Positions 1 through 64,000 are shown, counted from the stretch's first letter. The stretch is DNA of 64,000 nucleotides from Candidatus Poribacteria bacterium (GCA_022823085.1 JAJDXV010000021.1:393-64392); one strand, 5' to 3'. Notes: generated from the letters alone by a model not told the origin. Numbers and translations are program-made.

Positions 1-1
1 A

Positions 2-1603
2 GTCCGATCCAGCCGCGCACAAGCCGATAAAAAGGCGTACCAAGATGAGATGAAGCGCGTTCTCGAAGCGCAACCGAAACTCGATATTAAACAGGTACTC
101 GTCGAAGAACTTCTCGTCGAAGATGGACGGTGTATCGGTATCCTGAGCCAGACGAAGACGGCTTATTTCGCGGAGACTGTCATCCTAACGACGGGCACTT
201 TCCTGAAAGGGACTATCCACATCGGTGATGTCTCGTATAGTGCCGGTAGGGCAGGCGAATCCGCCGCTGAGAAACTTTCCGACAGCTTCTTGAACCTCGG
301 ATTCGAGATCGGTAGACTCAAAACGGGGACACCGCCGCGCGTCAATGCACAAACGGTTGACTTCACCGACATGGAGATCCAACCCGGAGATGACGACCCG
401 CTCCCGTTTTCATTCGCTACCGAACAAATCACGCAGCCACAACTCCCGTGCTACTTGACTTATACCAATGAAGGTACCCACGAGATCATTCGAGCCAACC
501 TCCATCGCTCCGCGATGTACAGCGGTCGTATCGTCGGCATCGGCCCCCGATACTGTCCCTCAATTGAAGACAAAGTCGTCCGATTCTCAGAGAAAAAAGA
601 GCATCAGGTCTTCGTAGAACCGGAGGGACGAGACACCGACGAGATCTATCTCAACGGCATCTCTGCAAGTCTCCCAGAAGATGTGCAAGTAGAGATGGTG
701 CATAGCATCAAAGGTTTAGAGAACGCTGAGATTATGCGGTTCGGATACGCCGTGGAATACGATTTCGCACCGGCGACACAACTACAACCGACACTTGAGA
801 CCAAAAAGGTGCCGGGGCTCTACTTCGCCGGACAACTCAACGGGACGACAGGGTACGAAGAAGCCGCTGCGCAAGGACTCATGGCGGGTATCAATGCCGC
901 ATTGAAGGTCAAAGGCGGAGAACCGCTTGTCCTCGACAGGGCACAGGCTTATATAGGCGTGCTTATCGATGATCTCGTCACGTTGGACATCCGTGAACCT
1001 TATCGGATGTTCACATCACGCGCCGAATACAGATTGGCACTCCGGGAAGACAATGCCGATCTACGACTCACTGAAATCGGTAGACGCATCGGACTCGTTG
1101 ATGATGACAGATACCACCAGTTTGAAAGGAAAGCAGCGGACATCCAAACGGAATTGACACGACTACAGGAGACACGCCTTAAACCGACAGCAGAGACGGT
1201 GGATAATTTGGGGACTATCCTTAAAACAGGAGCACTAAAGCAACCGACATCGCTTGCAGACCTCTTGAAACGCCCGGAACTGCGCTACGAACATATAACA
1301 GAAATCGCACCGCCTACTCAGATGCTACCGCCAGCAGTGAAAGAGCAGGTAGAAATTCAGATTAAATACGACGGATATATCCAACGGCAGCAACGACAGA
1401 TTCACCAGTTTAAGAAGTTAGAAAATTTCCGAATCCCTGATACTTTTGATTATACGAGCGTTCGAGGGTTAAAAACGGAAGCGCGGGAAAAGTTAGCGAA
1501 AATCCGTCCAGCCTCTATCGGTCAAGCGTCGCGTCTGCCGGGTGTCTCACCAGCGGATATTTCGATCCTGACGGTCGTCCTGCATCAACGGAGAGCGAGA
1601 TAG
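2..1603 (+). CDS. mnmG: tRNA uridine-5-carboxymethylaminomethyl modification enzyme MnmG/GidA (5' end lies outside the window)
   Basis: Frame is open from position 2 (VRSSRAQADKKAY). Hallmark motifs RLKTGTPPR, GPRYCPSIEDK, FAGQLNGTTGYEEAAAQG and EPYRMFTSRAEYRL are present. Confidence 0.97.
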   Translation, partial: VRSSRAQADKKAYQDEMKRVLEAQPKLDIKQVLVEELLVEDGRCIGILSQTKTAYFAETVILTTGTFLKGTIHIGDVSYSAGRAGESAAEKLSDSFLNLGFEIGRLKTGTPPRVNAQTVDFTDMEIQPGDDDPLPFSFATEQITQPQLPCYLTYTNEGTHEIIRANLHRSAMYSGRIVGIGPRYCPSIEDKVVRFSEKKEHQVFVEPEGRDTDEIYLNGISASLPEDVQVEMVHSIKGLENAEIMRFGYAVEYDFAPATQLQPTLETKKVPGLYFAGQLNGTTGYEEAAAQGLMAGINAALKVKGGEPLVLDRAQAYIGVLIDDLVTLDIREPYRMFTSRAEYRLALREDNADLRLTEIGRRIGLVDDDRYHQFERKAADIQTELTRLQETRLKPTAETVDNLGTILKTGALKQPTSLADLLKRPELRYEHITEIAPPTQMLPPAVKEQVEIQIKYDGYIQRQQRQIHQFKKLENFRIPDTFDYTSVRGLKTEAREKLAKIRPASIGQASRLPGVSPADISILTVVLHQRRAR

Positions 1604-1605
1604 TT

Positions 1606-1660
1606 TTTTAAATTTTCCTTGCGATATTTTAAATTTTCCTTGCGGTAAATCAGGGTTTTT
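1606..1660 (-). repeat. Copy of the dispersed ...AACCCTGAT..ACCGCAAGGAAAATTTAAAA repeat, with its 3' end duplicated
   Basis: Reverse complement matches the copies at 9015-9047 and 9935-9966. Confidence 0.75.
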
Positions 1661-1913
1661 GAAGTTAACAGTACGGCGAGTACGCCTTTCAGTACTCAGT
1701 TATCAGTTAAAAGAGGGATACAATAATTCTAACACCTCTTAACTTTAACCATCAACTCGACTCCGTTATAAATGTTAAGGCACGAGTTGATGGTTAAAAC
1801 TGAAAGGTTGCGTAGCAACCGTACTGAAAACTGTTAACTTCTCCGCACAGAAACTCAATAGTTAAAAAACGCAGAACGTAGTGGAGCGATGCACAAAAAC
1901 TTAATAGTTAAAA
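1648..1913 (+). repeat. Composite palindromic repeat, copy A (inverted relative to 5789-6004)
   Basis: Near-identical reverse complement of 5789-6004 apart from an extra 53-bp insert at 1745-1797. It includes the rsmG start codon. Confidence 0.85.
1745..1797. mobile_element. TTAA-bounded miniature palindromic element (MITE-like)
   Basis: TTAACCATCAACTCG...CGAGTTGATGGTTAA inverted ends. Absent from the sister repeat at 5789-6004. A second copy lies at 2638-2691. Confidence 0.65.
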
Positions 1914-2554
1914 CATTCAAGCAGCACGGATTTCCGCTAACGGCGCATCAGACAGCGCAGTTCGAGTTGTATCGCGACGAGTTACTCCGATGGAACGAAC
2001 GGATCAACCTCACTGCTATCACTGATAAGGTAGAGATTACGCATAAACACTTTCTCGATTCGTTAGGGGTTTTGGAACATATCGCACTCGAAAGCGGCGA
2101 CACCGTGATTGACATCGGAACCGGTGCTGGGTTCCCCGGGCTCGTTTTGAAAATTTATGTCCCCGACATCCGACTAACGCTCGTTGAAGCATCGAAGAAG
2201 AAAGGGAGTTTTCTAAGATTTCTCATCGCGAAACTTAACCTTCATCAGAAGGTAGACGTTGAAGTACTGACGGAACGAGCAGAGGTTTGCGCCCAAGTTC
2301 CGAAGCACACAGGTGCCTACGATTGGGCATTCACCCGCTACGTCGCAACGCTCCGAGATTCAGCGGCGTATTGCATACCGTTCCTAAAACCGACAGGAAA
2401 ATGGGTGGCTTACAAATCACGGAAAGAGATAATAGACACAGAAATCAGCGAAAGCGCGATGTCGCTTAATGCACTCGGCGGAGACGTTGAAACCGTTTTC
2501 ACAACCCGAATACTCAATCGGAGTTATGTTGTGATACGTCGTGGCCGGACATAG
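1889..2554 (+). CDS. rsmG: 16S rRNA (guanine527-N7)-methyltransferase RsmG/GidB
   Basis: WNERINLTAI, HFLDSL and DIGTGAGFPGL motifs; follows mnmG. Confidence 0.95.
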   Translation: MHKNLIVKTFKQHGFPLTAHQTAQFELYRDELLRWNERINLTAITDKVEITHKHFLDSLGVLEHIALESGDTVIDIGTGAGFPGLVLKIYVPDIRLTLVEASKKKGSFLRFLIAKLNLHQKVDVEVLTERAEVCAQVPKHTGAYDWAFTRYVATLRDSAAYCIPFLKPTGKWVAYKSRKEIIDTEISESAMSLNALGGDVETVFTTRILNRSYVVIRRGRT

Positions 2555-2589
2555 AAACCTAATAGAAATACTAATCACAGATTTGGCAA

Positions 2590-2733
2590 GGACGAGCAGC
2601 CGCAACGAAGGCGCGGCGGGACAACGAAGAACGCTCTTTAACCAACAACTCGACTCCGTTATAAATGTTAAAGGCACGAGGTGTTGGTTAAGGCAAAGGC
2701 AACCCTGAACGAACCGCAAGGAAAATTAAAAAT
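2590..2733 (+). repeat. Dispersed GCAACGAAGGCGCG...ACCGCAAGGAAAATT repeat containing a nested TTAA element (2638-2691)
   Basis: Similar to 8600-9047 and 9878-10050. Ends in AAGGAAAATTAAAAAT directly before the ATG at 2734. Confidence 0.75.
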
Positions 2734-3072
2734 ATGAATTTTGAGACAACAATTGAAGAGGAAAATATATCTATCCTCCATATAGCAGGAAAAATCCTTG
2801 GGAATGCATCGGATGCATTTCGGAAGGCTATGGAATTGCAACTCCAAACCGGACACGATAAATTAGTCGTTGACCTAACCGAAGTTCCGCTAATTGACAG
2901 TAGCGCGTTAGGCGCGATCGTGACGACTTTAAAGGGGTACCAGCGATCCGGCGGGAAACTCGTTTTGCTGAAACCCCAGAAGGCAGTCCAAGAGGTATTA
3001 GAGGTAACGCAGCTTGCAACCGTTATCGAAATTTACGACACGGAGGAGGCTGCACGCGACGCTTTCATGTAA
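2734..3072 (+). CDS. STAS-domain anti-sigma factor antagonist (RsbV/SpoIIAA-like)
   Basis: 112 aa; VVDLTEVPLIDSSALG motif with the phosphoacceptor Ser. Confidence 0.9.
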   Translation: MNFETTIEEENISILHIAGKILGNASDAFRKAMELQLQTGHDKLVVDLTEVPLIDSSALGAIVTTLKGYQRSGGKLVLLKPQKAVQEVLEVTQLATVIEIYDTEEAARDAFM

Positions 3073-3221
3073 GCGAATACGTAGTTATACCATTTCTAAA
3101 AGTTTGTATTGCATTAACCCTACACCGTCCACCCGGACCCGGTAGGTTCGGTTTCCTAACCGAACCGGGCATAACTGAAAGATGAGGGCACTTTTAAGAG
3201 GAATCATCAATTAGATTTGGT

Positions 3222-3269
3222 ATTATAAGTTAAGAGGTTTATTGTTAGGAAGTGCTCTTAACTTATAAC
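3222..3269. repeat. Palindromic TTATAAGTTAAGAG...CTCTTAACTTATAA element
   Basis: Inverted repeat; a reverse-oriented copy lies at about 7345-7390. Confidence 0.7.
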
Positions 3270-3349
3270 CTAAAGCGAAGCGTACTAAAAACCAGCAACC
3301 AATTGAATAGGCGCGACAACGGAATGCCGGACAAACGGAGAGAGATCTG

Positions 3350-5794
3350 ATGGCAAAGGCAACCCTGAACGAACCACAAGGAAAGTTAAATAAACGTTTT
3401 CGGTTCAAAGTCGGGCTACGTGGTCAACAGGTCGTCCTGTTCCTGTTAGTCGCACTCATGCCCTTGTTCGCTGTTTCAATAGCGATCAAGGTGTTGGGCG
3501 AAAACGCACTAAAAGGGACTGTCGGTGAGAACCACGTGCTTTTGGCACAAGAGAAACTCGCACGCATGGATAACGCTATCTCGGAAAAGATCGCAAAAAT
3601 TCGAGGTGAACTGCCGAACATCACAGAAGCCGTCATGAGTTCAAACACGGTTGATGGCGATGTCGTTGTCTATTTCAATGTCTGGGCGGCTCTTGAAGAT
3701 AGTATCCGGCTACTCGAAACTTATGCCGGGAACAGAAGACGGAGGAATACTATTCCGAAAGAGGTAACCATTACAAACGCCTCCGGATACGTCCTTCGCT
3801 CGAACAATAAGATGTTGGACTACTATACGAAAACAGGGATACCGAAACGGGTACATGATAGCAAGTGGTGGAAAAATGCATATAACAACGGGGTCGGGTA
3901 CCCGTTTGCTGAAGATATTCGCTATGATACCGTACGAGAAGTACATCTCTTGCCCATCGCGCTGCCGATACGTGTAGGACTTAGAAACAGAGGACCAGCA
4001 GGTGAAAATAATACGATAGGGGTCTTGAGAATTGAACTGTTGCTACCTGAACTTAAAAGTATCGTTGAATCCAGCTTGGAGTTGGAGCAGACGCACACCA
4101 TTCTAACGGATGCATCCGGTAGGGTTATCGCCGCCTCAACCGGAAGTGGATACCAAATCGATGACGATATAGAGATGAACAATGCATCCGTAGAGGCAGT
4201 TATTGAGGCAAAAAGGGGGGTAAAAGGAAAATATTACGACTACGAATCCGTGGGGGAAAACGACAGTTTCGATGAATCGCGTGTATACGGTTGGGCACGG
4301 ACCCAACTCTCACGGAGACAACCGTGGAAGGTTCAACAGAACTTTAGCAACTGGATCGTCTTTGTTTCACGTCCGGCAGCCTCCGCCTACACCGGCGTTA
4401 GAAAATTAAATAATTATATCTTTTATGTTACCATCGCTTCAACTTGTATCGTTATATTTGTTGCATGGTGGGCCGCACAACGGATCGCAACACCCATATT
4501 GAGAGTCGCAGAAGCGGCACGGAGCATCGGACAAGGCGAATTTGATAGTGAAATCGTCGTTGATAGTGATGACGAAGTCGGCACACTCGCTGAAGAATTC
4601 AATGTGATGCGCAGAAACCTGAAAACCGCAGTCGAGCAACTCACCCAAGAAGAGCGAAAACTTACCACTATCGTTGATAACCTCGGCGAAGGGTTGATTG
4701 TTGTTGAACCGACTGGACATGTACTCTACCTGAACCCCGTCGCTGAACAGCTCTTGAACCTCGGAGATTCCGGCTTTGGAAATCACATTGAACTTGACCC
4801 AGAAGCTGGCGAGATCCGATGGACGAAAACATCAGAAGCAACGGAAACCGGAGTTACGGAAACCAAAACGGCGTCCTTGAAAGTCCTGTCTGCTTCACAA
4901 CGTGAGACGGCAGAGCATCAAACCATGATTGCGGAAGTCGATGTTAATGGGGATCAGCCAGGTATCAGTCACCCTCGCGTTCTCCGCATTATCGCGAGCC
5001 ACTTTCCTGATGAGAGCGGCAACGTTGCCGGCATGGTTTATGTTTTCGATGACATCACAAATGAACACGAAATAGAGCAGATGAAGTCGGAATTCGTCTC
5101 GCTCGTGTCACACGAATTACGGACACCATTAACATCTATCAAAGGGTTTATTTCGCTGATACTTGACGGAAAAACCGGCGAAATCAATCCAAAACAGCGA
5201 GAGAGCCTCAGCCGAGCACTCCGACAATCCGAGCGACTCGCCGAACTTATCAACGACCTGCTCGATATTTCACGGATTGAAGCCGGACGAATCGAAATGA
5301 AGCAGGAACAGGTACAGATAGACGCAATCGCAGAACGACGGATCGAAGAACTCCGACCACAAGCAGATGAGAAAACCATATCCCTACTTTTGGAAAAACC
5401 GACCGGGATTCCGGAGATGATCGGCGACGCAGATCGGATCGGACAGGTCTTTATTAACCTTATCGGGAACGCTATTAAATATACGCCAGATAACGGGACA
5501 GTGACTGTCAGGATTTCAACGGATTCAAGAAACGGTAGTCAACAAAACGGCTTTCATGTTGAGGTTATTGATACGGGACCAGGGATCCCCGTTGAGGAAC
5601 GAGAAAAGGTTTTTGATAAATTCAGACAACTCGGAAGTGTACAGACCCGACAACAGGGCGGCAGCGGTTTAGGGCTCTCAATCGCCTCTGGAATCGTTGA
5701 AGCACACGGTGGTAAATTATGGGTCGATACCGGAGATAACGGACAAGGAAGCAATTTTCAGTTTTTTATTCCTATTGATGGTAAGACTTTTTAA
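3350..5794 (+). CDS. Membrane sensor histidine kinase (extracytoplasmic Cache-like domain, HAMP, PAS, HisKA, HATPase)
   Basis: Two TM segments, HAMP (DEVGTLAEEFN), H-box VSHELRTPLTSI, N-box NLIGNAIKYT, G-boxes DTGPGI and GSGLGLSI. Confidence 0.93.
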   Translation: MAKATLNEPQGKLNKRFRFKVGLRGQQVVLFLLVALMPLFAVSIAIKVLGENALKGTVGENHVLLAQEKLARMDNAISEKIAKIRGELPNITEAVMSSNTVDGDVVVYFNVWAALEDSIRLLETYAGNRRRRNTIPKEVTITNASGYVLRSNNKMLDYYTKTGIPKRVHDSKWWKNAYNNGVGYPFAEDIRYDTVREVHLLPIALPIRVGLRNRGPAGENNTIGVLRIELLLPELKSIVESSLELEQTHTILTDASGRVIAASTGSGYQIDDDIEMNNASVEAVIEAKRGVKGKYYDYESVGENDSFDESRVYGWARTQLSRRQPWKVQQNFSNWIVFVSRPAASAYTGVRKLNNYIFYVTIASTCIVIFVAWWAAQRIATPILRVAEAARSIGQGEFDSEIVVDSDDEVGTLAEEFNVMRRNLKTAVEQLTQEERKLTTIVDNLGEGLIVVEPTGHVLYLNPVAEQLLNLGDSGFGNHIELDPEAGEIRWTKTSEATETGVTETKTASLKVLSASQRETAEHQTMIAEVDVNGDQPGISHPRVLRIIASHFPDESGNVAGMVYVFDDITNEHEIEQMKSEFVSLVSHELRTPLTSIKGFISLILDGKTGEINPKQRESLSRALRQSERLAELINDLLDISRIEAGRIEMKQEQVQIDAIAERRIEELRPQADEKTISLLLEKPTGIPEMIGDADRIGQVFINLIGNAIKYTPDNGTVTVRISTDSRNGSQQNGFHVEVIDTGPGIPVEEREKVFDKFRQLGSVQTRQQGGSGLGLSIASGIVEAHGGKLWVDTGDNGQGSNFQFFIPIDGKTF

Positions 5795-6004
5795 CTATTA
5801 AGTTTCTGTGCATCGCTCCATTACGTTCCGCGTTTTTTAACTATTAAGTTTTTGTGCGGAGAAGTTAACAGTTTTCAGTACGGTTGCTACGCAACCTTTC
5901 AGTTTTCAGTTAAGAGGTGTTAGAATTATCGTATCCCTCTTTTAACTGATAACTGAGTACTGAAAGGCGTACTCGCCGTACTGTTAACTTCAAAAACACT
6001 GATT
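5789..6004 (-). repeat. Composite palindromic repeat, copy B
   Basis: Reverse complement of 1648-1913; contains the kinase stop codon. A shorter copy starts at about 9759. Confidence 0.85.
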
Positions 6005-6080
6005 GAACCGAGACCGAAAATATCGTGCCTTTGTCAATAACATTATTGTCGATATTTTCGGTCTCAGGAAAGTTTAAAAT

Positions 6081-7292
6081 ATGCCTGAAACCATATTAGT
6101 CGTCGATGACGATCTCGATATACTTGAACTCCTGAAGATGAACCTGGAACCTGAAGGCTATACCGTCCGAACCGCAAGCGATGGCGACGGCGCAGTGCAA
6201 AGTGCCTGTACAGAGCCACCCGACCTCATTCTACTCGATGTTATGATGCCACATAAAAACGGCTTGCAAGTCATCGAAGAACTCAAAAATATAGACGAAA
6301 CGAAAAGCATCCCTATCATTCTCGTTACCGCGCGCGGGCAGGCGGATGATAAAGTCCTCGGACTCGAAACCGGTGCCGACGATTACATCACCAAACCGTT
6401 TGATTTACGCGAGGTCACAGCACGCGTTGAAGCCGTCCTCGGCAGGACAAGACCGATCAAATATATCAATCCCCTCAAACGCGCTATGGGAGAAGGGTTC
6501 AGCGAAGAGGGATTACAACAACTCGCCGGACACCTCGAAGCCGCCGCCGCTATTCAGAAAAAGTTGTTACCCGATCAGGCACCGAGTTTGGACAGATTCG
6601 ACATCGCAAATCTGCTACAAAGCTCTACTTCCGTCTCCGGTGATTTCTACGATTTCATCCACTTGCATGAAACACAGATCGGGATTGTCCTCGGGGATGT
6701 GAAGGGCAACGGGATACCGGCAGCACTCCTGATGGTCATGATTCGCACTGCACTCCGATTGCTCTGCCACGATGAAGGCACACCGGCTGCAATTCTTAAA
6801 CGGATCAATGACTTGGTCGCACGTGATACTGAGGCAGACCTGTTCGCAACCATGATTTACGGTATTTTGGATACTGAGGCGAATACCTTCATGTACGCAA
6901 ATGGCGGACACTGCTACCCGTTTCATTATAACAGCCGCACCGGTATAGATGTTCTAAAGACCGGAGGCATGTTGATAGGCGCATTTGAAGAAGCTACATT
7001 CACTTATGGAACGTGCCACCTGGACCCAGGAGACATCATCGTTTTCTATACGGACGGCATCACGGAAACAGAAGCCGCAGAAGATACCACTTCTGATGCC
7101 TCTACGCACTGGGAGCAGGATACGAGTGCACTGTTTTACGGCGGTGAACGACTTGCCAACTGCCTTTCCGAAAATACCGACCTCACACCCGCGGCGTTGT
7201 GCGAAGTGATACTTAACGATTTAGCACAATTCAGCGGAAGCACACAGACAAACGACGATAGGGCTTTAATTGTTATAAAACGCAACATTTAA
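6081..7292 (+). CDS. Response regulator receiver fused to a PP2C/SpoIIE phosphatase (RsbU/RsbP-like)
   Basis: N-terminal ILVVDDD, LLDVMMP and KPF. C-terminal SGDFYD, GDVKGNG, FYTDGITE and DDRALIV. Confidence 0.93.
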   Translation: MPETILVVDDDLDILELLKMNLEPEGYTVRTASDGDGAVQSACTEPPDLILLDVMMPHKNGLQVIEELKNIDETKSIPIILVTARGQADDKVLGLETGADDYITKPFDLREVTARVEAVLGRTRPIKYINPLKRAMGEGFSEEGLQQLAGHLEAAAAIQKKLLPDQAPSLDRFDIANLLQSSTSVSGDFYDFIHLHETQIGIVLGDVKGNGIPAALLMVMIRTALRLLCHDEGTPAAILKRINDLVARDTEADLFATMIYGILDTEANTFMYANGGHCYPFHYNSRTGIDVLKTGGMLIGAFEEATFTYGTCHLDPGDIIVFYTDGITETEAAEDTTSDASTHWEQDTSALFYGGERLANCLSENTDLTPAALCEVILNDLAQFSGSTQTNDDRALIVIKRNI

Positions 7293-7444
7293 TCAACAAC
7301 AAAGAGTACGCAGTTATAAGTACTCAGTACGCTTCGCTTTCGAGTATAAGTTAAGAGCACTTCGGAACAATAAACCTCTTAACTTATAACTTATAACTTA
7401 TAACTGTTAACTGCGTACTCGCTAGCAGAGAAGGAGCTTCAAAC

Positions 7445-8149
7445 GTGGGCGAGAGAACTGAACAGGTTATTACGCTTTCTCTCCCAAGTTCAATGCAACA
7501 TACTGACCTACTCAACGCTGTCGTCGCTGAAATCTTGAAAGAGACAGATTTCGCTGAAGACATCCAAGAGCGGGTTAAGCATGCTGCCATTGAAGCGGGT
7601 ACAAACGCGATAAAAAACGGCAATAGAGCAGGTCCGAGCGCATACACAACTTTCAAGTTGGCGCTCACCGACGATGAACTGAATATTAACACCCTGGCGG
7701 ATAGCGAAGTATTGAAGGACAAACCCTCCGAAATTGAACGGGCCGTCGAACTTTCGCTGCCAAGCTCAATGCAACATGTCTATCTACTCGATGTTGTCGT
7801 TACCGAGATTTTGAGAGACGCGGATTTCCCCGAGGAGATCCGAGAACAAATTAACCTTGCCGCTATTGAAGCAGGCACAAACGCAATCAAACACGGAAAT
7901 AAAGAGGATCCACTCAAAAGAGCGGTTATCTTGTTCTGTCTCGATGAAGATAAATTAACGATCATCATTGAAGACGAAGGCGAGGGATTCACACGCAAAG
8001 AGGTCGCTGACCCACTTGACCCAGAGAATTTACTCAAAAGCAGTGGTAGAGGCTTATTTCTAATGGAAGCCTGCATGGATTCTGTGACTTACGAAGCCAA
8101 CGGCACGATTATCAAAATGGTCAAATATAAAGAAACATCGGAGGAGTAA
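7445..8149 (+). CDS. Anti-sigma factor Ser kinase (RsbW-like) with a duplicated N-terminal half-domain
   Basis: EAGTNAIKHGN, DEGEGF and SGRGLFLM. LSLPSSMQH...AAIEAGTNAIK.GN occurs twice. Confidence 0.85.
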   Translation: MGERTEQVITLSLPSSMQHTDLLNAVVAEILKETDFAEDIQERVKHAAIEAGTNAIKNGNRAGPSAYTTFKLALTDDELNINTLADSEVLKDKPSEIERAVELSLPSSMQHVYLLDVVVTEILRDADFPEEIREQINLAAIEAGTNAIKHGNKEDPLKRAVILFCLDEDKLTIIIEDEGEGFTRKEVADPLDPENLLKSSGRGLFLMEACMDSVTYEANGTIIKMVKYKETSEE

Positions 8150-8234
8150 CCAGTAACCAGTAACCAGCTAAAAAAAACTGTGGAATATATTCTTTCTTTA
8201 ACTGGAAACTGTTAACTGGCAACTGGAAACTGTT

Positions 8235-8594
8235 ATGCAGGTTAATGTTCGACACAAAGGTAGCATTACAATCTTAGATATTGAGGGGAAAGTTATTGGA
8301 CCGGATACGTTAGCTCTTAAAGAGGTCATCGATCAACAGATTAAGATGGCAAATAACGAAGCGGAAAATAGCGAAGGACTCAATTTAATTTTAAACTTAG
8401 AACGCGTTCAGATGATGGATAGCTCCGGGTTAGGCGTGCTGATCGCTTCTTATACCACCATCCAGCGGAATGACGGACGCGTGGCACTTCTTAAACTCGG
8501 CGGTAATGTTAGAAGTCTCATCGTTATGGCAAAACTTATGACGATTTTCGATTGCTACGATACCGAAGCAGAAGCGATAGGGCACTTTCTATAG
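8235..8594 (+). CDS. STAS-domain anti-sigma factor antagonist
   Basis: LNLERVQMMDSSGLGVL motif. Confidence 0.9.
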   Translation: MQVNVRHKGSITILDIEGKVIGPDTLALKEVIDQQIKMANNEAENSEGLNLILNLERVQMMDSSGLGVLIASYTTIQRNDGRVALLKLGGNVRSLIVMAKLMTIFDCYDTEAEAIGHFL

Positions 8595-9047
8595 TTTGAA
8601 CCGCCACAAGACCTAAGCGAGAGTCGCAACAACGGCGCGACGGACAAGACCTAACGACATATTGAACGCAAGAACACTGATTAACCGAAGCAGAAGTTAT
8701 GGGTCACTTCCTATAGTTTGAACCGCCACAAGATATAAGCGAGAGTCGCAACAACGGCGCGACGGACAAGACCTAACGACATATTGAACGCAAGAACACT
8801 GATTAACCGAAGCAGAAGTTATGGGTCACTTCCTATAGTTTGAACCGCCACAAGACCTAAGCGAGAGTCGCAACAACGGCGCGACGGACAAGACCTAACG
8901 ACATATTGAACGCAAGAACACTGATTAACCGCATAGTCTTAACCGCCACAAGACCTAAGCGAGAGTCGCAACAACGGCGCGACGGACAAGACCTAACGAC
9001 GTATTGAACGCGAGAACCCTGATTAACCGCAAGGAAAATTTAAAAAA
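8563..9047 (+). repeat. Tandem array of about four 122-bp units
   Basis: CTATAGTTTGAACCGCCACAAG recurs at 8589, 8711 and 8833; a shortened fourth unit starts near 8933. Confidence 0.92.
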
Positions 9048-9770
9048 ATGGAAACACGTTCCCCTGTTGATGCAGCACAAAGCATTAATTTATGGTATAA
9101 ATGCACCGAGTGCCAAGAAGTCGTTTTCAGAGGCGAACTCGAACGGAATCTCTATATCTGCTCCTACTGCAACGCACTGTTTCCTTTACTCGCCGAAAAA
9201 CGGCTCGAATACCTATTCGATGAAGCATCGGCAACGAACATCAGATTGACCGACGCTGCCGGTATGACTGCCGAAGGAACAATTTCGGGATACCCGACTT
9301 GCCTTTTTATCGCGGATATAGATGTAATCCCTATCGAGATTGACACCACTCTTCTTCTATCATCTATTGAGGCTGCCATAGAAAAACGTATACCACTGAT
9401 TACGATTGCCGCTTGTCAACCGGACGGATATAAAGAGACGCTGGCGGAAACGACCTACTTGACAATGCAAATGGAGCGATTGCTGGAGGCTTCTCTACCA
9501 CATATCACTGTTCTGACCGAGAGTGAAATACACCCACTTGCAACGCATCTACCGCTCGGCGAATTGGTCATCGTAGAAGGCACAGCAACGCCCCCAAAAC
9601 CGGTACAGCCGAACCTACAACCCGCACCACACGCACCAGAAGAACAACTTCTCACGCAAACACCCACAAATGAGATAGAAGCAGAACCTGACATCAGCGT
9701 TGACTGCTATATCCCGCGCGAGACCTTACCTGAGATGTTAGGACGGTTTTTGAAGTTTTTTAACTATTAA
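9048..9770 (+). CDS. AccD-like zinc-ribbon protein with a degenerate carboxyltransferase domain
   Basis: LWYKCTEC..L..NLYICSYC..F.L.AEKRL resembles the AccD N-terminus. The GGSMG and SGGARMQE motifs are absent. Confidence 0.6.
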   Translation: METRSPVDAAQSINLWYKCTECQEVVFRGELERNLYICSYCNALFPLLAEKRLEYLFDEASATNIRLTDAAGMTAEGTISGYPTCLFIADIDVIPIEIDTTLLLSSIEAAIEKRIPLITIAACQPDGYKETLAETTYLTMQMERLLEASLPHITVLTESEIHPLATHLPLGELVIVEGTATPPKPVQPNLQPAPHAPEEQLLTQTPTNEIEAEPDISVDCYIPRETLPEMLGRFLKFFNY

Positions 9771-9877
9771 GTTTTTGTGCGGAGAAGTTAACAGTTGCCA
9801 GTTAACAGTTCCCAGAAAAGAGATATTGTGTTATCCGCACACCTCTTAACTGGTTACTGGTTACTGATACGCCAATA

Positions 9878-10050
9878 GCAAGCAGTCGCAACGAAGGCGC
9901 GACGGACAAGACAGAACGATGTGTTAGCCTCAGGAACCCTGATTTACCGCAAGGAAAATTTAAAAAGTCGAAACGAAGGCGCGACAGACAACAGAGAACG
10001 GATTATTAGCAATGGTAACACTGACGAACCGCAAAGAAAATTTAAAAAAC
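9878..10050 (+). repeat. Two tandem copies of the GCAACGAAGGCGCGAC...ACCGCAAGGAAAATTTAAAA repeat
   Basis: Copies at 9878-9966 and 9967-10050; the second overlaps the first galK codons. Confidence 0.75.
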
Positions 10051-11265
10051 AGCAAAAATCCTGATCGGCTCTCTCCTATCACGGAGAGGTTTGAAGCCGT
10101 CTTCGGCACCGCGCCGACATTTATCGCATCCGCACCAGGGAGAGTGAATCTCATCGGGGAACACACAGATTACAACGACGGGTACGTGTTTCCTGTCGCA
10201 ATCAATAAATATCTTAACATCGCTGTACGTAAGCGGTCCGACCGGCGCGTCGTCCTACACGCTTTAGATGTAAGCGAATCTTGCGATTTCTCGCTTGACG
10301 CGCGCACACCTATTCCGCACCAGACACCAGCGTGGAGTCGTTACCTCATAGGCGTTGCGTCCTTACTACAAGCCTCTGGAAAACAGGTCGCCGGCATTGA
10401 TGCCGTCATTACAGGCGATGTCCCGATCGGCGCAGGACTCAGCTCTTCAGCGGCACTCTCAGTCGCTGCGACACTCGCTTTCTTAACCGCTGCCTCCGAA
10501 ACCGCTATATCAGAAAACGATAAGCCGGAACTTGCAGCGTTGTGCCAACGCGTGGAACACGAATTCGCAGGCGTTAAGTGTGGAATCATGGATCAGACGA
10601 TTTCACTGTTAGGACAAGAAAACTGTGGACTGTTCCTTGACTGTCGTTCGCTTGAATATGAGCACGTCCCGCTCAACCTCGCAGACCACGCTATCGCAAT
10701 TTGTAATACAAAAGTTAAACGGGAACTCGCAACCTCCGAATACAACAAACGGCGAGCCGAATGCGAAAGGGGGGTCGAAATCCTCAGACGGTGGCTACCG
10801 GGCGCTACTTCACTTCGCGACATTACGGTAACGGATTTCAAAAAACATGAAGAAGAACTGCCGGCACTAACACAAAAGAGATGTCGGTATGTGATAGAAG
10901 AGAATGCACGCGTGGTCGCGGCAGTCTCTGCACTCAAGTGTCGGAGCGAGGGCACCTCGTCCCGAACAGATGAATCACTGATCGCATTTGGTAATCTCAT
11001 GAATGCATCACACCACGGACTACGCGACGATTACCAAGTCAGCTGCACGGAGTTAGACCTACTTACCGACATCGCCCGCGACATCACAGGGGTCGTTGGA
11101 AGCCGTATGACCGGTGCAGGGTTTGGCGGTTGCACTGTCAGTATTGTTCGCAACGACGCTTTGGAGACCTTTCAGACGCGCGTGACAACGGAATACCATC
11201 AAAAGACCGGTATTGAACCCGAAATTTACCTCTGTCATGTCAGCAATGGTGCACAAGTTTTTTAG
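10012..11265 (+). CDS. galK: Galactokinase
   Basis: APGRVNLIGEHTDYNDG, PIGAGLSSSAA, CGIMDQ and GSRMTGAGFGGC. Confidence 0.95.
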   Translation: MVTLTNRKENLKNSKNPDRLSPITERFEAVFGTAPTFIASAPGRVNLIGEHTDYNDGYVFPVAINKYLNIAVRKRSDRRVVLHALDVSESCDFSLDARTPIPHQTPAWSRYLIGVASLLQASGKQVAGIDAVITGDVPIGAGLSSSAALSVAATLAFLTAASETAISENDKPELAALCQRVEHEFAGVKCGIMDQTISLLGQENCGLFLDCRSLEYEHVPLNLADHAIAICNTKVKRELATSEYNKRRAECERGVEILRRWLPGATSLRDITVTDFKKHEEELPALTQKRCRYVIEENARVVAAVSALKCRSEGTSSRTDESLIAFGNLMNASHHGLRDDYQVSCTELDLLTDIARDITGVVGSRMTGAGFGGCTVSIVRNDALETFQTRVTTEYHQKTGIEPEIYLCHVSNGAQVF

Positions 11266-11279
11266 AGACGGGAATCACT

Positions 11280-12362
11280 TTGACACATCGTACAACTCAG
11301 ACAACATATAGTATCGGCGTTGACCTCGGCGGAACGGATATCAAGGCTGGATTGGTTTCATCAGCAGGCGATATTTTTTGTCGTGTCGTGCTGCCGACAG
11401 ATGTTGAAACAGGCGGTCCAAAAGTCGTGGCGGCGCGGATTGCAGAAGCCGTCCGTCAAGTACTCGTGAACGTAGAAACCGCCGGTATCAACATAACTTC
11501 AGAGCAATCCGAAAGTACGGATGCCGAAGTCTACGAAATCGGGGTCGGTCTCGGTGCTCCCGGACTGATTATCGCTGAAACAGGGGTCGTACACTTTTCA
11601 CCGAACTTTCCGGGATGGAGTGACATCCCGCTCGTCGATTACGTTAACGCAGAACTCGCAAAACTACAGCCCACAAAACTCGCTGGACAGACCGACACGC
11701 ATAAGAAATACAAGCCGATATTACGCGGTATGGATAACGATGTGAACGCGATGACTTTAGGTGAACTGCATCACGGTGCGGGGGTCGGATACAAAAGCCT
11801 CGTCGCGCTCACGCTCGGCACAGGTGTTGGTGGTGGTGTCGTGATTGACGGCAAAGTCTATCACGGGAGCCGCAACACCGCTGGCGAATTAGGGCACACC
11901 ATTGTCGAACCGAATGGACGGGTCTGTGGTTGCGGGAATCTGGGGTGTCTTGAGGCGTACGCGGGGGCTAAGAATATCGTCGAACGTATCGAACAAAAGA
12001 TAGCAGATGGACGGCGTTCGAGTTTAGTCGATGTGATCAAGGATGGCGTGGAATTAACGCCGCGAATGATAGCCGAGGCAGCTGAAGCAGGCGACGCACT
12101 CGCCATCGAGATTTTCGCTGAGACCGGACAGTATATCGGTATCGCCTTGACATCAATCGCGCATATCCTCAACCCGCAAATTGCGATCATCGGCGGCGGT
12201 ATCGCGGAAGCCGGTGAACAATTGCTTTTTCAACCGATCCGAAAAGAACTCGCTAAACGCGCGATGGACATCCCCGCACAGATGAAAATTGTAAAGGCGC
12301 ACCTCGGAAACGACGCAGGAATCGTCGGCGCTGCGATGCTTGCAATGGATGCTGTAACATAG
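11280..12362 (+). CDS. ROK-family sugar kinase (glucokinase-like)
   Basis: IGVDLGGTDIK, DNDVNA, TLGTGVGGG and GELGH...CGCGNLGCLE. Confidence 0.92.
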   Translation: MTHRTTQTTYSIGVDLGGTDIKAGLVSSAGDIFCRVVLPTDVETGGPKVVAARIAEAVRQVLVNVETAGINITSEQSESTDAEVYEIGVGLGAPGLIIAETGVVHFSPNFPGWSDIPLVDYVNAELAKLQPTKLAGQTDTHKKYKPILRGMDNDVNAMTLGELHHGAGVGYKSLVALTLGTGVGGGVVIDGKVYHGSRNTAGELGHTIVEPNGRVCGCGNLGCLEAYAGAKNIVERIEQKIADGRRSSLVDVIKDGVELTPRMIAEAAEAGDALAIEIFAETGQYIGIALTSIAHILNPQIAIIGGGIAEAGEQLLFQPIRKELAKRAMDIPAQMKIVKAHLGNDAGIVGAAMLAMDAVT

Positions 12363-12455
12363 GGGACCGTTTGTTTCCTGCGTCTTGTGTAGCATAGGCT
12401 GTTAGCCTGTGTCCTGTGTAGCATAAGGAGACCGTTGGTTTCCTGCGTCCTGTGT
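12355..12455. repeat. Cluster of three GTAGCATAG-type short palindromic (REP-like) units
   Basis: GTAACATAGGGGACCGTTTGTTTCCTGC, GTAGCATAGGCTGTTAGCCTGTG and GTAGCATAAGGAGACCGTTGGTTTCCTGC. Relatives lie at about 33657, 55768 and 58413. Confidence 0.6.
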
Positions 12456-12491
12456 TGATAACTGATAACCACTGCCCTGGAGAACACTCCG

Positions 12492-13211
12492 ATGAACAAG
12501 GAAAACAATTTGCAGAACACAATAAACACATCAGAAAGCCTTGATAAAGAAAACCAAACGGATCAAAGAATAAGTGCCCCGCCTCGAGTGTCCCTCTTAC
12601 AGATTTTGGCGGTCCTCTGTCTGTCTCTAATTCCGCTCAGTTGTTCAAAGGTCCCGGATTTCCTAAAGGACACTTTCCGACCAGAGTTGATCGTCCCGGT
12701 GTTCGATCCTGATGCCTACATTATGCCGCAGACGGGTGCCGTCGGTTACCTGAGAAACGGCATTAAGGCGATGGCAGTCCCGCTCAATGACGTGAAGGCG
12801 GTCGATGCGTTCGCTGTTTTTATTTACAACGGAACGGATCACTGGGTATCTTTCAAAATGAAGGATTGTCAGATGCTTGACGGGACAGGGAACGTCACGA
12901 AAACAATCGACAAGTCACAAGAATCCTTCTATCTAAAAAAGAATTTCAAACCGACGCTGCCCCCTGAATTCGCAGCGGAAGTCTTCCGATGGGATAAATC
13001 CATTCGGATACAAGGTGCCCCGGCGGTACTACCGAGAGAGGACCTTGAAAGAACGACGGTGATGCCGAGGCAACACGCACGATTCTTCCTCTATTTCCGT
13101 AAACGGAGCATCAACTACAGCAGTTTGCGGATCATTGTACCGAGAGTCACAAGTGAATTTAATGACCAACAAACGACGTTCGTCTTCAAATTCAGGGTCC
13201 AACGCGGCTAA
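12492..13211 (+). CDS. Hypothetical lipoprotein
   Basis: Hydrophobic stretch ending in the lipobox-like LIPLSC; operonic position. Confidence 0.6.
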   Translation: MNKENNLQNTINTSESLDKENQTDQRISAPPRVSLLQILAVLCLSLIPLSCSKVPDFLKDTFRPELIVPVFDPDAYIMPQTGAVGYLRNGIKAMAVPLNDVKAVDAFAVFIYNGTDHWVSFKMKDCQMLDGTGNVTKTIDKSQESFYLKKNFKPTLPPEFAAEVFRWDKSIRIQGAPAVLPREDLERTTVMPRQHARFFLYFRKRSINYSSLRIIVPRVTSEFNDQQTTFVFKFRVQRG

Positions 13212-14223
13212 TCTTGGAAGGAAATATAAAAAAATCTATTTTCTTTTATTTCTCCTCTGTTTGAGCTGCACCCTTCCGAAAAGTGAAATTACACAACCGG
13301 AGACCCCACCCGTTACTGAGAAGGGAGCCATTGGAATTCTGTTGTCTAATCGTGAACGGGAACCCTCTCCTATCGTTGGTATCATCTATGTTAAAACGCT
13401 GGGGCGGACCGGACAAGGGCTTGCGGAATTTCAGAGACCGTTCGGACTCGCAATAGATGAACAGAACAGAATCTACGTCGCCGATGCCGGGAACAATCGC
13501 GTACAAGTTATCGACGATACGGGAGGCTTCATCACTGAATTCGGGGGACGTGGATGGCAGAGAGGCGAGTTCGACCACCCTACAGATATAGCCTTAAGCT
13601 TCCAACGGAGTTACCGACACCTCTATGTCGCCGATACAGGGAACAATCGCGTACAATACTGCAATTTTATTGATCAGATTTTCTATGTACTTACCGAAAC
13701 TGTCGACGACACGCCGTTGGATCAACCCGAAGGCATCGGGATCGGACGCAACGGCGAAGTTTATGTCGTAGATACCCGAAATCATCGCTGGATCGAATTC
13801 AATGTCGCCGGTGTTCCAGTTGCCACACGCGGGAGTTTTGGGCGCGGGACAGAACAGTTCTGGGACCCTACAGACCTCGCCGTTGATACCCAAGGGAACA
13901 TCTATATCGTTGATGCAGGCAACCATCTCATCAAAAAATACGACTTTAGTGGCAATCCTATCGGCACTTGGGGCAGTGAAGGAGACAAACTCGGCCAACT
14001 CCGAGAACCGAAGTGTATCGCTTTAGACGATTGGAATTACCTATATGTAACCGACAGCGGCAACCGACGCATCCAAGTTTTTGCACCCGACGGCAAGAGC
14101 ATTACCGAATTCAGTGCGCCCACACTCTTAGAACCGGCAGGGATCGCAGTCTCGAAAACTGGACACGTCTTTGTGAGCGACGCGGAAGCCAACGATATAA
14201 AAGTGTTCCAAGTTTTTCGTTAA
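13162..14223 (+). CDS. NHL-repeat (beta-propeller) lipoprotein; start uncertain
   Basis: Repeated F..P.G.A.D...IYVADAGNNRVQ units; LLCLSC lipobox-like segment. Confidence 0.85.
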   Translation: MTNKRRSSSNSGSNAANLGRKYKKIYFLLFLLCLSCTLPKSEITQPETPPVTEKGAIGILLSNREREPSPIVGIIYVKTLGRTGQGLAEFQRPFGLAIDEQNRIYVADAGNNRVQVIDDTGGFITEFGGRGWQRGEFDHPTDIALSFQRSYRHLYVADTGNNRVQYCNFIDQIFYVLTETVDDTPLDQPEGIGIGRNGEVYVVDTRNHRWIEFNVAGVPVATRGSFGRGTEQFWDPTDLAVDTQGNIYIVDAGNHLIKKYDFSGNPIGTWGSEGDKLGQLREPKCIALDDWNYLYVTDSGNRRIQVFAPDGKSITEFSAPTLLEPAGIAVSKTGHVFVSDAEANDIKVFQVFR

Positions 14224-14231
14224 CTTCCTTT

Positions 14232-17200
14232 ATGCCTATCCGACTCTTTTTCCTTGTCTCCCTCTATTTATGTCTGCTCCCACGTCTCGGAAGTCTGGCA
14301 CAAGAACCCGCGGATGACGACACGAACGTCCTCGAACTTCCTACCTTTTCCGTTCTCCGAAAGATAGAGACCGTCGAACTGAAAGCCGGTGAACAGGAAT
14401 TCACGGTCAAGTACGCACCGATTCTCCGAAATACCGAGCAACTAACGGAAGCGGACGGAAACAAGCTTGTCCGAAATATAGACTACCAAGTCGATTTTTA
14501 TTCCGGCAAAATCACGATAGAACCACGAGGGACGACAACCTACCCGTATAAGTTGAAGATTACCTATCGGACGCTGCCCTTCGCGATTAAAGAGGTCTAC
14601 AAACGCGATCTGTACGGCGAACAAAATCTGGATAGCCAGCAGCCAGCAGCCAGCAGCCGTAGGGGCGAGGTCCCCTCGTCCGCACAGGTTGAGCAACCCA
14701 ACCCCTACGAAGGTTTCCAACAGACCCCAATAGATGATAGCCAATCACAGTTAGAAGTCTCTGGAAGCCAAACGTTCGGTATTTCGCTTGGGAGCGGACG
14801 CGGCGTGACACCGAACCAAGAACTCCGTGTTAACGTCGAGGGGAAAGCCTCCAAAGACATCACCGTTCTGGCGTTGCTATCCGACCAAGATTTACCGATC
14901 CAACCGGAAGGGACGACAGAGAACATCCAAGACATTGACCAGAAGTTGATTCGCATCACGCATCCAAATATGAGAGGCACGTTGGGCGATTTTGAGGGCT
15001 CACTCGGTGCTTCGGAGTTTATCTTTTTTCCGCGTGCATTGGAAGGTGTTCAGGTCGAAGGCGATTACGAGTGGGGACGGTTCCATCTCATTCCGAGCGC
15101 GATTCCGAAGGGACAGTCTACCAGTTTAGTCCTCCGTGGTGAGGAGGGACGCAGCGAATATCGGCTCACGGTCGATGGACAATACGTCATCGTGAAGGCG
15201 GGAAGCGAAATCGTCTGGCTAAACGGCGAAAGGATGCGACGCGGCGAAAACAACGACTATATTATCCGTGAATACGGTGACCCGATCGTCGAATTTAACA
15301 GCAAGCACCTGATAACGAGCAACGACACGATCCGGATCGATTTTGAATACATCTCTGAGGAACGCGCATATCAGCAGAACCTTTACGGACTCAGCAGCGT
15401 TTTCACGCTACCCGGTGAGCGCATAAGCATCGGCGCCTCTTATGCCGTTGAGACAGACCTGAAAGAACCCGATCAGGCACTCATCGCAATTACAGAGACC
15501 GACTTGGCGGCACTGCGCCAAAACATTATGGACCCGGAGGAAGACGGATCGCGCCTCATCGCACCGCAACAACATACCGTATGGGGTTTAGAGAGCAGAC
15601 TCAATATCACCGAAAGCGCGTGGATTGAAGGCGAACTCGCCTATAGCAACCTCGATAGGAATACCTATTCCACGGTAGACCGTAAAGAGGTGAGTCAGGC
15701 GTGGAAACTGATCGGTTCCGCGGATTGGGATTTCGCAACAGGGACAGCGCGTAAGGACGAGGACACCTTGAAGAGACACCTAAGCAAAAACCCCCTACTA
15801 ACAACGAATCTCGATATACGCGCGATGGATGCCGATTTCGTGCCTGTCGGTGCCTCAAGTAGCAACCGGAGCCGTTCCCGATATGAGACGCAATACGCTA
15901 AGGAGGGGTTTGATGACGCGTTTCTGTTCGACACTGCCGGTTTCTCACGCAGCGCACAAGATGAACGAACCGTGAACTTCGACATCCGATTGACACCGAT
16001 GGATTGGTTGGCGTTTGATGCCGGTGTCGGCAGGAGCGAAGAACGAGAACCGCAACGTCCCAAAACCGTTACGACAGAAACAGAGACGTTGTCAACGAGG
16101 AATGCGACGATCCGCAATAACTTCAATTGGGGTGTAAACTTCAATCAACTTGTGGGTAGGCGTAGGAGCGAGGTCACCTCACCCCTACCACGGACAAATG
16201 ATCAGGGAAGCAGTACATCGACACCAGAGGAGCGTCCAACTCCAAAAACATCGCTCCTGAACAAGTTGCCGAATCTCCGATGGGATGACTATCGGAGCAG
16301 TTCGCGTGTTGAGGGTGAAGATTCAACGCGGACGCAATCGCAACAGAAGACAAGACAGGAAGGCAACTTGTCCTATCCGCTCGGTCCGTTCAGGTTCATC
16401 GGCACATTAGGCAGATTAGAATCCACAGAGGCGCGCAATGCAACGCTTAACCGAAAACGGGACCGCGCGATGGGACGTATAGATCTCGTTGATTTCAGTT
16501 GGTTGTCCGTCAACACCAGTTATGAACTTGAGGAGGCTTTCGCGAAGGAACCGTTGCTCACTTTAGACGACGCACCGATCGGTCTATCCGATTGGCAGCG
16601 AAGTACCACAGCGCGAACGTGGAAGGTCGGCGTGTTTTCACAGCAGAAATCTTTTCTCGGCGGCGGCGTGAATCTGCGTGCCAACCTTGCACGCCGGATG
16701 TTACAAGCACACACCGAATTCGGGGCAAACACGACGACGCAACTCGCCGATATTAACCTGCAGTTGACACCCTTAAGCCGCGCCATTGATATAGAAGTCC
16801 GTTATGAGTTAGATAAGAAATTAACAAGCCAACGCCACGAAATCTATACCAACATCCACCCGCATACCGGTGTGCTGCTCCAACCGGGTGAAGGCTATTA
16901 CGTGAAATTGGACGATCTGCACTATGTCGAGGACCCCGAAGAAGGCACTTACATCAAAATCTACCAAAACGTCGGGGATAAACCGACAACGGCAGTAGAT
17001 GCAGATTTCCGTGTCCGTTTCCAACCGCGTCAATATTTCGCACGGCGTGCCAGAGCGCGGCAACAGCAGCAACGTCCGGGCGAGGGCCCCTCATCCCTAC
17101 AACCTGATAGCCTTCGTCCAACACCAAATGCTCGTTCGGGCGAGGGCCCCTCGTCCGAACGGGTTGGGCAACCTGGCCCCCCACCCATGAGAAAGACACC

Positions 17201-18062
17201 CAAGCAAAAACACCCCTACGATAACCATCTAACACGGTTTCTGAACGCGTTGCGAGGTCAAATCCGGTTCTGGTTGACAGAAGAACAAGAGGTAGAGGAT
17301 GCGGTGTCTCTGTATCTGCTCCAGAGCTTACAAGGTTCAGATACGCTTTTTGGACGGTTGAACCAGCATCATCGGCTCGAATTTTCACCCTCACCGGCGT
17401 TCAGTCTTGAGTTCAATCTCCGTACCGGTGAGACACTCAACAAGCGAATCAATAACCAAGAACGGCACAGACAGCATCACACTTGGGATGCGTCTTTCTC
17501 CGTAAATCCGACACAACGCCTCTCTGTCGGTGCCAACTATGAGCAACGTCAGGAGACAGAAAGCTACAACCAATTCGATTTTGAAAACCTTGGGCAGGAG
17601 ACCGGCACTGAAGAAAAGATGATAGACCGTTCCACAACACCTATCTCAGACCTTCACCAACTCGAGCAGACGACTGAACTGAGTCTCCGCTATCAACTGA
17701 GCAATACATTACGATGGAGCGGTATCGGTGGCTATAAACAGACAACCGACGAGGAACAACTTGACGAGGAACCGGAAGCCAATACCCGGACCTTCTCTTA
17801 TGAAAATCGGATTACATACAGCCTTATCGGCAAGGGACGGATTGATTTCAACTACAAACTCGGCTACGGTCAGAATACGGGTGGTATCCCCTTTGCACAA
17901 TACACCTTTTATCAGGGTATCAGCCACGAAATCCGGACGACAGCAGACTACAGGTTGCGGAGATTCACCGACCTATTATTTCGACTCAATTACCGTCTGC
18001 TCTCCACGAAGCATCGCAAACCGGAACACCGCTTAGAGATGACAATCAGCGCGGAACTCTAA
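14232..18062 (+). CDS. Large secreted or outer-membrane protein of unknown function (start reassigned to ATG 14232)
   Basis: Signal peptide MPIRLFFLVSLYLCLL...AQE; beta-strand-rich C-terminus. The ORF-track start at 14013 overlaps the upstream gene. Confidence 0.75.
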   Translation: MPIRLFFLVSLYLCLLPRLGSLAQEPADDDTNVLELPTFSVLRKIETVELKAGEQEFTVKYAPILRNTEQLTEADGNKLVRNIDYQVDFYSGKITIEPRGTTTYPYKLKITYRTLPFAIKEVYKRDLYGEQNLDSQQPAASSRRGEVPSSAQVEQPNPYEGFQQTPIDDSQSQLEVSGSQTFGISLGSGRGVTPNQELRVNVEGKASKDITVLALLSDQDLPIQPEGTTENIQDIDQKLIRITHPNMRGTLGDFEGSLGASEFIFFPRALEGVQVEGDYEWGRFHLIPSAIPKGQSTSLVLRGEEGRSEYRLTVDGQYVIVKAGSEIVWLNGERMRRGENNDYIIREYGDPIVEFNSKHLITSNDTIRIDFEYISEERAYQQNLYGLSSVFTLPGERISIGASYAVETDLKEPDQALIAITETDLAALRQNIMDPEEDGSRLIAPQQHTVWGLESRLNITESAWIEGELAYSNLDRNTYSTVDRKEVSQAWKLIGSADWDFATGTARKDEDTLKRHLSKNPLLTTNLDIRAMDADFVPVGASSSNRSRSRYETQYAKEGFDDAFLFDTAGFSRSAQDERTVNFDIRLTPMDWLAFDAGVGRSEEREPQRPKTVTTETETLSTRNATIRNNFNWGVNFNQLVGRRRSEVTSPLPRTNDQGSSTSTPEERPTPKTSLLNKLPNLRWDDYRSSSRVEGEDSTRTQSQQKTRQEGNLSYPLGPFRFIGTLGRLESTEARNATLNRKRDRAMGRIDLVDFSWLSVNTSYELEEAFAKEPLLTLDDAPIGLSDWQRSTTARTWKVGVFSQQKSFLGGGVNLRANLARRMLQAHTEFGANTTTQLADINLQLTPLSRAIDIEVRYELDKKLTSQRHEIYTNIHPHTGVLLQPGEGYYVKLDDLHYVEDPEEGTYIKIYQNVGDKPTTAVDADFRVRFQPRQYFARRARARQQQQRPGEGPSSLQPDSLRPTPNARSGEGPSSERVGQPGPPPMRKTPKQKHPYDNHLTRFLNALRGQIRFWLTEEQEVEDAVSLYLLQSLQGSDTLFGRLNQHHRLEFSPSPAFSLEFNLRTGETLNKRINNQERHRQHHTWDASFSVNPTQRLSVGANYEQRQETESYNQFDFENLGQETGTEEKMIDRSTTPISDLHQLEQTTELSLRYQLSNTLRWSGIGGYKQTTDEEQLDEEPEANTRTFSYENRITYSLIGKGRIDFNYKLGYGQNTGGIPFAQYTFYQGISHEIRTTADYRLRRFTDLLFRLNYRLLSTKHRKPEHRLEMTISAEL

Positions 18063-18102
18063 CGTGAAATTGATGCGCTCGTTTCCGATAATGACACTTG
18101 CT

Positions 18103-21075
18103 CTAATTGGGCTGTTCGTCGGTATTAGTTGAACCGGTGATCGCTTCATTCCAATCCCACAAAAAGATTGTGCCGTCCTGTCCGGTACTAACCAGCGTTT
18201 CACCATCAGGCGAAAATTTTAACGTCTCCACTTGCTGCGTGTGCCCGTCAAGCGCAGCGATTCTCTCGCCAGTCTTGACATCCCATAATAGGATTGCACC
18301 GTTGGTATGTCCACTGAGACAAATTGCGCTATCTGGTGAAAATACCAACAGTTTTGGTGAATCATGCAATATCCGCCAACCGCGTTGATGCACAGTGCTG
18401 ACCGAAAAAAGTTTATGACCCGTACGCACATCCCATAAATGGAGTCGCGTGTGTGTCCCCGCAGCGAGCACGGCGCGGTCGGGTGAAAACGCCAATGCCG
18501 AAATCCGTCCCAGATTCTTTGTTCGTTCTGCAAAGACAACTAAGGGTTCACCGGTCGCAACGTCCCACATTCGGATGTGTCCATCTGCAGTACCACTCAC
18601 AAGCCATCTACCATCTGACGAAAACGCCATTGCCAAAACCACTGGTAGATTGCCGCGAAAGCCGGGTTTCAAGTCATCATTATCATCATTAACAGGAATT
18701 ATCAATTCAGTGCCTGTTTCCGTATGCCACAAACGAATGTCAAGCATGCTATTAATCGCTACAGTTTTAGTTCTATCGTCAGGAGAAAAAAGGAGTTTGC
18801 GGCTCCCACGCTGCAACGTCGCAAGTTCGTCTCCAGTCGATACATCGGTCAACCGAATTAGATCATCTGGCTTCGTAGCAGAGAACCCAGCAGGGTACCC
18901 ACTGAAAACGACAGTACCATCTGCCGCTACACTGACGAGTTTCGTGCCATCCGGCGAAAACGCCACTGCTGAATACCAATCCCGATGTCCGCTATTTTGG
19001 ACAGCGGACTTTTGCGCTGTGTCCGTATCCCAAAAGGTAATTTCACCGTTAAACGCCGTACTAACAAGTGTGGAACTGTTTTGCCCACTGTCCTGAAAAA
19101 AGGTCGCCGCTTTTATGGATTGTGTGTGTCCAGTGATAAGATTATCAAGCGGTGTCCCGGTCTCTATATCCCAGAACCGGATTGTGCCATCCGTACTTCC
19201 GCTGACGAGTGTACGACCATCGGGTGAAAATGCTAACGCAGCAATACCGTTGATATGTCCGGTGAGTGTCGCGATCGGTTCACCATGCGTCGTGTCCCAC
19301 AATTGAACTGTTTTATCCGTGCTGCCGCTGGCAAGCGTTTTTCCATCGGGTGAAAACGCCAGGACATTTGTCGCGCCAGTATGTTGCTGCAGTAGCATCG
19401 AATCCCTGTCACCAGTCGTATTCCACAATCGGACTGTCGTATCTGGACTGCCACTTGCCAGACGCGTGCCATCCGGCGAAAACGCCACTGCTAAAACCCG
19501 ATTTTTTTTGAACATGCGCTGCACAGGTTTATCCAACGGCTGAAGCGGCAAATCTATGTGTCCTCTGAGCGTCGATAGCTTTTTACGGGTTGCTACATCC
19601 CACAACTGGATCATCCCGTCCTGTTTTCCAATCGCGATTCTATCGTTCGTCATCGCGTAAACACCCTGAAAATCCTCCGAACTAAAGAGACCGATCCCGA
19701 ATAACCCAGTTTTAAGGTGCTTGGTTTTCCCTTTCCCGTTCTCAATATTCAATCGGGTAATTGCAGCATGCCCGGAACCATACAAACCGATAAGCGTTTT
19801 TCCATCTGAAGAGAATCGCAGGACGGAAGCATCCGCGTACAAGTCAATAAGTGGCACTTCGCGCTCGGTCGCGATCTCCCACAATTGGATGAGCGTATCA
19901 TCAGAAGAAGCGGTAAGGAAACGACCATCCGGTGAAAAACTGAGGGCTTCACACACACCGCTACCAAACAAAGATTTCTCCTCACCTGTTTCCACATCAT
20001 ACAGCCAGACCCCGATAGTGCTACCGACTGCAAGTAGGGTACCATCCGGTGAAAACTGAATTGCGGTAATCCCACCTTTCCCGAAGCGCGCTTCCGCCGC
20101 TTTGGGCAACTTCCAATGTGCGTGGTTCTTAGATGTCTCATCTGATTCTGCTTCTGCAACCGATGCCGAAACATCGTTAGGCGGCTGGCTTGCCGTATCC
20201 CCCTCGCTCGGTGTACTAACATTTCCGAGTTGCGTCCGAATATCTGGTTTGGATTCAAGATTTAGCACAACAGCTGCCTCAACGAGCTCAACTGTCATCT
20301 CTGATGGCGCGTCGAAACTATACGGCTTTTGGAAACGCGACAGGTATTGGTGGTTGCCGATACCTAACATCAAAAGCACGACTGCCAGTGTGGAAACACC
20401 GACTGCCCACGGCACTAACGGCTTGCTGCTTGATGGTGCAACCGGCTTCAGACGTGAGACCTCTTGCATGATGTTCTCTGTGAGATTCGGTGAGATTTGG
20501 AAATGGTCGAGTGCTTCTCTAATCATCGGTTCCTCCTCTTTTAAACGGTTCCGCGCACGCCTCAGACGACTTTTAATGGTGCTCGCCGATACGCCTAAAA
20601 ATCGGCTAATATCTTCAACTTTCATCTCACCAAGATAGTAGAGTGTCATTACTGTGCGTTCACTCTCTTTCAACTTCGCGAGCAATTTCTTGACCACCTC
20701 GCGTTGTGATTCCGCGACAGTCTTTGTCCGTTCCGCTACAACGTGTCGGGAATAAGCATCTTCTTGTATCATCGTTGCGTCTGTGCCCTCCAACGGTTGT
20801 GTTTGTATCCGTTTTTTGCGAAGCCACGTGGCGCATAAGTTTGCCGTAATCACATACAGCCACCCAGAAAACTGGTTCGGGTCCTTCAGTGTTGAGAGTC
20901 TCTGGTACACTTTCAGAAAAGCGTCTTGCGTGATGTCCTCAGCGATATGGAAATCCCCAACTTTTCGCCAAGCGAGCGCATGAACCGGCTTTTGATATTT
21001 ATTCACAAGTTCGGCAAAAGCCCTTTCATCACCAGCGAGAACACGTCGAACAATCGCAACATCGTCATTTTTCAT
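18103..21075 (-). CDS. ECF-type RNA polymerase sigma-70 factor fused via a TM segment to WD40 repeats
   Basis: Region 2 AEDITQDAFLKVY..FSGWLY and region 4 ISRFLGVSASTIKSRLRRAR, then a hydrophobic segment, then many AFSPDG...SGS.D.T.RLWD repeats. Confidence 0.92.
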   Translation of the reverse strand: MKNDDVAIVRRVLAGDERAFAELVNKYQKPVHALAWRKVGDFHIAEDITQDAFLKVYQRLSTLKDPNQFSGWLYVITANLCATWLRKKRIQTQPLEGTDATMIQEDAYSRHVVAERTKTVAESQREVVKKLLAKLKESERTVMTLYYLGEMKVEDISRFLGVSASTIKSRLRRARNRLKEEEPMIREALDHFQISPNLTENIMQEVSRLKPVAPSSSKPLVPWAVGVSTLAVVLLMLGIGNHQYLSRFQKPYSFDAPSEMTVELVEAAVVLNLESKPDIRTQLGNVSTPSEGDTASQPPNDVSASVAEAESDETSKNHAHWKLPKAAEARFGKGGITAIQFSPDGTLLAVGSTIGVWLYDVETGEEKSLFGSGVCEALSFSPDGRFLTASSDDTLIQLWEIATEREVPLIDLYADASVLRFSSDGKTLIGLYGSGHAAITRLNIENGKGKTKHLKTGLFGIGLFSSEDFQGVYAMTNDRIAIGKQDGMIQLWDVATRKKLSTLRGHIDLPLQPLDKPVQRMFKKNRVLAVAFSPDGTRLASGSPDTTVRLWNTTGDRDSMLLQQHTGATNVLAFSPDGKTLASGSTDKTVQLWDTTHGEPIATLTGHINGIAALAFSPDGRTLVSGSTDGTIRFWDIETGTPLDNLITGHTQSIKAATFFQDSGQNSSTLVSTAFNGEITFWDTDTAQKSAVQNSGHRDWYSAVAFSPDGTKLVSVAADGTVVFSGYPAGFSATKPDDLIRLTDVSTGDELATLQRGSRKLLFSPDDRTKTVAINSMLDIRLWHTETGTELIIPVNDDNDDLKPGFRGNLPVVLAMAFSSDGRWLVSGTADGHIRMWDVATGEPLVVFAERTKNLGRISALAFSPDRAVLAAGTHTRLHLWDVRTGHKLFSVSTVHQRGWRILHDSPKLLVFSPDSAICLSGHTNGAILLWDVKTGERIAALDGHTQQVETLKFSPDGETLVSTGQDGTIFLWDWNEAITGSTNTDEQPN

Positions 21076-21190
21076 CAGGTACCTCCAGAAAACGAAAGTT
21101 GATTAATGACATATTAACTATAGTGACGCAAGATAGCGCGAAATGGTTGCTTAATGGAAAAAAAATGTCCCGCGCGACTTTATATAACCG

Positions 21191-21219
21191 TTGACTTTTT
21201 TCATAATATAGGTTATAAT
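21191..21219 (+). promoter_or_regulatory. Sigma70-type promoter for the HNH gene
   Basis: TTGACT-17 bp-TATAAT, bracketed by the inverted repeat TATAACC...GGTTATA. Confidence 0.7.
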
Positions 21220-21370
21220 AAATCTGTCTCTGTCAGAATTAGATTTCCAACAAACGATCTGATATATCGGCGTTAGGTTAATTTTAATGGAATTTGTTCG
21301 AATAAAAAAACAACGCGATACCACTTACAAATACCTACTGAAGTATTCCCTGAAAACATGGTAATGTGAA

Positions 21371-22252
21371 ATGACAAGAGAAGAGATTATCCGCAGATTT
21401 AAGAGCCTACGTATATGGAAAAGCAGTGGTGAGAGAGCCCCTCACAAACCTTTACTGACCCTCTACGCTATCGGTAGATTGCTACATGGCGAAAATCGGC
21501 TTATTTCATATAGCAATGACATAGAAGACAACCTTACCAATCTGTTGAGAACTTTTGGCCAAGAACGTTCAAACGACCAACCGCACTTACCGTTTTGGAG
21601 GTTGCAAAATGACAAGGTTTGGGAGGTAACTGATGCCGACAGAATTAACGAAACTACAAGCGGAGATCCGTATATAACGGACTTGAGAAACTACAACGTC
21701 TCTGGTGGTTTCCTTGAGGAAATAGTACATGAGTTTCAAATAGATGCTAATTTCGCTTTTAAAATAAGTCAATATATGCTAGACCATTTTCCAGCTTCGA
21801 TGCATCAAGAAATTTTACAAGCTGTTGAAATTCCAACCTTCGTAATTGAGCCTCAACCTCCTAATCCAAACTTTCAATCAGATGTTATGAACGCTTATAA
21901 GGAAAAATGTGCTGTCTGCGGTTTTCGCATCAGACTTGAAAACCAACCAATCGCTTTGGAAACTACGCACATCAAACCACCTGAAGCAGGAGGGCCCGAT
22001 GCAGAAGAAAACGGTTTAGCTCTCTGTTCTCTACATCATGAACTGTTCAACAAAGGGGCTTTTACGCTATCTGAGAATCTGCATGTATTAGTGTCCAAGC
22101 ATACCAAGGGAAAAGGAACAGGGGATTGGTTGAAAAAATTTCACGGAGAAAAGATGAAATTTCCACCACACCAAATCTATTATCCTCGCATTCATTTCAC
22201 AGACTGGCACTTCAAAAATAGATTTAGAGGACCAGCCCGCGAAAAAATTTGA
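21371..22252 (+). CDS. SBD-HNH endonuclease (phosphorothioate-binding restriction endonuclease-like)
   Basis: N-terminal APHKPLL and PFWRLQND resemble the sulfur-binding domain. C-terminal CAVC...HIK...NGLALCSLHH is an HNH motif. Confidence 0.8.
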   Translation: MTREEIIRRFKSLRIWKSSGERAPHKPLLTLYAIGRLLHGENRLISYSNDIEDNLTNLLRTFGQERSNDQPHLPFWRLQNDKVWEVTDADRINETTSGDPYITDLRNYNVSGGFLEEIVHEFQIDANFAFKISQYMLDHFPASMHQEILQAVEIPTFVIEPQPPNPNFQSDVMNAYKEKCAVCGFRIRLENQPIALETTHIKPPEAGGPDAEENGLALCSLHHELFNKGAFTLSENLHVLVSKHTKGKGTGDWLKKFHGEKMKFPPHQIYYPRIHFTDWHFKNRFRGPAREKI

Positions 22253-22278
22253 CATCTAAAACACAATTGTGCTAAAAT
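22249..22278 (+). promoter_or_regulatory. Sigma70-type promoter upstream of the ssp-like operon
   Basis: TTGACA-18 bp-TAAAAT with a TG extension; palindrome CACAATTGTG in the spacer. Confidence 0.6.
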
Positions 22279-22366
22279 CTAAGTTAATATTGAATAAATT
22301 GGACTTTCGCATTTCAATTTAAGATACAATTAAATCTGACATTTTAATACCTAACCAGTAAACGCA

Positions 22367-22690
22367 ATGAAAAATCGAAATATAAAAACTGCTACTAATA
22401 CACTCCATGGACCTGATGACAATTGCCACGTCCGGAAATTCTTCGCGTCCTTTTCGTCCTTACGTTCATTAGGCTTGAACATTAACAAGCCAGTCCTTGC
22501 CCCCCCCCCCCACTTTACAAACAATAAGTATTTTAGATTAAAAAAACATTCACGGCATTTAGCAATGCTCCGCGTCCGCGCGCCATCTCGGACAATGGCA
22601 TCCGATGCGGGGTTTTTTGTTGTCATATCTGCTGTTGTTACGTCAATTTTTCCCCCCATACCTCTATTCGCGCCAGGGGGTGAAGTTTGA
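22367..22690 (+). CDS. Putative leader ORF (107 aa) containing a C12 homopolymer
   Basis: Its stop TGA overlaps the sspB-like TTG start (TTGA). C12 lies at 22500-22511. No clear Shine-Dalgarno sequence and no recognisable domain. Confidence 0.35.
   Translation: MKNRNIKTATNTLHGPDDNCHVRKFFASFSSLRSLGLNINKPVLAPPPHFTNNKYFRLKKHSRHLAMLRVRAPSRTMASDAGFFVVISAVVTSIFPPIPLFAPGGEV
22568..22618 (+). terminator. Intrinsic terminator-like hairpin in the 5' leader of the ssp-like operon
   Basis: CTCCGCGTC pairs with GATGCGGGG (two G-U pairs); inner GCCAT/ATGGC stem; followed by T6. Confidence 0.55.
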
Positions 22691-23658
22691 GCAACACACG
22701 TACCATCCTCCCCCAGATAATTACACCATCTTTCTCAGGACATCAGACCTTCCCGTTTCGATATACGTGGCTGAAGAAGGGGATCGATGCTGTCGCAGCA
22801 GATCCGAACATCTTCTCCTCTGAAAACGCCTCGGTTACTTTAGGTGTCGGAAAAAACATGGTGAGCTCCATCCGACATTGGTGCCGTGTATCACGACTCA
22901 TTGAAGAGGGAACAGGTCAACCTACGCAAGTCACTATGCAGCTCAGTGAAAAGGGAACAGTCTATCGCCGCGGGCAATTCGCACCTACGCAGCTCGGCAG
23001 TGCCATTTTTGGCGAAAACGGATTCGACCCATACCTTGATGACCCAGCGACTTTGTGGTTGATTCATTGGCAAATCGCGACCAATACCACTCAGGCGACA
23101 GCATGGTACTGGGCTTTTAACGTTCTAAGAGGGAATCAATTCACACCCCCTATATTCACACGAGAAGTGTATAAATGGGCACAACAGCAGAAACAGTCTA
23201 TGCGACCTGTCTCCGACAACACACTACGGCGGGATGTCAATTGCTTTATCCGAACCTACTGCCAGTCGCGTTATAGTGATACCGTTGCTGAGGAAACTTT
23301 TGACTGTCCACTCGTTGAACTCAACCTAATTGCCGAATTACCAGACAGCGATGGCTATGAATTCCAGCGCGGCGACAAAGAGACATTACCGATTGAAGTC
23401 GTCGCATGGGCATTAGACACGTTTTGGAAAAATCGCTTCTTCTGGAGAGAATCGCTTACGTTCTCAGATTTGATGTACGCACGCGCGAGTCCCGGACGGG
23501 TTTTCAGGTTAGATGAAGATACAATGACGACCTATCTCGAAGACCTCGAGCAACTCACGGACGGCGCACTGCAATACGATGAGACAACAGGTCTAAAGCA
23601 GCTATATCGACATAGAAATTTAGATCAGAGGAGACTTTTAAAGAGGTACTATGAATAA
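22687..23658 (+). CDS. DUF4007 family protein (SspB-like)
   Basis: FSGHQTFPFRYTWLKKG, LGVGKNMVSSIRHW, DPYLDDPATLWLIHW and CPLVELNLI; lies upstream of an ATPase and a PAPS-reductase gene. Confidence 0.85.
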   Translation: MSNTRTILPQIITPSFSGHQTFPFRYTWLKKGIDAVAADPNIFSSENASVTLGVGKNMVSSIRHWCRVSRLIEEGTGQPTQVTMQLSEKGTVYRRGQFAPTQLGSAIFGENGFDPYLDDPATLWLIHWQIATNTTQATAWYWAFNVLRGNQFTPPIFTREVYKWAQQQKQSMRPVSDNTLRRDVNCFIRTYCQSRYSDTVAEETFDCPLVELNLIAELPDSDGYEFQRGDKETLPIEVVAWALDTFWKNRFFWRESLTFSDLMYARASPGRVFRLDEDTMTTYLEDLEQLTDGALQYDETTGLKQLYRHRNLDQRRLLKRYYE

Positions 23659-26600
23659 CGTTCCGTTATCAGACATTTTTCATATTACAAAACGCTTTCA
23701 ACGCTCTGTGCATTTGGTACGGGATTTTTATACTGAAAACGCCTTAGACGGGTACGTTGTGACTGTCAAGGCGCGGGAAACCCTTACCCGTCTAATTTCA
23801 GCACAGGAGAACAGTGCAACATCAAAAGCATGGTCTCTTACCGGTCCTTATGGGTCAGGAAAATCAGCGTTCGCGCTTTTCACTGCGAAAGTCCTCGGGG
23901 ATCCAGCTGCTCCGACAACACAACAAGCTTTAGAATTACTACAGCGTGGAGACCCCTCACTCTATGAACGATTTATCAGCATAAGCGGGAACGGCAGGAG
24001 AATATCATCAGGTTTTTGTCCGGTCCTAATCTCTGGTGAACGCGCACCAATTACGCGGGCACTCCTGCAAGGATTAGAACACGGGCTTAAAACCTTCGGT
24101 ATATCCTCACGGCACTCGCTTCAAAAAGACATCCAAGAACTCTTGAAAACGGGAGCAAACGGCAATCCCCCACAGGCAACTGAAATCACAAAACTTTTTG
24201 AAGACGCAACACGTGCTATTAAGAAAAAAGCTGGACACGGTTTGTTACTTGTCATTGATGAACTTGGAAAATTCCTCGAGTACGCTGCACAACACCCCGT
24301 ACAAGACGACGTATTTGTTCTACAAACCCTCGCCGAATTTGCCACACGAAGCAAGCAAACACCATTCTTTTTAATCACGATTCTTCATCAGGCTTTTGAA
24401 CAATACGCAAACAAAATCGCCAAATCACAACGCGAGGAATGGGCAAAAATCCAAGGCCGGTTTGAAGACATTGCTTTTGTAGAACCTGCTGAGCAGGTAC
24501 TCCGATTGATCGGATCCGCTATCCAACATAAGATGGAAATCCCGTCTACACCCATCGAATCAAACCTCAAACCTAACCAACTGTCCGACGAGAAAGAATT
24601 TAGTGAACTCATCAGAACCTGTTTGCCACTCCACCCAATAGTTGCACTTATTGTAGGCCCTATCTTCAGACGCTTCGCACAGAATGAACGTTCCCTCTTC
24701 GCCTTTCTTAATTCAAGTGAACCTTATGGGCTACAAGACTTTCTCAAAAACAAACATTACAATGGAGGCGCACCGCCGATGTTTTCGGTCGCCGATCTCT
24801 ATGATTATCTCAACACTACTATAGGAAATCGGCTCTCCGCTGCACGCGACGGTGATAAGTGGATCGAGATTGAGATGGCTATTAACCGACTGACAGACCC
24901 AGCACCGATACTCGTTAAACTCATTAAGACGATAGGACTGTTCAGTATCATCGGAGAGGTGAGTACGAACTTGAAAGCCTCAGAACGTATACTTCATTAT
25001 GCCTTAAATGACCACACATCGGAATTCAATCAGGAATTTGATACCGCACTAAAGACACTGGAAAAACGTTCAATTGTTACCTACCGCCGCTACAATGATG
25101 TCTATGCACTCTGGGAGGGAAGCGACATTGATATCGAGAGGTTGTCTTACGAAGCGGAAGGACACCTCGATCCGAACGAGACACTTACGAATTATTTGTC
25201 AAAATTGACATCGCCGCGGCCCCTGATCGCCCGCCGACACCTATTTGAGAAAGGCACGCTCCGCTATTTTGAGGTTCGGTACACCGATCTCGAAAACTTT
25301 GATGCGAATCTGAGTGAACCGCTCGGTGATGCCGACGGGCTGGTGCTTTATGCCCTACCCGCAGGTGAAGATGAAGTAAATCAGTTCGCCGAAAAAGCGA
25401 ATGAAAAAGACACCACAGAACGTCAAAACGTGCTGATCGGTATCCCACACGCCACCCGTTTTCTCCGCGATGCCGTCACTGAACTCGCCTGCCTACACTG
25501 GATTTCGGACAATACGCCCGAACTCGAAGGGGACGCGGTGGCGAGACGTGAACTTTCAATCCGATGGGTCGCAGCAGAACGGGATGTCGCTGATCAATTA
25601 GCAAAGATTTTCGGTGGCGACAGCGATGAACCTTGTAGATGGTTTCATAAGGGACAAGAGATAGATATCAATTCGCAACGCGCAAGAAACGAGTATCTAT
25701 CGGAAATCTGTGATACGGTTTATCACAAGACTCCACTTATTCGGAACGAACTCATTAATCGACGGAAAATCTCTGGCGCAGTAACGACTGCACGAAAGAA
25801 ACTTATTCAAGCGATGCTTGAAAATAGCGATCAAGAGAACCTCGGTATCACCGGTTATCCTGCCGAAATGAGTGTCTATCGCTCACTTCTTTCAGAGACA
25901 GGCATACATCGCGAAAATGTAGGGGTGTGGGGTTTCTATCCTCCGAAAATAGATGATAAAAACCAGATAATACATACATGGAAAGCGATTGAGGCTTTTC
26001 TCGATGCATCTGAAAGTGAACGACAACCTGTCGTGAAACTCTATGAAACTTTGATGAATCCGCCACTCGGTGTTCGGGAAGGTCCACTTCCGATCCTCCT
26101 ATGTGCTGTGATGCAGCACTACAAAACAGAAATCGCACTCTATGAAAACGGGTCCTTTATAGCAGATTGGTCCATGCCAGTTTTTGAAAGGTTTCTTAAA
26201 GCACCGCAACTATTTGAATTGAAACGGTTTCGGATAACTGGAGTCCGTTCGGATCTGTTCTCTCAATTTTTGGGCGCATTTAAGCAACCCTCAGAAATTC
26301 AAACGCCTGATCTGCTAACAGTCGTTACACCGTTAATACAAACGATTGCGCAACTGCCGAAATATACTTTGACAACCCAGGAATTGAGTGATAACGCAAA
26401 GAATCTCCGTAAAGTTGTCTTGAATGCACGTGAACCTGACGAACTCCTCTTTAAACAGTTACCGGAAGCGTTCGGGTTCTCAGATTTTGGTACAGAGGCA
26501 GCAACAAGTACCGAAGCAGTATCGGAATTCTTTGGTATACTACGGGATGCACTGTCCGAATTGGAAAAGGCTTATGAGGTTTTGCTGAATTTCATCGAGC

Positions 26601-27130
26601 AAATGCTGGTAGAAGCCTTCACCTTAAAGCCATTAAGGAAAAATCCCCGTGCGGATTTAGTCGAAAGAGCGGAACCGCTGATAATGCTAACAATTGAGAT
26701 GGACCTTAAAGGGTTTTTAGTCCAAGTCTGTAGCGGTGGACACGATTTCAGCAGCTGGCTTGAGGCAATCGCGACCTACCTCGCGAAAAAACCGCCGTCA
26801 ACGTGGTTAGACACTGATAAAGTGCAATTTGAAAGCAATCTCGCGCAACTTGCAAGGAAATTCAGGCATTTTGAAGCGGTGTCTTATGAAAAGGTAGCAC
26901 ATACTACATCATCAACAAGCGAACCCATCCGAGTCGGTATCACAACACCGAATCGAACCGAACAGGAACGAGTGGTTACATTGACACCGACAGCTGATGC
27001 ACAAACGACTGAAATGGAAAACGAGATCAGAAAAGTATTCGACAAGTTTGACATAGACGATAACCCAGAACTCCATATCGCAATCTTGGCGCGAATTTCA
27101 CAAATGTGGATGCAGCAACTCGATGAATAG
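23651..27130 (+). CDS. Large P-loop ATPase (SspC-like)
   Basis: Walker A GPYGSGKS, Walker B LLVIDELGKFLE, EWAKIQGRF and FAQNERSLF; overlaps the upstream gene by 8 bp. Confidence 0.85.
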   Translation: MNNVPLSDIFHITKRFQRSVHLVRDFYTENALDGYVVTVKARETLTRLISAQENSATSKAWSLTGPYGSGKSAFALFTAKVLGDPAAPTTQQALELLQRGDPSLYERFISISGNGRRISSGFCPVLISGERAPITRALLQGLEHGLKTFGISSRHSLQKDIQELLKTGANGNPPQATEITKLFEDATRAIKKKAGHGLLLVIDELGKFLEYAAQHPVQDDVFVLQTLAEFATRSKQTPFFLITILHQAFEQYANKIAKSQREEWAKIQGRFEDIAFVEPAEQVLRLIGSAIQHKMEIPSTPIESNLKPNQLSDEKEFSELIRTCLPLHPIVALIVGPIFRRFAQNERSLFAFLNSSEPYGLQDFLKNKHYNGGAPPMFSVADLYDYLNTTIGNRLSAARDGDKWIEIEMAINRLTDPAPILVKLIKTIGLFSIIGEVSTNLKASERILHYALNDHTSEFNQEFDTALKTLEKRSIVTYRRYNDVYALWEGSDIDIERLSYEAEGHLDPNETLTNYLSKLTSPRPLIARRHLFEKGTLRYFEVRYTDLENFDANLSEPLGDADGLVLYALPAGEDEVNQFAEKANEKDTTERQNVLIGIPHATRFLRDAVTELACLHWISDNTPELEGDAVARRELSIRWVAAERDVADQLAKIFGGDSDEPCRWFHKGQEIDINSQRARNEYLSEICDTVYHKTPLIRNELINRRKISGAVTTARKKLIQAMLENSDQENLGITGYPAEMSVYRSLLSETGIHRENVGVWGFYPPKIDDKNQIIHTWKAIEAFLDASESERQPVVKLYETLMNPPLGVREGPLPILLCAVMQHYKTEIALYENGSFIADWSMPVFERFLKAPQLFELKRFRITGVRSDLFSQFLGAFKQPSEIQTPDLLTVVTPLIQTIAQLPKYTLTTQELSDNAKNLRKVVLNAREPDELLFKQLPEAFGFSDFGTEAATSTEAVSEFFGILRDALSELEKAYEVLLNFIEQMLVEAFTLKPLRKNPRADLVERAEPLIMLTIEMDLKGFLVQVCSGGHDFSSWLEAIATYLAKKPPSTWLDTDKVQFESNLAQLARKFRHFEAVSYEKVAHTTSSTSEPIRVGITTPNRTEQERVVTLTPTADAQTTEMENEIRKVFDKFDIDDNPELHIAILARISQMWMQQLDE

Positions 27131-27142
27131 AGAGGTGAAAAG

Positions 27143-27985
27143 ATGGCAGAAAAAATCCGCCACGTCCTTGGACTCTCCGGTGGTAAAGACAGCTCAGCAC
27201 TCGCCGTTTATATGCGGGATAAGGTACCGGAGATGGAATACTTCTTCTCTGACACCGGCAAGGAATTGCAGGAGACTTACGATTTTTTGGATCGGTTAGA
27301 GGCATTTCTCGGCAAACCGATTGTACGTCTCAATATGAACGCCGATGCCAACAGTAACCGCGATTTCGATCATTGGTTGACGGTCTACGGTGGGTTATTG
27401 CCGTCGTCTCAAATCCGCTGGTGTACCGTCAACTTGAAAATACGACCTTTTGAGGAATACATCGGCGAAGATCATGCGTATCACTACATCGCCATCCGTG
27501 CCGACGAAGATCGCATCGGTTACAAGCCGCCGAGCATCTCCTCTCTCAATAATATCGAACCCAAATATCCGTTCAAAGAGGACGGCATTACAAAAGAAGA
27601 TGTCTACCGAATACTCGAGGAGAGCGGACTCGGTCTGCCCGACTATTACAAGTGGCGGACACGTTCCGGTTGTTACTTCTGTTTCTTCCAACGTAAATCC
27701 GAGTGGGTCGGACTGTTAGAACAGCATCCAGACCTTTTTGAACTCGCCAAGCAATACGAGAAACCGAACCCTAACGCCAAGACAGGAGAAGTATTCACAT
27801 GGTGTCAGGATGAAAGTTTAGAGGAATTATCGCAACCGGAACGGGTTGCAGAAATCAAGGCAAACACTGAAAAGGCGATGGCATCCAAGAAAGCCGCAAA
27901 ACCGAACCGTCGTTTAATAGAAATCCTCACCGATGTCCTCGACGACGAGGATGACGAGGAACCCTGCTTGCCTTGTCATAAGTGA
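27143..27985 (+). CDS. PAPS-reductase-family protein (SspD/DndC-like)
   Basis: PP-loop SGGKDS, RWCT, RSGCYFCFFQ and an acidic tail ending CLPCHK. Confidence 0.88.
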   Translation: MAEKIRHVLGLSGGKDSSALAVYMRDKVPEMEYFFSDTGKELQETYDFLDRLEAFLGKPIVRLNMNADANSNRDFDHWLTVYGGLLPSSQIRWCTVNLKIRPFEEYIGEDHAYHYIAIRADEDRIGYKPPSISSLNNIEPKYPFKEDGITKEDVYRILEESGLGLPDYYKWRTRSGCYFCFFQRKSEWVGLLEQHPDLFELAKQYEKPNPNAKTGEVFTWCQDESLEELSQPERVAEIKANTEKAMASKKAAKPNRRLIEILTDVLDDEDDEEPCLPCHK

Positions 27986-28031
27986 GATCAAATAACTTAT
28001 CAGTTATTGGAAAAGATAACGAATAATTGAA

Positions 28032-28481
28032 ATGGGATATATTATGCGTCACGGTTGGACACTTGAAAAACAAGAGTGGGATATTTTACCACAAGTCATA
28101 GAGGGCACAAGTTGGTCAAAAACAAAGTTAGCCCAACTTTATCGGGACCAGGTGCCTAAACGTTCAGGGGTCTATATTATTTGTGTTAAGATACCTCATT
28201 TCAATCAATCGCCTTTTAAATCACTATACAATGTCATTTATGTTGGAAAAGCCGATAGAGGCACACTATATGACCGTTTTCTCTATCACTGCAACAATCC
28301 AAAACCAGAACTCGTGTTGGCGAGACAATGTTTTGGTGATAATCTCGAATATTGGTACACTGAGGTAAATCCTGATCAGGTACAGGAGCTCGAAGCACGC
28401 CTGATAGGATGCTTTGGCCCACCGGCAAATCTCAAACAGGAAAGTATTCCTGCCAAGACTGCAGAAGGTCGTCCTGCTTGA
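28032..28481 (+). CDS. GIY-YIG nuclease family protein
   Basis: SGVYII...IYVGKA...LYDRF..H...ELEARLI...PPAN. Confidence 0.8.
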   Translation: MGYIMRHGWTLEKQEWDILPQVIEGTSWSKTKLAQLYRDQVPKRSGVYIICVKIPHFNQSPFKSLYNVIYVGKADRGTLYDRFLYHCNNPKPELVLARQCFGDNLEYWYTEVNPDQVQELEARLIGCFGPPANLKQESIPAKTAEGRPA

Positions 28482-28513
28482 TGTTTACTAACTTTGAAAT
28501 ATAGTGGAGGATT

Positions 28514-29956
28514 ATGCTAATGAATTTATATCCAGCTTTACGATCAAAAATGGGTGAATGGAACTACTACGTCGTGAAAATGAGTGCCCGCGAATTGGCT
28601 GATAATGTCCAACTTGCATCCGCTGTGTATGACGAAAACATTCTTGATGAATCAATTCAACGGACTTTAGACGAAGAAATTCAACGCACATTACGAGAAA
28701 CCAGAGTTTACAAAGAGATTGTAGAATATTTAAAACGTCAACCGTATCGATTCTTTTCTTCACTTGTTGTAGCTGCACTTGAAGGAAACCCTATGTTCTA
28801 TCCAGTTGAGATCACAGAAGATCCACAATTTGTCATTTTTCGTGATGACCAACGACTTAATGAGGCGTTTGGCCTTTTGAAGTTTGATGGAACGCAGAAA
28901 TATTACGCTTTAGATGGTCAACACCGATTATCAGCGATCAAGACGCTATTAGACCGAACTAATTCATTGTCTGACGGGGCACCTGAAGATTTTGAAAATG
29001 ATGAGTTTTCTGTCATAGTTGTTGTACCAAGTCAAGCGGATTCCAATCAAACGTTCATGCAAAAGTATCGGCGATTATTCACAAACCTCAACCGCTATGC
29101 CAAGAAGACAGACAAAGCAACAGATATTATGATGGATGAGGACGATACATTTGCTATTCTCACAAGGCAGCTAATAAATAAAAACGACTTCTTTAAATCG
29201 CCCGAGGGAAGACAAAAGGAGTCAACGCGGATTAAAACAAAAAGCAAAAACCTCTCGGTTAACGATCCGCATTTTACTAGTCTTGAGACCTTGTATGAAA
29301 TGAATATTGCTTTGCTAAAATCGGAACAGAGAGAGACTATAGGATGGGGACCCATCAGTACTGAAGGCGAGAATGAAAACACCTTCAAAAGGTTCCGTCC
29401 ACCCGAGGAATACGTTGAAAGTCTCTACAGCGAATTGGAAATGTATTGGAACGCCCTGTTAGCAGAGCTCCCTGTGCTTCATAATGAACCTACTACCAAA
29501 ATGCGGATCCATGAACTCCCTGATGCGGAAACCGAGGATGGAACTGATCATCTATTGTTTTGGCCTATTGGACAGCAAATGCTAGCAGAAATCGTGAGAA
29601 CGTTACTTGACAAACGCCTTCCTGATCCCGAAAATCCTACTCCTGACGCAGTCCGCGAGACTTTAAGCGGACTTAACCAACTAGAATGGCGGCTTCACCA
29701 CGCACCGTGGCGTTATTTTTTATTGATTCGTTCAGCGGCAAATCGCTGGAATATGCGGAGCGAAGAGAGAGCAAAGGCAGTCCGGTGTGGACGGATCATT
29801 CAACAGTGGATCTTGGGATTGGAAGAACTTGACGAAAGTAGAGTTGAACGGTTAAAAAAAGATTGGGCAGGTTTCCTAATTCCGGCGCAACCTGAAGAGG
29901 AAATCAACATGATGTGGCAACAGATTGAACAGATGAAAGTCTCTATATCTGGGTAA
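28514..29956 (+). CDS. DGQHR-domain (DndB-like, ParB/Srx superfamily) protein, paralog 1
   Basis: IQRTL, RFFSSLVVA, YALDGQHRLSAI and RRLFTNLNRYAK; GGAGG ribosome-binding site. Confidence 0.88.
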   Translation: MLMNLYPALRSKMGEWNYYVVKMSARELADNVQLASAVYDENILDESIQRTLDEEIQRTLRETRVYKEIVEYLKRQPYRFFSSLVVAALEGNPMFYPVEITEDPQFVIFRDDQRLNEAFGLLKFDGTQKYYALDGQHRLSAIKTLLDRTNSLSDGAPEDFENDEFSVIVVVPSQADSNQTFMQKYRRLFTNLNRYAKKTDKATDIMMDEDDTFAILTRQLINKNDFFKSPEGRQKESTRIKTKSKNLSVNDPHFTSLETLYEMNIALLKSEQRETIGWGPISTEGENENTFKRFRPPEEYVESLYSELEMYWNALLAELPVLHNEPTTKMRIHELPDAETEDGTDHLLFWPIGQQMLAEIVRTLLDKRLPDPENPTPDAVRETLSGLNQLEWRLHHAPWRYFLLIRSAANRWNMRSEERAKAVRCGRIIQQWILGLEELDESRVERLKKDWAGFLIPAQPEEEINMMWQQIEQMKVSISG

Positions 29957-30024
29957 TTCGTTTGTAATAGAGCATTTTAAGAGGTTTAGGGATATTTCCC
30001 ACAACTTTCAGCCATATACTATAG

Positions 30025-30180
30025 TAACCCAAGTTGCTACTAATGGGTCTTGGGCGTTTCAACACGGTTTTCAGGCCTTTCCCCACCCCAGAGGGGTGAT
30101 ATATCTATAGAAAACAGCGTATTTAACCGCTTGCACTCCAGCGGAGTGCTATGTGTATAAACAGGTGGCAACTTGCGTTA
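30025..30180. mobile_element. MITE-like element
   Basis: Terminal inverted repeats TAACCCAAGTTGCTAC / GTGGCAACTTGCGTTA. Confidence 0.55.
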
Positions 30181-30292
30181 TAGTAAAGTCAAGAATTAAA
30201 AAGACATTTTAGTGATTTCCGAGACCAACCCTCGTAGGGGCGAGGTCCCCTCGCCCGCTGTGAAGTGTCTCATTAATTATGAGATCCACTAT
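30180..30292. mobile_element. MITE-like element (ATAGT...ACTAT family) carrying an internal GTAG REP-like palindrome
   Basis: Imperfect inverted ends; GTAGGGGCGAGGTCCCCTCGCCC at 30234-30256. Relatives lie at 38642-38760 and 62620-62721. Confidence 0.55.
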
Positions 30293-30331
30293 AAATGCTG
30301 ATAACGAAAAAATCATCAACCCTAATGGAGT

Positions 30332-31777
30332 GTGACGCTTATGAATGTTTATCCAGCTTTACGTTCACAAATGGGTACGTGGGACTATTATGTCGTCAAA
30401 ATGAGTACCAGTGAACTAAGTCAAAATGTGAAGTACGCTTCCGAAGTTCATGATGACCGTACTCTTGACAGAGCGATTCAACGACGATTAGATGAAAGTA
30501 GGGTCAAAAAAGATATTGTAGAATATTTGAAACGCCAACCAAATCGCTTTTTTTCGGCAATTGTTGTTGCTGCACTTAATGGAAATCCACGATTCTATCC
30601 AGTTAAGATGACAGATGACCCGCGATTTGTCATTTTTCGGAATGATCCGAGGTTTAGTGAATCATTTGGCGTTTTGGAGTTTGATGGAACACAGAAGTAC
30701 TATGCCTTGGACGGTCAACACCGTTTATCGGCAATCAAAACACTTTTGGATCAAAGTAACTATTCATCTTCTGATAGCATACCCGAAAACTTCGAAAACG
30801 ACGAAATTTCTGTCATCGTCGTCGTGCCGAGCAATGAAGATTCTACTGAAACTTTCATGCAAAAGTACCGTAGACTCTTTTCTAATCTCAATCGCTATGC
30901 TAAACCGATGGATCAGGCAACGAACATCATTATGGACGAGGACGATACATTTGCTATTCTCACGCGACGATTGATTACGGATCATACTTTCTTCCACTCA
31001 GATGTTGAAAGACAATTGGAATCAGAGAAGGTTAAAACTTCAAAGGGCAAAAACCTTAGGACTGGAGATTCATATTTTACCAGCATTGAAACACTATATG
31101 AAATGAATATTAAATTGCTGAGTTCCTCAAAAAGAGTATCTATAGGGTGGGGGCCAGGCAGTAAGGAAGGGCCGGATCTGCAAACCTTTAAAAAGTTCCG
31201 TCCACCTGAGGAATATATTGATAGTTTGTATAACGAATTATTGATGTACTGGGATGGATTACTTGCAGAACTTCCGATTCTTCGCAGCGATCCGATGAAA
31301 ATGCGCTTCCACGAAATTACAGATAAAACAGACAAAGAGGGAACAGATCATTTGCTGTTTTGGCCCATTGGTCAACAAATGCTAGCAGAAATAGCACGGA
31401 AGTTGCTCAACGACCGACTTTCGGCCCCAGAGCATCCTATCGCTGACACTGTGCAGTATGCGTTACAAGGGCTCGGTCTACTGGAATGGAAACTTCACCA
31501 AGCTCCATGGCAATATTTCCTATTAATCCGGACCATGACGCGTACAGGCAAGTCCAAATGGGTAATGCAAAGCGGGGCAAACCGGACTAACGCAGTTAAT
31601 TGTGGTAGTCGAATTCAACAATGGATTCTCGGTTTGAAAGACAACAACGACAAAGACTTTAAGCCTGAGATTCTTAAACGCGAATGGAAAGGATTTCTGA
31701 CCCCCGCCCAATCTGATGAAACAGTTGATGAACTATGGCAACAAGTTGAGGATAGGAAATCTGCTATGGCCTGGTAA
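30332..31777 (+). CDS. DGQHR-domain (DndB-like) protein, paralog 2
   Basis: YALDGQHRLSAI; colinear with and highly similar to 28514-29956. Confidence 0.88.
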   Translation: MTLMNVYPALRSQMGTWDYYVVKMSTSELSQNVKYASEVHDDRTLDRAIQRRLDESRVKKDIVEYLKRQPNRFFSAIVVAALNGNPRFYPVKMTDDPRFVIFRNDPRFSESFGVLEFDGTQKYYALDGQHRLSAIKTLLDQSNYSSSDSIPENFENDEISVIVVVPSNEDSTETFMQKYRRLFSNLNRYAKPMDQATNIIMDEDDTFAILTRRLITDHTFFHSDVERQLESEKVKTSKGKNLRTGDSYFTSIETLYEMNIKLLSSSKRVSIGWGPGSKEGPDLQTFKKFRPPEEYIDSLYNELLMYWDGLLAELPILRSDPMKMRFHEITDKTDKEGTDHLLFWPIGQQMLAEIARKLLNDRLSAPEHPIADTVQYALQGLGLLEWKLHQAPWQYFLLIRTMTRTGKSKWVMQSGANRTNAVNCGSRIQQWILGLKDNNDKDFKPEILKREWKGFLTPAQSDETVDELWQQVEDRKSAMAW

Positions 31778-31930
31778 GTTACCAGTAATGATGTTTTTCA
31801 ATAGATATAATTATAGTTTGGACAATTTCTATGAGACGAATGCCCAATTTTCAAAGCATTTCCGATTTTTCTCTAAGTCTTTCACACAAATACAACTCGT
31901 AGAAAATAGATCCGGATGTGCGAAAGAACA

Positions 31931-32006
31931 GCCCCAGCGGGGCGAAATGTCTATAGAAACGCCATGTGCCCCAAGGTCTAAGCCCCAGCGCGGCGAAATG
32001 TCTATC
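31931..32006 (+). repeat. Two direct copies of GCCCCAGCG(G/C)GGCGAAATGTCTAT
   Basis: Copies at 31931 and 31983; related motifs at about 30087 and 30134. Confidence 0.6.
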
Positions 32007-32047
32007 CCGTAAAAAACTGTCCAGACTATTGTATCAATTACAATTTT

Positions 32048-33193
32048 TTATTTTTTTTCGGTTAGTCGTCTCGATATCTTTGGAATTTCCTTCAAATCGG
32101 GGAGAACGAAAGTCTCACAGCCGCATTCAAGTTTATGGTATTGCCAGTATGAATTAAGTGGTATAGAATCGTAACGCATCTTTTGAAAAGTGTTATGGGT
32201 GCCATCGATATCAACCATACGTATCCAGCCAGGTTTGTCGGGTTCCAAAATTCTATATCTCTGAATACTTGGATCAAGCGCGAATTCGTTATGAATATGA
32301 CCATAGACATAACGATTAGCAAACCTATGGGAAATACCAACCAGCATCCATTCTGGGTCGCAATTCGGACAATGTATTGGATTGCCAATAGTATGCGCGG
32401 TTTCGCCCCTCCTTTTATCAAATAATCGATACATCTTCTGCACCACTTCAAGGATATCTGGAGCATCTATGAGATAGAGACTTTCTGCCTGCTCTCTAAT
32501 AGCAGTAGGAATACCGTGTAGTGCTTCAGCAATGGGACCAGCAATAGCAGCAAGGGTGTCTGAATCACCACCTAAAGATATCGCATTACGCACAGCATCT
32601 TCAAAATTCTTCGACTCCAAAGCACACGTTATCGCTTGAGGGACTGTTCCCTTGCTGGTCATATCAAAAGCATAGTCAGGGCGAATCTCGTCCACAGCCT
32701 GAGTTAAATCATAGTCGTATTCAGTGGCAATAACTTGACGAATGTCCATAGGATCCTGGCCCTGAAACGCGAGCCAAATAGCGTGTGTTGTCGCGCGCGC
32801 GCCTTTCATACCTTCCGGATGATTGTGTGTTAGCTCAGTCACCACATCGGTGGCAGTTAAAGCAGCACTCAAACTACCTCGATTCAGGAATGCCGCTGGA
32901 GAAACACGCATTGCCGCACCATTTCCGGAACTTTGGTATGGCTTAGGAATATCAGAATTGATCCACTCTTTAAATTTTCCACTGTTGAGTTTGGGATAAC
33001 GGCGGCACCACGCCTGCATCGTTGTCGCTGGTTGACGGTCGTTCAATAGAATATCAGCAACAGCAGCAGTGCACACTGTGTCAATTCTAAAATGACAAGC
33101 ATCACTAAAGAAGATAAATTCTTTGGTTTTAATTCGCTCCCGTTCACGATAATAAATAGAACCCACAATGTTCCCTATAATCGCCCCTAACAT
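32048..33193 (-). CDS. ADP-ribosylglycohydrolase (DraG/ARH) family protein with an altered active site and a Cys-rich C-terminal extension
   Basis: MLGAIIG start after an AGGAG RBS; SGNGAAMRVSP, THNHPEG and GGDSDTLAAIAG; tail contains CPNC...HKLECGC. Confidence 0.85.
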   Translation of the reverse strand: MLGAIIGNIVGSIYYRERERIKTKEFIFFSDACHFRIDTVCTAAVADILLNDRQPATTMQAWCRRYPKLNSGKFKEWINSDIPKPYQSSGNGAAMRVSPAAFLNRGSLSAALTATDVVTELTHNHPEGMKGARATTHAIWLAFQGQDPMDIRQVIATEYDYDLTQAVDEIRPDYAFDMTSKGTVPQAITCALESKNFEDAVRNAISLGGDSDTLAAIAGPIAEALHGIPTAIREQAESLYLIDAPDILEVVQKMYRLFDKRRGETAHTIGNPIHCPNCDPEWMLVGISHRFANRYVYGHIHNEFALDPSIQRYRILEPDKPGWIRMVDIDGTHNTFQKMRYDSIPLNSYWQYHKLECGCETFVLPDLKEIPKISRRLTEKK

Positions 33194-33500
33194 ATTTTCT
33201 CCTTTTATTTTTATGCCTTCAAGTTTATGAAGTGCCAACCTTTATTTGCACCAAAAAATCAGTAAAGTTAAGACAAGTTTTGTTTCTCAAATTCGACAGA
33301 TGTGTCAAATACTTTAACGCTGAGTGAGGACGTTTCTATTTACACACCTGTTCGATAAAATGACCGAGGCGTGTTTTAACTTCGTTATACCCTCATATCA
33401 CTGAGATTTTTATTATATCACAATTTTAATTTGGACAGTGGTCCAAGTTTCCAATGGCAGTACACCTCTTAACTTACCACTTATAACTCAAAAAACACCT

Positions 33501-33636
33501 ATGACAAAATGGCACACACTGCCCACCTATTTCTTTAATGCGACAATATGTCATATTCAAAAATCTGCCAAAATGTCACGCTTTCCAGCCCAACCTTGAT
33601 AATATAAGGGTTCTAAAAATTGGCATGAAATTTGCT
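33501..33636 (+). promoter_or_regulatory. Sigma54-type promoter with three upstream dyad (enhancer-like) sites
   Basis: TTGGCATGAAATTTGCT at 33620-33636 has GG-N10-GC spacing. Dyads TGACAAAATGGCA, CGACAATATGTCA and TGCCAAAATGTCA lie at about 33502, 33541 and 33566. Confidence 0.6.
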
Positions 33637-33840
33637 TACATAATCACAGAGGCGTTGTAGCACAAACTGTTAGTTTGTACGGGATATAGCCCAAATTAAC
33701 AAGTAGACGCTACATAAGTCCAACTTTTATCAAACTCACGTTAATTTATTAATAGGCACAGCCATGAAATCCGCAGAGATTTACTTGATAGGTGCGTCGC
33801 TGGTGAGAATGTTACCCTTACCGACGTACCAAGCACAGTA

Positions 33841-34000
33841 TATTAGGTAGTGTTTACGTTTCACCATCAAAATCGCAGGGAAATCAATGAACATCCAATG
33901 AACATCAAGTTATCCTCTGAAGATTCAGATAGATCCCTGCAGAACCATCGAAGTCTTACTCGGACTGGATCCGAAGTCAAAATGTAAACACAACCTAGTA
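33841..34000. other. Fold-back element (structured RNA or MITE)
   Basis: 21-bp imperfect terminal inverted repeat plus inner GCAGGGA/TCCCTGC and TCGGA/TCCGA stems. Confidence 0.5.
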
Positions 34001-34040
34001 ACCAAACGCTTAACCACAATACAATTTAGGAGGTAATATT

Positions 34041-34787
34041 ATGAGTATAGAGTCTATCTATCCGTTGATTCCAGATCATGAAGCCTTACTGGCATTTGAA
34101 CCAGAAGAATTAGCTGGTATTATTTTGGAATATTTTAATTCTAGGGGCACCAAAGGAAAAAGAGTAGTGGTAAGTTGTTACGGTAATTTCATTTCACCAG
34201 AAGCACTAAGAAATTACCCTAGTGGATATGAAGATGATATCCGCGATGCTCTTGTAGAGGCATTGGTGTGGCTGGAAAATGAGGGACTTATAGCACAAGA
34301 CCCCCAACAAAACAGCAGGCACTGGTATTTCATCACGAGACGCGGACGCACATTAGAAGATAGTACTGCCGTAGAAGCCTATCGAAAAGCAAACCTATTA
34401 CCCAAAGGACTCCTTCACCCAATAATGGTTGACAAAGTCTATCCTCTATTTTTGCGGGGTGCTTATGATACTGCTGTATTCCAAGCCTTCAAAGAGGTAG
34501 AGATAACAGTTCGCGAAGCAGGAAAGTACGCTGAAGAAGATTGTGATGTCGAATTGATGAAAAAAGCATTTGACTCTCAGACAGGAAAACTGACCGACAC
34601 AACTCAAACAGAGGATGAAAAACAAGCTACATCCGCTTTATTTATTGGGGCTATGGGTTTATACAAAACTCCCCCCTGTCATCGAAATATAAACTTTACT
34701 GCTGAGAGAGCAGCAGAAGCGATTATTTTCGCGCACCACTTGTTCAAGATTGTTGACTCTAGCACATCAGCATCAACCGCACCATAG
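34041..34787 (+). CDS. TIGR02391 (Ymh-like) family protein
   Basis: LLAFEPEELAG N-terminus; LLHP...YDTAVFQAFKEVEITVR...LMKKAF...LFIGAMGLYK..CHR; GGAGG RBS. Confidence 0.75.
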   Translation: MSIESIYPLIPDHEALLAFEPEELAGIILEYFNSRGTKGKRVVVSCYGNFISPEALRNYPSGYEDDIRDALVEALVWLENEGLIAQDPQQNSRHWYFITRRGRTLEDSTAVEAYRKANLLPKGLLHPIMVDKVYPLFLRGAYDTAVFQAFKEVEITVREAGKYAEEDCDVELMKKAFDSQTGKLTDTTQTEDEKQATSALFIGAMGLYKTPPCHRNINFTAERAAEAIIFAHHLFKIVDSSTSASTAP

Positions 34788-34831
34788 CGGAACTAATCAA
34801 AACCAAAAATATTATTGGAGGTATTTAAGAA

Positions 34832-36037
34832 ATGAGAGAATACGAGTATGATGTTGCTTTATCTTTTGCTGGAGAAGATCGCCAGCACGTTGAAGCATTA
34901 GCAGAACTTTTGGAAAATAACGGTTACAAAGTATTTTATGACAAATATGAACGAGCCCAACTTTGGGGAAAAAACCTCTATACCCATTTGTCATCAATTT
35001 ATAAAGATAAAGCACGCTACTGTGTCCCATTTTTGTCTGAGCATTATGCCCGGAAGTTATGGGCAAATCACGAACTTGAGAGTGCTCAGGCGAGGGCGTT
35101 TGAGGAAAATGAGGAGTATATTCTTCCGGTTAGGCTTGATGATACAGAAATCCCTGGAATTTTGGGAACAGTGGGCTATCTTGATCTGCACTCAATGTCC
35201 ATTGAAGGGATATATCAGGCCCTGATAGAAAAGTTGTCAGATTCACCATCACAACAAACAACTGCCCCATCAACTTCTCCTATAGTTGAAGACACCTCTA
35301 TAGAATTTTCCCTATTAGGTTCAGAGGACGGGAAATTATATTTCTTCCCTCTTCAAGAGGTTCGTCGAGATTCAAGCGAAATGTCCCTTGAACTTCTCCC
35401 AGAATCCCCCGAAAATGTTGCTTTTTTGAGGACCTTGCAGGACAAACTTAGTAACCGATTTTCAAATTCTAACACCCTTGCTTGTGCGTACCGAGAATAC
35501 GCCTCTTGGGTAACACCACAGGACATTGTTGAAACCTCATCTCATTGGGAAATCCGTCTCAGCTCAGATACCAGAAGACATAATTACGATTTTTTCGACG
35601 AGACGACAGTCAACGGTATTCCACCAGACCAGATTGCCAAAATGCGTGCACGAAGAATTTTACTTGATGAAAAACTGGAAGATGTCAATCCAGCGTTGAT
35701 TCCAAACGATGTATTTAGTCAATCAATGCTAGAGACATATATCCGTGGTATGTCCTCATCCTCACATGAGCCTAGATTGCAAGTGACTGAATCCGCAATC
35801 CCGAAACTCTATCAACAACTTAGACAAACCCCAGAACGATTCAAGAAATACGCCCGTCTGGTTTCAATCCTCCATCTGAAACTGTCAAACACAGTTGAAA
35901 ACGTCCTTCAATTAGATTTAGAATTATTAGGACCTACACAATTACAGGTCAGATTTAAGGGGATCCGTCCTAAATTCTATTCAAACATACCCGCTTCAAC
36001 TATTGAATTTGAGGGAATCTGTCCCTTGCTTGTCTGA
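34832..36037 (+). CDS. TIR-domain protein with an unknown C-terminal domain
   Basis: YDVALSFAGEDR, VFYD, WANHEL (catalytic Glu position retained) and ILPVRLD. Confidence 0.88.
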   Translation: MREYEYDVALSFAGEDRQHVEALAELLENNGYKVFYDKYERAQLWGKNLYTHLSSIYKDKARYCVPFLSEHYARKLWANHELESAQARAFEENEEYILPVRLDDTEIPGILGTVGYLDLHSMSIEGIYQALIEKLSDSPSQQTTAPSTSPIVEDTSIEFSLLGSEDGKLYFFPLQEVRRDSSEMSLELLPESPENVAFLRTLQDKLSNRFSNSNTLACAYREYASWVTPQDIVETSSHWEIRLSSDTRRHNYDFFDETTVNGIPPDQIAKMRARRILLDEKLEDVNPALIPNDVFSQSMLETYIRGMSSSSHEPRLQVTESAIPKLYQQLRQTPERFKKYARLVSILHLKLSNTVENVLQLDLELLGPTQLQVRFKGIRPKFYSNIPASTIEFEGICPLLV

Positions 36038-36454
36038 ATGATTGCGGACATTAGAGAAATAAGAAGATTCATAGAGATGTTATTCATCGCATGTTAAAAA
36101 ATGGGAAGGCAACGCGCCATTCCCATTTTTTGGCTAAGTTCGGAAACAGTGTCGGAGGTGTGTACACTGATAAACCTCCACACATTTCCAAATCCCATCA
36201 CAAACACCCTCCAAAAAACCAAATATTTCCCTTGACTTTATACTTTATATATGATAAACTTAAAGTATATTATGTTGAAAGTCTGAGGAAATCAAAATTT
36301 AAACAACTTGCGGGAACAACTGACAACCAAAATCGCAAAAGTTACACTTTCCGTGGCAACTTTTTTTGCAGCGCGGCGAACCAGAAAAAAAACGCCTATA
36401 AACCCTTACTGTGACTGCGTTTACAACCTAACTCCAAAAATTACAAAAAAACAA

Positions 36455-36480
36455 AAAAAGATACCATTTGGTATCTTTTT
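36455..36480. other. Perfect 12-bp inverted repeat (operator-like or terminator-like)
   Basis: AAAAAGATACCA-TT-TGGTATCTTTTT. Confidence 0.5.
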
Positions 36481-37059
36481 AGGTCAAATTGCATCGGCAC
36501 ATTACCAGTCGAAAATGTGGAATGAAAAGGCTATAATCCTAAATCAGTCAAAAACACGAAAATAACCCTTCCTCGAACAGAAGGAGGAGAGAACGGAGGC
36601 ACAGTTAAAACGAAACCATTAACCGACACACCCTAACCCAGCAGAGAAAAAAATACAACGCAGATTTTTGCGTACAAAAAAAATTAAAGCGCTTTTACGG
36701 CCAACTCATAGCGAGTAAGCACTAAAAATTCAAAGTCCATGCGGATCTGAAAATGTAACTCACATAATCTCAGCCAGAAAAGCAAATAAATTAGAAGAGA
36801 GAAATTACTATGAACATTTGGAACTGAAAAACCTCGTCCTCGCATGAAAATTCTAATTAGCACAAGGCGTGATAACTAATAATTGACATCCATCCTTTGG
36901 ATATGTTATCATTTTCATACACTCGGAAATCAGTAGCCTCCTAAAGGAAGAAATCTCCTGACGATGAGAGAACAACGCACACTTTTTGATCTGACACAAA
37001 ACGGTTTGGTTCTCGGCAAAAAGCTCCAACGCATCTATCATCAGGAAATAGGACACAAA

Positions 37060-37800
37060 ATGAGCATTAACGGAATTTTCTTTGACTTATATGGTACACT
37101 TTTAGTGTACGGAAATATGGATGCCGCATGGTCTGATTGGTTAAACGAGTTTCATGAACAACTTAAATCACACGGATTAACGCGTTCCATCGAATCATTT
37201 GCGAAAACCTGCGATCAGTTCTTCGGCAAAAACGAACCCACACCGCGACAACACAATATGACAGTGTTTGAACAACGTATCCAAAACCTCTGCTCCGATT
37301 TACACCTGAATTTAACTTCTGAAGATATAACAGAGATCGCAAACAAAATTGCCAGTGCTTGGCAAAAACATATACCCCTCGATCCTGAGGCACGACACGT
37401 ACTGCAAACACTACATCGTTCCAAAAAACTCGCGCTTATTTCTAATTTCGACCATCCGCCGCACGTTCACGCTGTTCTCAGCAAACTCGGTCTGACGGAT
37501 CTTTTCGACTCAATTGTTATTTCCGCTGAGGTGGGCATCAAAAAACCGGACCCACGAATATTTGACGCAGCACTTGCACAGACTGGAATGAAGCCTAAAG
37601 AGGTCGTTTATGTCGGAGACACAGAAGATGATACGAAAGCCGCTCGCGCCGCTGGTATTGTTCCGATACTGATACAGAGGGAAAATGAGGGCAATGCATT
37701 TGATTTTAGCGTGAATAAAAACAGTTCAGAGAAAAAAGAATTCAGGCTTGATGTCAAAACGATAACCAAACTATCCGACCTTACAACACAGTTTGTTTGA
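37060..37800 (+). CDS. HAD-superfamily hydrolase
   Basis: IFFDLYGTL, ISNFD, KKPDPRIF and YVGDTEDD; start placed at ATG 37060. Confidence 0.9.
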   Translation: MSINGIFFDLYGTLLVYGNMDAAWSDWLNEFHEQLKSHGLTRSIESFAKTCDQFFGKNEPTPRQHNMTVFEQRIQNLCSDLHLNLTSEDITEIANKIASAWQKHIPLDPEARHVLQTLHRSKKLALISNFDHPPHVHAVLSKLGLTDLFDSIVISAEVGIKKPDPRIFDAALAQTGMKPKEVVYVGDTEDDTKAARAAGIVPILIQRENEGNAFDFSVNKNSSEKKEFRLDVKTITKLSDLTTQFV

Positions 37801-37854
37801 TCTCGCATCCGCTGATAGCCGACGGCTGACAGCCAACAACAGGAGCATCTACAC

Positions 37855-38589
37855 ATGACAGGTGAAGAAAAATTTCAGGTAGACCTTGAAGGGTATCTCG
37901 TTATAAAGAACGTCTTGACCGACGACGAAGTCGCTGAGATGAACGAGATTATCGATAGCGGCGACCGTAAAGGACCGCCGAGCCTCTGGGGTGAACCGTT
38001 CAAACGGCTTATCGACCATCCGACGATCCTCCCGTATCTCATCGAACTGTTGGGACCGCATGTCCGACTCGATCACGACTATTCGCTCTTTATGGAGAAA
38101 GGTCAAGGACGCGGCGGGTTGCACGGCGGTGAAGACGGTGGACGCGCCGGTGGACACGTCGGCGATCACTGGTATAAATATCGCGACGGTGTCATGCGCA
38201 ACGGTCTGTCCGTGATGACCTACAATCTGGCGGATGCACCGGCGGGTGCTGGCGGGTTCGCTTGTATTCCGGGAAGTCATAAGAGCAACTTCGCACCGGA
38301 GATTCCATCAGAAGTCCGTCGGTTCGAGCGTCCAGCACACTATGTCGTCCAACCGCCTGCCGAAGCCGGAGATGTGATCTTTTTCACAGAAGCATTGATC
38401 CATGGAACGATGCCGTGGACTGCCGATCATGAACGCCGATCGCTGCTCTATAAGTACAGTCCGGGACACTCGGCATGGTCGAGTAATTATTACGACATCA
38501 GCAAATACGAGGGGTTGACAGCGCAGCAAAAACGGATGCTAATGCCACCCTCCATCGGTAGAAGACCACCGGTTATTGAGAAAAATTGA
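37855..38589 (+). CDS. Phytanoyl-CoA dioxygenase (PhyH) family protein, paralog 1
   Basis: EGYLVIKNVL, IPGSHK, GDVIFFTEALIHGT and RRSLLYKY. Confidence 0.88.
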   Translation: MTGEEKFQVDLEGYLVIKNVLTDDEVAEMNEIIDSGDRKGPPSLWGEPFKRLIDHPTILPYLIELLGPHVRLDHDYSLFMEKGQGRGGLHGGEDGGRAGGHVGDHWYKYRDGVMRNGLSVMTYNLADAPAGAGGFACIPGSHKSNFAPEIPSEVRRFERPAHYVVQPPAEAGDVIFFTEALIHGTMPWTADHERRSLLYKYSPGHSAWSSNYYDISKYEGLTAQQKRMLMPPSIGRRPPVIEKN

Positions 38590-38641
38590 GAGTAATAAGA
38601 GGCGGGGTTACAAATATCGGAAACCATCGGCTATCGGCTAT

Positions 38642-38760
38642 TATGGTAAATCATAAAAATATATTGACATCTACAAATGACCCAATTCCCCCCTGATAAG
38701 GGGGGTTAGGGGGGTTTGTACGGAAAGAAAATGTCTAATTAATTCTAAGGTTTACCATAG
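38642..38760. mobile_element. MITE-like element between the PhyH paralogs
   Basis: TATGGTAAA...TTTACCATA inverted ends; internal CCCCCC-TGATAA-GGGGGG palindrome. Confidence 0.55.
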
Positions 38761-38817
38761 TTATTGGCTGATGGCAATCGGCTTTCGGCTGAAAGCCCGA
38801 AAAAAGGAACTTTAACC

Positions 38818-39564
38818 ATGACAGGTGAAGAAAAATTTCAGGTCGATCTTGAAGGGTATCTCGTTATAAAGAACGTCTTGACCGACGACGAAGTCGCTGA
38901 GATGAACGACATCATCGATAACACCGAACGCCAGGGACCGCCGAGTCTCTGGGGTGAACCGTTTAAACGATTGATTGATCATCCGAAAATCCTGCCCTAT
39001 CTCATAGACCTTCTGGGTCCGAACGTCCGTTTAGATCACGATTATGCTATCTTCATGGAAGAGGGTCAAGGGCGTGGCGGGTTGCACGGCGGTGAAGACG
39101 GCGGTAGACCCGGCGGCCCCGAAGGCGATCACTGGTATAAGTATCGCGACGGTATCATGCGCAACGGGTTATGCGTGATGACTTACAACTTGGCGGACGC
39201 ACCGGCAGGCGCAGGCGGGTTCGCCTGTATCCCAGGTAGTCATAAGAGCAACTTCTTGCGAGAAATTCCGTCAGAGGTACGGCAGTTCGAGCGTCCAACG
39301 CATTATGTCGTCCAACCAGCACTCGGTGCAGGCGATGTCCTCTTCTTCACGGAAGCACTCGTTCACGGGACGATGCCGTGGACAGCGACGCATCAACGCC
39401 GCTCGTTACTGTATAAGTACAGTCCGGGACATTCGGCGTGGTCCGGGAATTACTACGACATCAATAAATACGGCGAGTTGAGCGAACAGCAAAAACGGAT
39501 GTTGTTGCCGCCGTCTATTGGGAGTCGCCCGCGCGTCGTAGAAGCAAAAAAGTTGGCAGGATAA
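38818..39564 (+). CDS. Phytanoyl-CoA dioxygenase (PhyH) family protein, paralog 2
   Basis: Close paralog of 37855-38589 with the same MTGEEKFQ start after an AAGGA RBS. Confidence 0.88.
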   Translation: MTGEEKFQVDLEGYLVIKNVLTDDEVAEMNDIIDNTERQGPPSLWGEPFKRLIDHPKILPYLIDLLGPNVRLDHDYAIFMEEGQGRGGLHGGEDGGRPGGPEGDHWYKYRDGIMRNGLCVMTYNLADAPAGAGGFACIPGSHKSNFLREIPSEVRQFERPTHYVVQPALGAGDVLFFTEALVHGTMPWTATHQRRSLLYKYSPGHSAWSGNYYDINKYGELSEQQKRMLLPPSIGSRPRVVEAKKLAG

Positions 39565-39687
39565 TAAACGCTCTACGCAACTGACATCCTTCCGCTTACT
39601 TAGACATCCGAAGTGCTTGCTTTTTCAAAACTTTTCGTGTATACTCTCATATAAGCAAATCCGAAAGTTACCAACGAGGGTGCAGCA

Positions 39688-39981
39688 ATGAACGACTACA
39701 CAGATATTATCACCGTTGAACCGGGTAAACGCAGCGGGCAACCGTGCATTCGGGGCATGCGGATCACTGTTTACGACATCTTTGAATATCTTGCCTCAGG
39801 TATGACAGTGGCGGAAATTCTTGATGATTTCCCTTATTTGACTGAAACGGACATTCGTGCCTGTTTTGCATACGCCGCCGACTGGAAAAAATTGCAGACG
39901 ATTGTTTACACGAATGAAACTCCTATTCGATCAAAACCTATCGCCGAATCTTGTGAATCTGCTGACGGATCTGTTTCCTAA
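39688..39981 (+). CDS. DUF433 family antitoxin-like protein
   Basis: RSGQPCIRGMRITV...ILDDFPYLTETDIRACFAYAA. The C-terminus runs on into the next gene. Confidence 0.85.
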   Translation: MNDYTDIITVEPGKRSGQPCIRGMRITVYDIFEYLASGMTVAEILDDFPYLTETDIRACFAYAADWKKLQTIVYTNETPIRSKPIAESCESADGSVS

Positions 39982-40084
39982 TTCCATCCATGTCCAAGAT
40001 GCTGGATTAGATGCGGCAGAGGATACCGAAATCTCTGATTTTGAAACTTCATACAGATTGTGGTACAAAGGGGGCATAAGGTAG
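39914..40084 (+). pseudogene. Truncated DUF5615 (PIN-like) toxin
   Basis: MKLLFDQNLSP...HVQDAGL..AEDTEI stops after 56 aa and lacks the T.D.DF half. Confidence 0.65.
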
Positions 40085-41245
40085 ATGCCAAAGATTCAAC
40101 TCACTGGGAATCAGAGCGATTTCCTGAAAATCGTTGTCGCAGCGGCAGGGCGCGGCGATCTCGAAACCACCCGCCAACTGTTGGATGATAACCCCGCATG
40201 GCTTCACACCATCGGTTCACACGGTCGGACGATGCTCTGGGAAGCCGCATACCGCGGGAAACTGGAGATGGTGCAATTCCTCCACCAACGCGGTGCCGAT
40301 ATACATCTGCCGGGATGCCATCTGAGCCAGCACGGTATCGAAATCACACCGTACTGTGTCGCACGGTACGAAGGACGCAACGCGGTTGCAGACTATCTGC
40401 TCGCACAAGGTGCAGAAGTTGACCTCCATACCGCCGCCTACCTCGGAGATTACGATACCGTCCGCGACCATGTTGATCGCGACGCAAGCCTCGTCAACAG
40501 CGGATACCTCCAATCCGTCATGTTACCCTCAGGCGAACCGCATACCGTTGAACACAGAAACACGGAATGGGCAACCCCGCTCTGTTATGCCATCATCGGC
40601 GGAAACGTAGCGATTGTCGAATTGCTCATCTCACGCGGTGCGATCATCGAACCGTACAGCGAAATCTTGTTAGATTACGCGGTTGGCGAGGATCGGGTGG
40701 AGATGACCGAGATGTTGTTTGAGAACGGGGCGGATCCGAGCAAAGCACCGCGTCTCTTGGACGACGGTTCCGAAATGAGCAGCTTGCTCAAGGCACACGG
40801 TGTTCCATCGGAAGATATCAATGCACAAAATCACATGGGGTGGCCCCGACTTGTCTACGTCTGCCGCGGCGATAAAGGCGAACATCCGGAAAATGTGCTA
40901 CGGCTTTTAGAACTCGGTGCAGATATCGATGTTCGGAACCACAAAGGTCAGACAGCGTTACACTGCGCAGCAAAGGCGGGGTTTCTCAGCGTCATCAATT
41001 TGCTGATTAAGAAAGGTGCCACTGTTGATGCCGTTGATAATAAAGGTGAAACTGCACTCTTTGAGGCGATCCGATCAACAATAAAGAACGGCGAAAAACA
41101 GCGGGCAGCGTTGGAGGCACTGCTCGTTAAAGGTGCGGACCCGAATCTGAAGAATCGGAAAGGGCAGACTCCGTTACAAGTCGCGCAACAGATGCGACGG
41201 GCAGACGCAGGAAAAATCGTCGCGTTACTGCAAGCACATGGTTAA
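40085..41245 (+). CDS. Ankyrin-repeat protein
   Basis: GQTALHCAAKAG, GETALFEA, GADPNLKNRKGQTPLQVA and similar repeats. Confidence 0.92.
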   Translation: MPKIQLTGNQSDFLKIVVAAAGRGDLETTRQLLDDNPAWLHTIGSHGRTMLWEAAYRGKLEMVQFLHQRGADIHLPGCHLSQHGIEITPYCVARYEGRNAVADYLLAQGAEVDLHTAAYLGDYDTVRDHVDRDASLVNSGYLQSVMLPSGEPHTVEHRNTEWATPLCYAIIGGNVAIVELLISRGAIIEPYSEILLDYAVGEDRVEMTEMLFENGADPSKAPRLLDDGSEMSSLLKAHGVPSEDINAQNHMGWPRLVYVCRGDKGEHPENVLRLLELGADIDVRNHKGQTALHCAAKAGFLSVINLLIKKGATVDAVDNKGETALFEAIRSTIKNGEKQRAALEALLVKGADPNLKNRKGQTPLQVAQQMRRADAGKIVALLQAHG

Positions 41246-41486
41246 GTATCCAAAGAACCACCTTTGTGTCTCTTCCCATTGCGTTATCGAAAAAAGAGAT
41301 TGAGACACCGATCAGCATGGCGATGAAATAGCCGATCGCTATTCCGAGGAATGTCCTGAAATGCGTGCGATAGAGACTAAAAATGGTGCCCAGCAGTTCA
41401 CCGAATCCCATTGCACGCAGTCTTGGGACTCTATTCCCTGTTTGCAACGAATTGTTAGATGCTGGTGTCCCTCTGCCATCAACCAC
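41240..41486 (-). pseudogene. N-terminal fragment of a membrane protein paralogous to 48629-49504
   Basis: LRAMGFGELLGTIFSLYRTHF matches LQPMSFVDILDGMFSLYRSHF. Similarity ends where the ankyrin gene ends on the opposite strand. Confidence 0.6.
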
Positions 41487-42255
41487 TTGCGTTTGTCCTC
41501 GATGTCTTGAGCGCGTAGATTTCTTCTAAAAACTTCTCATAACTTATGGAACCGCTACCGCCCATCTTCTCAACGATTGGACTGGCGATGGTGCGCGCCA
41601 GTTCAGAACGCCGAAATTTTGGGAGCGTCCCGCGGCGACTCAGATATTCACGGATGACACCAAATTCCGTCTCTGTCACCAACTCCAGTCGGATCCATCC
41701 GGCATACTCAAACGCCTCTTGTGGTATGTTGACAGTTGGCACCTGTACGGTCTCGCTTGTCCCGGTAGGCTTCAAGTCCGTACGTGCCGTTTTGACGACG
41801 AGTGTTCCAGCGGCTAAATCCCCTAACCGTTGCCAGTTGCCGTTTATTAGCATCGTCAATAAACCAGCACCATAAAAAAAAGGCAGAAAATCGACGACGC
41901 GAACAAGATTACGGATTGCGGAATCCGCGAAGCCGATCGGATAGCCACCGTCTTTGATGACCCGTAAACCGAGCACCCGTTTACCGAGGGTTTGCCCGTT
42001 TGAGGTGACCTCAAACACCATATAATAGCCCCAGAAAAGCACGAAAACAAGGATACCACCGATCGCACCGAGCCAGTTACCGAGGGTGTCGCCAAGCTCC
42101 ATGATGAAATTTCGGTTAACGTAATACCCGACAAAGAGGATAAGCGCGAGCAGCCCCGTATCAATAAGTGCCGCATAGAAACGCGACCCGATACCTGCCT
42201 TCTGAAAACTGATGTCAATCTGTTCCGGTGTTTCTATCGATAATTGTTCATTCAT
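41479..42255 (-). CDS. RDD family protein
   Basis: IETPEQI...AGIGSRFYAALID, GQTLGKRVLGLRV and QRLGDLAAGT. Confidence 0.92.
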   Translation of the reverse strand: MNEQLSIETPEQIDISFQKAGIGSRFYAALIDTGLLALILFVGYYVNRNFIMELGDTLGNWLGAIGGILVFVLFWGYYMVFEVTSNGQTLGKRVLGLRVIKDGGYPIGFADSAIRNLVRVVDFLPFFYGAGLLTMLINGNWQRLGDLAAGTLVVKTARTDLKPTGTSETVQVPTVNIPQEAFEYAGWIRLELVTETEFGVIREYLSRRGTLPKFRRSELARTIASPIVEKMGGSGSISYEKFLEEIYALKTSRTNASG

Positions 42256-42380
42256 CTGTAAGAGGTGATCTCCTTACTGCATTAAAAGACTTGATTGTGA
42301 ACGTAAAATGGTGTTTAATTGAGGATGTTTCATATTTTCTACCACAATTAAATCCACCTCATTACGGAACCGTAAAAATC

Positions 42381-43388
42381 ATGACAGCAACAGAATTCAT
42401 CGAAAAAAAACAGCTCACATGGAAAGAACTTGAGACACTACTCAACCGACCACGGAACGCAAATGCAGCACAGCTGAACCGCCTCGGCTATCTCTATCGG
42501 CGAATCACTTCAGATTTGGCGGTTGCGCGACGCGATTTCCCGCAAGACCGATGTGTACCGTACCTCAACGAACTCGCCTCCCGCGCACATGCGACAGTTT
42601 ACCAGACCTCCCCGTTCAAACGCGGCACATTCCGGCAATTTTTCCATTTCCGGTTCCCGACAATCTTCCGAGAAAATCTCGGTTTCATCGCGGCAGCGTT
42701 CCTGATGTTTGCCATCGCATTCGCAGCATCGTACTGGATCGGACTGACAAACGCAGAATTGGCGGAAAAACTGATCCCTGAACGGTACGTATCGCATATC
42801 AAAAAATTAGAAGACGGCGCATGGAACGACACCTCAGCAGAAATGCGAAACCTATTCGCCTCCTTTGTAATGACGAACAACATCCGAGTCGCTTTCCTCG
42901 CCTTCGCGTGGGGCATCATGTTCATGGTCGGCACCGCCTACATTTTAGTGTTCAACGGTATCCATATCGGCGCGGTCGCCGGTCTGTGCCATGCCAACGG
43001 TGTTTCTCTCGCACTCTGGTCGTTCGTATCGCCACACGGCTATATCGAACTGACAACGATTTTTATCGCCGGTGGTGCCGGACTGAAATTAGGATACGCA
43101 CTCATCGCGCCGTCACACTTTACCCGTAAACGCGCTTTGACAGACGCTGCCAAAGTTGCGATCCAGATGCTCGGCGGTTGCGTCGCCTTGCTCGTCGTCG
43201 CAGGGACGATTGAAGGGTTCGTGTCGCCTTCCCAACTACCGAACACCGTCAAAATCGGGTTCGGTGCGCTGACAGGGATTCTCCTGTTCACCTACCTTTT
43301 CGTGATGAAGGCCCCGAACACCGAAACCGAGTCGCAGACACAACGCAGCTCGACGATACCGAGCCTCAAACCCGAGACTTCGCCTTAA
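42381..43388 (+). CDS. Stage II sporulation protein M (SpoIIM/DUF95)-like membrane protein
   Basis: LYRRITSDLA, TNNIRVAF, PHGYIEL and AGTIEGFVS; start placed at ATG 42381. Confidence 0.88.
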   Translation: MTATEFIEKKQLTWKELETLLNRPRNANAAQLNRLGYLYRRITSDLAVARRDFPQDRCVPYLNELASRAHATVYQTSPFKRGTFRQFFHFRFPTIFRENLGFIAAAFLMFAIAFAASYWIGLTNAELAEKLIPERYVSHIKKLEDGAWNDTSAEMRNLFASFVMTNNIRVAFLAFAWGIMFMVGTAYILVFNGIHIGAVAGLCHANGVSLALWSFVSPHGYIELTTIFIAGGAGLKLGYALIAPSHFTRKRALTDAAKVAIQMLGGCVALLVVAGTIEGFVSPSQLPNTVKIGFGALTGILLFTYLFVMKAPNTETESQTQRSSTIPSLKPETSP

Positions 43389-44721
43389 GCTCCAAGTACT
43401 TGTTCACGACTGCCATTGTCAACCGATGCGCGGGGACATCAATCGTGATGACCCCTTGACGACGCAAAATCTCCAAGGTCGCATGCTTCTCCTGTAATAA
43501 CCGCTCCGCAATCGCCTTCTGATAAACAGATTTGGAATCCGTAGACTTCTGCTCAGCCAGCTCGACAATGCCGGAGTCTGTCAAGGTCACGCAAACCACG
43601 AGGTGGTGCTTGGAGAGTTGCGAGATGTATGCGGCGATGCCTGCGGCGGAATCGCTGTCCAAGATGTCGGTAAAAAGGATGATGAGGGCACGTTTGCGCT
43701 GTTTGGACGCAAGATATTTGAACGCCTCCGCAAAATCCGGTTCAACCGAGTGAACCGGCAGCGCATAGATGGTCTCTAACATTGTCAAAAACTGCTTCTT
43801 GCCCGGCTTCGGTGCAAGGTATTGGTGAACCGTATCCGCAAAAGCGATCAAACCGACTTTATCCCCCTTGAGCATCGAGACATAAGCGGTCATCAGTGTT
43901 GTATTAATGGCGTAATCCAATTTATGCATCGCCTTCTGTGTTAGCGATGCTGTGGCGTGCAGCGTAGACGTTTCCAACAGGATCGGCGATGCCATAAGTC
44001 TACCGGTATCCAACATAATCACAACGTCTTGGCTGCGTTCCGTCTCAAACTCCCGGACGATCGGTTTCCGCTGACGCGCAGTGGCGTTCCAATCAACACG
44101 CCGAAAATCGTCGTCCGGTGAATACTCGCGTAACCGTTCCATCTCTGTACCTTCCCCGAACTGCCGCGAAGTCTTAAGCCCGATTTGGTGGAGCATCCCG
44201 CGTTTCACCAAGAGTTCGTACTGTCGCACCGCCTGTAGGTTCGGATAGACCTTTATCTCCGCCGCCGCAGAAAACCGCCGCCGCCGAACAATCAACCCTA
44301 AAACACCCCAGCACTGTAGATGCGTGTCCGCAAACTGATAAATTCCGCGTCGTAGCGGCGTCAGACGATACGTTACCTCTGCATCCTGCATCGGTGAAAC
44401 GCGACAGTCGTGGAGCACCGTTTCATACAAAAATTCGTCAGGGAAGTCGTCTTTGAGACGGAGCCTTAATGGATGCCGAGATCGGTTGACAATATGTAGC
44501 GTCACAACGTTTTCCACACCCAACGAAAACTTTGAATTCATCTCACGACGCACCTCGACCCTTTTAAACAACGGATTCGTAACGTAATCTATCACACCGA
44601 CAATAACCAGCAGCACCAGATACGCACCACCGATGAACAAGAGATTCGGCGAGACTTTGTAAAGCAGGATCGGAATGGCTATCGGGAATAAGAAGATGAG
44701 CAGACGGTTGCTGAGATGCAT
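43366..44721 (-). CDS. DUF58 domain protein (MoxR-associated)
   Basis: GTEMERLREYSPDDDFRRVDWNATAR and LDTGRLM. Confidence 0.9.
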   Translation of the reverse strand: MHLSNRLLIFLFPIAIPILLYKVSPNLLFIGGAYLVLLVIVGVIDYVTNPLFKRVEVRREMNSKFSLGVENVVTLHIVNRSRHPLRLRLKDDFPDEFLYETVLHDCRVSPMQDAEVTYRLTPLRRGIYQFADTHLQCWGVLGLIVRRRRFSAAAEIKVYPNLQAVRQYELLVKRGMLHQIGLKTSRQFGEGTEMERLREYSPDDDFRRVDWNATARQRKPIVREFETERSQDVVIMLDTGRLMASPILLETSTLHATASLTQKAMHKLDYAINTTLMTAYVSMLKGDKVGLIAFADTVHQYLAPKPGKKQFLTMLETIYALPVHSVEPDFAEAFKYLASKQRKRALIILFTDILDSDSAAGIAAYISQLSKHHLVVCVTLTDSGIVELAEQKSTDSKSVYQKAIAERLLQEKHATLEILRRQGVITIDVPAHRLTMAVVNKYLELKAKSRV

Positions 44722-44729
44722 GTTTGAAC

Positions 44730-45683
44730 CTAACGCGGGATTTCCGCCTCTGCAAGCAGCCGATCGATAACATCGTCCGGCGTTAATCCTTCAATTTCCG
44801 CTTCAGGCTTCAGAAGGATACGGTGACGATAGACATGTGGTGCCAAGAACTTGACATCATCAGGCAGGATATAGTCGCGGCCCTGCAGCGCAGCGTAGGC
44901 CTTGCTCGCCAATAAGAGCGAGATTGAGGCGCGCGGACTACCGCCGAGAACCAACTCATCGGAATTACGGGATGCCGTGGCTAAACTGACAATATAATTG
45001 AAGATCGAATCCTCTACGGTGACGGCTTGGATTTCCGATTGGCACGCTTGAAGGGAGGCACTATCAACGACGCTTTCAATACCGACCGCCTCTAAGCGAG
45101 TGGCGTTGAACCCGTGGTGATAGTTCATCAGAATCTGTGTCTCTACCGCTTGTTCAGGGTAATCGACGCGTAATTTGAACAGAAATCTGTCAAGTTGTGC
45201 TTCGGGGAGCGGATAGGTCCCTTCGTATTCAATCGGGTTCTGCGTTGCCAGCACCATAAACGGCGGTGATAACTCGTATCGGACACCGTCGATGCTGACC
45301 TGCCGCTCTTCCATACATTCCAAAAGGGCGGATTGCGTCTTCGCAGGCGCGCGGTTGATCTCGTCAGCGAGGAGGACATTGGTGAAAACGGGACCGCGCT
45401 TGAGATTGAATTGGTTTGTCGCTAAGTCGAAAACACTGGTACCAACAATATCCGACGGCATTAGATCGGGGGTGAACTGGACACGGCTGAATTGACCGGA
45501 GACGATCATCGCTAAGGTTTTCGCAATGAGTGTTTTCGCGGTGCCGGGAACACCTTCCAACAGAACATGTCCACCTGAAAATAGACTGACAACGACGAGT
45601 TCAAAAAGTTCTGTCTGCCCGACGATGACTTTTTGTGCCTCTTGTTTCATCTGCTCAAAAGTTGTCTGAACGAGATTGCTCAT
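44730..45683 (-). CDS. MoxR-family AAA+ ATPase
   Basis: [36 protein letters not shown] and [14 protein letters not shown]. Confidence 0.95.
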
Positions 45684-45718
45684 ATATTACGCCTTTTCGT
45701 GAGGGTGAGGTTATTTAG

Positions 45719-46879
45719 CTACTTACGTCGATTGATTTTTGCAAGGTCACGGTAGGCTTCAACGCGATGTGCAAGGTCGCGCAGCTGCGCCTCCGATATA
45801 GTGGCTGATGCCGCCAAGTCGAGTATCAGGTCTCTGAGTCGATTGTCTTCATCAATAGCACCGCGCGATGTGAGCGCATCTAAAAAGGTATCTGTATCCA
45901 AATTCGGATCGATACGCCATCGAGTCGCGAGGTCCGCTTTGAAGTTATCTCGAATATGCTTTAAGATATACAGGCGTGTGTTCCCTTTCTGATACAGAGC
46001 GGTCATGGCGTGGACGTATTCGGAACTCAAACGCCTGTTTTTCTCCGCCGCATCAAGGGGTTTCCCGAACCGGCGACCGCGTAGCACTAAGAAAACGAAG
46101 AGCGTCAAACAGATATACACGGCAGCCAAGCCACCCGGCGTTCGGAACATAAGCGACATAAAAGGGTTCGGCGGTTGCGTTTCAAGCGTGTAGTACCTTC
46201 TCTCAGCCAGTCCGATCCGTGCGTTACGCGGGAGCGTTGACATCAAGTTGTAGAGAAACGCTGCGTTACCATCATAACGCAGTCCACGCCTACTGAACAT
46301 AGCGTCGGAAGCGATGAAAAAGGCGCGTCCGTCCCCGTCCTGTAATGTTACGATTGACGCATCGTTCTCTCTCGCATAAAGCACTGCGACCTCACGGCCG
46401 AAAGGTTCAATCGCCATATCTGTAGCGGTGCGAATTTCGTCAACCGGATTGTCGGGAAAGAGCGGTCCCTCCGGTATCCGTTGCGAAAAGAGCATCCGTT
46501 TCGTCAGTTCCTGGAGTTCTAAATCATACACTAAGTACAGATCCGCTAAACCTTCATTGGCCCCTGCCACAATTAAGGTACCGCCGGTGTTGACGAAATT
46601 TTGGATGTCTCGAACCTCCGTCTCTGTTGGTGCTTTGCTGAGTGCGTGTAAGAACAACACATCGTATCTATCCAAGCGCGCCGGATAGTCCGCAGATATT
46701 TCTGCGACTCGAAACTTTAACTTGAGCAGAACCTGTTCAAGGACAGGACCATATCGCGGCCCATCACACGAGACCAGAAAACAGGCAAGCACAATTAAAA
46801 CAGGCGCGAAAATAGAGGTTCGCGTGATTCGGCGTGTGGGATTCGGTGGTGCAGTTCTGATGTTTTCAGTTCCTCGCAT
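45719..46879 (-). CDS. DUF4350-like membrane-anchored protein
   Basis: Lipobox-like FLVSC; FVNTGGTLIVAG; C-terminal TM followed by RGRRFGKP; MoxR-locus context. Start reassigned to ATG 46879. Confidence 0.7.
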   Translation of the reverse strand: MRGTENIRTAPPNPTRRITRTSIFAPVLIVLACFLVSCDGPRYGPVLEQVLLKLKFRVAEISADYPARLDRYDVLFLHALSKAPTETEVRDIQNFVNTGGTLIVAGANEGLADLYLVYDLELQELTKRMLFSQRIPEGPLFPDNPVDEIRTATDMAIEPFGREVAVLYARENDASIVTLQDGDGRAFFIASDAMFSRRGLRYDGNAAFLYNLMSTLPRNARIGLAERRYYTLETQPPNPFMSLMFRTPGGLAAVYICLTLFVFLVLRGRRFGKPLDAAEKNRRLSSEYVHAMTALYQKGNTRLYILKHIRDNFKADLATRWRIDPNLDTDTFLDALTSRGAIDEDNRLRDLILDLAASATISEAQLRDLAHRVEAYRDLAKINRRK

Positions 46880-47492
46880 AGACTTTTTGTAGTAGACTCC
46901 GGTAACTGGCGACGGTCTCCGCATCACACGGTTTATAGCCGTACCACACCTCATCGAAAACTGTGATTGCCGGTCCGAGTGCAGCGTACAGGTCAACGTC
47001 ATTTTGGGCTTCGTGGAGATATTCACGGTTGGTGAGACTCTTATCGTAAGGAAGTACACCGCGTTCTTGCAGATGCAAGATCGCTGAAAGATAGAGGTAG
47101 CGGAGCGCACCGCGAAAGTCGCTCGCGGCTTCAGCGGTCTCCGCGTGTGCAAGTGCGGCTTTCTCGGTTTCCACACGTTCCAACGCGGTCTCTATCACTT
47201 CGTCGTCCGCTTCGCTAACGAGGTTCATCCGAATCTGCCGAACAAAAAAGACAACCATAGCACCCAACGCTGCAGCTGCGAGCGGAAACAGGACCCATCT
47301 CAGGTCGGCATCCCATACGCGTGGATTCAGGATTCTCTCTAAATCCTGACGGTATATCTTATAGGAGACCTCCGCACCGGCACGGCGTGTCTCCAATTCT
47401 TCGCGGAATGCTTGCTCCTCTGCCGCTCCTGTGAACGGGATAGAGAAACTCAGTAGGTAGATTATGACCCAAAAATAGATGCGTTCTCTCAC
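46866..47492 (-). CDS. DUF4129 domain protein
   Basis: ALRYLYL...TNREYL...FDEVWYG; start reassigned to GTG 47492. Confidence 0.8.
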   Translation of the reverse strand: MRERIYFWVIIYLLSFSIPFTGAAEEQAFREELETRRAGAEVSYKIYRQDLERILNPRVWDADLRWVLFPLAAAALGAMVVFFVRQIRMNLVSEADDEVIETALERVETEKAALAHAETAEAASDFRGALRYLYLSAILHLQERGVLPYDKSLTNREYLHEAQNDVDLYAALGPAITVFDEVWYGYKPCDAETVASYRSLLQKVYARN

Positions 47493-47494
47493 AG

Positions 47495-48583
47495 TTATGT
47501 CGCCTCTTTCATTGCGTCTACGCGCTGAAAATAGAGATGTGTTGTTAAAATTGCCCATATCGGCACTAAAAATGTGGCAATCAAACCCTTGACAATAAGC
47601 ACTACTGTCGTAGTAGGAACGCTCAATAACGCTGGTAATACGACGATAATATCGCCACCGATGAAAAGTGTCAGAAAAGTGACCGGAGATAGTGCATCAC
47701 GAAGTGGCGCGAGCTCAGGCAGAAAAATAGAAAACGCTAACAACGCAGTACCGAGCAGCACAGAGGTAACAACCGAAGCCAACCAACCCGTCAGTAGGTA
47801 AATCCCCAAAAACCGCCACCGAGCACCTTTGACCAACGCGTGGCTCCGGCGAAAAACACCGACAAGCGAGCTGTTCTCAAGGATGAGGCACGGATTGTAG
47901 AGACTCAATGTCACAAGGAAATAACACTGAATAAGCAGAAATATACCAAACAGGCATAGCTCGAACACCACGTCTGGTATACGATGAAAAGGTTGATATG
48001 TATGCCCGAACCATAAAATTAATGAACTTACATCCCTAATTAGCACGTAAAGCAGCGGGGTAAGCAGAACCGCCAACGCTTTACGTCCAGTTTGCCGCCA
48101 CATATTACGGGCGTTTAGAGGCGCGAACGCCTCTGAATCCGAACTTCGCGATACCTGCGCAACAGCAAGAGATAATGGACAAAGCGTCACTAAAAGAAGA
48201 ATGAGAAAACTATAATCAAAAATTTGAAAATCGAGTTCCCATTTCCATGTACGCCCTTCACTATCTGTTGAACTAAAATAGGGGACCGGAAGTAGCCGCC
48301 AACTCCTGTCAGGTGCTGAAGTATCTGATGGAACCCTCTCCTTTAACAACGATAACTCCGGATATACACCGTCGATTGTGCTAACACCACTGACGGCTGT
48401 ATAACCATTTGCGCTGAATGTTCCACTATTGGACCTTTCAAGTCGCGTAATACTATAAAAAAATATCACAACATTTAACGCAATCGCAACAATAGCAACA
48501 GGCATCATAATACGCCAGAACACGCCGAAGTTGTCCCGATACTGTGTGAAGATTGTCCGTGCAAGCTTAGCGTTGTTAGCCAT
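47495..48583 (-). CDS. Multi-pass membrane protein (MoxR-locus family)
   Basis: Several TM segments; RRSHALVKG.RWR and TTHLYF shared with 48629-49504. Confidence 0.7.
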   Translation of the reverse strand: MANNAKLARTIFTQYRDNFGVFWRIMMPVAIVAIALNVVIFFYSITRLERSNSGTFSANGYTAVSGVSTIDGVYPELSLLKERVPSDTSAPDRSWRLLPVPYFSSTDSEGRTWKWELDFQIFDYSFLILLLVTLCPLSLAVAQVSRSSDSEAFAPLNARNMWRQTGRKALAVLLTPLLYVLIRDVSSLILWFGHTYQPFHRIPDVVFELCLFGIFLLIQCYFLVTLSLYNPCLILENSSLVGVFRRSHALVKGARWRFLGIYLLTGWLASVVTSVLLGTALLAFSIFLPELAPLRDALSPVTFLTLFIGGDIIVVLPALLSVPTTTVVLIVKGLIATFLVPIWAILTTHLYFQRVDAMKEAT

Positions 48584-48628
48584 GGCAATTTTCTCCGCGC
48601 GCGTCTGGAGGAGATAGACATCAATTTT

Positions 48629-49504
48629 TTACTGGGTCGCCTGCATCTCGATGTCAAAAGCCTCTTTCCGAATCCGCAAGTCAAAGTAGAGGAGCGCGGA
48701 GCCGATGGTAGCAATCGGCATCGTAAGCCCACTAATGATTAATGAACCCAACGCGTGAATTATGTACAACCCCCATCCAATTTCATTCGGTGTCGGGACG
48801 AACATTCGGCGAAGCGTGTCCAGGAAACCAACCTCCGCTGCACCCTCAGCACCCGTTAATGAATAGAAGATGATCGCATAAGAGGTCTGCAGTATAAATA
48901 CTATCATAAAAGCGATCAGAGAAACCGCTATCATAATCCCACACACACGCCACCAAGTGCCTTTAACCAATTCCGTACTCCGTCGCAACGCGTTCCTTAG
49001 GGTCGTCTCCTCAAATAAAATAGGAAACGCAAAAAGCCCCCACCGAAAGGCAAAATAGATGGCGAACGGGATACCAATAACCGTAATTGACAAGCAGACC
49101 ACAACTAAGTAGTAGAGGAACATACTGCCGAGAAGTCGTAAATAACACCTTGAGGATCGTTGTAACGCTGCTTGAGAGGTAACATCTCTGGTTAAGTATA
49201 CCTGCGTGCTCGCGTAAGCCAATCCCCAACCGATCCAATAAGCAAATAAGACACTCACTATAGAAGCCAGGACCGATATTACAACAGCTGTGATCGATGT
49301 GTCACCCATAACGACAGCCGTAGAAATAAGGTTTATCAAGAATCCAAAAACGAGATAAACCCCGACGATCCTAAAAAACAGTTGAAAGTGACTTCGATAG
49401 AGGCTGAACATGCCGTCGAGAATATCGACAAAAGACATCGGTTGAAGTGAGGTAGAAACAGTTCCGTTGCTATCTGACTGCGCTAAATCATTGTGTTCGT
49501 TCAT
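48629..49504 (-). CDS. Multi-pass membrane protein (glycerophosphodiester-phosphodiesterase membrane domain-like)
   Basis: ALRRSTELVKGTWWR and LLYFDLRIRKEAFDIE. Confidence 0.75.
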   Translation of the reverse strand: MNEHNDLAQSDSNGTVSTSLQPMSFVDILDGMFSLYRSHFQLFFRIVGVYLVFGFLINLISTAVVMGDTSITAVVISVLASIVSVLFAYWIGWGLAYASTQVYLTRDVTSQAALQRSSRCYLRLLGSMFLYYLVVVCLSITVIGIPFAIYFAFRWGLFAFPILFEETTLRNALRRSTELVKGTWWRVCGIMIAVSLIAFMIVFILQTSYAIIFYSLTGAEGAAEVGFLDTLRRMFVPTPNEIGWGLYIIHALGSLIISGLTMPIATIGSALLYFDLRIRKEAFDIEMQATQ

Positions 49505-49592
49505 GGTTCCTCCAAATCAAGAAAAGTCATCAAAATCTTCGGTGTGGAGACTCCCACGCTTTACCGGGGAGGGGTTATTGACCGTATACACA

Positions 49593-49786
49593 CTATTTTA
49601 TCACATTTCGCGCTTGCATCTCAATATCGAAACCTTTCTTTCGGATGCGCAGATCGAAGTAGAGCAGCGTCACACCGATCCCAAGTAAAGACCCAACGTA
49701 GCATCTAAAATACCACCAAGCTCCATCGGTTGCGGTATCGCTTTATCGCTTTTATTTGATTGTGGTGCCTCGGTTGATCCTAACAT
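49593..49786 (-). pseudogene. Internally deleted paralog of 48629-49504
   Basis: RBS and ATG, then ...PQPMELGGILDATLGLY joined out of frame to GIGVTLLYFDLRIRKKGFDIEMQA; the middle of the gene is missing. Confidence 0.75.
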
Positions 49787-49955
49787 CCGTCTCCAACTTT
49801 GTGAGATATGTAGTAACTATGGCACTATTTTATAGGTTCTAAGCCATTTTTGTCAAGCGTATAAGCATTCTCAAATACACGAATGCATTGCCATAGACGC
49901 ACAGATATGGTATACTCTATCTATTATCAGATACTAAAGACCAAGGAAATATGGA

Positions 49956-50867
49956 ATGTCGAGTGCACGCAGTGGATGCAAAGACAGGTGTATATATTGG
50001 ATAGTCGCTGCTTTCGGTTGGTGGTGCCGCTGCCTGCCGAAAGGGTGGGCAATGCAGATCGGACGCGGCATCGGGCTGTTATATTACGCGCTCGTCAAGA
50101 AACGACGAGAGATCGCCTTAAACAATTTACACATCGCATTTCGGAACGATCTCACGGCAGCACAACGCACAGAAATTTGTAAAGCGAGCTTCGTCAATGT
50201 CGGCAAAACCTGCGTCGAATTCCTTCGATTTCCTAAACTTAACGCTGAAAATATCTGGGATCACGTCACTGTAGAAGGTAGAGAAAACCTATACGCGGCT
50301 TTAGAGACCGGGAAAGGTGCGATTGTGTTTCTCGCGCATTTCGGGAACTGGGAACTCCTATCCCTCGTATACGGCGCGCTGATACCGGATCGCGCGAAAG
50401 CGATCGCTTTTCCACTGAAAAACCATCCGCTCAACACTTATATTTCACAGCACCGTGAGCAGCTGAGCCTGAAACTGATTCCACGGAACCGGGCTGTTCG
50501 CGAAACATTACGCGCCTTGAGAAACAATCAAGCAGTCGGATTTTTTGCCGATCAAAACGCTGGTCCAGAAGGGGTCTTCGTTAACTTTTTAGGGAAACCG
50601 GCTTCAGCAGTGCGCGGGCCTGCCGTTCTCGCACTCAAAACGGGGGCACCCCTCATCTTCTCACTGAGTATCCGCCAACCCAACGACCAACACTACGTCT
50701 ATATTTCACCCGCAGTCCAGCCGAAACCGACAGACGATTTTGAAAGCGATGTGGAACGCTACACGACACAGATGTTGAAACAGTTAGAAACGTACATCCA
50801 TAAATACCCGGAACAGTGGCTGTGGCTTCACAATCGGTGGAAAACCCAACCGCCACCGGATCGGTAG
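49956..50867 (+). CDS. Lipid A biosynthesis acyltransferase (LpxL/HtrB family)
   Basis: AHFGNWEL, ADQ, FVNFLG and PEQWLWLHNRWK. Confidence 0.9.
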   Translation: MSSARSGCKDRCIYWIVAAFGWWCRCLPKGWAMQIGRGIGLLYYALVKKRREIALNNLHIAFRNDLTAAQRTEICKASFVNVGKTCVEFLRFPKLNAENIWDHVTVEGRENLYAALETGKGAIVFLAHFGNWELLSLVYGALIPDRAKAIAFPLKNHPLNTYISQHREQLSLKLIPRNRAVRETLRALRNNQAVGFFADQNAGPEGVFVNFLGKPASAVRGPAVLALKTGAPLIFSLSIRQPNDQHYVYISPAVQPKPTDDFESDVERYTTQMLKQLETYIHKYPEQWLWLHNRWKTQPPPDR

Positions 50868-51025
50868 GCGGAAACGCGGCGTTACAAACCGAAAGTCGAA
50901 GTTCCCATCCCCCATTCCGCTGAACGGGTGCCTGCAAACGGAAAATAAAAAATATATTGCGTTAATCCTGAATCCGTGTTAAAATAACTGGAATAATCAA
51001 ATCCAAAAACACTGAGGAACCTGTC

Positions 51026-52573
51026 ATGAAAAGATACACATTGTCCTTCATTGTCCTGCTCGTTGCAATTGCCACCCCACTTCTACTTATCAATCCGAGG
51101 GAAAAAGATGCAATGAGTCGGGACGGACGCATCACCCGTGATATCCTAAACGCGACGATTACAAGAGCGATCCAAATTGCCGAATCCCATTACTATAAAC
51201 CTATAGAAGATAGTAATGAGATGTATCGAGGCTCGGTTAAGGGTGCGCTGGCAGCCCTGAATGACCCTTACACCTTCTACGTCTCCGAACGCGAGCATCA
51301 GCGCGCGATTGAAAATCTCTACAACGCAGAATACGGTGGACTCGGGATTCAGATCTACGAAGACCATCGAGGTTTCATCAAAATTTCTAAACCCTTCCCA
51401 AATACACCTGCAGCACAGGCGAACCTCCAAGCAGGCGACTATATTACCAAAGTTGACGGCAAACGCATCCACCTCAGTGAAAAAACCGGTATGACACTTC
51501 AGGATGTTGTCGATAGACTCAGAGGTAAACTCAATACGGATGTGACAATCACCGTACAACGTAAGTTCCTTGACCCTTTCGATGTGACATTAACCCGTGG
51601 CAGGATCTCTATCAATAGTGTTAAGTCAACTACCCTTGAAGACGACATCGGTTATATCCGTATCACCAGTTTTATCGGTAGCAGACGGACAGAAGGGACA
51701 GAAGTAGAGTTTAACGAGGCACTCGAAGCACACAAAGCCGCTAATATGAAGGCACTTATTTTGGACCTACGGAACAACCAAGGCGGCCTGCTTAAAGCTG
51801 CCTATCACATCGCTAATGCCTTTATTAATGAAGGACTTATCGTCTCAACAAAAAGCGAAACAAACAGCCAATTTAATGAAGAATACGAGGCGACATCCAA
51901 CCTGCTCTGCCCGCCTGACATCCCGCTGATTGTCCTTGTCAATGAATACAGTGCAAGCGCATCGGAAATTGTGGCGGGCGCAATCAAGGACACACGCCGC
52001 GGTATCCTCGTCGGACAGAAAACCTACGGTAAAGGCGTTGTACAAAAACGCTACGAACTTCCAGATGGCGGCGCCATGTCGCTAACCATCTCTACCTACT
52101 ATACACCAAACGGCACATCAATTAACGAAGCCGGTATCACGCCGCAAGTCTCTATCGCTGACGATGAACCTGACGACATAGAAGCAAGCATGCTAAGAAA
52201 AGCAGAAACAAGCGACACATTCACGGATTTTATCACAAAATGGATTGATGACCACCACATACGTCCAGGCGAACTCCCGAAAGATTTCTCTCTGCTCGAA
52301 GCCGAACTCCCGATCCTACAGCACCAACTTGAAGAAGAACGTATCTATGTCAGTCTAAAGTGGCTGAAACAGAGAGTTGAACGCGTATTTAATCTTCATG
52401 TCGGTATTGAACGGGTCGGTGATTTAACATACGACCGGCAGCTGCAGGAGGCAATCCGTATCATCCAAGCCGATGAAGTTGCAAAGTACCTCAACCCGTC
52501 AGAAACGACAGAACAACCTTCAACAACACACGCGGATACAGTCGTGTCACCGGACGCGACAACCGCAGAATAA
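51026..52573 (+). CDS. S41 C-terminal processing peptidase (CtpA/Prc-like) with PDZ domain
   Basis: GGLGI, ILDLRNNQGGLL, SASASEIVAGA and TYGKGVVQ. Confidence 0.93.
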   Translation: MKRYTLSFIVLLVAIATPLLLINPREKDAMSRDGRITRDILNATITRAIQIAESHYYKPIEDSNEMYRGSVKGALAALNDPYTFYVSEREHQRAIENLYNAEYGGLGIQIYEDHRGFIKISKPFPNTPAAQANLQAGDYITKVDGKRIHLSEKTGMTLQDVVDRLRGKLNTDVTITVQRKFLDPFDVTLTRGRISINSVKSTTLEDDIGYIRITSFIGSRRTEGTEVEFNEALEAHKAANMKALILDLRNNQGGLLKAAYHIANAFINEGLIVSTKSETNSQFNEEYEATSNLLCPPDIPLIVLVNEYSASASEIVAGAIKDTRRGILVGQKTYGKGVVQKRYELPDGGAMSLTISTYYTPNGTSINEAGITPQVSIADDEPDDIEASMLRKAETSDTFTDFITKWIDDHHIRPGELPKDFSLLEAELPILQHQLEEERIYVSLKWLKQRVERVFNLHVGIERVGDLTYDRQLQEAIRIIQADEVAKYLNPSETTEQPSTTHADTVVSPDATTAE

Positions 52574-52600
52574 CAGGTGTTACGACTATAGATACGGATT

Positions 52601-54532
52601 ATGAATTCCAGAACTGCGAACCCGCCGGATGTCGTTACAAAAAAGGCACTCGTTGTCGGATTAATTTTAGTCATTGTCAACGCTTACTGGGTCGGAATCG
52701 CCAGTGAACTCTGGTATGCAGTCTACACGCTGGTTTCACCGTTTTCCAACGCCGTTTTCACGCTCGTTGTACTCATCGCCTTTAACGTCCTGCTCCGAAA
52801 ATTCTCGCCACGCATCGCGTTCACACCAGCAGAATTGCTGCTCATCTATATTATGGTGACGATGGTCTCCACGATTTCGGGGCACGCCATGATGGCGATC
52901 CTCATGGGAACGCTCGCACATCCCTTCTGGTTCGCGAGCCCAGAAAACGAATGGGCACAACTCTTTCTCCACCACATTCCGCCGTGGCTCACAGTACACG
53001 AATTCGAGTTTTTAACCGGTTATTACGAAGGCGAATCAAGTATCTATTGGATAGAACACCTCCGCATCTGGGTGAGACCCGCACTCCTCTGGTCTGGATT
53101 TATTTTTATTCTCTACGGTTCACTCCTCTGCTTAGGACTGCTCCTTCGTAAGCAGTGGATGGAACGTGAAAAACTGAGTTTCCCGCTTACGCAGCTGCCG
53201 CTGCAAATGACAACAAACCGAAATTTCTTCCGATCCCGCACACTCTGGTTCGGATTCGGGATCGCCGCGCTGCTACGGATAATGGCAGGATTACACGATA
53301 TTTTTCCTGTCATTCCGGCACTCCCCTCGAACTATAGGCTCGACCGACATTTTACCGAGCGTCCATGGAACGCTATCGGTTATGCCTCTATGTCCTTTAA
53401 TCTTGCGATCGTCGGACTGACCTACTTTATGCCGCTTGACCTCGCATTCTCAACATGGTTTTTCTTTTGGCTGACGCGGGCGGAACGGGTCATCGCGAGT
53501 ACTGTCGGTATCACCAATATCAGCGTTCTACATCTCAACGATCGAGCGTCCGGTGCCTGGGTGGGTATCGCTGTGTTGACGCTCTGGATGGCGCGCCGTC
53601 ACTTCGTCAACTTCTTTCAACAGGTCATCGGACACAAGCAACGCGACGATAGTCGCGAACCGCTCTCTTACCGGACACTCGCAGTTTTGACGCTACTGAG
53701 TATCGGACTCGTGTTCGGGTTCTGTTACGCAGCAGGGATGTCGTTATGGGCAATCGGGGGCTTTTACGCGCTGTTCATCGCCTTTGCGATAGCGATTGGA
53801 CGCGTGCGTGCCGAACTCGGACCCCCGTACCATGAAGTTATCGGTATCAATCCACGCCAGATGATGGTCAGCATGTTCGGCACACGCCAGTTGGGGGCCG
53901 CCAATCTTACGATCATGACCTTCCTCTACGCCTTTAACCGTTGCAACCGTTCACATCCGATGCCGAACCAGATTGAATCGCTACGGATCGGAGAACGTTC
54001 AGGGATGCCAGGCAAAACCTTAATCTTCGGAATGGCACTCGCTATCGGTGTCGGGGCGTTAGCGACGTTCTGGACGTATTTGCAGGTGGCATACAAATAC
54101 GGCGTACTCGCGCAATGCCAAGGCGTTGTCGGACGATTCGGATGGGAGAGTTTCAACCCACTTCAGAGTTGGCTTCAGCATCCGAGAGAACCCGATGTCA
54201 GCGCGATCGCTTTTATGACCGGCGGATTCGGTTTCGTGTTCCTCCTCCATTTCTTACGGACCCGCTTGCTGTGGTGGACACTTCATCCGTCAGGGTACGT
54301 GCTTTCAGGCGCATCCTGGGGCGGGTTGATCTATTTCTGGTTCCCGGTGATGGTGAGTTGGTTCATCAAGTTTCTTATTCTGCGGTTTTGGGGATGGCAG
54401 ACGTATCGAAAAGCGATCCCTTTTTTCCTCGGACTCGTTTTAGGCGATTATATACCCCGTAGCCTGCTAAGCCTCATCAGCTTCGCTTTGCATCTCTATA
54501 TGCCATCGTCCGGCGCGGGACACTCGCTTTAG
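52601..54532 (+). CDS. Polytopic membrane protein (DUF6785/DUF6784-like putative transporter)
   Basis: RKQWMEREKLSFPL, RVRAELG, WWTLHPSGY and PFFLGLVLGD; paralog at the window end. Confidence 0.7.
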   Translation: MNSRTANPPDVVTKKALVVGLILVIVNAYWVGIASELWYAVYTLVSPFSNAVFTLVVLIAFNVLLRKFSPRIAFTPAELLLIYIMVTMVSTISGHAMMAILMGTLAHPFWFASPENEWAQLFLHHIPPWLTVHEFEFLTGYYEGESSIYWIEHLRIWVRPALLWSGFIFILYGSLLCLGLLLRKQWMEREKLSFPLTQLPLQMTTNRNFFRSRTLWFGFGIAALLRIMAGLHDIFPVIPALPSNYRLDRHFTERPWNAIGYASMSFNLAIVGLTYFMPLDLAFSTWFFFWLTRAERVIASTVGITNISVLHLNDRASGAWVGIAVLTLWMARRHFVNFFQQVIGHKQRDDSREPLSYRTLAVLTLLSIGLVFGFCYAAGMSLWAIGGFYALFIAFAIAIGRVRAELGPPYHEVIGINPRQMMVSMFGTRQLGAANLTIMTFLYAFNRCNRSHPMPNQIESLRIGERSGMPGKTLIFGMALAIGVGALATFWTYLQVAYKYGVLAQCQGVVGRFGWESFNPLQSWLQHPREPDVSAIAFMTGGFGFVFLLHFLRTRLLWWTLHPSGYVLSGASWGGLIYFWFPVMVSWFIKFLILRFWGWQTYRKAIPFFLGLVLGDYIPRSLLSLISFALHLYMPSSGAGHSL

Positions 54533-54563
54533 GAACGAAAACTGAATCGCACAGCACTATAAC

Positions 54564-54592
54564 TTGACAAAACGGACACTTGGACGTACAAT
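54564..54592 (+). promoter_or_regulatory. Sigma70-type promoter
   Basis: TTGACA-17 bp-TACAAT, followed by a GCGATCC/GGATCGC hairpin. Confidence 0.55.
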
Positions 54593-54693
54593 TATAATAC
54601 TAAGAGAGCGATCCAAAACAATAAGGATCGCCCGCACGGCTTGATCCTACAAAAAGAGAACATGTTTGCCAGTCAAAATAGAACTAAATCGTA

Positions 54694-55776
54694 ATGCCTA
54701 CACCACTACTTACAGTAAACGCACTTACAAAACGGTTTCGGGCTAATCAATCGCCAACCGTTAAAAATATCAACTTCAGTGTATATCCGGGTGAAATTTT
54801 CGCACTCTTGGGTCCGAGCGGCTGCGGAAAAACAACCACCTTGCGGATCATTGCCGGTTTTGAACAAGCAGACGCAGGAACGGTCGTCATGGATAAACGG
54901 ATACTCACTGGTGACGACATCTATGTGCCGCCGGAATCACGCGGTATCGGTTTCGTGTTTCAGGACTATGCCCTTTTCCCTCACAAAAACGTCTTTGAGA
55001 ACGTCGCCTTCGGCCTGCGAAAAGCGACGAAAAAGGATCGGCAGGAAAGGACATTAGAAGTCCTAAGTATGGTCGGCATGACAGACCTTCAGGCCCGTTT
55101 GCCGCATCATCTTTCTGGGGGCGAACAGCAGCGCGTGGCATTGGCACGTGCGATCATTGCACGCCCCAAACTGCTGCTCTTAGATGAACCGTTCTCAAGT
55201 CTCGACCCAGGGCTACGACAGACGACGCGCGAAGAAGTCCGCGCACTTCTAAAGGCAGAGGGTATTAGTGCTATACTCGTCACACATGCACAAGAAGAAG
55301 CGTTAAGTTTCGCGGAACGGTTGGGCGTTATGAAAGACGGAACGCTCGAACAGGTCGGCACTCCCGAAGCGGTATATCAGCAGCCGAAAACGGCTTATGT
55401 CGCGGATTTCCTCGGACAGACGAACTTCATCGAGGCACACGTGAAAAACGGGTTCGCACAAACACCGTTCGGACACGTAAAGGTGACAGGTGAAGCCGCT
55501 GGCGACGCACTCTTGTCGATCCGTCCAGAATGCCTAAAAATGCTGGCATCCGATTCTTGGAGCAGTGGAGCGAAAACGGGACGAATCGTCGGACAGGCGT
55601 TCAAAGGACACGATTATACACATCGAGTCGAAGTCGGCGGACGGCACTACTTCGTCCAGAACGATTACAACTGCCCCTTCCAAATCGGGGACACTGTTGT
55701 GTTAATAGCAGTATCAGCGGTAGCAGTTACACCCGAAACCCAACAAACCGACGGTGAAACAGATAATGTAGCATAG
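54694..55776 (+). CDS. ABC transporter ATP-binding subunit (FbpC/PotA-like, with TOBE domain)
   Basis: GPSGCGKTT, VFQDYALFPH, LSGGEQQRVALARA and LLDEPFS. Confidence 0.93.
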   Translation: MPTPLLTVNALTKRFRANQSPTVKNINFSVYPGEIFALLGPSGCGKTTTLRIIAGFEQADAGTVVMDKRILTGDDIYVPPESRGIGFVFQDYALFPHKNVFENVAFGLRKATKKDRQERTLEVLSMVGMTDLQARLPHHLSGGEQQRVALARAIIARPKLLLLDEPFSSLDPGLRQTTREEVRALLKAEGISAILVTHAQEEALSFAERLGVMKDGTLEQVGTPEAVYQQPKTAYVADFLGQTNFIEAHVKNGFAQTPFGHVKVTGEAAGDALLSIRPECLKMLASDSWSSGAKTGRIVGQAFKGHDYTHRVEVGGRHYFVQNDYNCPFQIGDTVVLIAVSAVAVTPETQQTDGETDNVA

Positions 55777-55907
55777 GAGACCGTTAGCCTGGGCATGCCC
55801 ATAACTTTCCACATTTTTCGAGGCGTTCCCTATAGGTGAAACTCACAGAAAATGGACTTACCTTTGAAAACATAACGCCGACGATAAAAGTGATGTCCAA
55901 ACTTTAT

Positions 55908-56026
55908 AGGACTTACGCATATCGCTCTTTTGTACCACAATCTGTTAGATTGTGACGCAAAAACGCTGTGTTTTCAGAAGAATTTCATCTAACAGAGCCA
56001 CCTATAGCCAAAAGTGCGTAAGTCCT
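55908..56026. mobile_element. MITE with AGGACTTACGCA/TGCGTAAGTCCT terminal inverted repeats
   Basis: 12-bp perfect inverted repeats; second copy at 62422-62540. Confidence 0.75.
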
Positions 56027-56070
56027 GCTTTAGTAACTTGCAATTTACAACATGTCCACGTCTCGTCCGA

Positions 56071-58191
56071 TCACAGCATTTCTCGGATTGCATTAATTCC
56101 TTGAATCATTCGTTTGAACGCTGTCGTTAGCCTATCGATCTCTGCACGTACCTGCTCACTGTCGCCTTGCTCAAGAGCGTCCAAAACGCCGGGAAAAACG
56201 ACCGCTGCATAGCCTGTATTAAGCCCCGGAGCATAGACCAGATGCTTAAACCACGGGCGCGACGGCAATCCCTCCTCATCAATCAAACGCCGCTCTAATT
56301 GATAAAGCCTCCGATTTATCTCTGCTATGTCAGAAAAGTTCCCTGAATCAACGTAACGGGCGAGACCTCGGTTCAATAGACCCGCAGCCTGCTGCCACTC
56401 GGTCAGTAACGCATCCAACGCTTTAACCTCTTTGGCAATTTTGATTTCGGAACCCGAATTCTGCAACAACTTCACAGGAACCATGAGGGATGTTGCGTAA
56501 GTTTCATAATCAAACGGTAGAACGTCGGCATTGGCGAGTTGTAAGGCGATCGTTCCCCAAATTTTGGACATCGCCACTTGATACTGAAAAGTCGGATCAC
56601 CGAAATGTTCCATCCAATAGAAGTTATCCTGCATCGCGTGGTAGACACCGTAAGCACCACCGAACCCCATACTAACAGCTGAAATCCCGGCATGTCCGAC
56701 AAAAGGTGAATGGTCTGAACCGCTTCCGAGGTTCCCGATCTGTGGTATTTCCCGATCTTGTCTCGTCTTCCAATTCTCATAGACCGGTTTCAGTGTTTTC
56801 GGATCAATGACGTTCTCGGTTACATCGCGTATCAGTTCGCGTAGTGACGGTGTCGCGCTGACATAGAATCGGCTGCCGGTTGCGGCAATATCTACGTTAA
56901 GATAAGCGACGGTCTTCTGTTGGAGCTCCGTCTTTAGCTCCTCGACCCACTCTGTGGAACCGAGGATACCGAATTCTTCAGCGTCCCACGACGCAAAAAC
57001 GATTGTCCGCTTCGGACGCACACCTTCCTCAGCGAGTTCACCTAAAGATTCGGCGACCTCTAACAGAGCAGTTGTACCGCTTCCTGGATCCGCTGCGCCG
57101 TAAACCCAAGCATCGTGATGGTTGCCTAAGATTACCCATTCATCAGGATATTCTGTCCCCTCTAACTTCGCGATGACGTTGTAAATCGGACGCGTGCTGT
57201 GTTCGCAACGCACTTTAATGTGCACTTTCGCAGGTCCGGGACCGATGTGATAAGCAAAAGGTAAACCGCCTTGCCATTCCGATGGCACATTAGAACCCGC
57301 AAGCGCTTTCAGAAACGGTTCGGCATCCCGGTACGCGATCGGAACAACAGGAATTTGCGGTAAATCGGTGGCTTCAGCAATCGGTATCCTCTCAGCATCT
57401 TTGGTAGCCGCCCAGCCTGGGGTTAGCGGGTCACTGGCGTGTTGAAAAATATATTTCACCGTTCCGCGTTGGATCGCATCCGCTGAACGCCAGGGACCCC
57501 GTGGATAGACATCGCCGCGCACATATCCATCATCTTTCGGATCCGAGTAAAGAATCAACCCGATTGCACCGTTATCGCCTGCGACTTTCGCCTTCACACC
57601 ACGATAACTGCCCCCATACCGAGCAATACAGATTTTCCCTTCCACTGAAACACCGAGCGCATTGAGGACTTCGTAATCTTCGGGCAACCCTCTGTTGACA
57701 TAGACGAGTTCCGCCGTCACATCACCATCGGGGGAGTAGGCGTTGTATCCGGCGACAATCTCCATCTCATAAGAATCTTTGTCCCACTCCCAACCCAATT
57801 CTTTACTAACAGCGAGATGTTGTGTCGGTGAGACGAGTTCTACATGAACCTCAAGCGGATACGGTAGGTAAACGTGATATTCATAGACCTGAACCTGTAA
57901 CCCATAACTCTCAAATTCGGCACGAATGTATTCCGCAACTTTACGGCTATTTTCGGTTCCAGCCAGATGCGGTTCTTCCGTCAGATAACGTAACTTACGG
58001 CGACTCCTTTCCACTGAGAGACGTTCTTTAAATTCAGTCTCATACCGTTTCTGCGTAATTGCATTCTCCGCTGCGAACCCACGCATAGCGAAAACGTCCT
58101 GAGAGCTCCAAGTAAGTCCTATAAGCAGAAAGATAAAACGCAAACTGAATGTCCAAGTCCACTTTGATAAAATAAACATATTTTTTAGCAA
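56071..58191 (-). CDS. M28 peptidase, glutamate carboxypeptidase II/NAALADase-like (PA and TfR-dimer domains)
   Basis: GNHHDAW, AADPGSG, SWDAEEFG, YLNVD, GSGSDH and YHA. Confidence 0.92.
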   Translation of the reverse strand: MLKNMFILSKWTWTFSLRFIFLLIGLTWSSQDVFAMRGFAAENAITQKRYETEFKERLSVERSRRKLRYLTEEPHLAGTENSRKVAEYIRAEFESYGLQVQVYEYHVYLPYPLEVHVELVSPTQHLAVSKELGWEWDKDSYEMEIVAGYNAYSPDGDVTAELVYVNRGLPEDYEVLNALGVSVEGKICIARYGGSYRGVKAKVAGDNGAIGLILYSDPKDDGYVRGDVYPRGPWRSADAIQRGTVKYIFQHASDPLTPGWAATKDAERIPIAEATDLPQIPVVPIAYRDAEPFLKALAGSNVPSEWQGGLPFAYHIGPGPAKVHIKVRCEHSTRPIYNVIAKLEGTEYPDEWVILGNHHDAWVYGAADPGSGTTALLEVAESLGELAEEGVRPKRTIVFASWDAEEFGILGSTEWVEELKTELQQKTVAYLNVDIAATGSRFYVSATPSLRELIRDVTENVIDPKTLKPVYENWKTRQDREIPQIGNLGSGSDHSPFVGHAGISAVSMGFGGAYGVYHAMQDNFYWMEHFGDPTFQYQVAMSKIWGTIALQLANADVLPFDYETYATSLMVPVKLLQNSGSEIKIAKEVKALDALLTEWQQAAGLLNRGLARYVDSGNFSDIAEINRRLYQLERRLIDEEGLPSRPWFKHLVYAPGLNTGYAAVVFPGVLDALEQGDSEQVRAEIDRLTTAFKRMIQGINAIREML

Positions 58192-58578
58192 TTTAATCGG
58201 TCGTCACCTCTTTTCGTTTTACAGCAATTAGGAAAATATCAGGTTTCATATTTTTTCTTCATCTGGTGTATTTGAAAACAGCACCAAATTAGATCCGGCG
58301 TAAAAGTCAACCTAAGCACAGAACATTATTATAAATAATAGCACATTCTCGGATTGTTTTCACTATTTTTTCGTTTCTCATTCAGGCGGACACGGCAAAT
58401 AAGTTTACACACGTAGCATAGACTGTTAGTCTGTGCCAAACGACTTGTTCCAACGCAAACCTACACTGTAGCATAAACTTTATCGACAAAATGTTTACAC
58501 ACCCGCAAACCCGCGAAACGATTTGATATAAACCGTAAACTATGGTAAAATATTGGTGCAAGATTAACAAATTTAATT

Positions 58579-58833
58579 ATGGAGGATATTATTATGGTCA
58601 AAATAGTTGCTAATCCAAGAATCCTTGGCGGAAAACCGATTGTTGAAGGCACGCGTTTGAGCGTTGAACATATATTGGGGTTATTGGCAAGCGGTATGTC
58701 ATACGAAGAGATCATCGCGGACTATCCGATTTTAACGGAAGAAAGCATTCGGGCTGTCCTTGGCTATGCAGCAAAAGCCCTCCGCAATGAAATTTATATT
58801 GATGTTGTCTCAGATCGGGCTGGAGATTCTTAG
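58579..58833 (+). CDS. DUF433 family antitoxin-like protein
   Basis: ILGGKPIVEGTRLSV...IIADYPILTEESIRAVLGYA. Confidence 0.88.
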   Translation: MEDIIMVKIVANPRILGGKPIVEGTRLSVEHILGLLASGMSYEEIIADYPILTEESIRAVLGYAAKALRNEIYIDVVSDRAGDS

Positions 58834-58835
58834 CG

Positions 58836-59195
58836 ATGCTCCCACCACTTGTTGCTGATGTCAACATTGCTTCTCGGGTTGTTCAATTTCTGCGGTCGCA
58901 GGGTGTGGATGTGGTATCTGCTTGTGAGGAGGGCTGGGGCCCCTACGAGGATGAAGATATTCTTGCAACAGCACACGCGATGAACAGGTTTGTTTTAACA
59001 CATGATTCCGATTTCGGGACACTTGTTGTTCATCAGAAACACCCGAGCACTGGGATCATCCACCTGCGGCCAGGTGGGCGTACGGCATCAGAGATTATTG
59101 ACGACTTGCAAGATCTACTCAAAAAGCCTGTGGATTGGACCCCGCCGTTACTTGCGGTTTACCAATCCGGCCACTTGCGGATCCGCAGACTTTAG
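58836..59195 (+). CDS. DUF5615 PIN-like toxin
   Basis: ADVNI...DEDIL...VLTHDSDFG; directly follows DUF433. Confidence 0.85.
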   Translation: MLPPLVADVNIASRVVQFLRSQGVDVVSACEEGWGPYEDEDILATAHAMNRFVLTHDSDFGTLVVHQKHPSTGIIHLRPGGRTASEIIDDLQDLLKKPVDWTPPLLAVYQSGHLRIRRL

Positions 59196-59266
59196 CGGAA
59201 ATTCACAGAAACCTGTTGCTCGTTCGATCGCGAAAATTAACTTATCGAAAAATGTCAGAAAATGCC

Positions 59267-60229
59267 CTAATACCCATCCGTATACCAAAAGACATGATGC
59301 GACTGGATGCCTTGTGATAAAGATTGCGGTTGATTGTGTAATAGATCCGGGATTGAATCATAAGAATAGGGAAGCGCATCCGGTTGATTGATGCGATACA
59401 TTGTACTGCCGTGTTCCTCAATGACGGGCGCATTGAAGCCGTCTGCAATCGCGGCAGGATAGATAACTTCAAGCGACTCGGCATCTATTCGCGCTACGAC
59501 ATTAGAGAGCAGCTCTTCAAAAAGCCGCTGACCCCGATCCTCAGCAAAGATGGGCTCTGAAACGAAGAATTCCTCAACGTTTAATCGCGCCTCACGGTGG
59601 ACGACGGAGACATAGCCTTCAATAGTGCCATCACGTTCAGCGACCCAAGCACTCGGAGACTCCATCCGCACCCATTCTGTCCAATAAGCCATAGCATCCC
59701 TGACAAAAGTGCCGTTGAATTTGCGTGCATAAGCATCATAAAGCGCAGCGATCCGCTCCACTTCGGCGTGATCATCGAAATTTGCCGGACGCACATCCCA
59801 CGCCACCAGCTTTCGGGCGGTCATGGATTGTTTCGCATAGTAGCGAGGCACCTTCTCCCACCCTTCGACCGAATAGATACGTTGGCTTCCATGAAGTGAG
59901 GAGGTAACAATATTACGGGACTCCATGAACCCGATCGCATCCTTGAGGAGCTGCGTCGCAAGTCCGCGCCGACGGTATTCCGAGCGCGTGCTGACTTCGC
60001 CGATACCACCGACAGTTACCGGTTCACCGTGTAAATACATCTTGCGGATAAAGACGCGTACCGTGCTGACGATTTTCCCATTATCAACTGCGATACGGAT
60101 ACCCTCTGGGTCCCGCCACGGATCGTTGTGCCAATGATTAGAAAAATATCGACGGCCCCCAGTAAAAACACTCGTGACATGGTCTAACCACGTCTCTAAT
60201 TCTTCAGCATTAAGTGCTCGAAACTCCAT
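59267..60229 (-). CDS. GNAT family N-acetyltransferase (Eis-like N-terminus)
   Basis: GGIGEVSTRSEYRRRGLATQLL. Confidence 0.85.
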   Translation of the reverse strand: MEFRALNAEELETWLDHVTSVFTGGRRYFSNHWHNDPWRDPEGIRIAVDNGKIVSTVRVFIRKMYLHGEPVTVGGIGEVSTRSEYRRRGLATQLLKDAIGFMESRNIVTSSLHGSQRIYSVEGWEKVPRYYAKQSMTARKLVAWDVRPANFDDHAEVERIAALYDAYARKFNGTFVRDAMAYWTEWVRMESPSAWVAERDGTIEGYVSVVHREARLNVEEFFVSEPIFAEDRGQRLFEELLSNVVARIDAESLEVIYPAAIADGFNAPVIEEHGSTMYRINQPDALPYSYDSIPDLLHNQPQSLSQGIQSHHVFWYTDGY

Positions 60230-60348
60230 AGTAACAAATCCCTCAAGCTAAAGTATGTCGCTTTTGACATCGTCAAAAGCGGATATACGGGGAATAGTGT
60301 TCATACGCAACGAATCTGAACGAACGCTTAGCGCATGGACAAAAAATC

Positions 60349-62364
60349 TCAAAACTTTATGGTCAATTCGCCAAGGAACTGGCGCGCCTGATTACGACTG
60401 CCAAAGACCTCGTAGAGATCGCCGGAAACATCATAGAACCTGCGAATAAAATTGCGGCTCGTTTCTGCGGGATTCAGATCGGCATAACGAAGCCATAGGT
60501 TCGTCCGCGACCAGATATCCCAATTGAGTTCAATAACCGTAGAACTCGCGTCCCCGGTATCAACTCTACGCTGTTTGTTGAGATCGACGTAGAGTGCGTC
60601 CTGAGTCAAATCGGATGTACCGTCAACACGCCCAACCGATAGGTTCAACTCCTTATAGCGATACCGGTTCGGGTTGGTGATGAACTTCAGGTTCGCGGCG
60701 AAAGCGTTCTCTAATGCCTGTGTCCCAAAGTCGTAACTGTCTTCCTTCTTTGCCGGCGTGATATACCGTTCATCTTGCTCTGCGTAGGTCAACTCGTCAA
60801 GAAACGTCAAGTGCCACCGTTCAGAGAGGCTATACGTCAATCCCAATAGATTTTTAAACTCTAATTGGTTGAGTTTATCTTCGACATCCGTTAAAACATC
60901 GATGTCCTCATAATCCTCAGTGTAGTTGTTCTGCAGATTCGCAGCGCGTAGACTATAAAAGCCGTTTATATGGGACGGTTTGACGGTAAAGTTTGTGATA
61001 GAATATTGCGCAATGCTAAAATCGCTGTCGTCCCGTAAGTAAAGATGTCCCGAAGCATCAAGAGCCAAGAAGGTTTGGTCGTGTTTCTCTTCGCTGAGTT
61101 GATCCGTTTCGTAGATGATACGTCCGATATACTGACCGTTGCTGTCAAATTTTTGGACTCTTGAAATTACGTTGTGCAAAAGCGTCAGGCGTAAGTCTTT
61201 ACGTTTCAGTTCTTCAGCGAGTTCTGCGTCGTCTTCCTCATCGGTTTCACCGGCGTAGTAGCGGCTGTATTCTGCCTCTTCCAGCAGACGGACGCGTCTA
61301 TTCAGGGCAGCAGTATCGGCGGCGGCTACTGGATTTTGGACAAACGGTCCATACTGTGCACGCGTTGCGTTGTTAATTGTATCGGCAAGTTCGGCTTGCC
61401 CAGGCGCGCTTTCCGTCAACTGCGTTAGTGTCGGTGAAAGTACAACAATCTCCGGCAACCCGCCAATTTTTCTGCGGAACTGACTGGCATCTTTAACAAG
61501 GACTTCCCCAGTAGGCAGCGTCGCGAGTGCCATCGGTTTCGTAAATTCACCGTTCCCGCGTCCTTTCCGTCCGAAACTGCCGAGCGATTTACCGGCTGCA
61601 TCAAACCTTACAATTCGATGATTACCGGTATCCGCGATGAGAACGTTCCCACGGGCATCAATTGCGATGTCCGCTGCATCCGTATCGAATTCGCCATCAC
61701 CTGCACCGTACCTACCGAAAGTGGTCATCTTTTCCCCGTCGGTACCGAACTTATGGATACGTCCGCGTTCGGCATCTAAAACGTAGAGTTCATTTTCTGC
61801 ATTGAGGGCAACACGAAGGGCTCTATCATACCCTCTCGGCTGAATCGCGAAAGCCGCCTTTCCGTCTTCATCAAGGATAAGACCCGCTGTCAAAACCACT
61901 TTCGGATAGACATCTACCACGTCAACAAAGTACGTATCCAAGAGCTTACCCACCGGGCTGAATTTGTGGACGCACGGCGCGAACATATAAATTTTCGGAT
62001 CGGTCTTTTCGGAGATATGATGTGCAGTTACATCGGCAACATAGATGTTTCCAACACTATCAACAGCGAGGTGTCTCGGTTTCCGTAAAATATTATCTGG
62101 GGATTCGGGTGTTTCTGGGATTTGAAACAGAAATTCTCCAGTCGCCGACAACTTCTGAATAAGCCGGTTTTCGGTATCACTGACGTAGATGTTCTGGCGA
62201 TCAAAGGCGAGGTAAATATCCTTACTGAACCGTCCGTCGGTTGAACCTTTGCCACCGAATTCACGCTCTAATTGGATAAAATCTACTGAAAATGCGGAGG
62301 GCAATCCGATGCCTAACAAACAGAAAAGAAATAGAGATCGTAAGATACGGATATGTTTTTTCAT
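60349..62364 (-). CDS. Secreted NHL-repeat protein with a beta-rich C-terminal domain
   Basis: Signal peptide; IYVSDTENRLIQK and IADTGNHRIVRF; ends GELTIKF. Confidence 0.8.
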   Translation of the reverse strand: MKKHIRILRSLFLFCLLGIGLPSAFSVDFIQLEREFGGKGSTDGRFSKDIYLAFDRQNIYVSDTENRLIQKLSATGEFLFQIPETPESPDNILRKPRHLAVDSVGNIYVADVTAHHISEKTDPKIYMFAPCVHKFSPVGKLLDTYFVDVVDVYPKVVLTAGLILDEDGKAAFAIQPRGYDRALRVALNAENELYVLDAERGRIHKFGTDGEKMTTFGRYGAGDGEFDTDAADIAIDARGNVLIADTGNHRIVRFDAAGKSLGSFGRKGRGNGEFTKPMALATLPTGEVLVKDASQFRRKIGGLPEIVVLSPTLTQLTESAPGQAELADTINNATRAQYGPFVQNPVAAADTAALNRRVRLLEEAEYSRYYAGETDEEDDAELAEELKRKDLRLTLLHNVISRVQKFDSNGQYIGRIIYETDQLSEEKHDQTFLALDASGHLYLRDDSDFSIAQYSITNFTVKPSHINGFYSLRAANLQNNYTEDYEDIDVLTDVEDKLNQLEFKNLLGLTYSLSERWHLTFLDELTYAEQDERYITPAKKEDSYDFGTQALENAFAANLKFITNPNRYRYKELNLSVGRVDGTSDLTQDALYVDLNKQRRVDTGDASSTVIELNWDIWSRTNLWLRYADLNPAETSRNFIRRFYDVSGDLYEVFGSRNQARQFLGELTIKF

Positions 62365-62421
62365 AATTTCCTAATGTTGTTGTAATTTAAAATCTTCCTA
62401 TTGCGAATTGTCTTTTTTATT

Positions 62422-62540
62422 AGGACTTACGTATGATGCTCTTTTGTACCACAAACTGTTAGTTTGTGACGCAAAAACGCTGTGTTTTCAGAAAACTTTC
62501 TTCTAACAGAACAGTCTACAGTCAAAATTGCGTAAGTCCT
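62422..62540. mobile_element. MITE, second copy of the AGGACTTACG family
   Basis: Similar throughout to 55908-56026. Confidence 0.75.
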
Positions 62541-62619
62541 ATTTATAATACGCGGTATTCATCCGAATGTCAAGGTAAAACATTTGTAAGAGGGATTTTG
62601 AATCCGTAACGCTTTGACT

Positions 62620-62721
62620 TATAGTGAAACCTAAAAATAAAGAGACACTTTCCTCCCCCGGTAGGTTCGGTTTCCTAACCGAACCTATGCAAAGTGTTCC
62701 ATTAATTCTAAACTTTACTAT
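62620..62721. mobile_element. MITE-like element with an internal GTAGGTTCGGTTTCCTAACCGAACC palindrome
   Basis: TATAGTGAA...TTTACTATA ends; the same palindrome occurs at about 3142. Confidence 0.55.
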
Positions 62722-62744
62722 AAATACAAGTATTAGGCGGATCC

Positions 62745-64000
62745 TCAATCTGGCAAAATCCGATATCCTGTGCTGACTCCAGTAATCATACCGATAATCG
62801 CCCAGAGTCCAGCACACGTCATCTCCCCGATCACGAGTCCAAGGAACACAGGTCTTGCACTCCGATAGGCTTTCAAACCGCCATATTTCACGATACTAAA
62901 CTTCAGTCCCCATCCCAAGAATATGGAGAACCAGAGTTTAAACGTCGCCCAAGAACTCAGCATTGTATAGCCGAGTGGATGCAGGGGCCACCACACAAAG
63001 GTCTGACGCATCCATATTAAGAAAGCAGTGAAGGTGCCTCCGACAACCATAAATCCAGTATTGGTCCAATTCGTGCTTGTCTTTGGACTCGTTAGGAGTC
63101 CCTCAAGTTGTCGCATGAACCAACTGCCGCCGGTATAAGGCGCACCGTGCGCGTAGCTAATTTTGATCGCGGAATAGTAGGACACCGCAAGTCCGATAAC
63201 CATTGCGGCCGCCATAGCGATCAGAAGCTGCCGCCGTTTGATACGGACCTCGTCCGCTGCTTTCAAACCGTTCATAATGTTCGGCATCATGAATTCACGG
63301 AGATCTAACGTCAGGCATACCGGATGCATCATCATCGATGTCAACGTGGATGGATGGATTTTTGAGGTGCCGAGCGTTGTTAAGAAAAAACTCTGCGGTG
63401 AAAAAGAGGGGTTGATGAACGGGATACCGCCGTTGATTACCTGCCATGTCAGCACGATATACATCGCCAGCAGAAATAAGACGAAACCGAGCGCGAATAA
63501 GAGCGACATCCCCATCAAATGATTGAAAAACACGAGAACACAGATACCACCGATGAGACCAAAGATCGTAACGCTATGCGGAAGGGCTTCATCAGAAGGA
63601 CGGAACTGGAGCATGTTTTTGATGTGATGCCTCGATTTCCAGAGTGCGATGGCGACAAACGTTAAGCACGCACCTGCCTCCTGCGCCGCACTAAACGATT
63701 TACCTGTCCACTGTACACCCGGGCCCGAAGTGAGTTGGAACCCGAACATCACGCCTAAGAGGCACTGCAGTTTGTAAAAGAGGAAGAAGAACCATATACT
63801 AAACGACACCTCCAAGGTCAGCAGATAACTGAACCCTACCATCGACCAGAAGATGACAATCTGAAATGGACGCAGCGCATTCCACGGACGATCGACGAGA
63901 TGCGGATCAAGCCAAAAATCGCGTGGGATATGTGGCGCGGCAGGAAAAAACGTGTGTAAGCCGTTCATCGTATGCCAGAACACAGGAAACGCAAACCCGA
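62745..64000 (-). CDS. DUF6785/DUF6784-like polytopic membrane protein (5' end lies outside the window)
   Basis: WWPLHPLGY and RPVFLGLVIGE; paralog of 52601-54532. Confidence 0.7.
   Translation of the reverse strand, partial: GFAFPVFWHTMNGLHTFFPAAPHIPRDFWLDPHLVDRPWNALRPFQIVIFWSMVGFSYLLTLEVSFSIWFFFLFYKLQCLLGVMFGFQLTSGPGVQWTGKSFSAAQEAGACLTFVAIALWKSRHHIKNMLQFRPSDEALPHSVTIFGLIGGICVLVFFNHLMGMSLLFALGFVLFLLAMYIVLTWQVINGGIPFINPSFSPQSFFLTTLGTSKIHPSTLTSMMMHPVCLTLDLREFMMPNIMNGLKAADEVRIKRRQLLIAMAAAMVIGLAVSYYSAIKISYAHGAPYTGGSWFMRQLEGLLTSPKTSTNWTNTGFMVVGGTFTAFLIWMRQTFVWWPLHPLGYTMLSSWATFKLWFSIFLGWGLKFSIVKYGGLKAYRSARPVFLGLVIGEMTCAGLWAIIGMITGVSTGYRILPD

Follow-up and report, generated by a model that had tools for sequence, protein, structure and literature searches.

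The window, by which we mean the whole stretch of 64,000 nucleotides analysed from a sponge-symbiont Candidatus Poribacteria genome, carries an SspBCD phosphorothioate (PT) writer operon followed by genes for a small GIY-YIG nuclease and two DGQHR proteins (Table 1). A preliminary description had listed these six genes in the order sspB-sspC-sspD-GIY-YIG-DGQHR-DGQHR between positions 22687 and 31777, and searches with Pfam, PADLOC and NCBIfam profiles found all six there on the plus strand. SspB, SspC and SspD each match the PADLOC family of that Ssp writer protein, and SspD additionally matches Pfam PAPS_reduct (1.4e-8) and shows the PP-loop SGGKDS in its translation. The genes sspB and sspC overlap by 8 bp, the gaps that follow are 12, about 50 and about 35 bp, and the gap ahead of the second DGQHR gene is 375 bp. 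In front of sspB lies a promoter-like site, TTGACA-18-TAAAAT, with 11 of 12 matches plus a TG; it is a consensus match only, the scan having returned 30 sites where 18.5 ± 4.6 were expected. The 107-aa ORF in the same spacer is probably not a gene; it matched nothing in Pfam, PADLOC or NCBIfam and scored low (1244) in atlas recognition.

Table 1. Features of the PT locus, in coordinates of the window.
Feature	Position	Strand	Basis or remark
SBD-HNH nuclease (sulfur-binding wHTH domain + HNH)	21371..22252	+	NCBIfam NF045808, Pfam HNH_2, PDB phmmer
Spacer, HNH gene to sspB	22249..22686	+	promoter-like site 22249-22278; doubtful 107-aa ORF 22367-22690
SspB (DUF4007)	22687..23658	+	Pfam DUF4007 3.3e-87, full profile; PADLOC SspB 1.8e-96
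SspC (BrxC-like P-loop ATPase)	23651..27130	+	PADLOC SspC E=0, residues 13-1076, profile 2-1053 of 1054
SspD (PAPS-reductase-family PP-loop ATP pyrophosphatase)	27143..27985	+	PADLOC SspD 7.9e-115, profile 1-277 of 277
Small GIY-YIG nuclease, 145 aa	28044..28481	+	ORF opens 28032; homologues start at Met 28044
DGQHR protein 1 (DndB-family, ParB/Srx-fold N-terminal domain)	28520..29956	+	ORF opens 28514; Pfam DndB, TIGR03187
Spacer, two 25-nt hairpin-type repeats (30084-30108, 30134-30158)	29957..30331		repeat search
DGQHR protein 2 (paralogue of protein 1)	30332..31777	+	Pfam DndB, TIGR03187
Second pair of 25-nt repeats (31930-31954, 31981-32005)	31930..32005		end of duplicated 1.8-kb unit

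In keeping with the preliminary description, no match to the SspA, SspE, SspF/G/H, PglZ or BrxL families was obtained in a search of the window's 48 longest non-overlapping ORFs, all of them with Pfam and only the 16 at 14–38.6 kb with PADLOC. Among these 16 neither the SspE nor the SspF/G/H models of PADLOC found a protein; the same SspF/G/H models do match the genes of Rhizobium K1/93. The window holds no DUF262/DUF1524 protein above the Pfam cut-off. The genome has five DUF262 genes, all on other contigs, and its DndC and DndD genes lie on another contig as well. There is also no cysteine desulfurase in the window. At least four strong Aminotran_5 family genes are present on other contigs, and the sulfur for PT is probably supplied, as had been proposed, by a cysteine desulfurase encoded elsewhere. 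The island in the window also contains TIR, Ymh and ADP-ribosylglycohydrolase genes.

The original gene list was incomplete, a co-oriented SBD-HNH gene directly upstream of sspB having been overlooked. Its product scores 269.5 bits (cut-off 180) with NF045808, a family named "phosphorothioated DNA-binding restriction endonuclease", and matches Pfam HNH_2 (3e-9); the His/Asn/His motif of HNH nucleases is present, and the HNH domain matches that of TagI. The N-terminus matches sulfur-binding domains in the PDB (phmmer), namely ScoMcrA 5zmm (1.1e-8) and the SprMcrA SBD 7cc9 (1.6e-4). At the sulfur-recognition residues named in PMC7461809, the "HR/HK" position is HK and the "YP" position is LP; the position of the sulfur-cavity Tyr is thus L in the window, and it is Y, F or D in close homologues. 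The protein is a candidate reader-nuclease of the same locus.

The GIY-YIG protein was recognised by Pfam GIY_YIG_2 (1.2e-6, 29.1 bits at a cut-off of 22.4). Its AlphaFold model (pLDDT 75.9) found with Foldseek as best matches the GIY-YIG domain of UvrC (1ycz; probability 1.00, E 1.7e-3) and R.Eco29kI. In 43 homologues with 26–56% identity the residues G42, Y44, Y66, G68, R78, F79, E117 and N129 are invariant, which include R78, E117 and N129 that, together with the GVY/YVG motifs also present, characterize the superfamily. The family comprises 608 clusters (formed at 50% identity) at E ≤ 1e-3 among 1.84 billion representatives. From this conservation the protein appears to be a catalytically intact nuclease that is kept under selection. 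The GIY gene is disrupted, with DGQHR remaining open, in three of the 12 related loci: a transposase ORF splits it in L042, and in-frame stops interrupt it in L043 and L044.

Both DGQHR proteins contain the DGQHR pentapeptide and belong to the Pfam family DndB (PF14072; 2.6e-35 for the first and 1.7e-30 for the second) and to TIGR03187 (100.2 and 104.7 bits, cut-off 58.85). Their scores fall well short of the DndB equivalog TIGR03233 (57.2 and 48.8 bits, cut-off 328) and below that of Pfam GmrSD_N (DUF262; 17.9 and 21.6 bits, cut-off 33.2), and they are members of neither. The ParB/Srx fold that SspE and GmrSD have in common, and that had been proposed for the DGQHR proteins, was recovered by structural alignment: the N-terminus (residues about 10–195) aligned with PadC (Z 6.5), KorB (6.2), sulfiredoxin (6.0) and SspE (4.8) in VIA-align. 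In 52 relatives D134, G135 and Q136 are present in all, H137 in 50 and R138 in 51; FxxxN is found in all 52 and an acidic DEDD cluster in 49–52.

The two DGQHR proteins of the window are 65% identical and lie in separate clades of the tree. The DNA contains direct repeats of 300 and 202 nt that are 73–75% identical and spaced 1797–1800 bp apart, and of the four copies of the 25-nt repeat family D3 the second two follow DGQHR-2 at the same offset as the first two follow DGQHR-1. The twin genes are an old 1.8-kb tandem duplication. They are not a property of the system as had been supposed, since among 13 related Poribacteria loci two copies occur only in the window, L036 and L037.

The GIY-YIG and DGQHR genes form a real two-gene unit, being adjacent in every GIY locus examined. 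We distinguish type A, the pair type of the window with its close GIY homologues, from type B, a second and more distant pair type. A DGQHR gene adjoins the GIY gene in all 12 Poribacteria loci with close GIY homologues, in the one Latescibacterota locus, in all 22 metagenome loci (GIY homologues of 30–42% identity), in all 15 type-B loci and in the three alphaproteobacterial plasmid loci examined, where small upstream genes annotated as "hypothetical" match the GIY profile (hhalign probability 91–96%, E 1e-6 to 1e-9). The converse holds less strictly; locus L131 reads sspD-SBD-HNH-DGQHR, without a GIY gene. The combination of sspBCD with GIY-YIG and DGQHR, for which the preliminary description had suggested a survey, recurs widely across Poribacteria, Latescibacterota, metagenome and plasmid loci. 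We found neither a PADLOC or NCBIfam model nor a published description of the pair; in PADLOC the GIY-YIG protein is not modelled, and the DGQHR proteins give only a weak DndB match.

An sspD gene is found in the same locus as the pair in 11 of 12 type-A and 17 of 22 metagenome loci, and all 15 type-A genomes have a writer (SspD in 14, DndC in G110). In L038, the only type-A locus without sspBCD, the motif is degraded to DGQYQ. The writer itself does not need this pair type, because type A occurs in only 15 of the 123 SspD-positive genomes among the 176 Poribacteria genomes. Type-B pairs are found beside DndC-DndD-DndE, in 6 of the 15 loci directly so, and beside PbeA/PbeC, and 14 of the 15 loci contain a PT gene (Ssp, Dnd, Pbe or SBD-HNH), the exception being L104 with none within 20 kb. 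Of the 35 pair-bearing Poribacteria genomes, 5 have neither SspD nor DndC (G113, G118, G120, G123 and G144). All five are type B and 92–97% complete, their sole PAPS-reductase match is CysH-like, and the DGQHR motifs are intact in the two cases checked (L104 and L106); at least type B can therefore persist without a writer.

The pair keeps varied company. On the Rhizobium K1/93 plasmid it heads the sspFGH operon, convergent with sspABCD, and on plasmid pRspNXC14a it adjoins a dndBCDE-dndA cluster; it co-occurs with SspF/SspG (PADLOC 4e-237 and 1e-217) and PbeA/PbeC (2e-195 and 2e-49), and L035 and L043 have DUF262-HNH genes as well. The position that the pair takes after sspD is one also held by known PT effectors: in 20 other Poribacteria loci it is filled by PbeA+PbeC (seven), SBD-HNH (seven), DUF262-HNH (one) and, in others, by GHKL-ATPase sets or other GIY/DGQHR pairs. 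The Latescibacterota locus shares 64% identity with the window in GIY and 67% in DGQHR, but only 29% in SspB and 26% in SspC, a contrast that suggests modular exchange. The preliminary reading of the locus as an Ssp variant with a split analogue of SspE stands in part, namely in the recurrence of the arrangement, the lack of an adjacent SspE and the shared fold. Its Ssp specificity, the replacement of SspE and the twin DGQHR do not stand, the first two because the pair is also found beside DndCDE, PbeAC, sspFGH and DUF262-HNH and in the five writer-less genomes.

It is proposed, with a probability of roughly 0.5, that the pair is an optional effector module of PT systems, consisting of a sensor (the ParB/Srx-fold NTPase) and a nuclease; it is probably one of a set of defence add-ons that PT operons exchange. 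In the working model the SspBCD operon would carry the horizontally mobile module at its 3′ end. DGQHR would be a nucleotide-binding DNA protein of ParB/Srx fold that reads the state of the DNA, PT-marked or not, and that, presumably in contact with the GIY-YIG protein, would then license or restrain this nuclease in defence. The logic would be that of SspE, DndI and the two-gene GmrS/GmrD, with an unrelated nuclease. The module would be one of several interchangeable cassettes in the position after sspD and would complement other PT-linked nucleases, for example the upstream SBD-HNH, without replacing them. A more far-reaching version is tentative: GIY-YIG + DGQHR could be a distinct, writer-agnostic class of PT "reader-cutter" for Ssp, Dnd, Pbe and SspFGH, with DGQHR as a nucleotide-switch PT sensor and the repressor DndB as a nuclease-less offshoot.

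DndB, the sole characterised DGQHR protein, was shown experimentally to repress transcription of dnd genes (PMC4507180). By analogy the DGQHR proteins, which belong to the same Pfam family, might regulate the PT writer by repressing transcription or limiting PT density, with the GIY-YIG protein as co-factor, for example in nicking or processing at modification sites; the module would then tune modification. In this phylum canonical DndB is almost lacking, with 2 of 176 genomes against 64 that have DndC, and the paired DGQHR proteins beside DndCDE could therefore be local DndB equivalents. Furthermore, genome G000 has no other DGQHR-family gene, and DGQHR outlives the GIY gene where this is broken (L042–L044) or missing (L131). 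We nevertheless regard such a regulatory role as rather unlikely. A pure transcription regulator would need none of the catalytic residues that are invariant in 43 diverse GIY members, the pair on pRspNXC14a adjoins a cluster with its own annotated dndB, and in Rhizobium K1/93 the pair leads the restriction operon rather than the writer operon. Paired DGQHR proteins reach only 49–57 bits with the DndB equivalog, their conserved DEDD cluster is missing from the one canonical DndB compared, and the slot of the pair is otherwise filled by nucleases.

The writer-less genomes, the isolated L104, locus L093 with 5 kb upstream free of sspD, and L078, whose 5.5 kb contain only two divergent pairs, would also fit a restriction-type module that acts on its own, a GmrSD-like ParB NTPase and nuclease split over two genes. 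Such a module would be independent of PT and would simply collect in the defence islands where PT systems are found, such as that of the window with its TIR, Ymh and ADP-ribosylglycohydrolase genes. This is improbable: in most loci, which come from several phyla and environments (the type-A and metagenome loci counted above, L047 and pROLI83), the pair lies right after sspD in the same orientation, a PT gene in 14 of 15 type-B loci is far more specific than co-location in islands, and the sole type-A locus without sspBCD has the degraded motif. Still less probable is that the pair and SBD-HNH together perform a type IV-like restriction of foreign DNA carrying PT in another sequence context than that of the host, which would be useful where most genomes of a community write PT. 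SBD-HNH enzymes are known to cut PT-DNA (PMC7461809). The window has an SBD-HNH gene alongside the pair, 5 of 12 type-A loci and 7 of 15 type-B loci have a homologue next to it, and writer-less genomes retain the pair with SBD-HNH (e.g., L106). SspD is present in 123 of the phylum's 176 genomes, so PT-marked invaders should be common. However, most pair loci lack SBD-HNH, none having been recognised in the 22 metagenome loci (flanking ORFs scanned for part of them), and self-targeting would be hard to avoid in this host, which is predicted to write PT through both Ssp and Dnd. In addition, PT-dependent enzymes are described as rarely coupled to dnd clusters (PMC7461809), and the sulfur-cavity Tyr of the SBD varies among homologues (Y, F, L or D).

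According to PMC8092258, 2,211 of 2,678 sspBCD loci contain neither sspE nor sspFGH, and its authors expected further restriction partners. Conserved, widespread and tracking PT writers of both kinds, the pair is a concrete candidate for one more PT-linked effector, and one that can be cloned; if the reader-cutter class proves true, it accounts for part of the sspBCD loci without a known restriction partner. It would also point to a function of the DndB family that needs a nuclease, beyond one repressor. Homologous cassettes are carried by plasmids in Roseobacter and Rhizobium strains that can be grown in culture, so that testing the proposal does not depend on the sponge symbiont, itself uncultured. 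The variable slot after sspD (PbeAC, SBD-HNH, DUF262-HNH, GHKL ATPases, GIY/DGQHR) maps modules that compete or cooperate with one writer.

Among known systems, SspABCD-SspE of Vibrio cyclitrophicus FF75 and E. coli 3234/A has the same writer, SspB, SspC and SspD matching over their full length. SspE is a ParB/Srx-fold NTPase (DUF262, DGQQR motif) joined to a nuclease of the DUF1524/HNH type. Its structure (6jiv) aligns with the DGQHR N-terminal domain over 126 residues, and the logic proposed for both, a nucleotide-switch sensor that controls a nuclease, is alike. In the window, however, two separate genes encode the putative sensor and the nuclease, the latter is of the GIY-YIG type, and the pair also occurs outside Ssp loci. 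With DndB of the dndBCDE systems of Salmonella enterica Cerro 87 and Streptomyces lividans the DGQHR proteins share PF14072, the DGQHR/QR/FxxxN motifs and the linkage to PT genes. They differ in being about 120 residues longer, in always being paired with a GIY-YIG gene and in being encoded at the 3′ end of a writer operon, or at the 5′ end of one for restriction, instead of leading the writer operon; in a quick tree their clades lie far from the one canonical DndB included.

GmrSD targets modified cytosines. GmrS/GmrD and GmrSD/BrxU combine, like the pair, a ParB/Srx-fold NTPase containing DGQ[QH]R with a nuclease, and BrxU is among the structural matches of DGQHR (Z 4.3; Foldseek E 0.06), but the nuclease fold is His-Me/HNH there and GIY-YIG here, and there is no membership at the sequence level. 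GmrS, whose ParB/Srx-fold domain with the DGQQR motif is related to that of DGQHR, and the nuclease GmrD are encoded by separate or fused genes (PMC4619093). URI/GIY-YIG nucleases were described in the vicinity of Dnd genes, frequently at the edge of the locus or encoded on the other strand, and were proposed to be indiscriminate backup effectors (Rakesh, Aravind & Krishnan 2024, PMC10853773). These nucleases at Dnd borders fit the type-B pairs beside DndCDE; the Dnd-neighbourhood text of that paper treats the nuclease as stand-alone and does not describe a pairing with DGQHR or a presence in Ssp loci. Finally, SspFGH, PbeABCD and DndI have no sequence relationship to the pair and are experimentally supported (PMC8092258; PMC11662687), but they resemble it in being optional cassettes that are coupled to a PT writer and take equivalent positions.

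The gene for a small GIY-YIG protein and the DGQHR (DndB-family) gene that follows it form, judged by sequence, a module that is real, conserved and unnamed. In the window it stands behind sspB, sspC and sspD, the genes of a phosphorothioate (PT) writer. All six co-oriented genes listed in the preliminary description lie where it had placed them, but the inventory had overlooked an SBD-HNH gene immediately upstream, whose product matches in its N-terminus the sulfur-binding domain structures of ScoMcrA and SprMcrA. The G+C content between 20 and 38 kb is 41–46% versus about 50% in the flanks, which carry housekeeping genes (e.g., MnmG, GidB and galactokinase), and this part is therefore regarded as an island. 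The ADP-ribosylglycohydrolase just past DGQHR-2, of which an 89%-identical copy lies at the equivalent place in locus L034, and the Hypoth_Ymh and TIR-domain proteins farther along are likely other defence genes of the island. The open reading frame orf107 was considered as a small regulator and, with a low atlas recognition score, is taken as non-coding.

Features of the window around the GIY-YIG/DGQHR module
Feature	Position	Strand	Assignment
1349-aa ORF	14013-18062	+	no Pfam or PADLOC family
WD40 beta-propeller protein, 990 aa	18103-21075	-	island edge; N-terminal 175 residues give weak CARF/Csa3-like PADLOC matches (E ~0.004)
SBD-HNH ('phosphorothioated DNA-binding restriction endonuclease')	21371-22252	+	NCBIfam NF045808, 269.5 bits (cut-off 180)
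orf107	22367-22690		no family in Pfam, PADLOC or NCBIfam
SspB/DUF4007	22687-23658	+	PADLOC SspB, 1.8e-96; full length
SspC	23651-27130	+	PADLOC SspC, E=0; full length
SspD	27143-27985	+	PADLOC SspD, 7.9e-115; full length; PP-loop SGGKDS present
GIY-YIG protein	28032-28481	+	ORF; homologues begin at Met 28044
DGQHR-1	28514-29956	+	DGQHR protein
25-nt hairpin repeats, first pair	30084-30158		after DGQHR-1
DGQHR-2	30332-31777	+	DGQHR protein
25-nt hairpin repeats, second pair	31930-32005		after DGQHR-2
ADP-ribosylglycohydrolase	32048-33238	-	
Hypoth_Ymh protein	34041-34787	+	
TIR-domain protein	34832-36037	+	PADLOC PDC-S66, 4e-17

The GIY-YIG protein of the window exceeds the cut-off of Pfam GIY_YIG_2 (29.1 versus 22.4 bits) and matches no PADLOC or NCBIfam model. 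Its AlphaFold model (pLDDT 75.9) finds in Foldseek as best matches the GIY-YIG domain of UvrC (prob 1.00, E 1.7e-3) and R.Eco29kI. Among 43 members with 26–56% identity to the window protein, G42 and Y44 (GIY), Y66 and G68 (YIG), R78, F79, E117 and N129 are invariant and H82 is almost so. A word-indexed search yielded 51 clusters at ≥52% identity, all unnamed. When 1.84 billion representatives were searched by profile, 608 clusters reached E≤1e-3 and 284 reached E≤1e-10, almost all of them 140–170 aa long and matched end to end. By residues and modelled fold, the protein is thus predicted to belong to a genuine nuclease family. No fusion with a DGQHR protein was found; the profile matched among longer proteins only one of 281 aa and UvrC, which is weak evidence of absence.

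GIY-YIG matches occur at 42 places in the 176 genomes of the phylum, and 20-kb contexts were taken for 12 strong ones, genome G112 and the fragments of G095 being left out for too short contigs. The close relatives of the window locus come from Candidatus Poribacteria, which are sponge symbionts, and in one case from Candidatus Latescibacterota. A DGQHR gene follows the GIY-YIG gene at 12/12 Poribacteria loci and also at the Latescibacterota locus. The same holds for metagenomes scanned with an 11-sequence GIY-YIG alignment, where DGQHR lies immediately downstream at all 22 loci found (GIY-YIG 30–42% identical; L084 and L086 share an identical gene layout). The 15 weaker matches in the phylum that were taken up as loci (L018–L032) likewise all adjoin a DGQHR gene and constitute a second, more distant pair type (type B; GIY-YIG of ~160–180 aa, DGQHR of ~420 aa), the window's being type A. 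A tblastn search of plasmids with DGQHR-1 gave seven records; in each of the three examined, the start of DGQHR is overlapped by a small gene annotated as "hypothetical" that fits the GIY-YIG profile (hhalign 92.6%, 96.4% and 91.1%). A candidate third, more divergent pair precedes 622–628-aa DndB-domain proteins at L116 and L127 (hhalign 77.5%, E 1.9e-5) and is a possible further type. In a phage collection there were only two weak DGQHR matches, neither with the pair. On gene order, GIY-YIG and DGQHR are an obligate pair.

The neighbours of the pair are mostly genes connected with PT. Its recurrence with sspBCD, for which the preliminary description called for a survey, was found: sspD is at the same locus in 11 of the 12 Poribacteria loci (exception L038) and in 17 of the 22 metagenome loci. 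Of the other five, four are short or truncated, and at L093 there is no sspD in 5 kb of upstream sequence. On the plasmid pROLI83 of Roseobacter litoralis the order is sspA-B-C-D-GIY-DGQHR. On the pTi of Rhizobium K1/93, sspA-B-C-D is convergent with GIY-DGQHR-SspF-SspG-SspH (PADLOC SspF 4e-237, SspG 1e-217), and in Rhizobium NXC14 the pair precedes a methyltransferase gene and dndB-C-D-E-dndA. In the Latescibacterota locus it is followed by PbeA (2e-195) and PbeC (PADLOC). Identity to the window's proteins is there 64% for GIY-YIG and 67% for DGQHR, versus 29% for SspB and 26% for SspC, as expected of a modular unit. Among 15 type-B pairs on long contigs, surveyed over 20 kb each, the neighbours include DndC/D/E (6), PbeA-like plus PbeC-like proteins (3), SBD-HNH homologues (7) and SspBCD (2, one with SspF/G); only L104 is without a PT-related neighbour. 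At L035 and L043, sspD and the GIY-YIG gene are separated by DUF262-HNH genes; the pair and an SspE-like architecture thus occur together. To see the pair as a substitute for SspE within an Ssp variant is therefore too narrow, since it also stands beside Dnd, Pbe, SspFGH and DUF262-HNH genes.

Next to DGQHR, several metagenome loci (L076, L077, L080, L084/L086, L087, L090, L091, L093) encode a ZorD/DpdE-like SNF2 helicase (509–596 aa; PADLOC 1e-62 to 1e-71). In three non-sponge loci it is accompanied by a protein of ~770–800 aa (768–797 aa) with a sigma70-region-4-like HTH, and in four metagenome loci a ~220-aa ORF without family sits between sspD and the GIY-YIG gene.

What occupies the place after sspD when a strong type-A pair is missing was surveyed at 20 SspD loci on long contigs, a non-random pick from genomes without a strong type-A GIY-YIG match. 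PbeA plus PbeC were found at seven, SBD-HNH at seven, DUF262-HNH at one, GHKL/MORC-like ATPases at several, type-B pairs at two and the candidate third pair type at two. The pair thus sits where other loci encode nucleases that are known, or likely, to depend on PT; this is the main argument for an effector role. The best-supported reading, to which we give a probability of about one half, is that the pair serves PT systems as an optional effector composed of a sensor and a nuclease.

The main rival reading, in which DGQHR would have a governor role like that of DndB, for which repressor function has been shown (PMC4507180, in part), appears unlikely to us. Both window DGQHR proteins clear Pfam DndB and the generic domain TIGR03187, and they score below the DndB equivalog TIGR03233 (57 and 49 bits, cut-off 328) and below the cut-off of the DUF262 model. 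The canonical DndB that was compared is without the acidic DEDD cluster at 208–211, unlike the paired DGQHR proteins, where it is found in 49–52 of 52 distinct relatives; these also have DGQ (52/52), H (50/52), R (51/52) and FxxxN (52/52). In favour of this rival, the GIY-YIG gene is split by a DDE transposase ORF at L042 and carries in-frame stops at L043 and L044, and DGQHR remains open at all three. An assignment to TIGR04172 ("DNA phosphorothioation-associated DGQHR protein 1") was rejected, all paired proteins tested scoring 21–37 bits versus a cut-off of 450.

With the DGQHR protein, a profile search gave no PDB relative at E≤10, and its structural model (pLDDT 68.4) gave no whole-model Foldseek match at E≤0.001. 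VIA-align sets residues ~10–195 on ParB/Srx-fold proteins with middling Z of 4.3–6.5 (PadC 6.5, KorB 6.2, sulfiredoxin 6.0, Pnob8 ParB 5.6, SspE 4.8, BrxU 4.3); although middling, these scores agree with the sequence family in pointing to a ParB/Srx-fold N-terminal domain. Co-folding of DGQHR-1 with the GIY-YIG protein scored 0.05 (mark 0.32), which gives no verdict and is uninformative in either direction.

At L131 (genome G024) the order is sspD, SBD-HNH and a type-A DGQHR (496 aa); the GIY-YIG gene is missing and its normal place is taken by SBD-HNH, so that the nuclease partner may have been swapped. SBD-HNH directly follows sspD at L121, L122, L125 and L128–L131, whereas in the window and at L033–L035 it precedes sspB; the residue at its sulfur-cavity Tyr position is not constant (Y, F, L or D). 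Unnamed GHKL/MORC-like ATPases (Pfam HATPase_c_3, 565–823 aa) recur between sspD and other cassettes (L119, L120, L126, L127, L132, L133, L043, L044), often with a 162–164-aa partner and with only weak MzaB-like PADLOC matches.

The two DGQHR copies are 65% identical, and direct DNA repeats of 300 and 202 nt in their region are spaced 1797–1800 bp; evidently a 1.8-kb unit has been duplicated in tandem. Behind each copy stand two 25-nt hairpin repeats rich in G+C (core CCCCAGCGGGGC), possibly terminators or else mobile repeats of small size; PQRGEMSI is the reading of ORFs that cross them. In a quick maximum-likelihood tree each copy falls into its own clade (SH-aLRT 100 and 95), both also holding single-copy loci of other genomes, which argues for an old duplication with later losses. 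The twin, presented earlier as a trait of the system, occurs among 13 related Poribacteria loci only in the window and at L036 and L037. That the two copies read two writers, Ssp and Dnd, was rejected: DndC is present in two of three twin genomes (the window's, G000, and G152; not G141) versus 8 of 12 single-copy type-A genomes, i.e., without association.

Over the 176 genomes, SspD is found in 123, DndC in 64, any DGQHR-family match in 57, canonical DndB in 2, GIY-YIG matches to the window protein in 35 and type-A pairs in 15. PT modification appears near-universal in three families of Poribacteria. The genome containing the window has both types of writer, with DndC (TIGR03183, 570 bits) and DndD on contig C173 (L064); no further DndB-family gene was found in it besides the window's two, and its several cysteine-desulfurase-family and five DUF262 genes are not near the window locus. 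SspD is present in 14 of the 15 type-A genomes. The exception, G110, has DndC and a DGQHR motif reading DGQYQ. Its locus L038 is the sole type-A locus without sspBCD and retains the GIY-YIG gene and an SBD-HNH; the genome is 90% complete and gave no SspD match at E≤1e-20. Both SspD and DndC are missing from five of the 35 GIY-YIG genomes, which are all of type B and show a CysH-like PAPS-reductase match at most.

In the literature covered, which did not extend to supplements and subscription papers, no description of the GIY-YIG/DGQHR pair or its coupling to Ssp was found. Related elements have been described: URI/GIY-YIG nucleases that border Dnd loci are considered probable backup effectors and SspE is called the equivalent of DndB (Rakesh et al., 2024; PMC10853773, in part), the DGQQR motif of GmrS is related to the DGQHR domain (PMC4619093, in part), and DndI is a PT-sensing ATPase-nickase (PMC11662687, in part). 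The frequent direct coupling of SBD-HNH genes to sspBCD in Poribacteria is notable because in a published survey such genes were rarely coupled to dnd clusters or PT writers (PMC7461809, in part). For Ssp itself, 83.9% of sspBCD loci have been reported to be without sspE and sspFGH (PMC8092258, in part).
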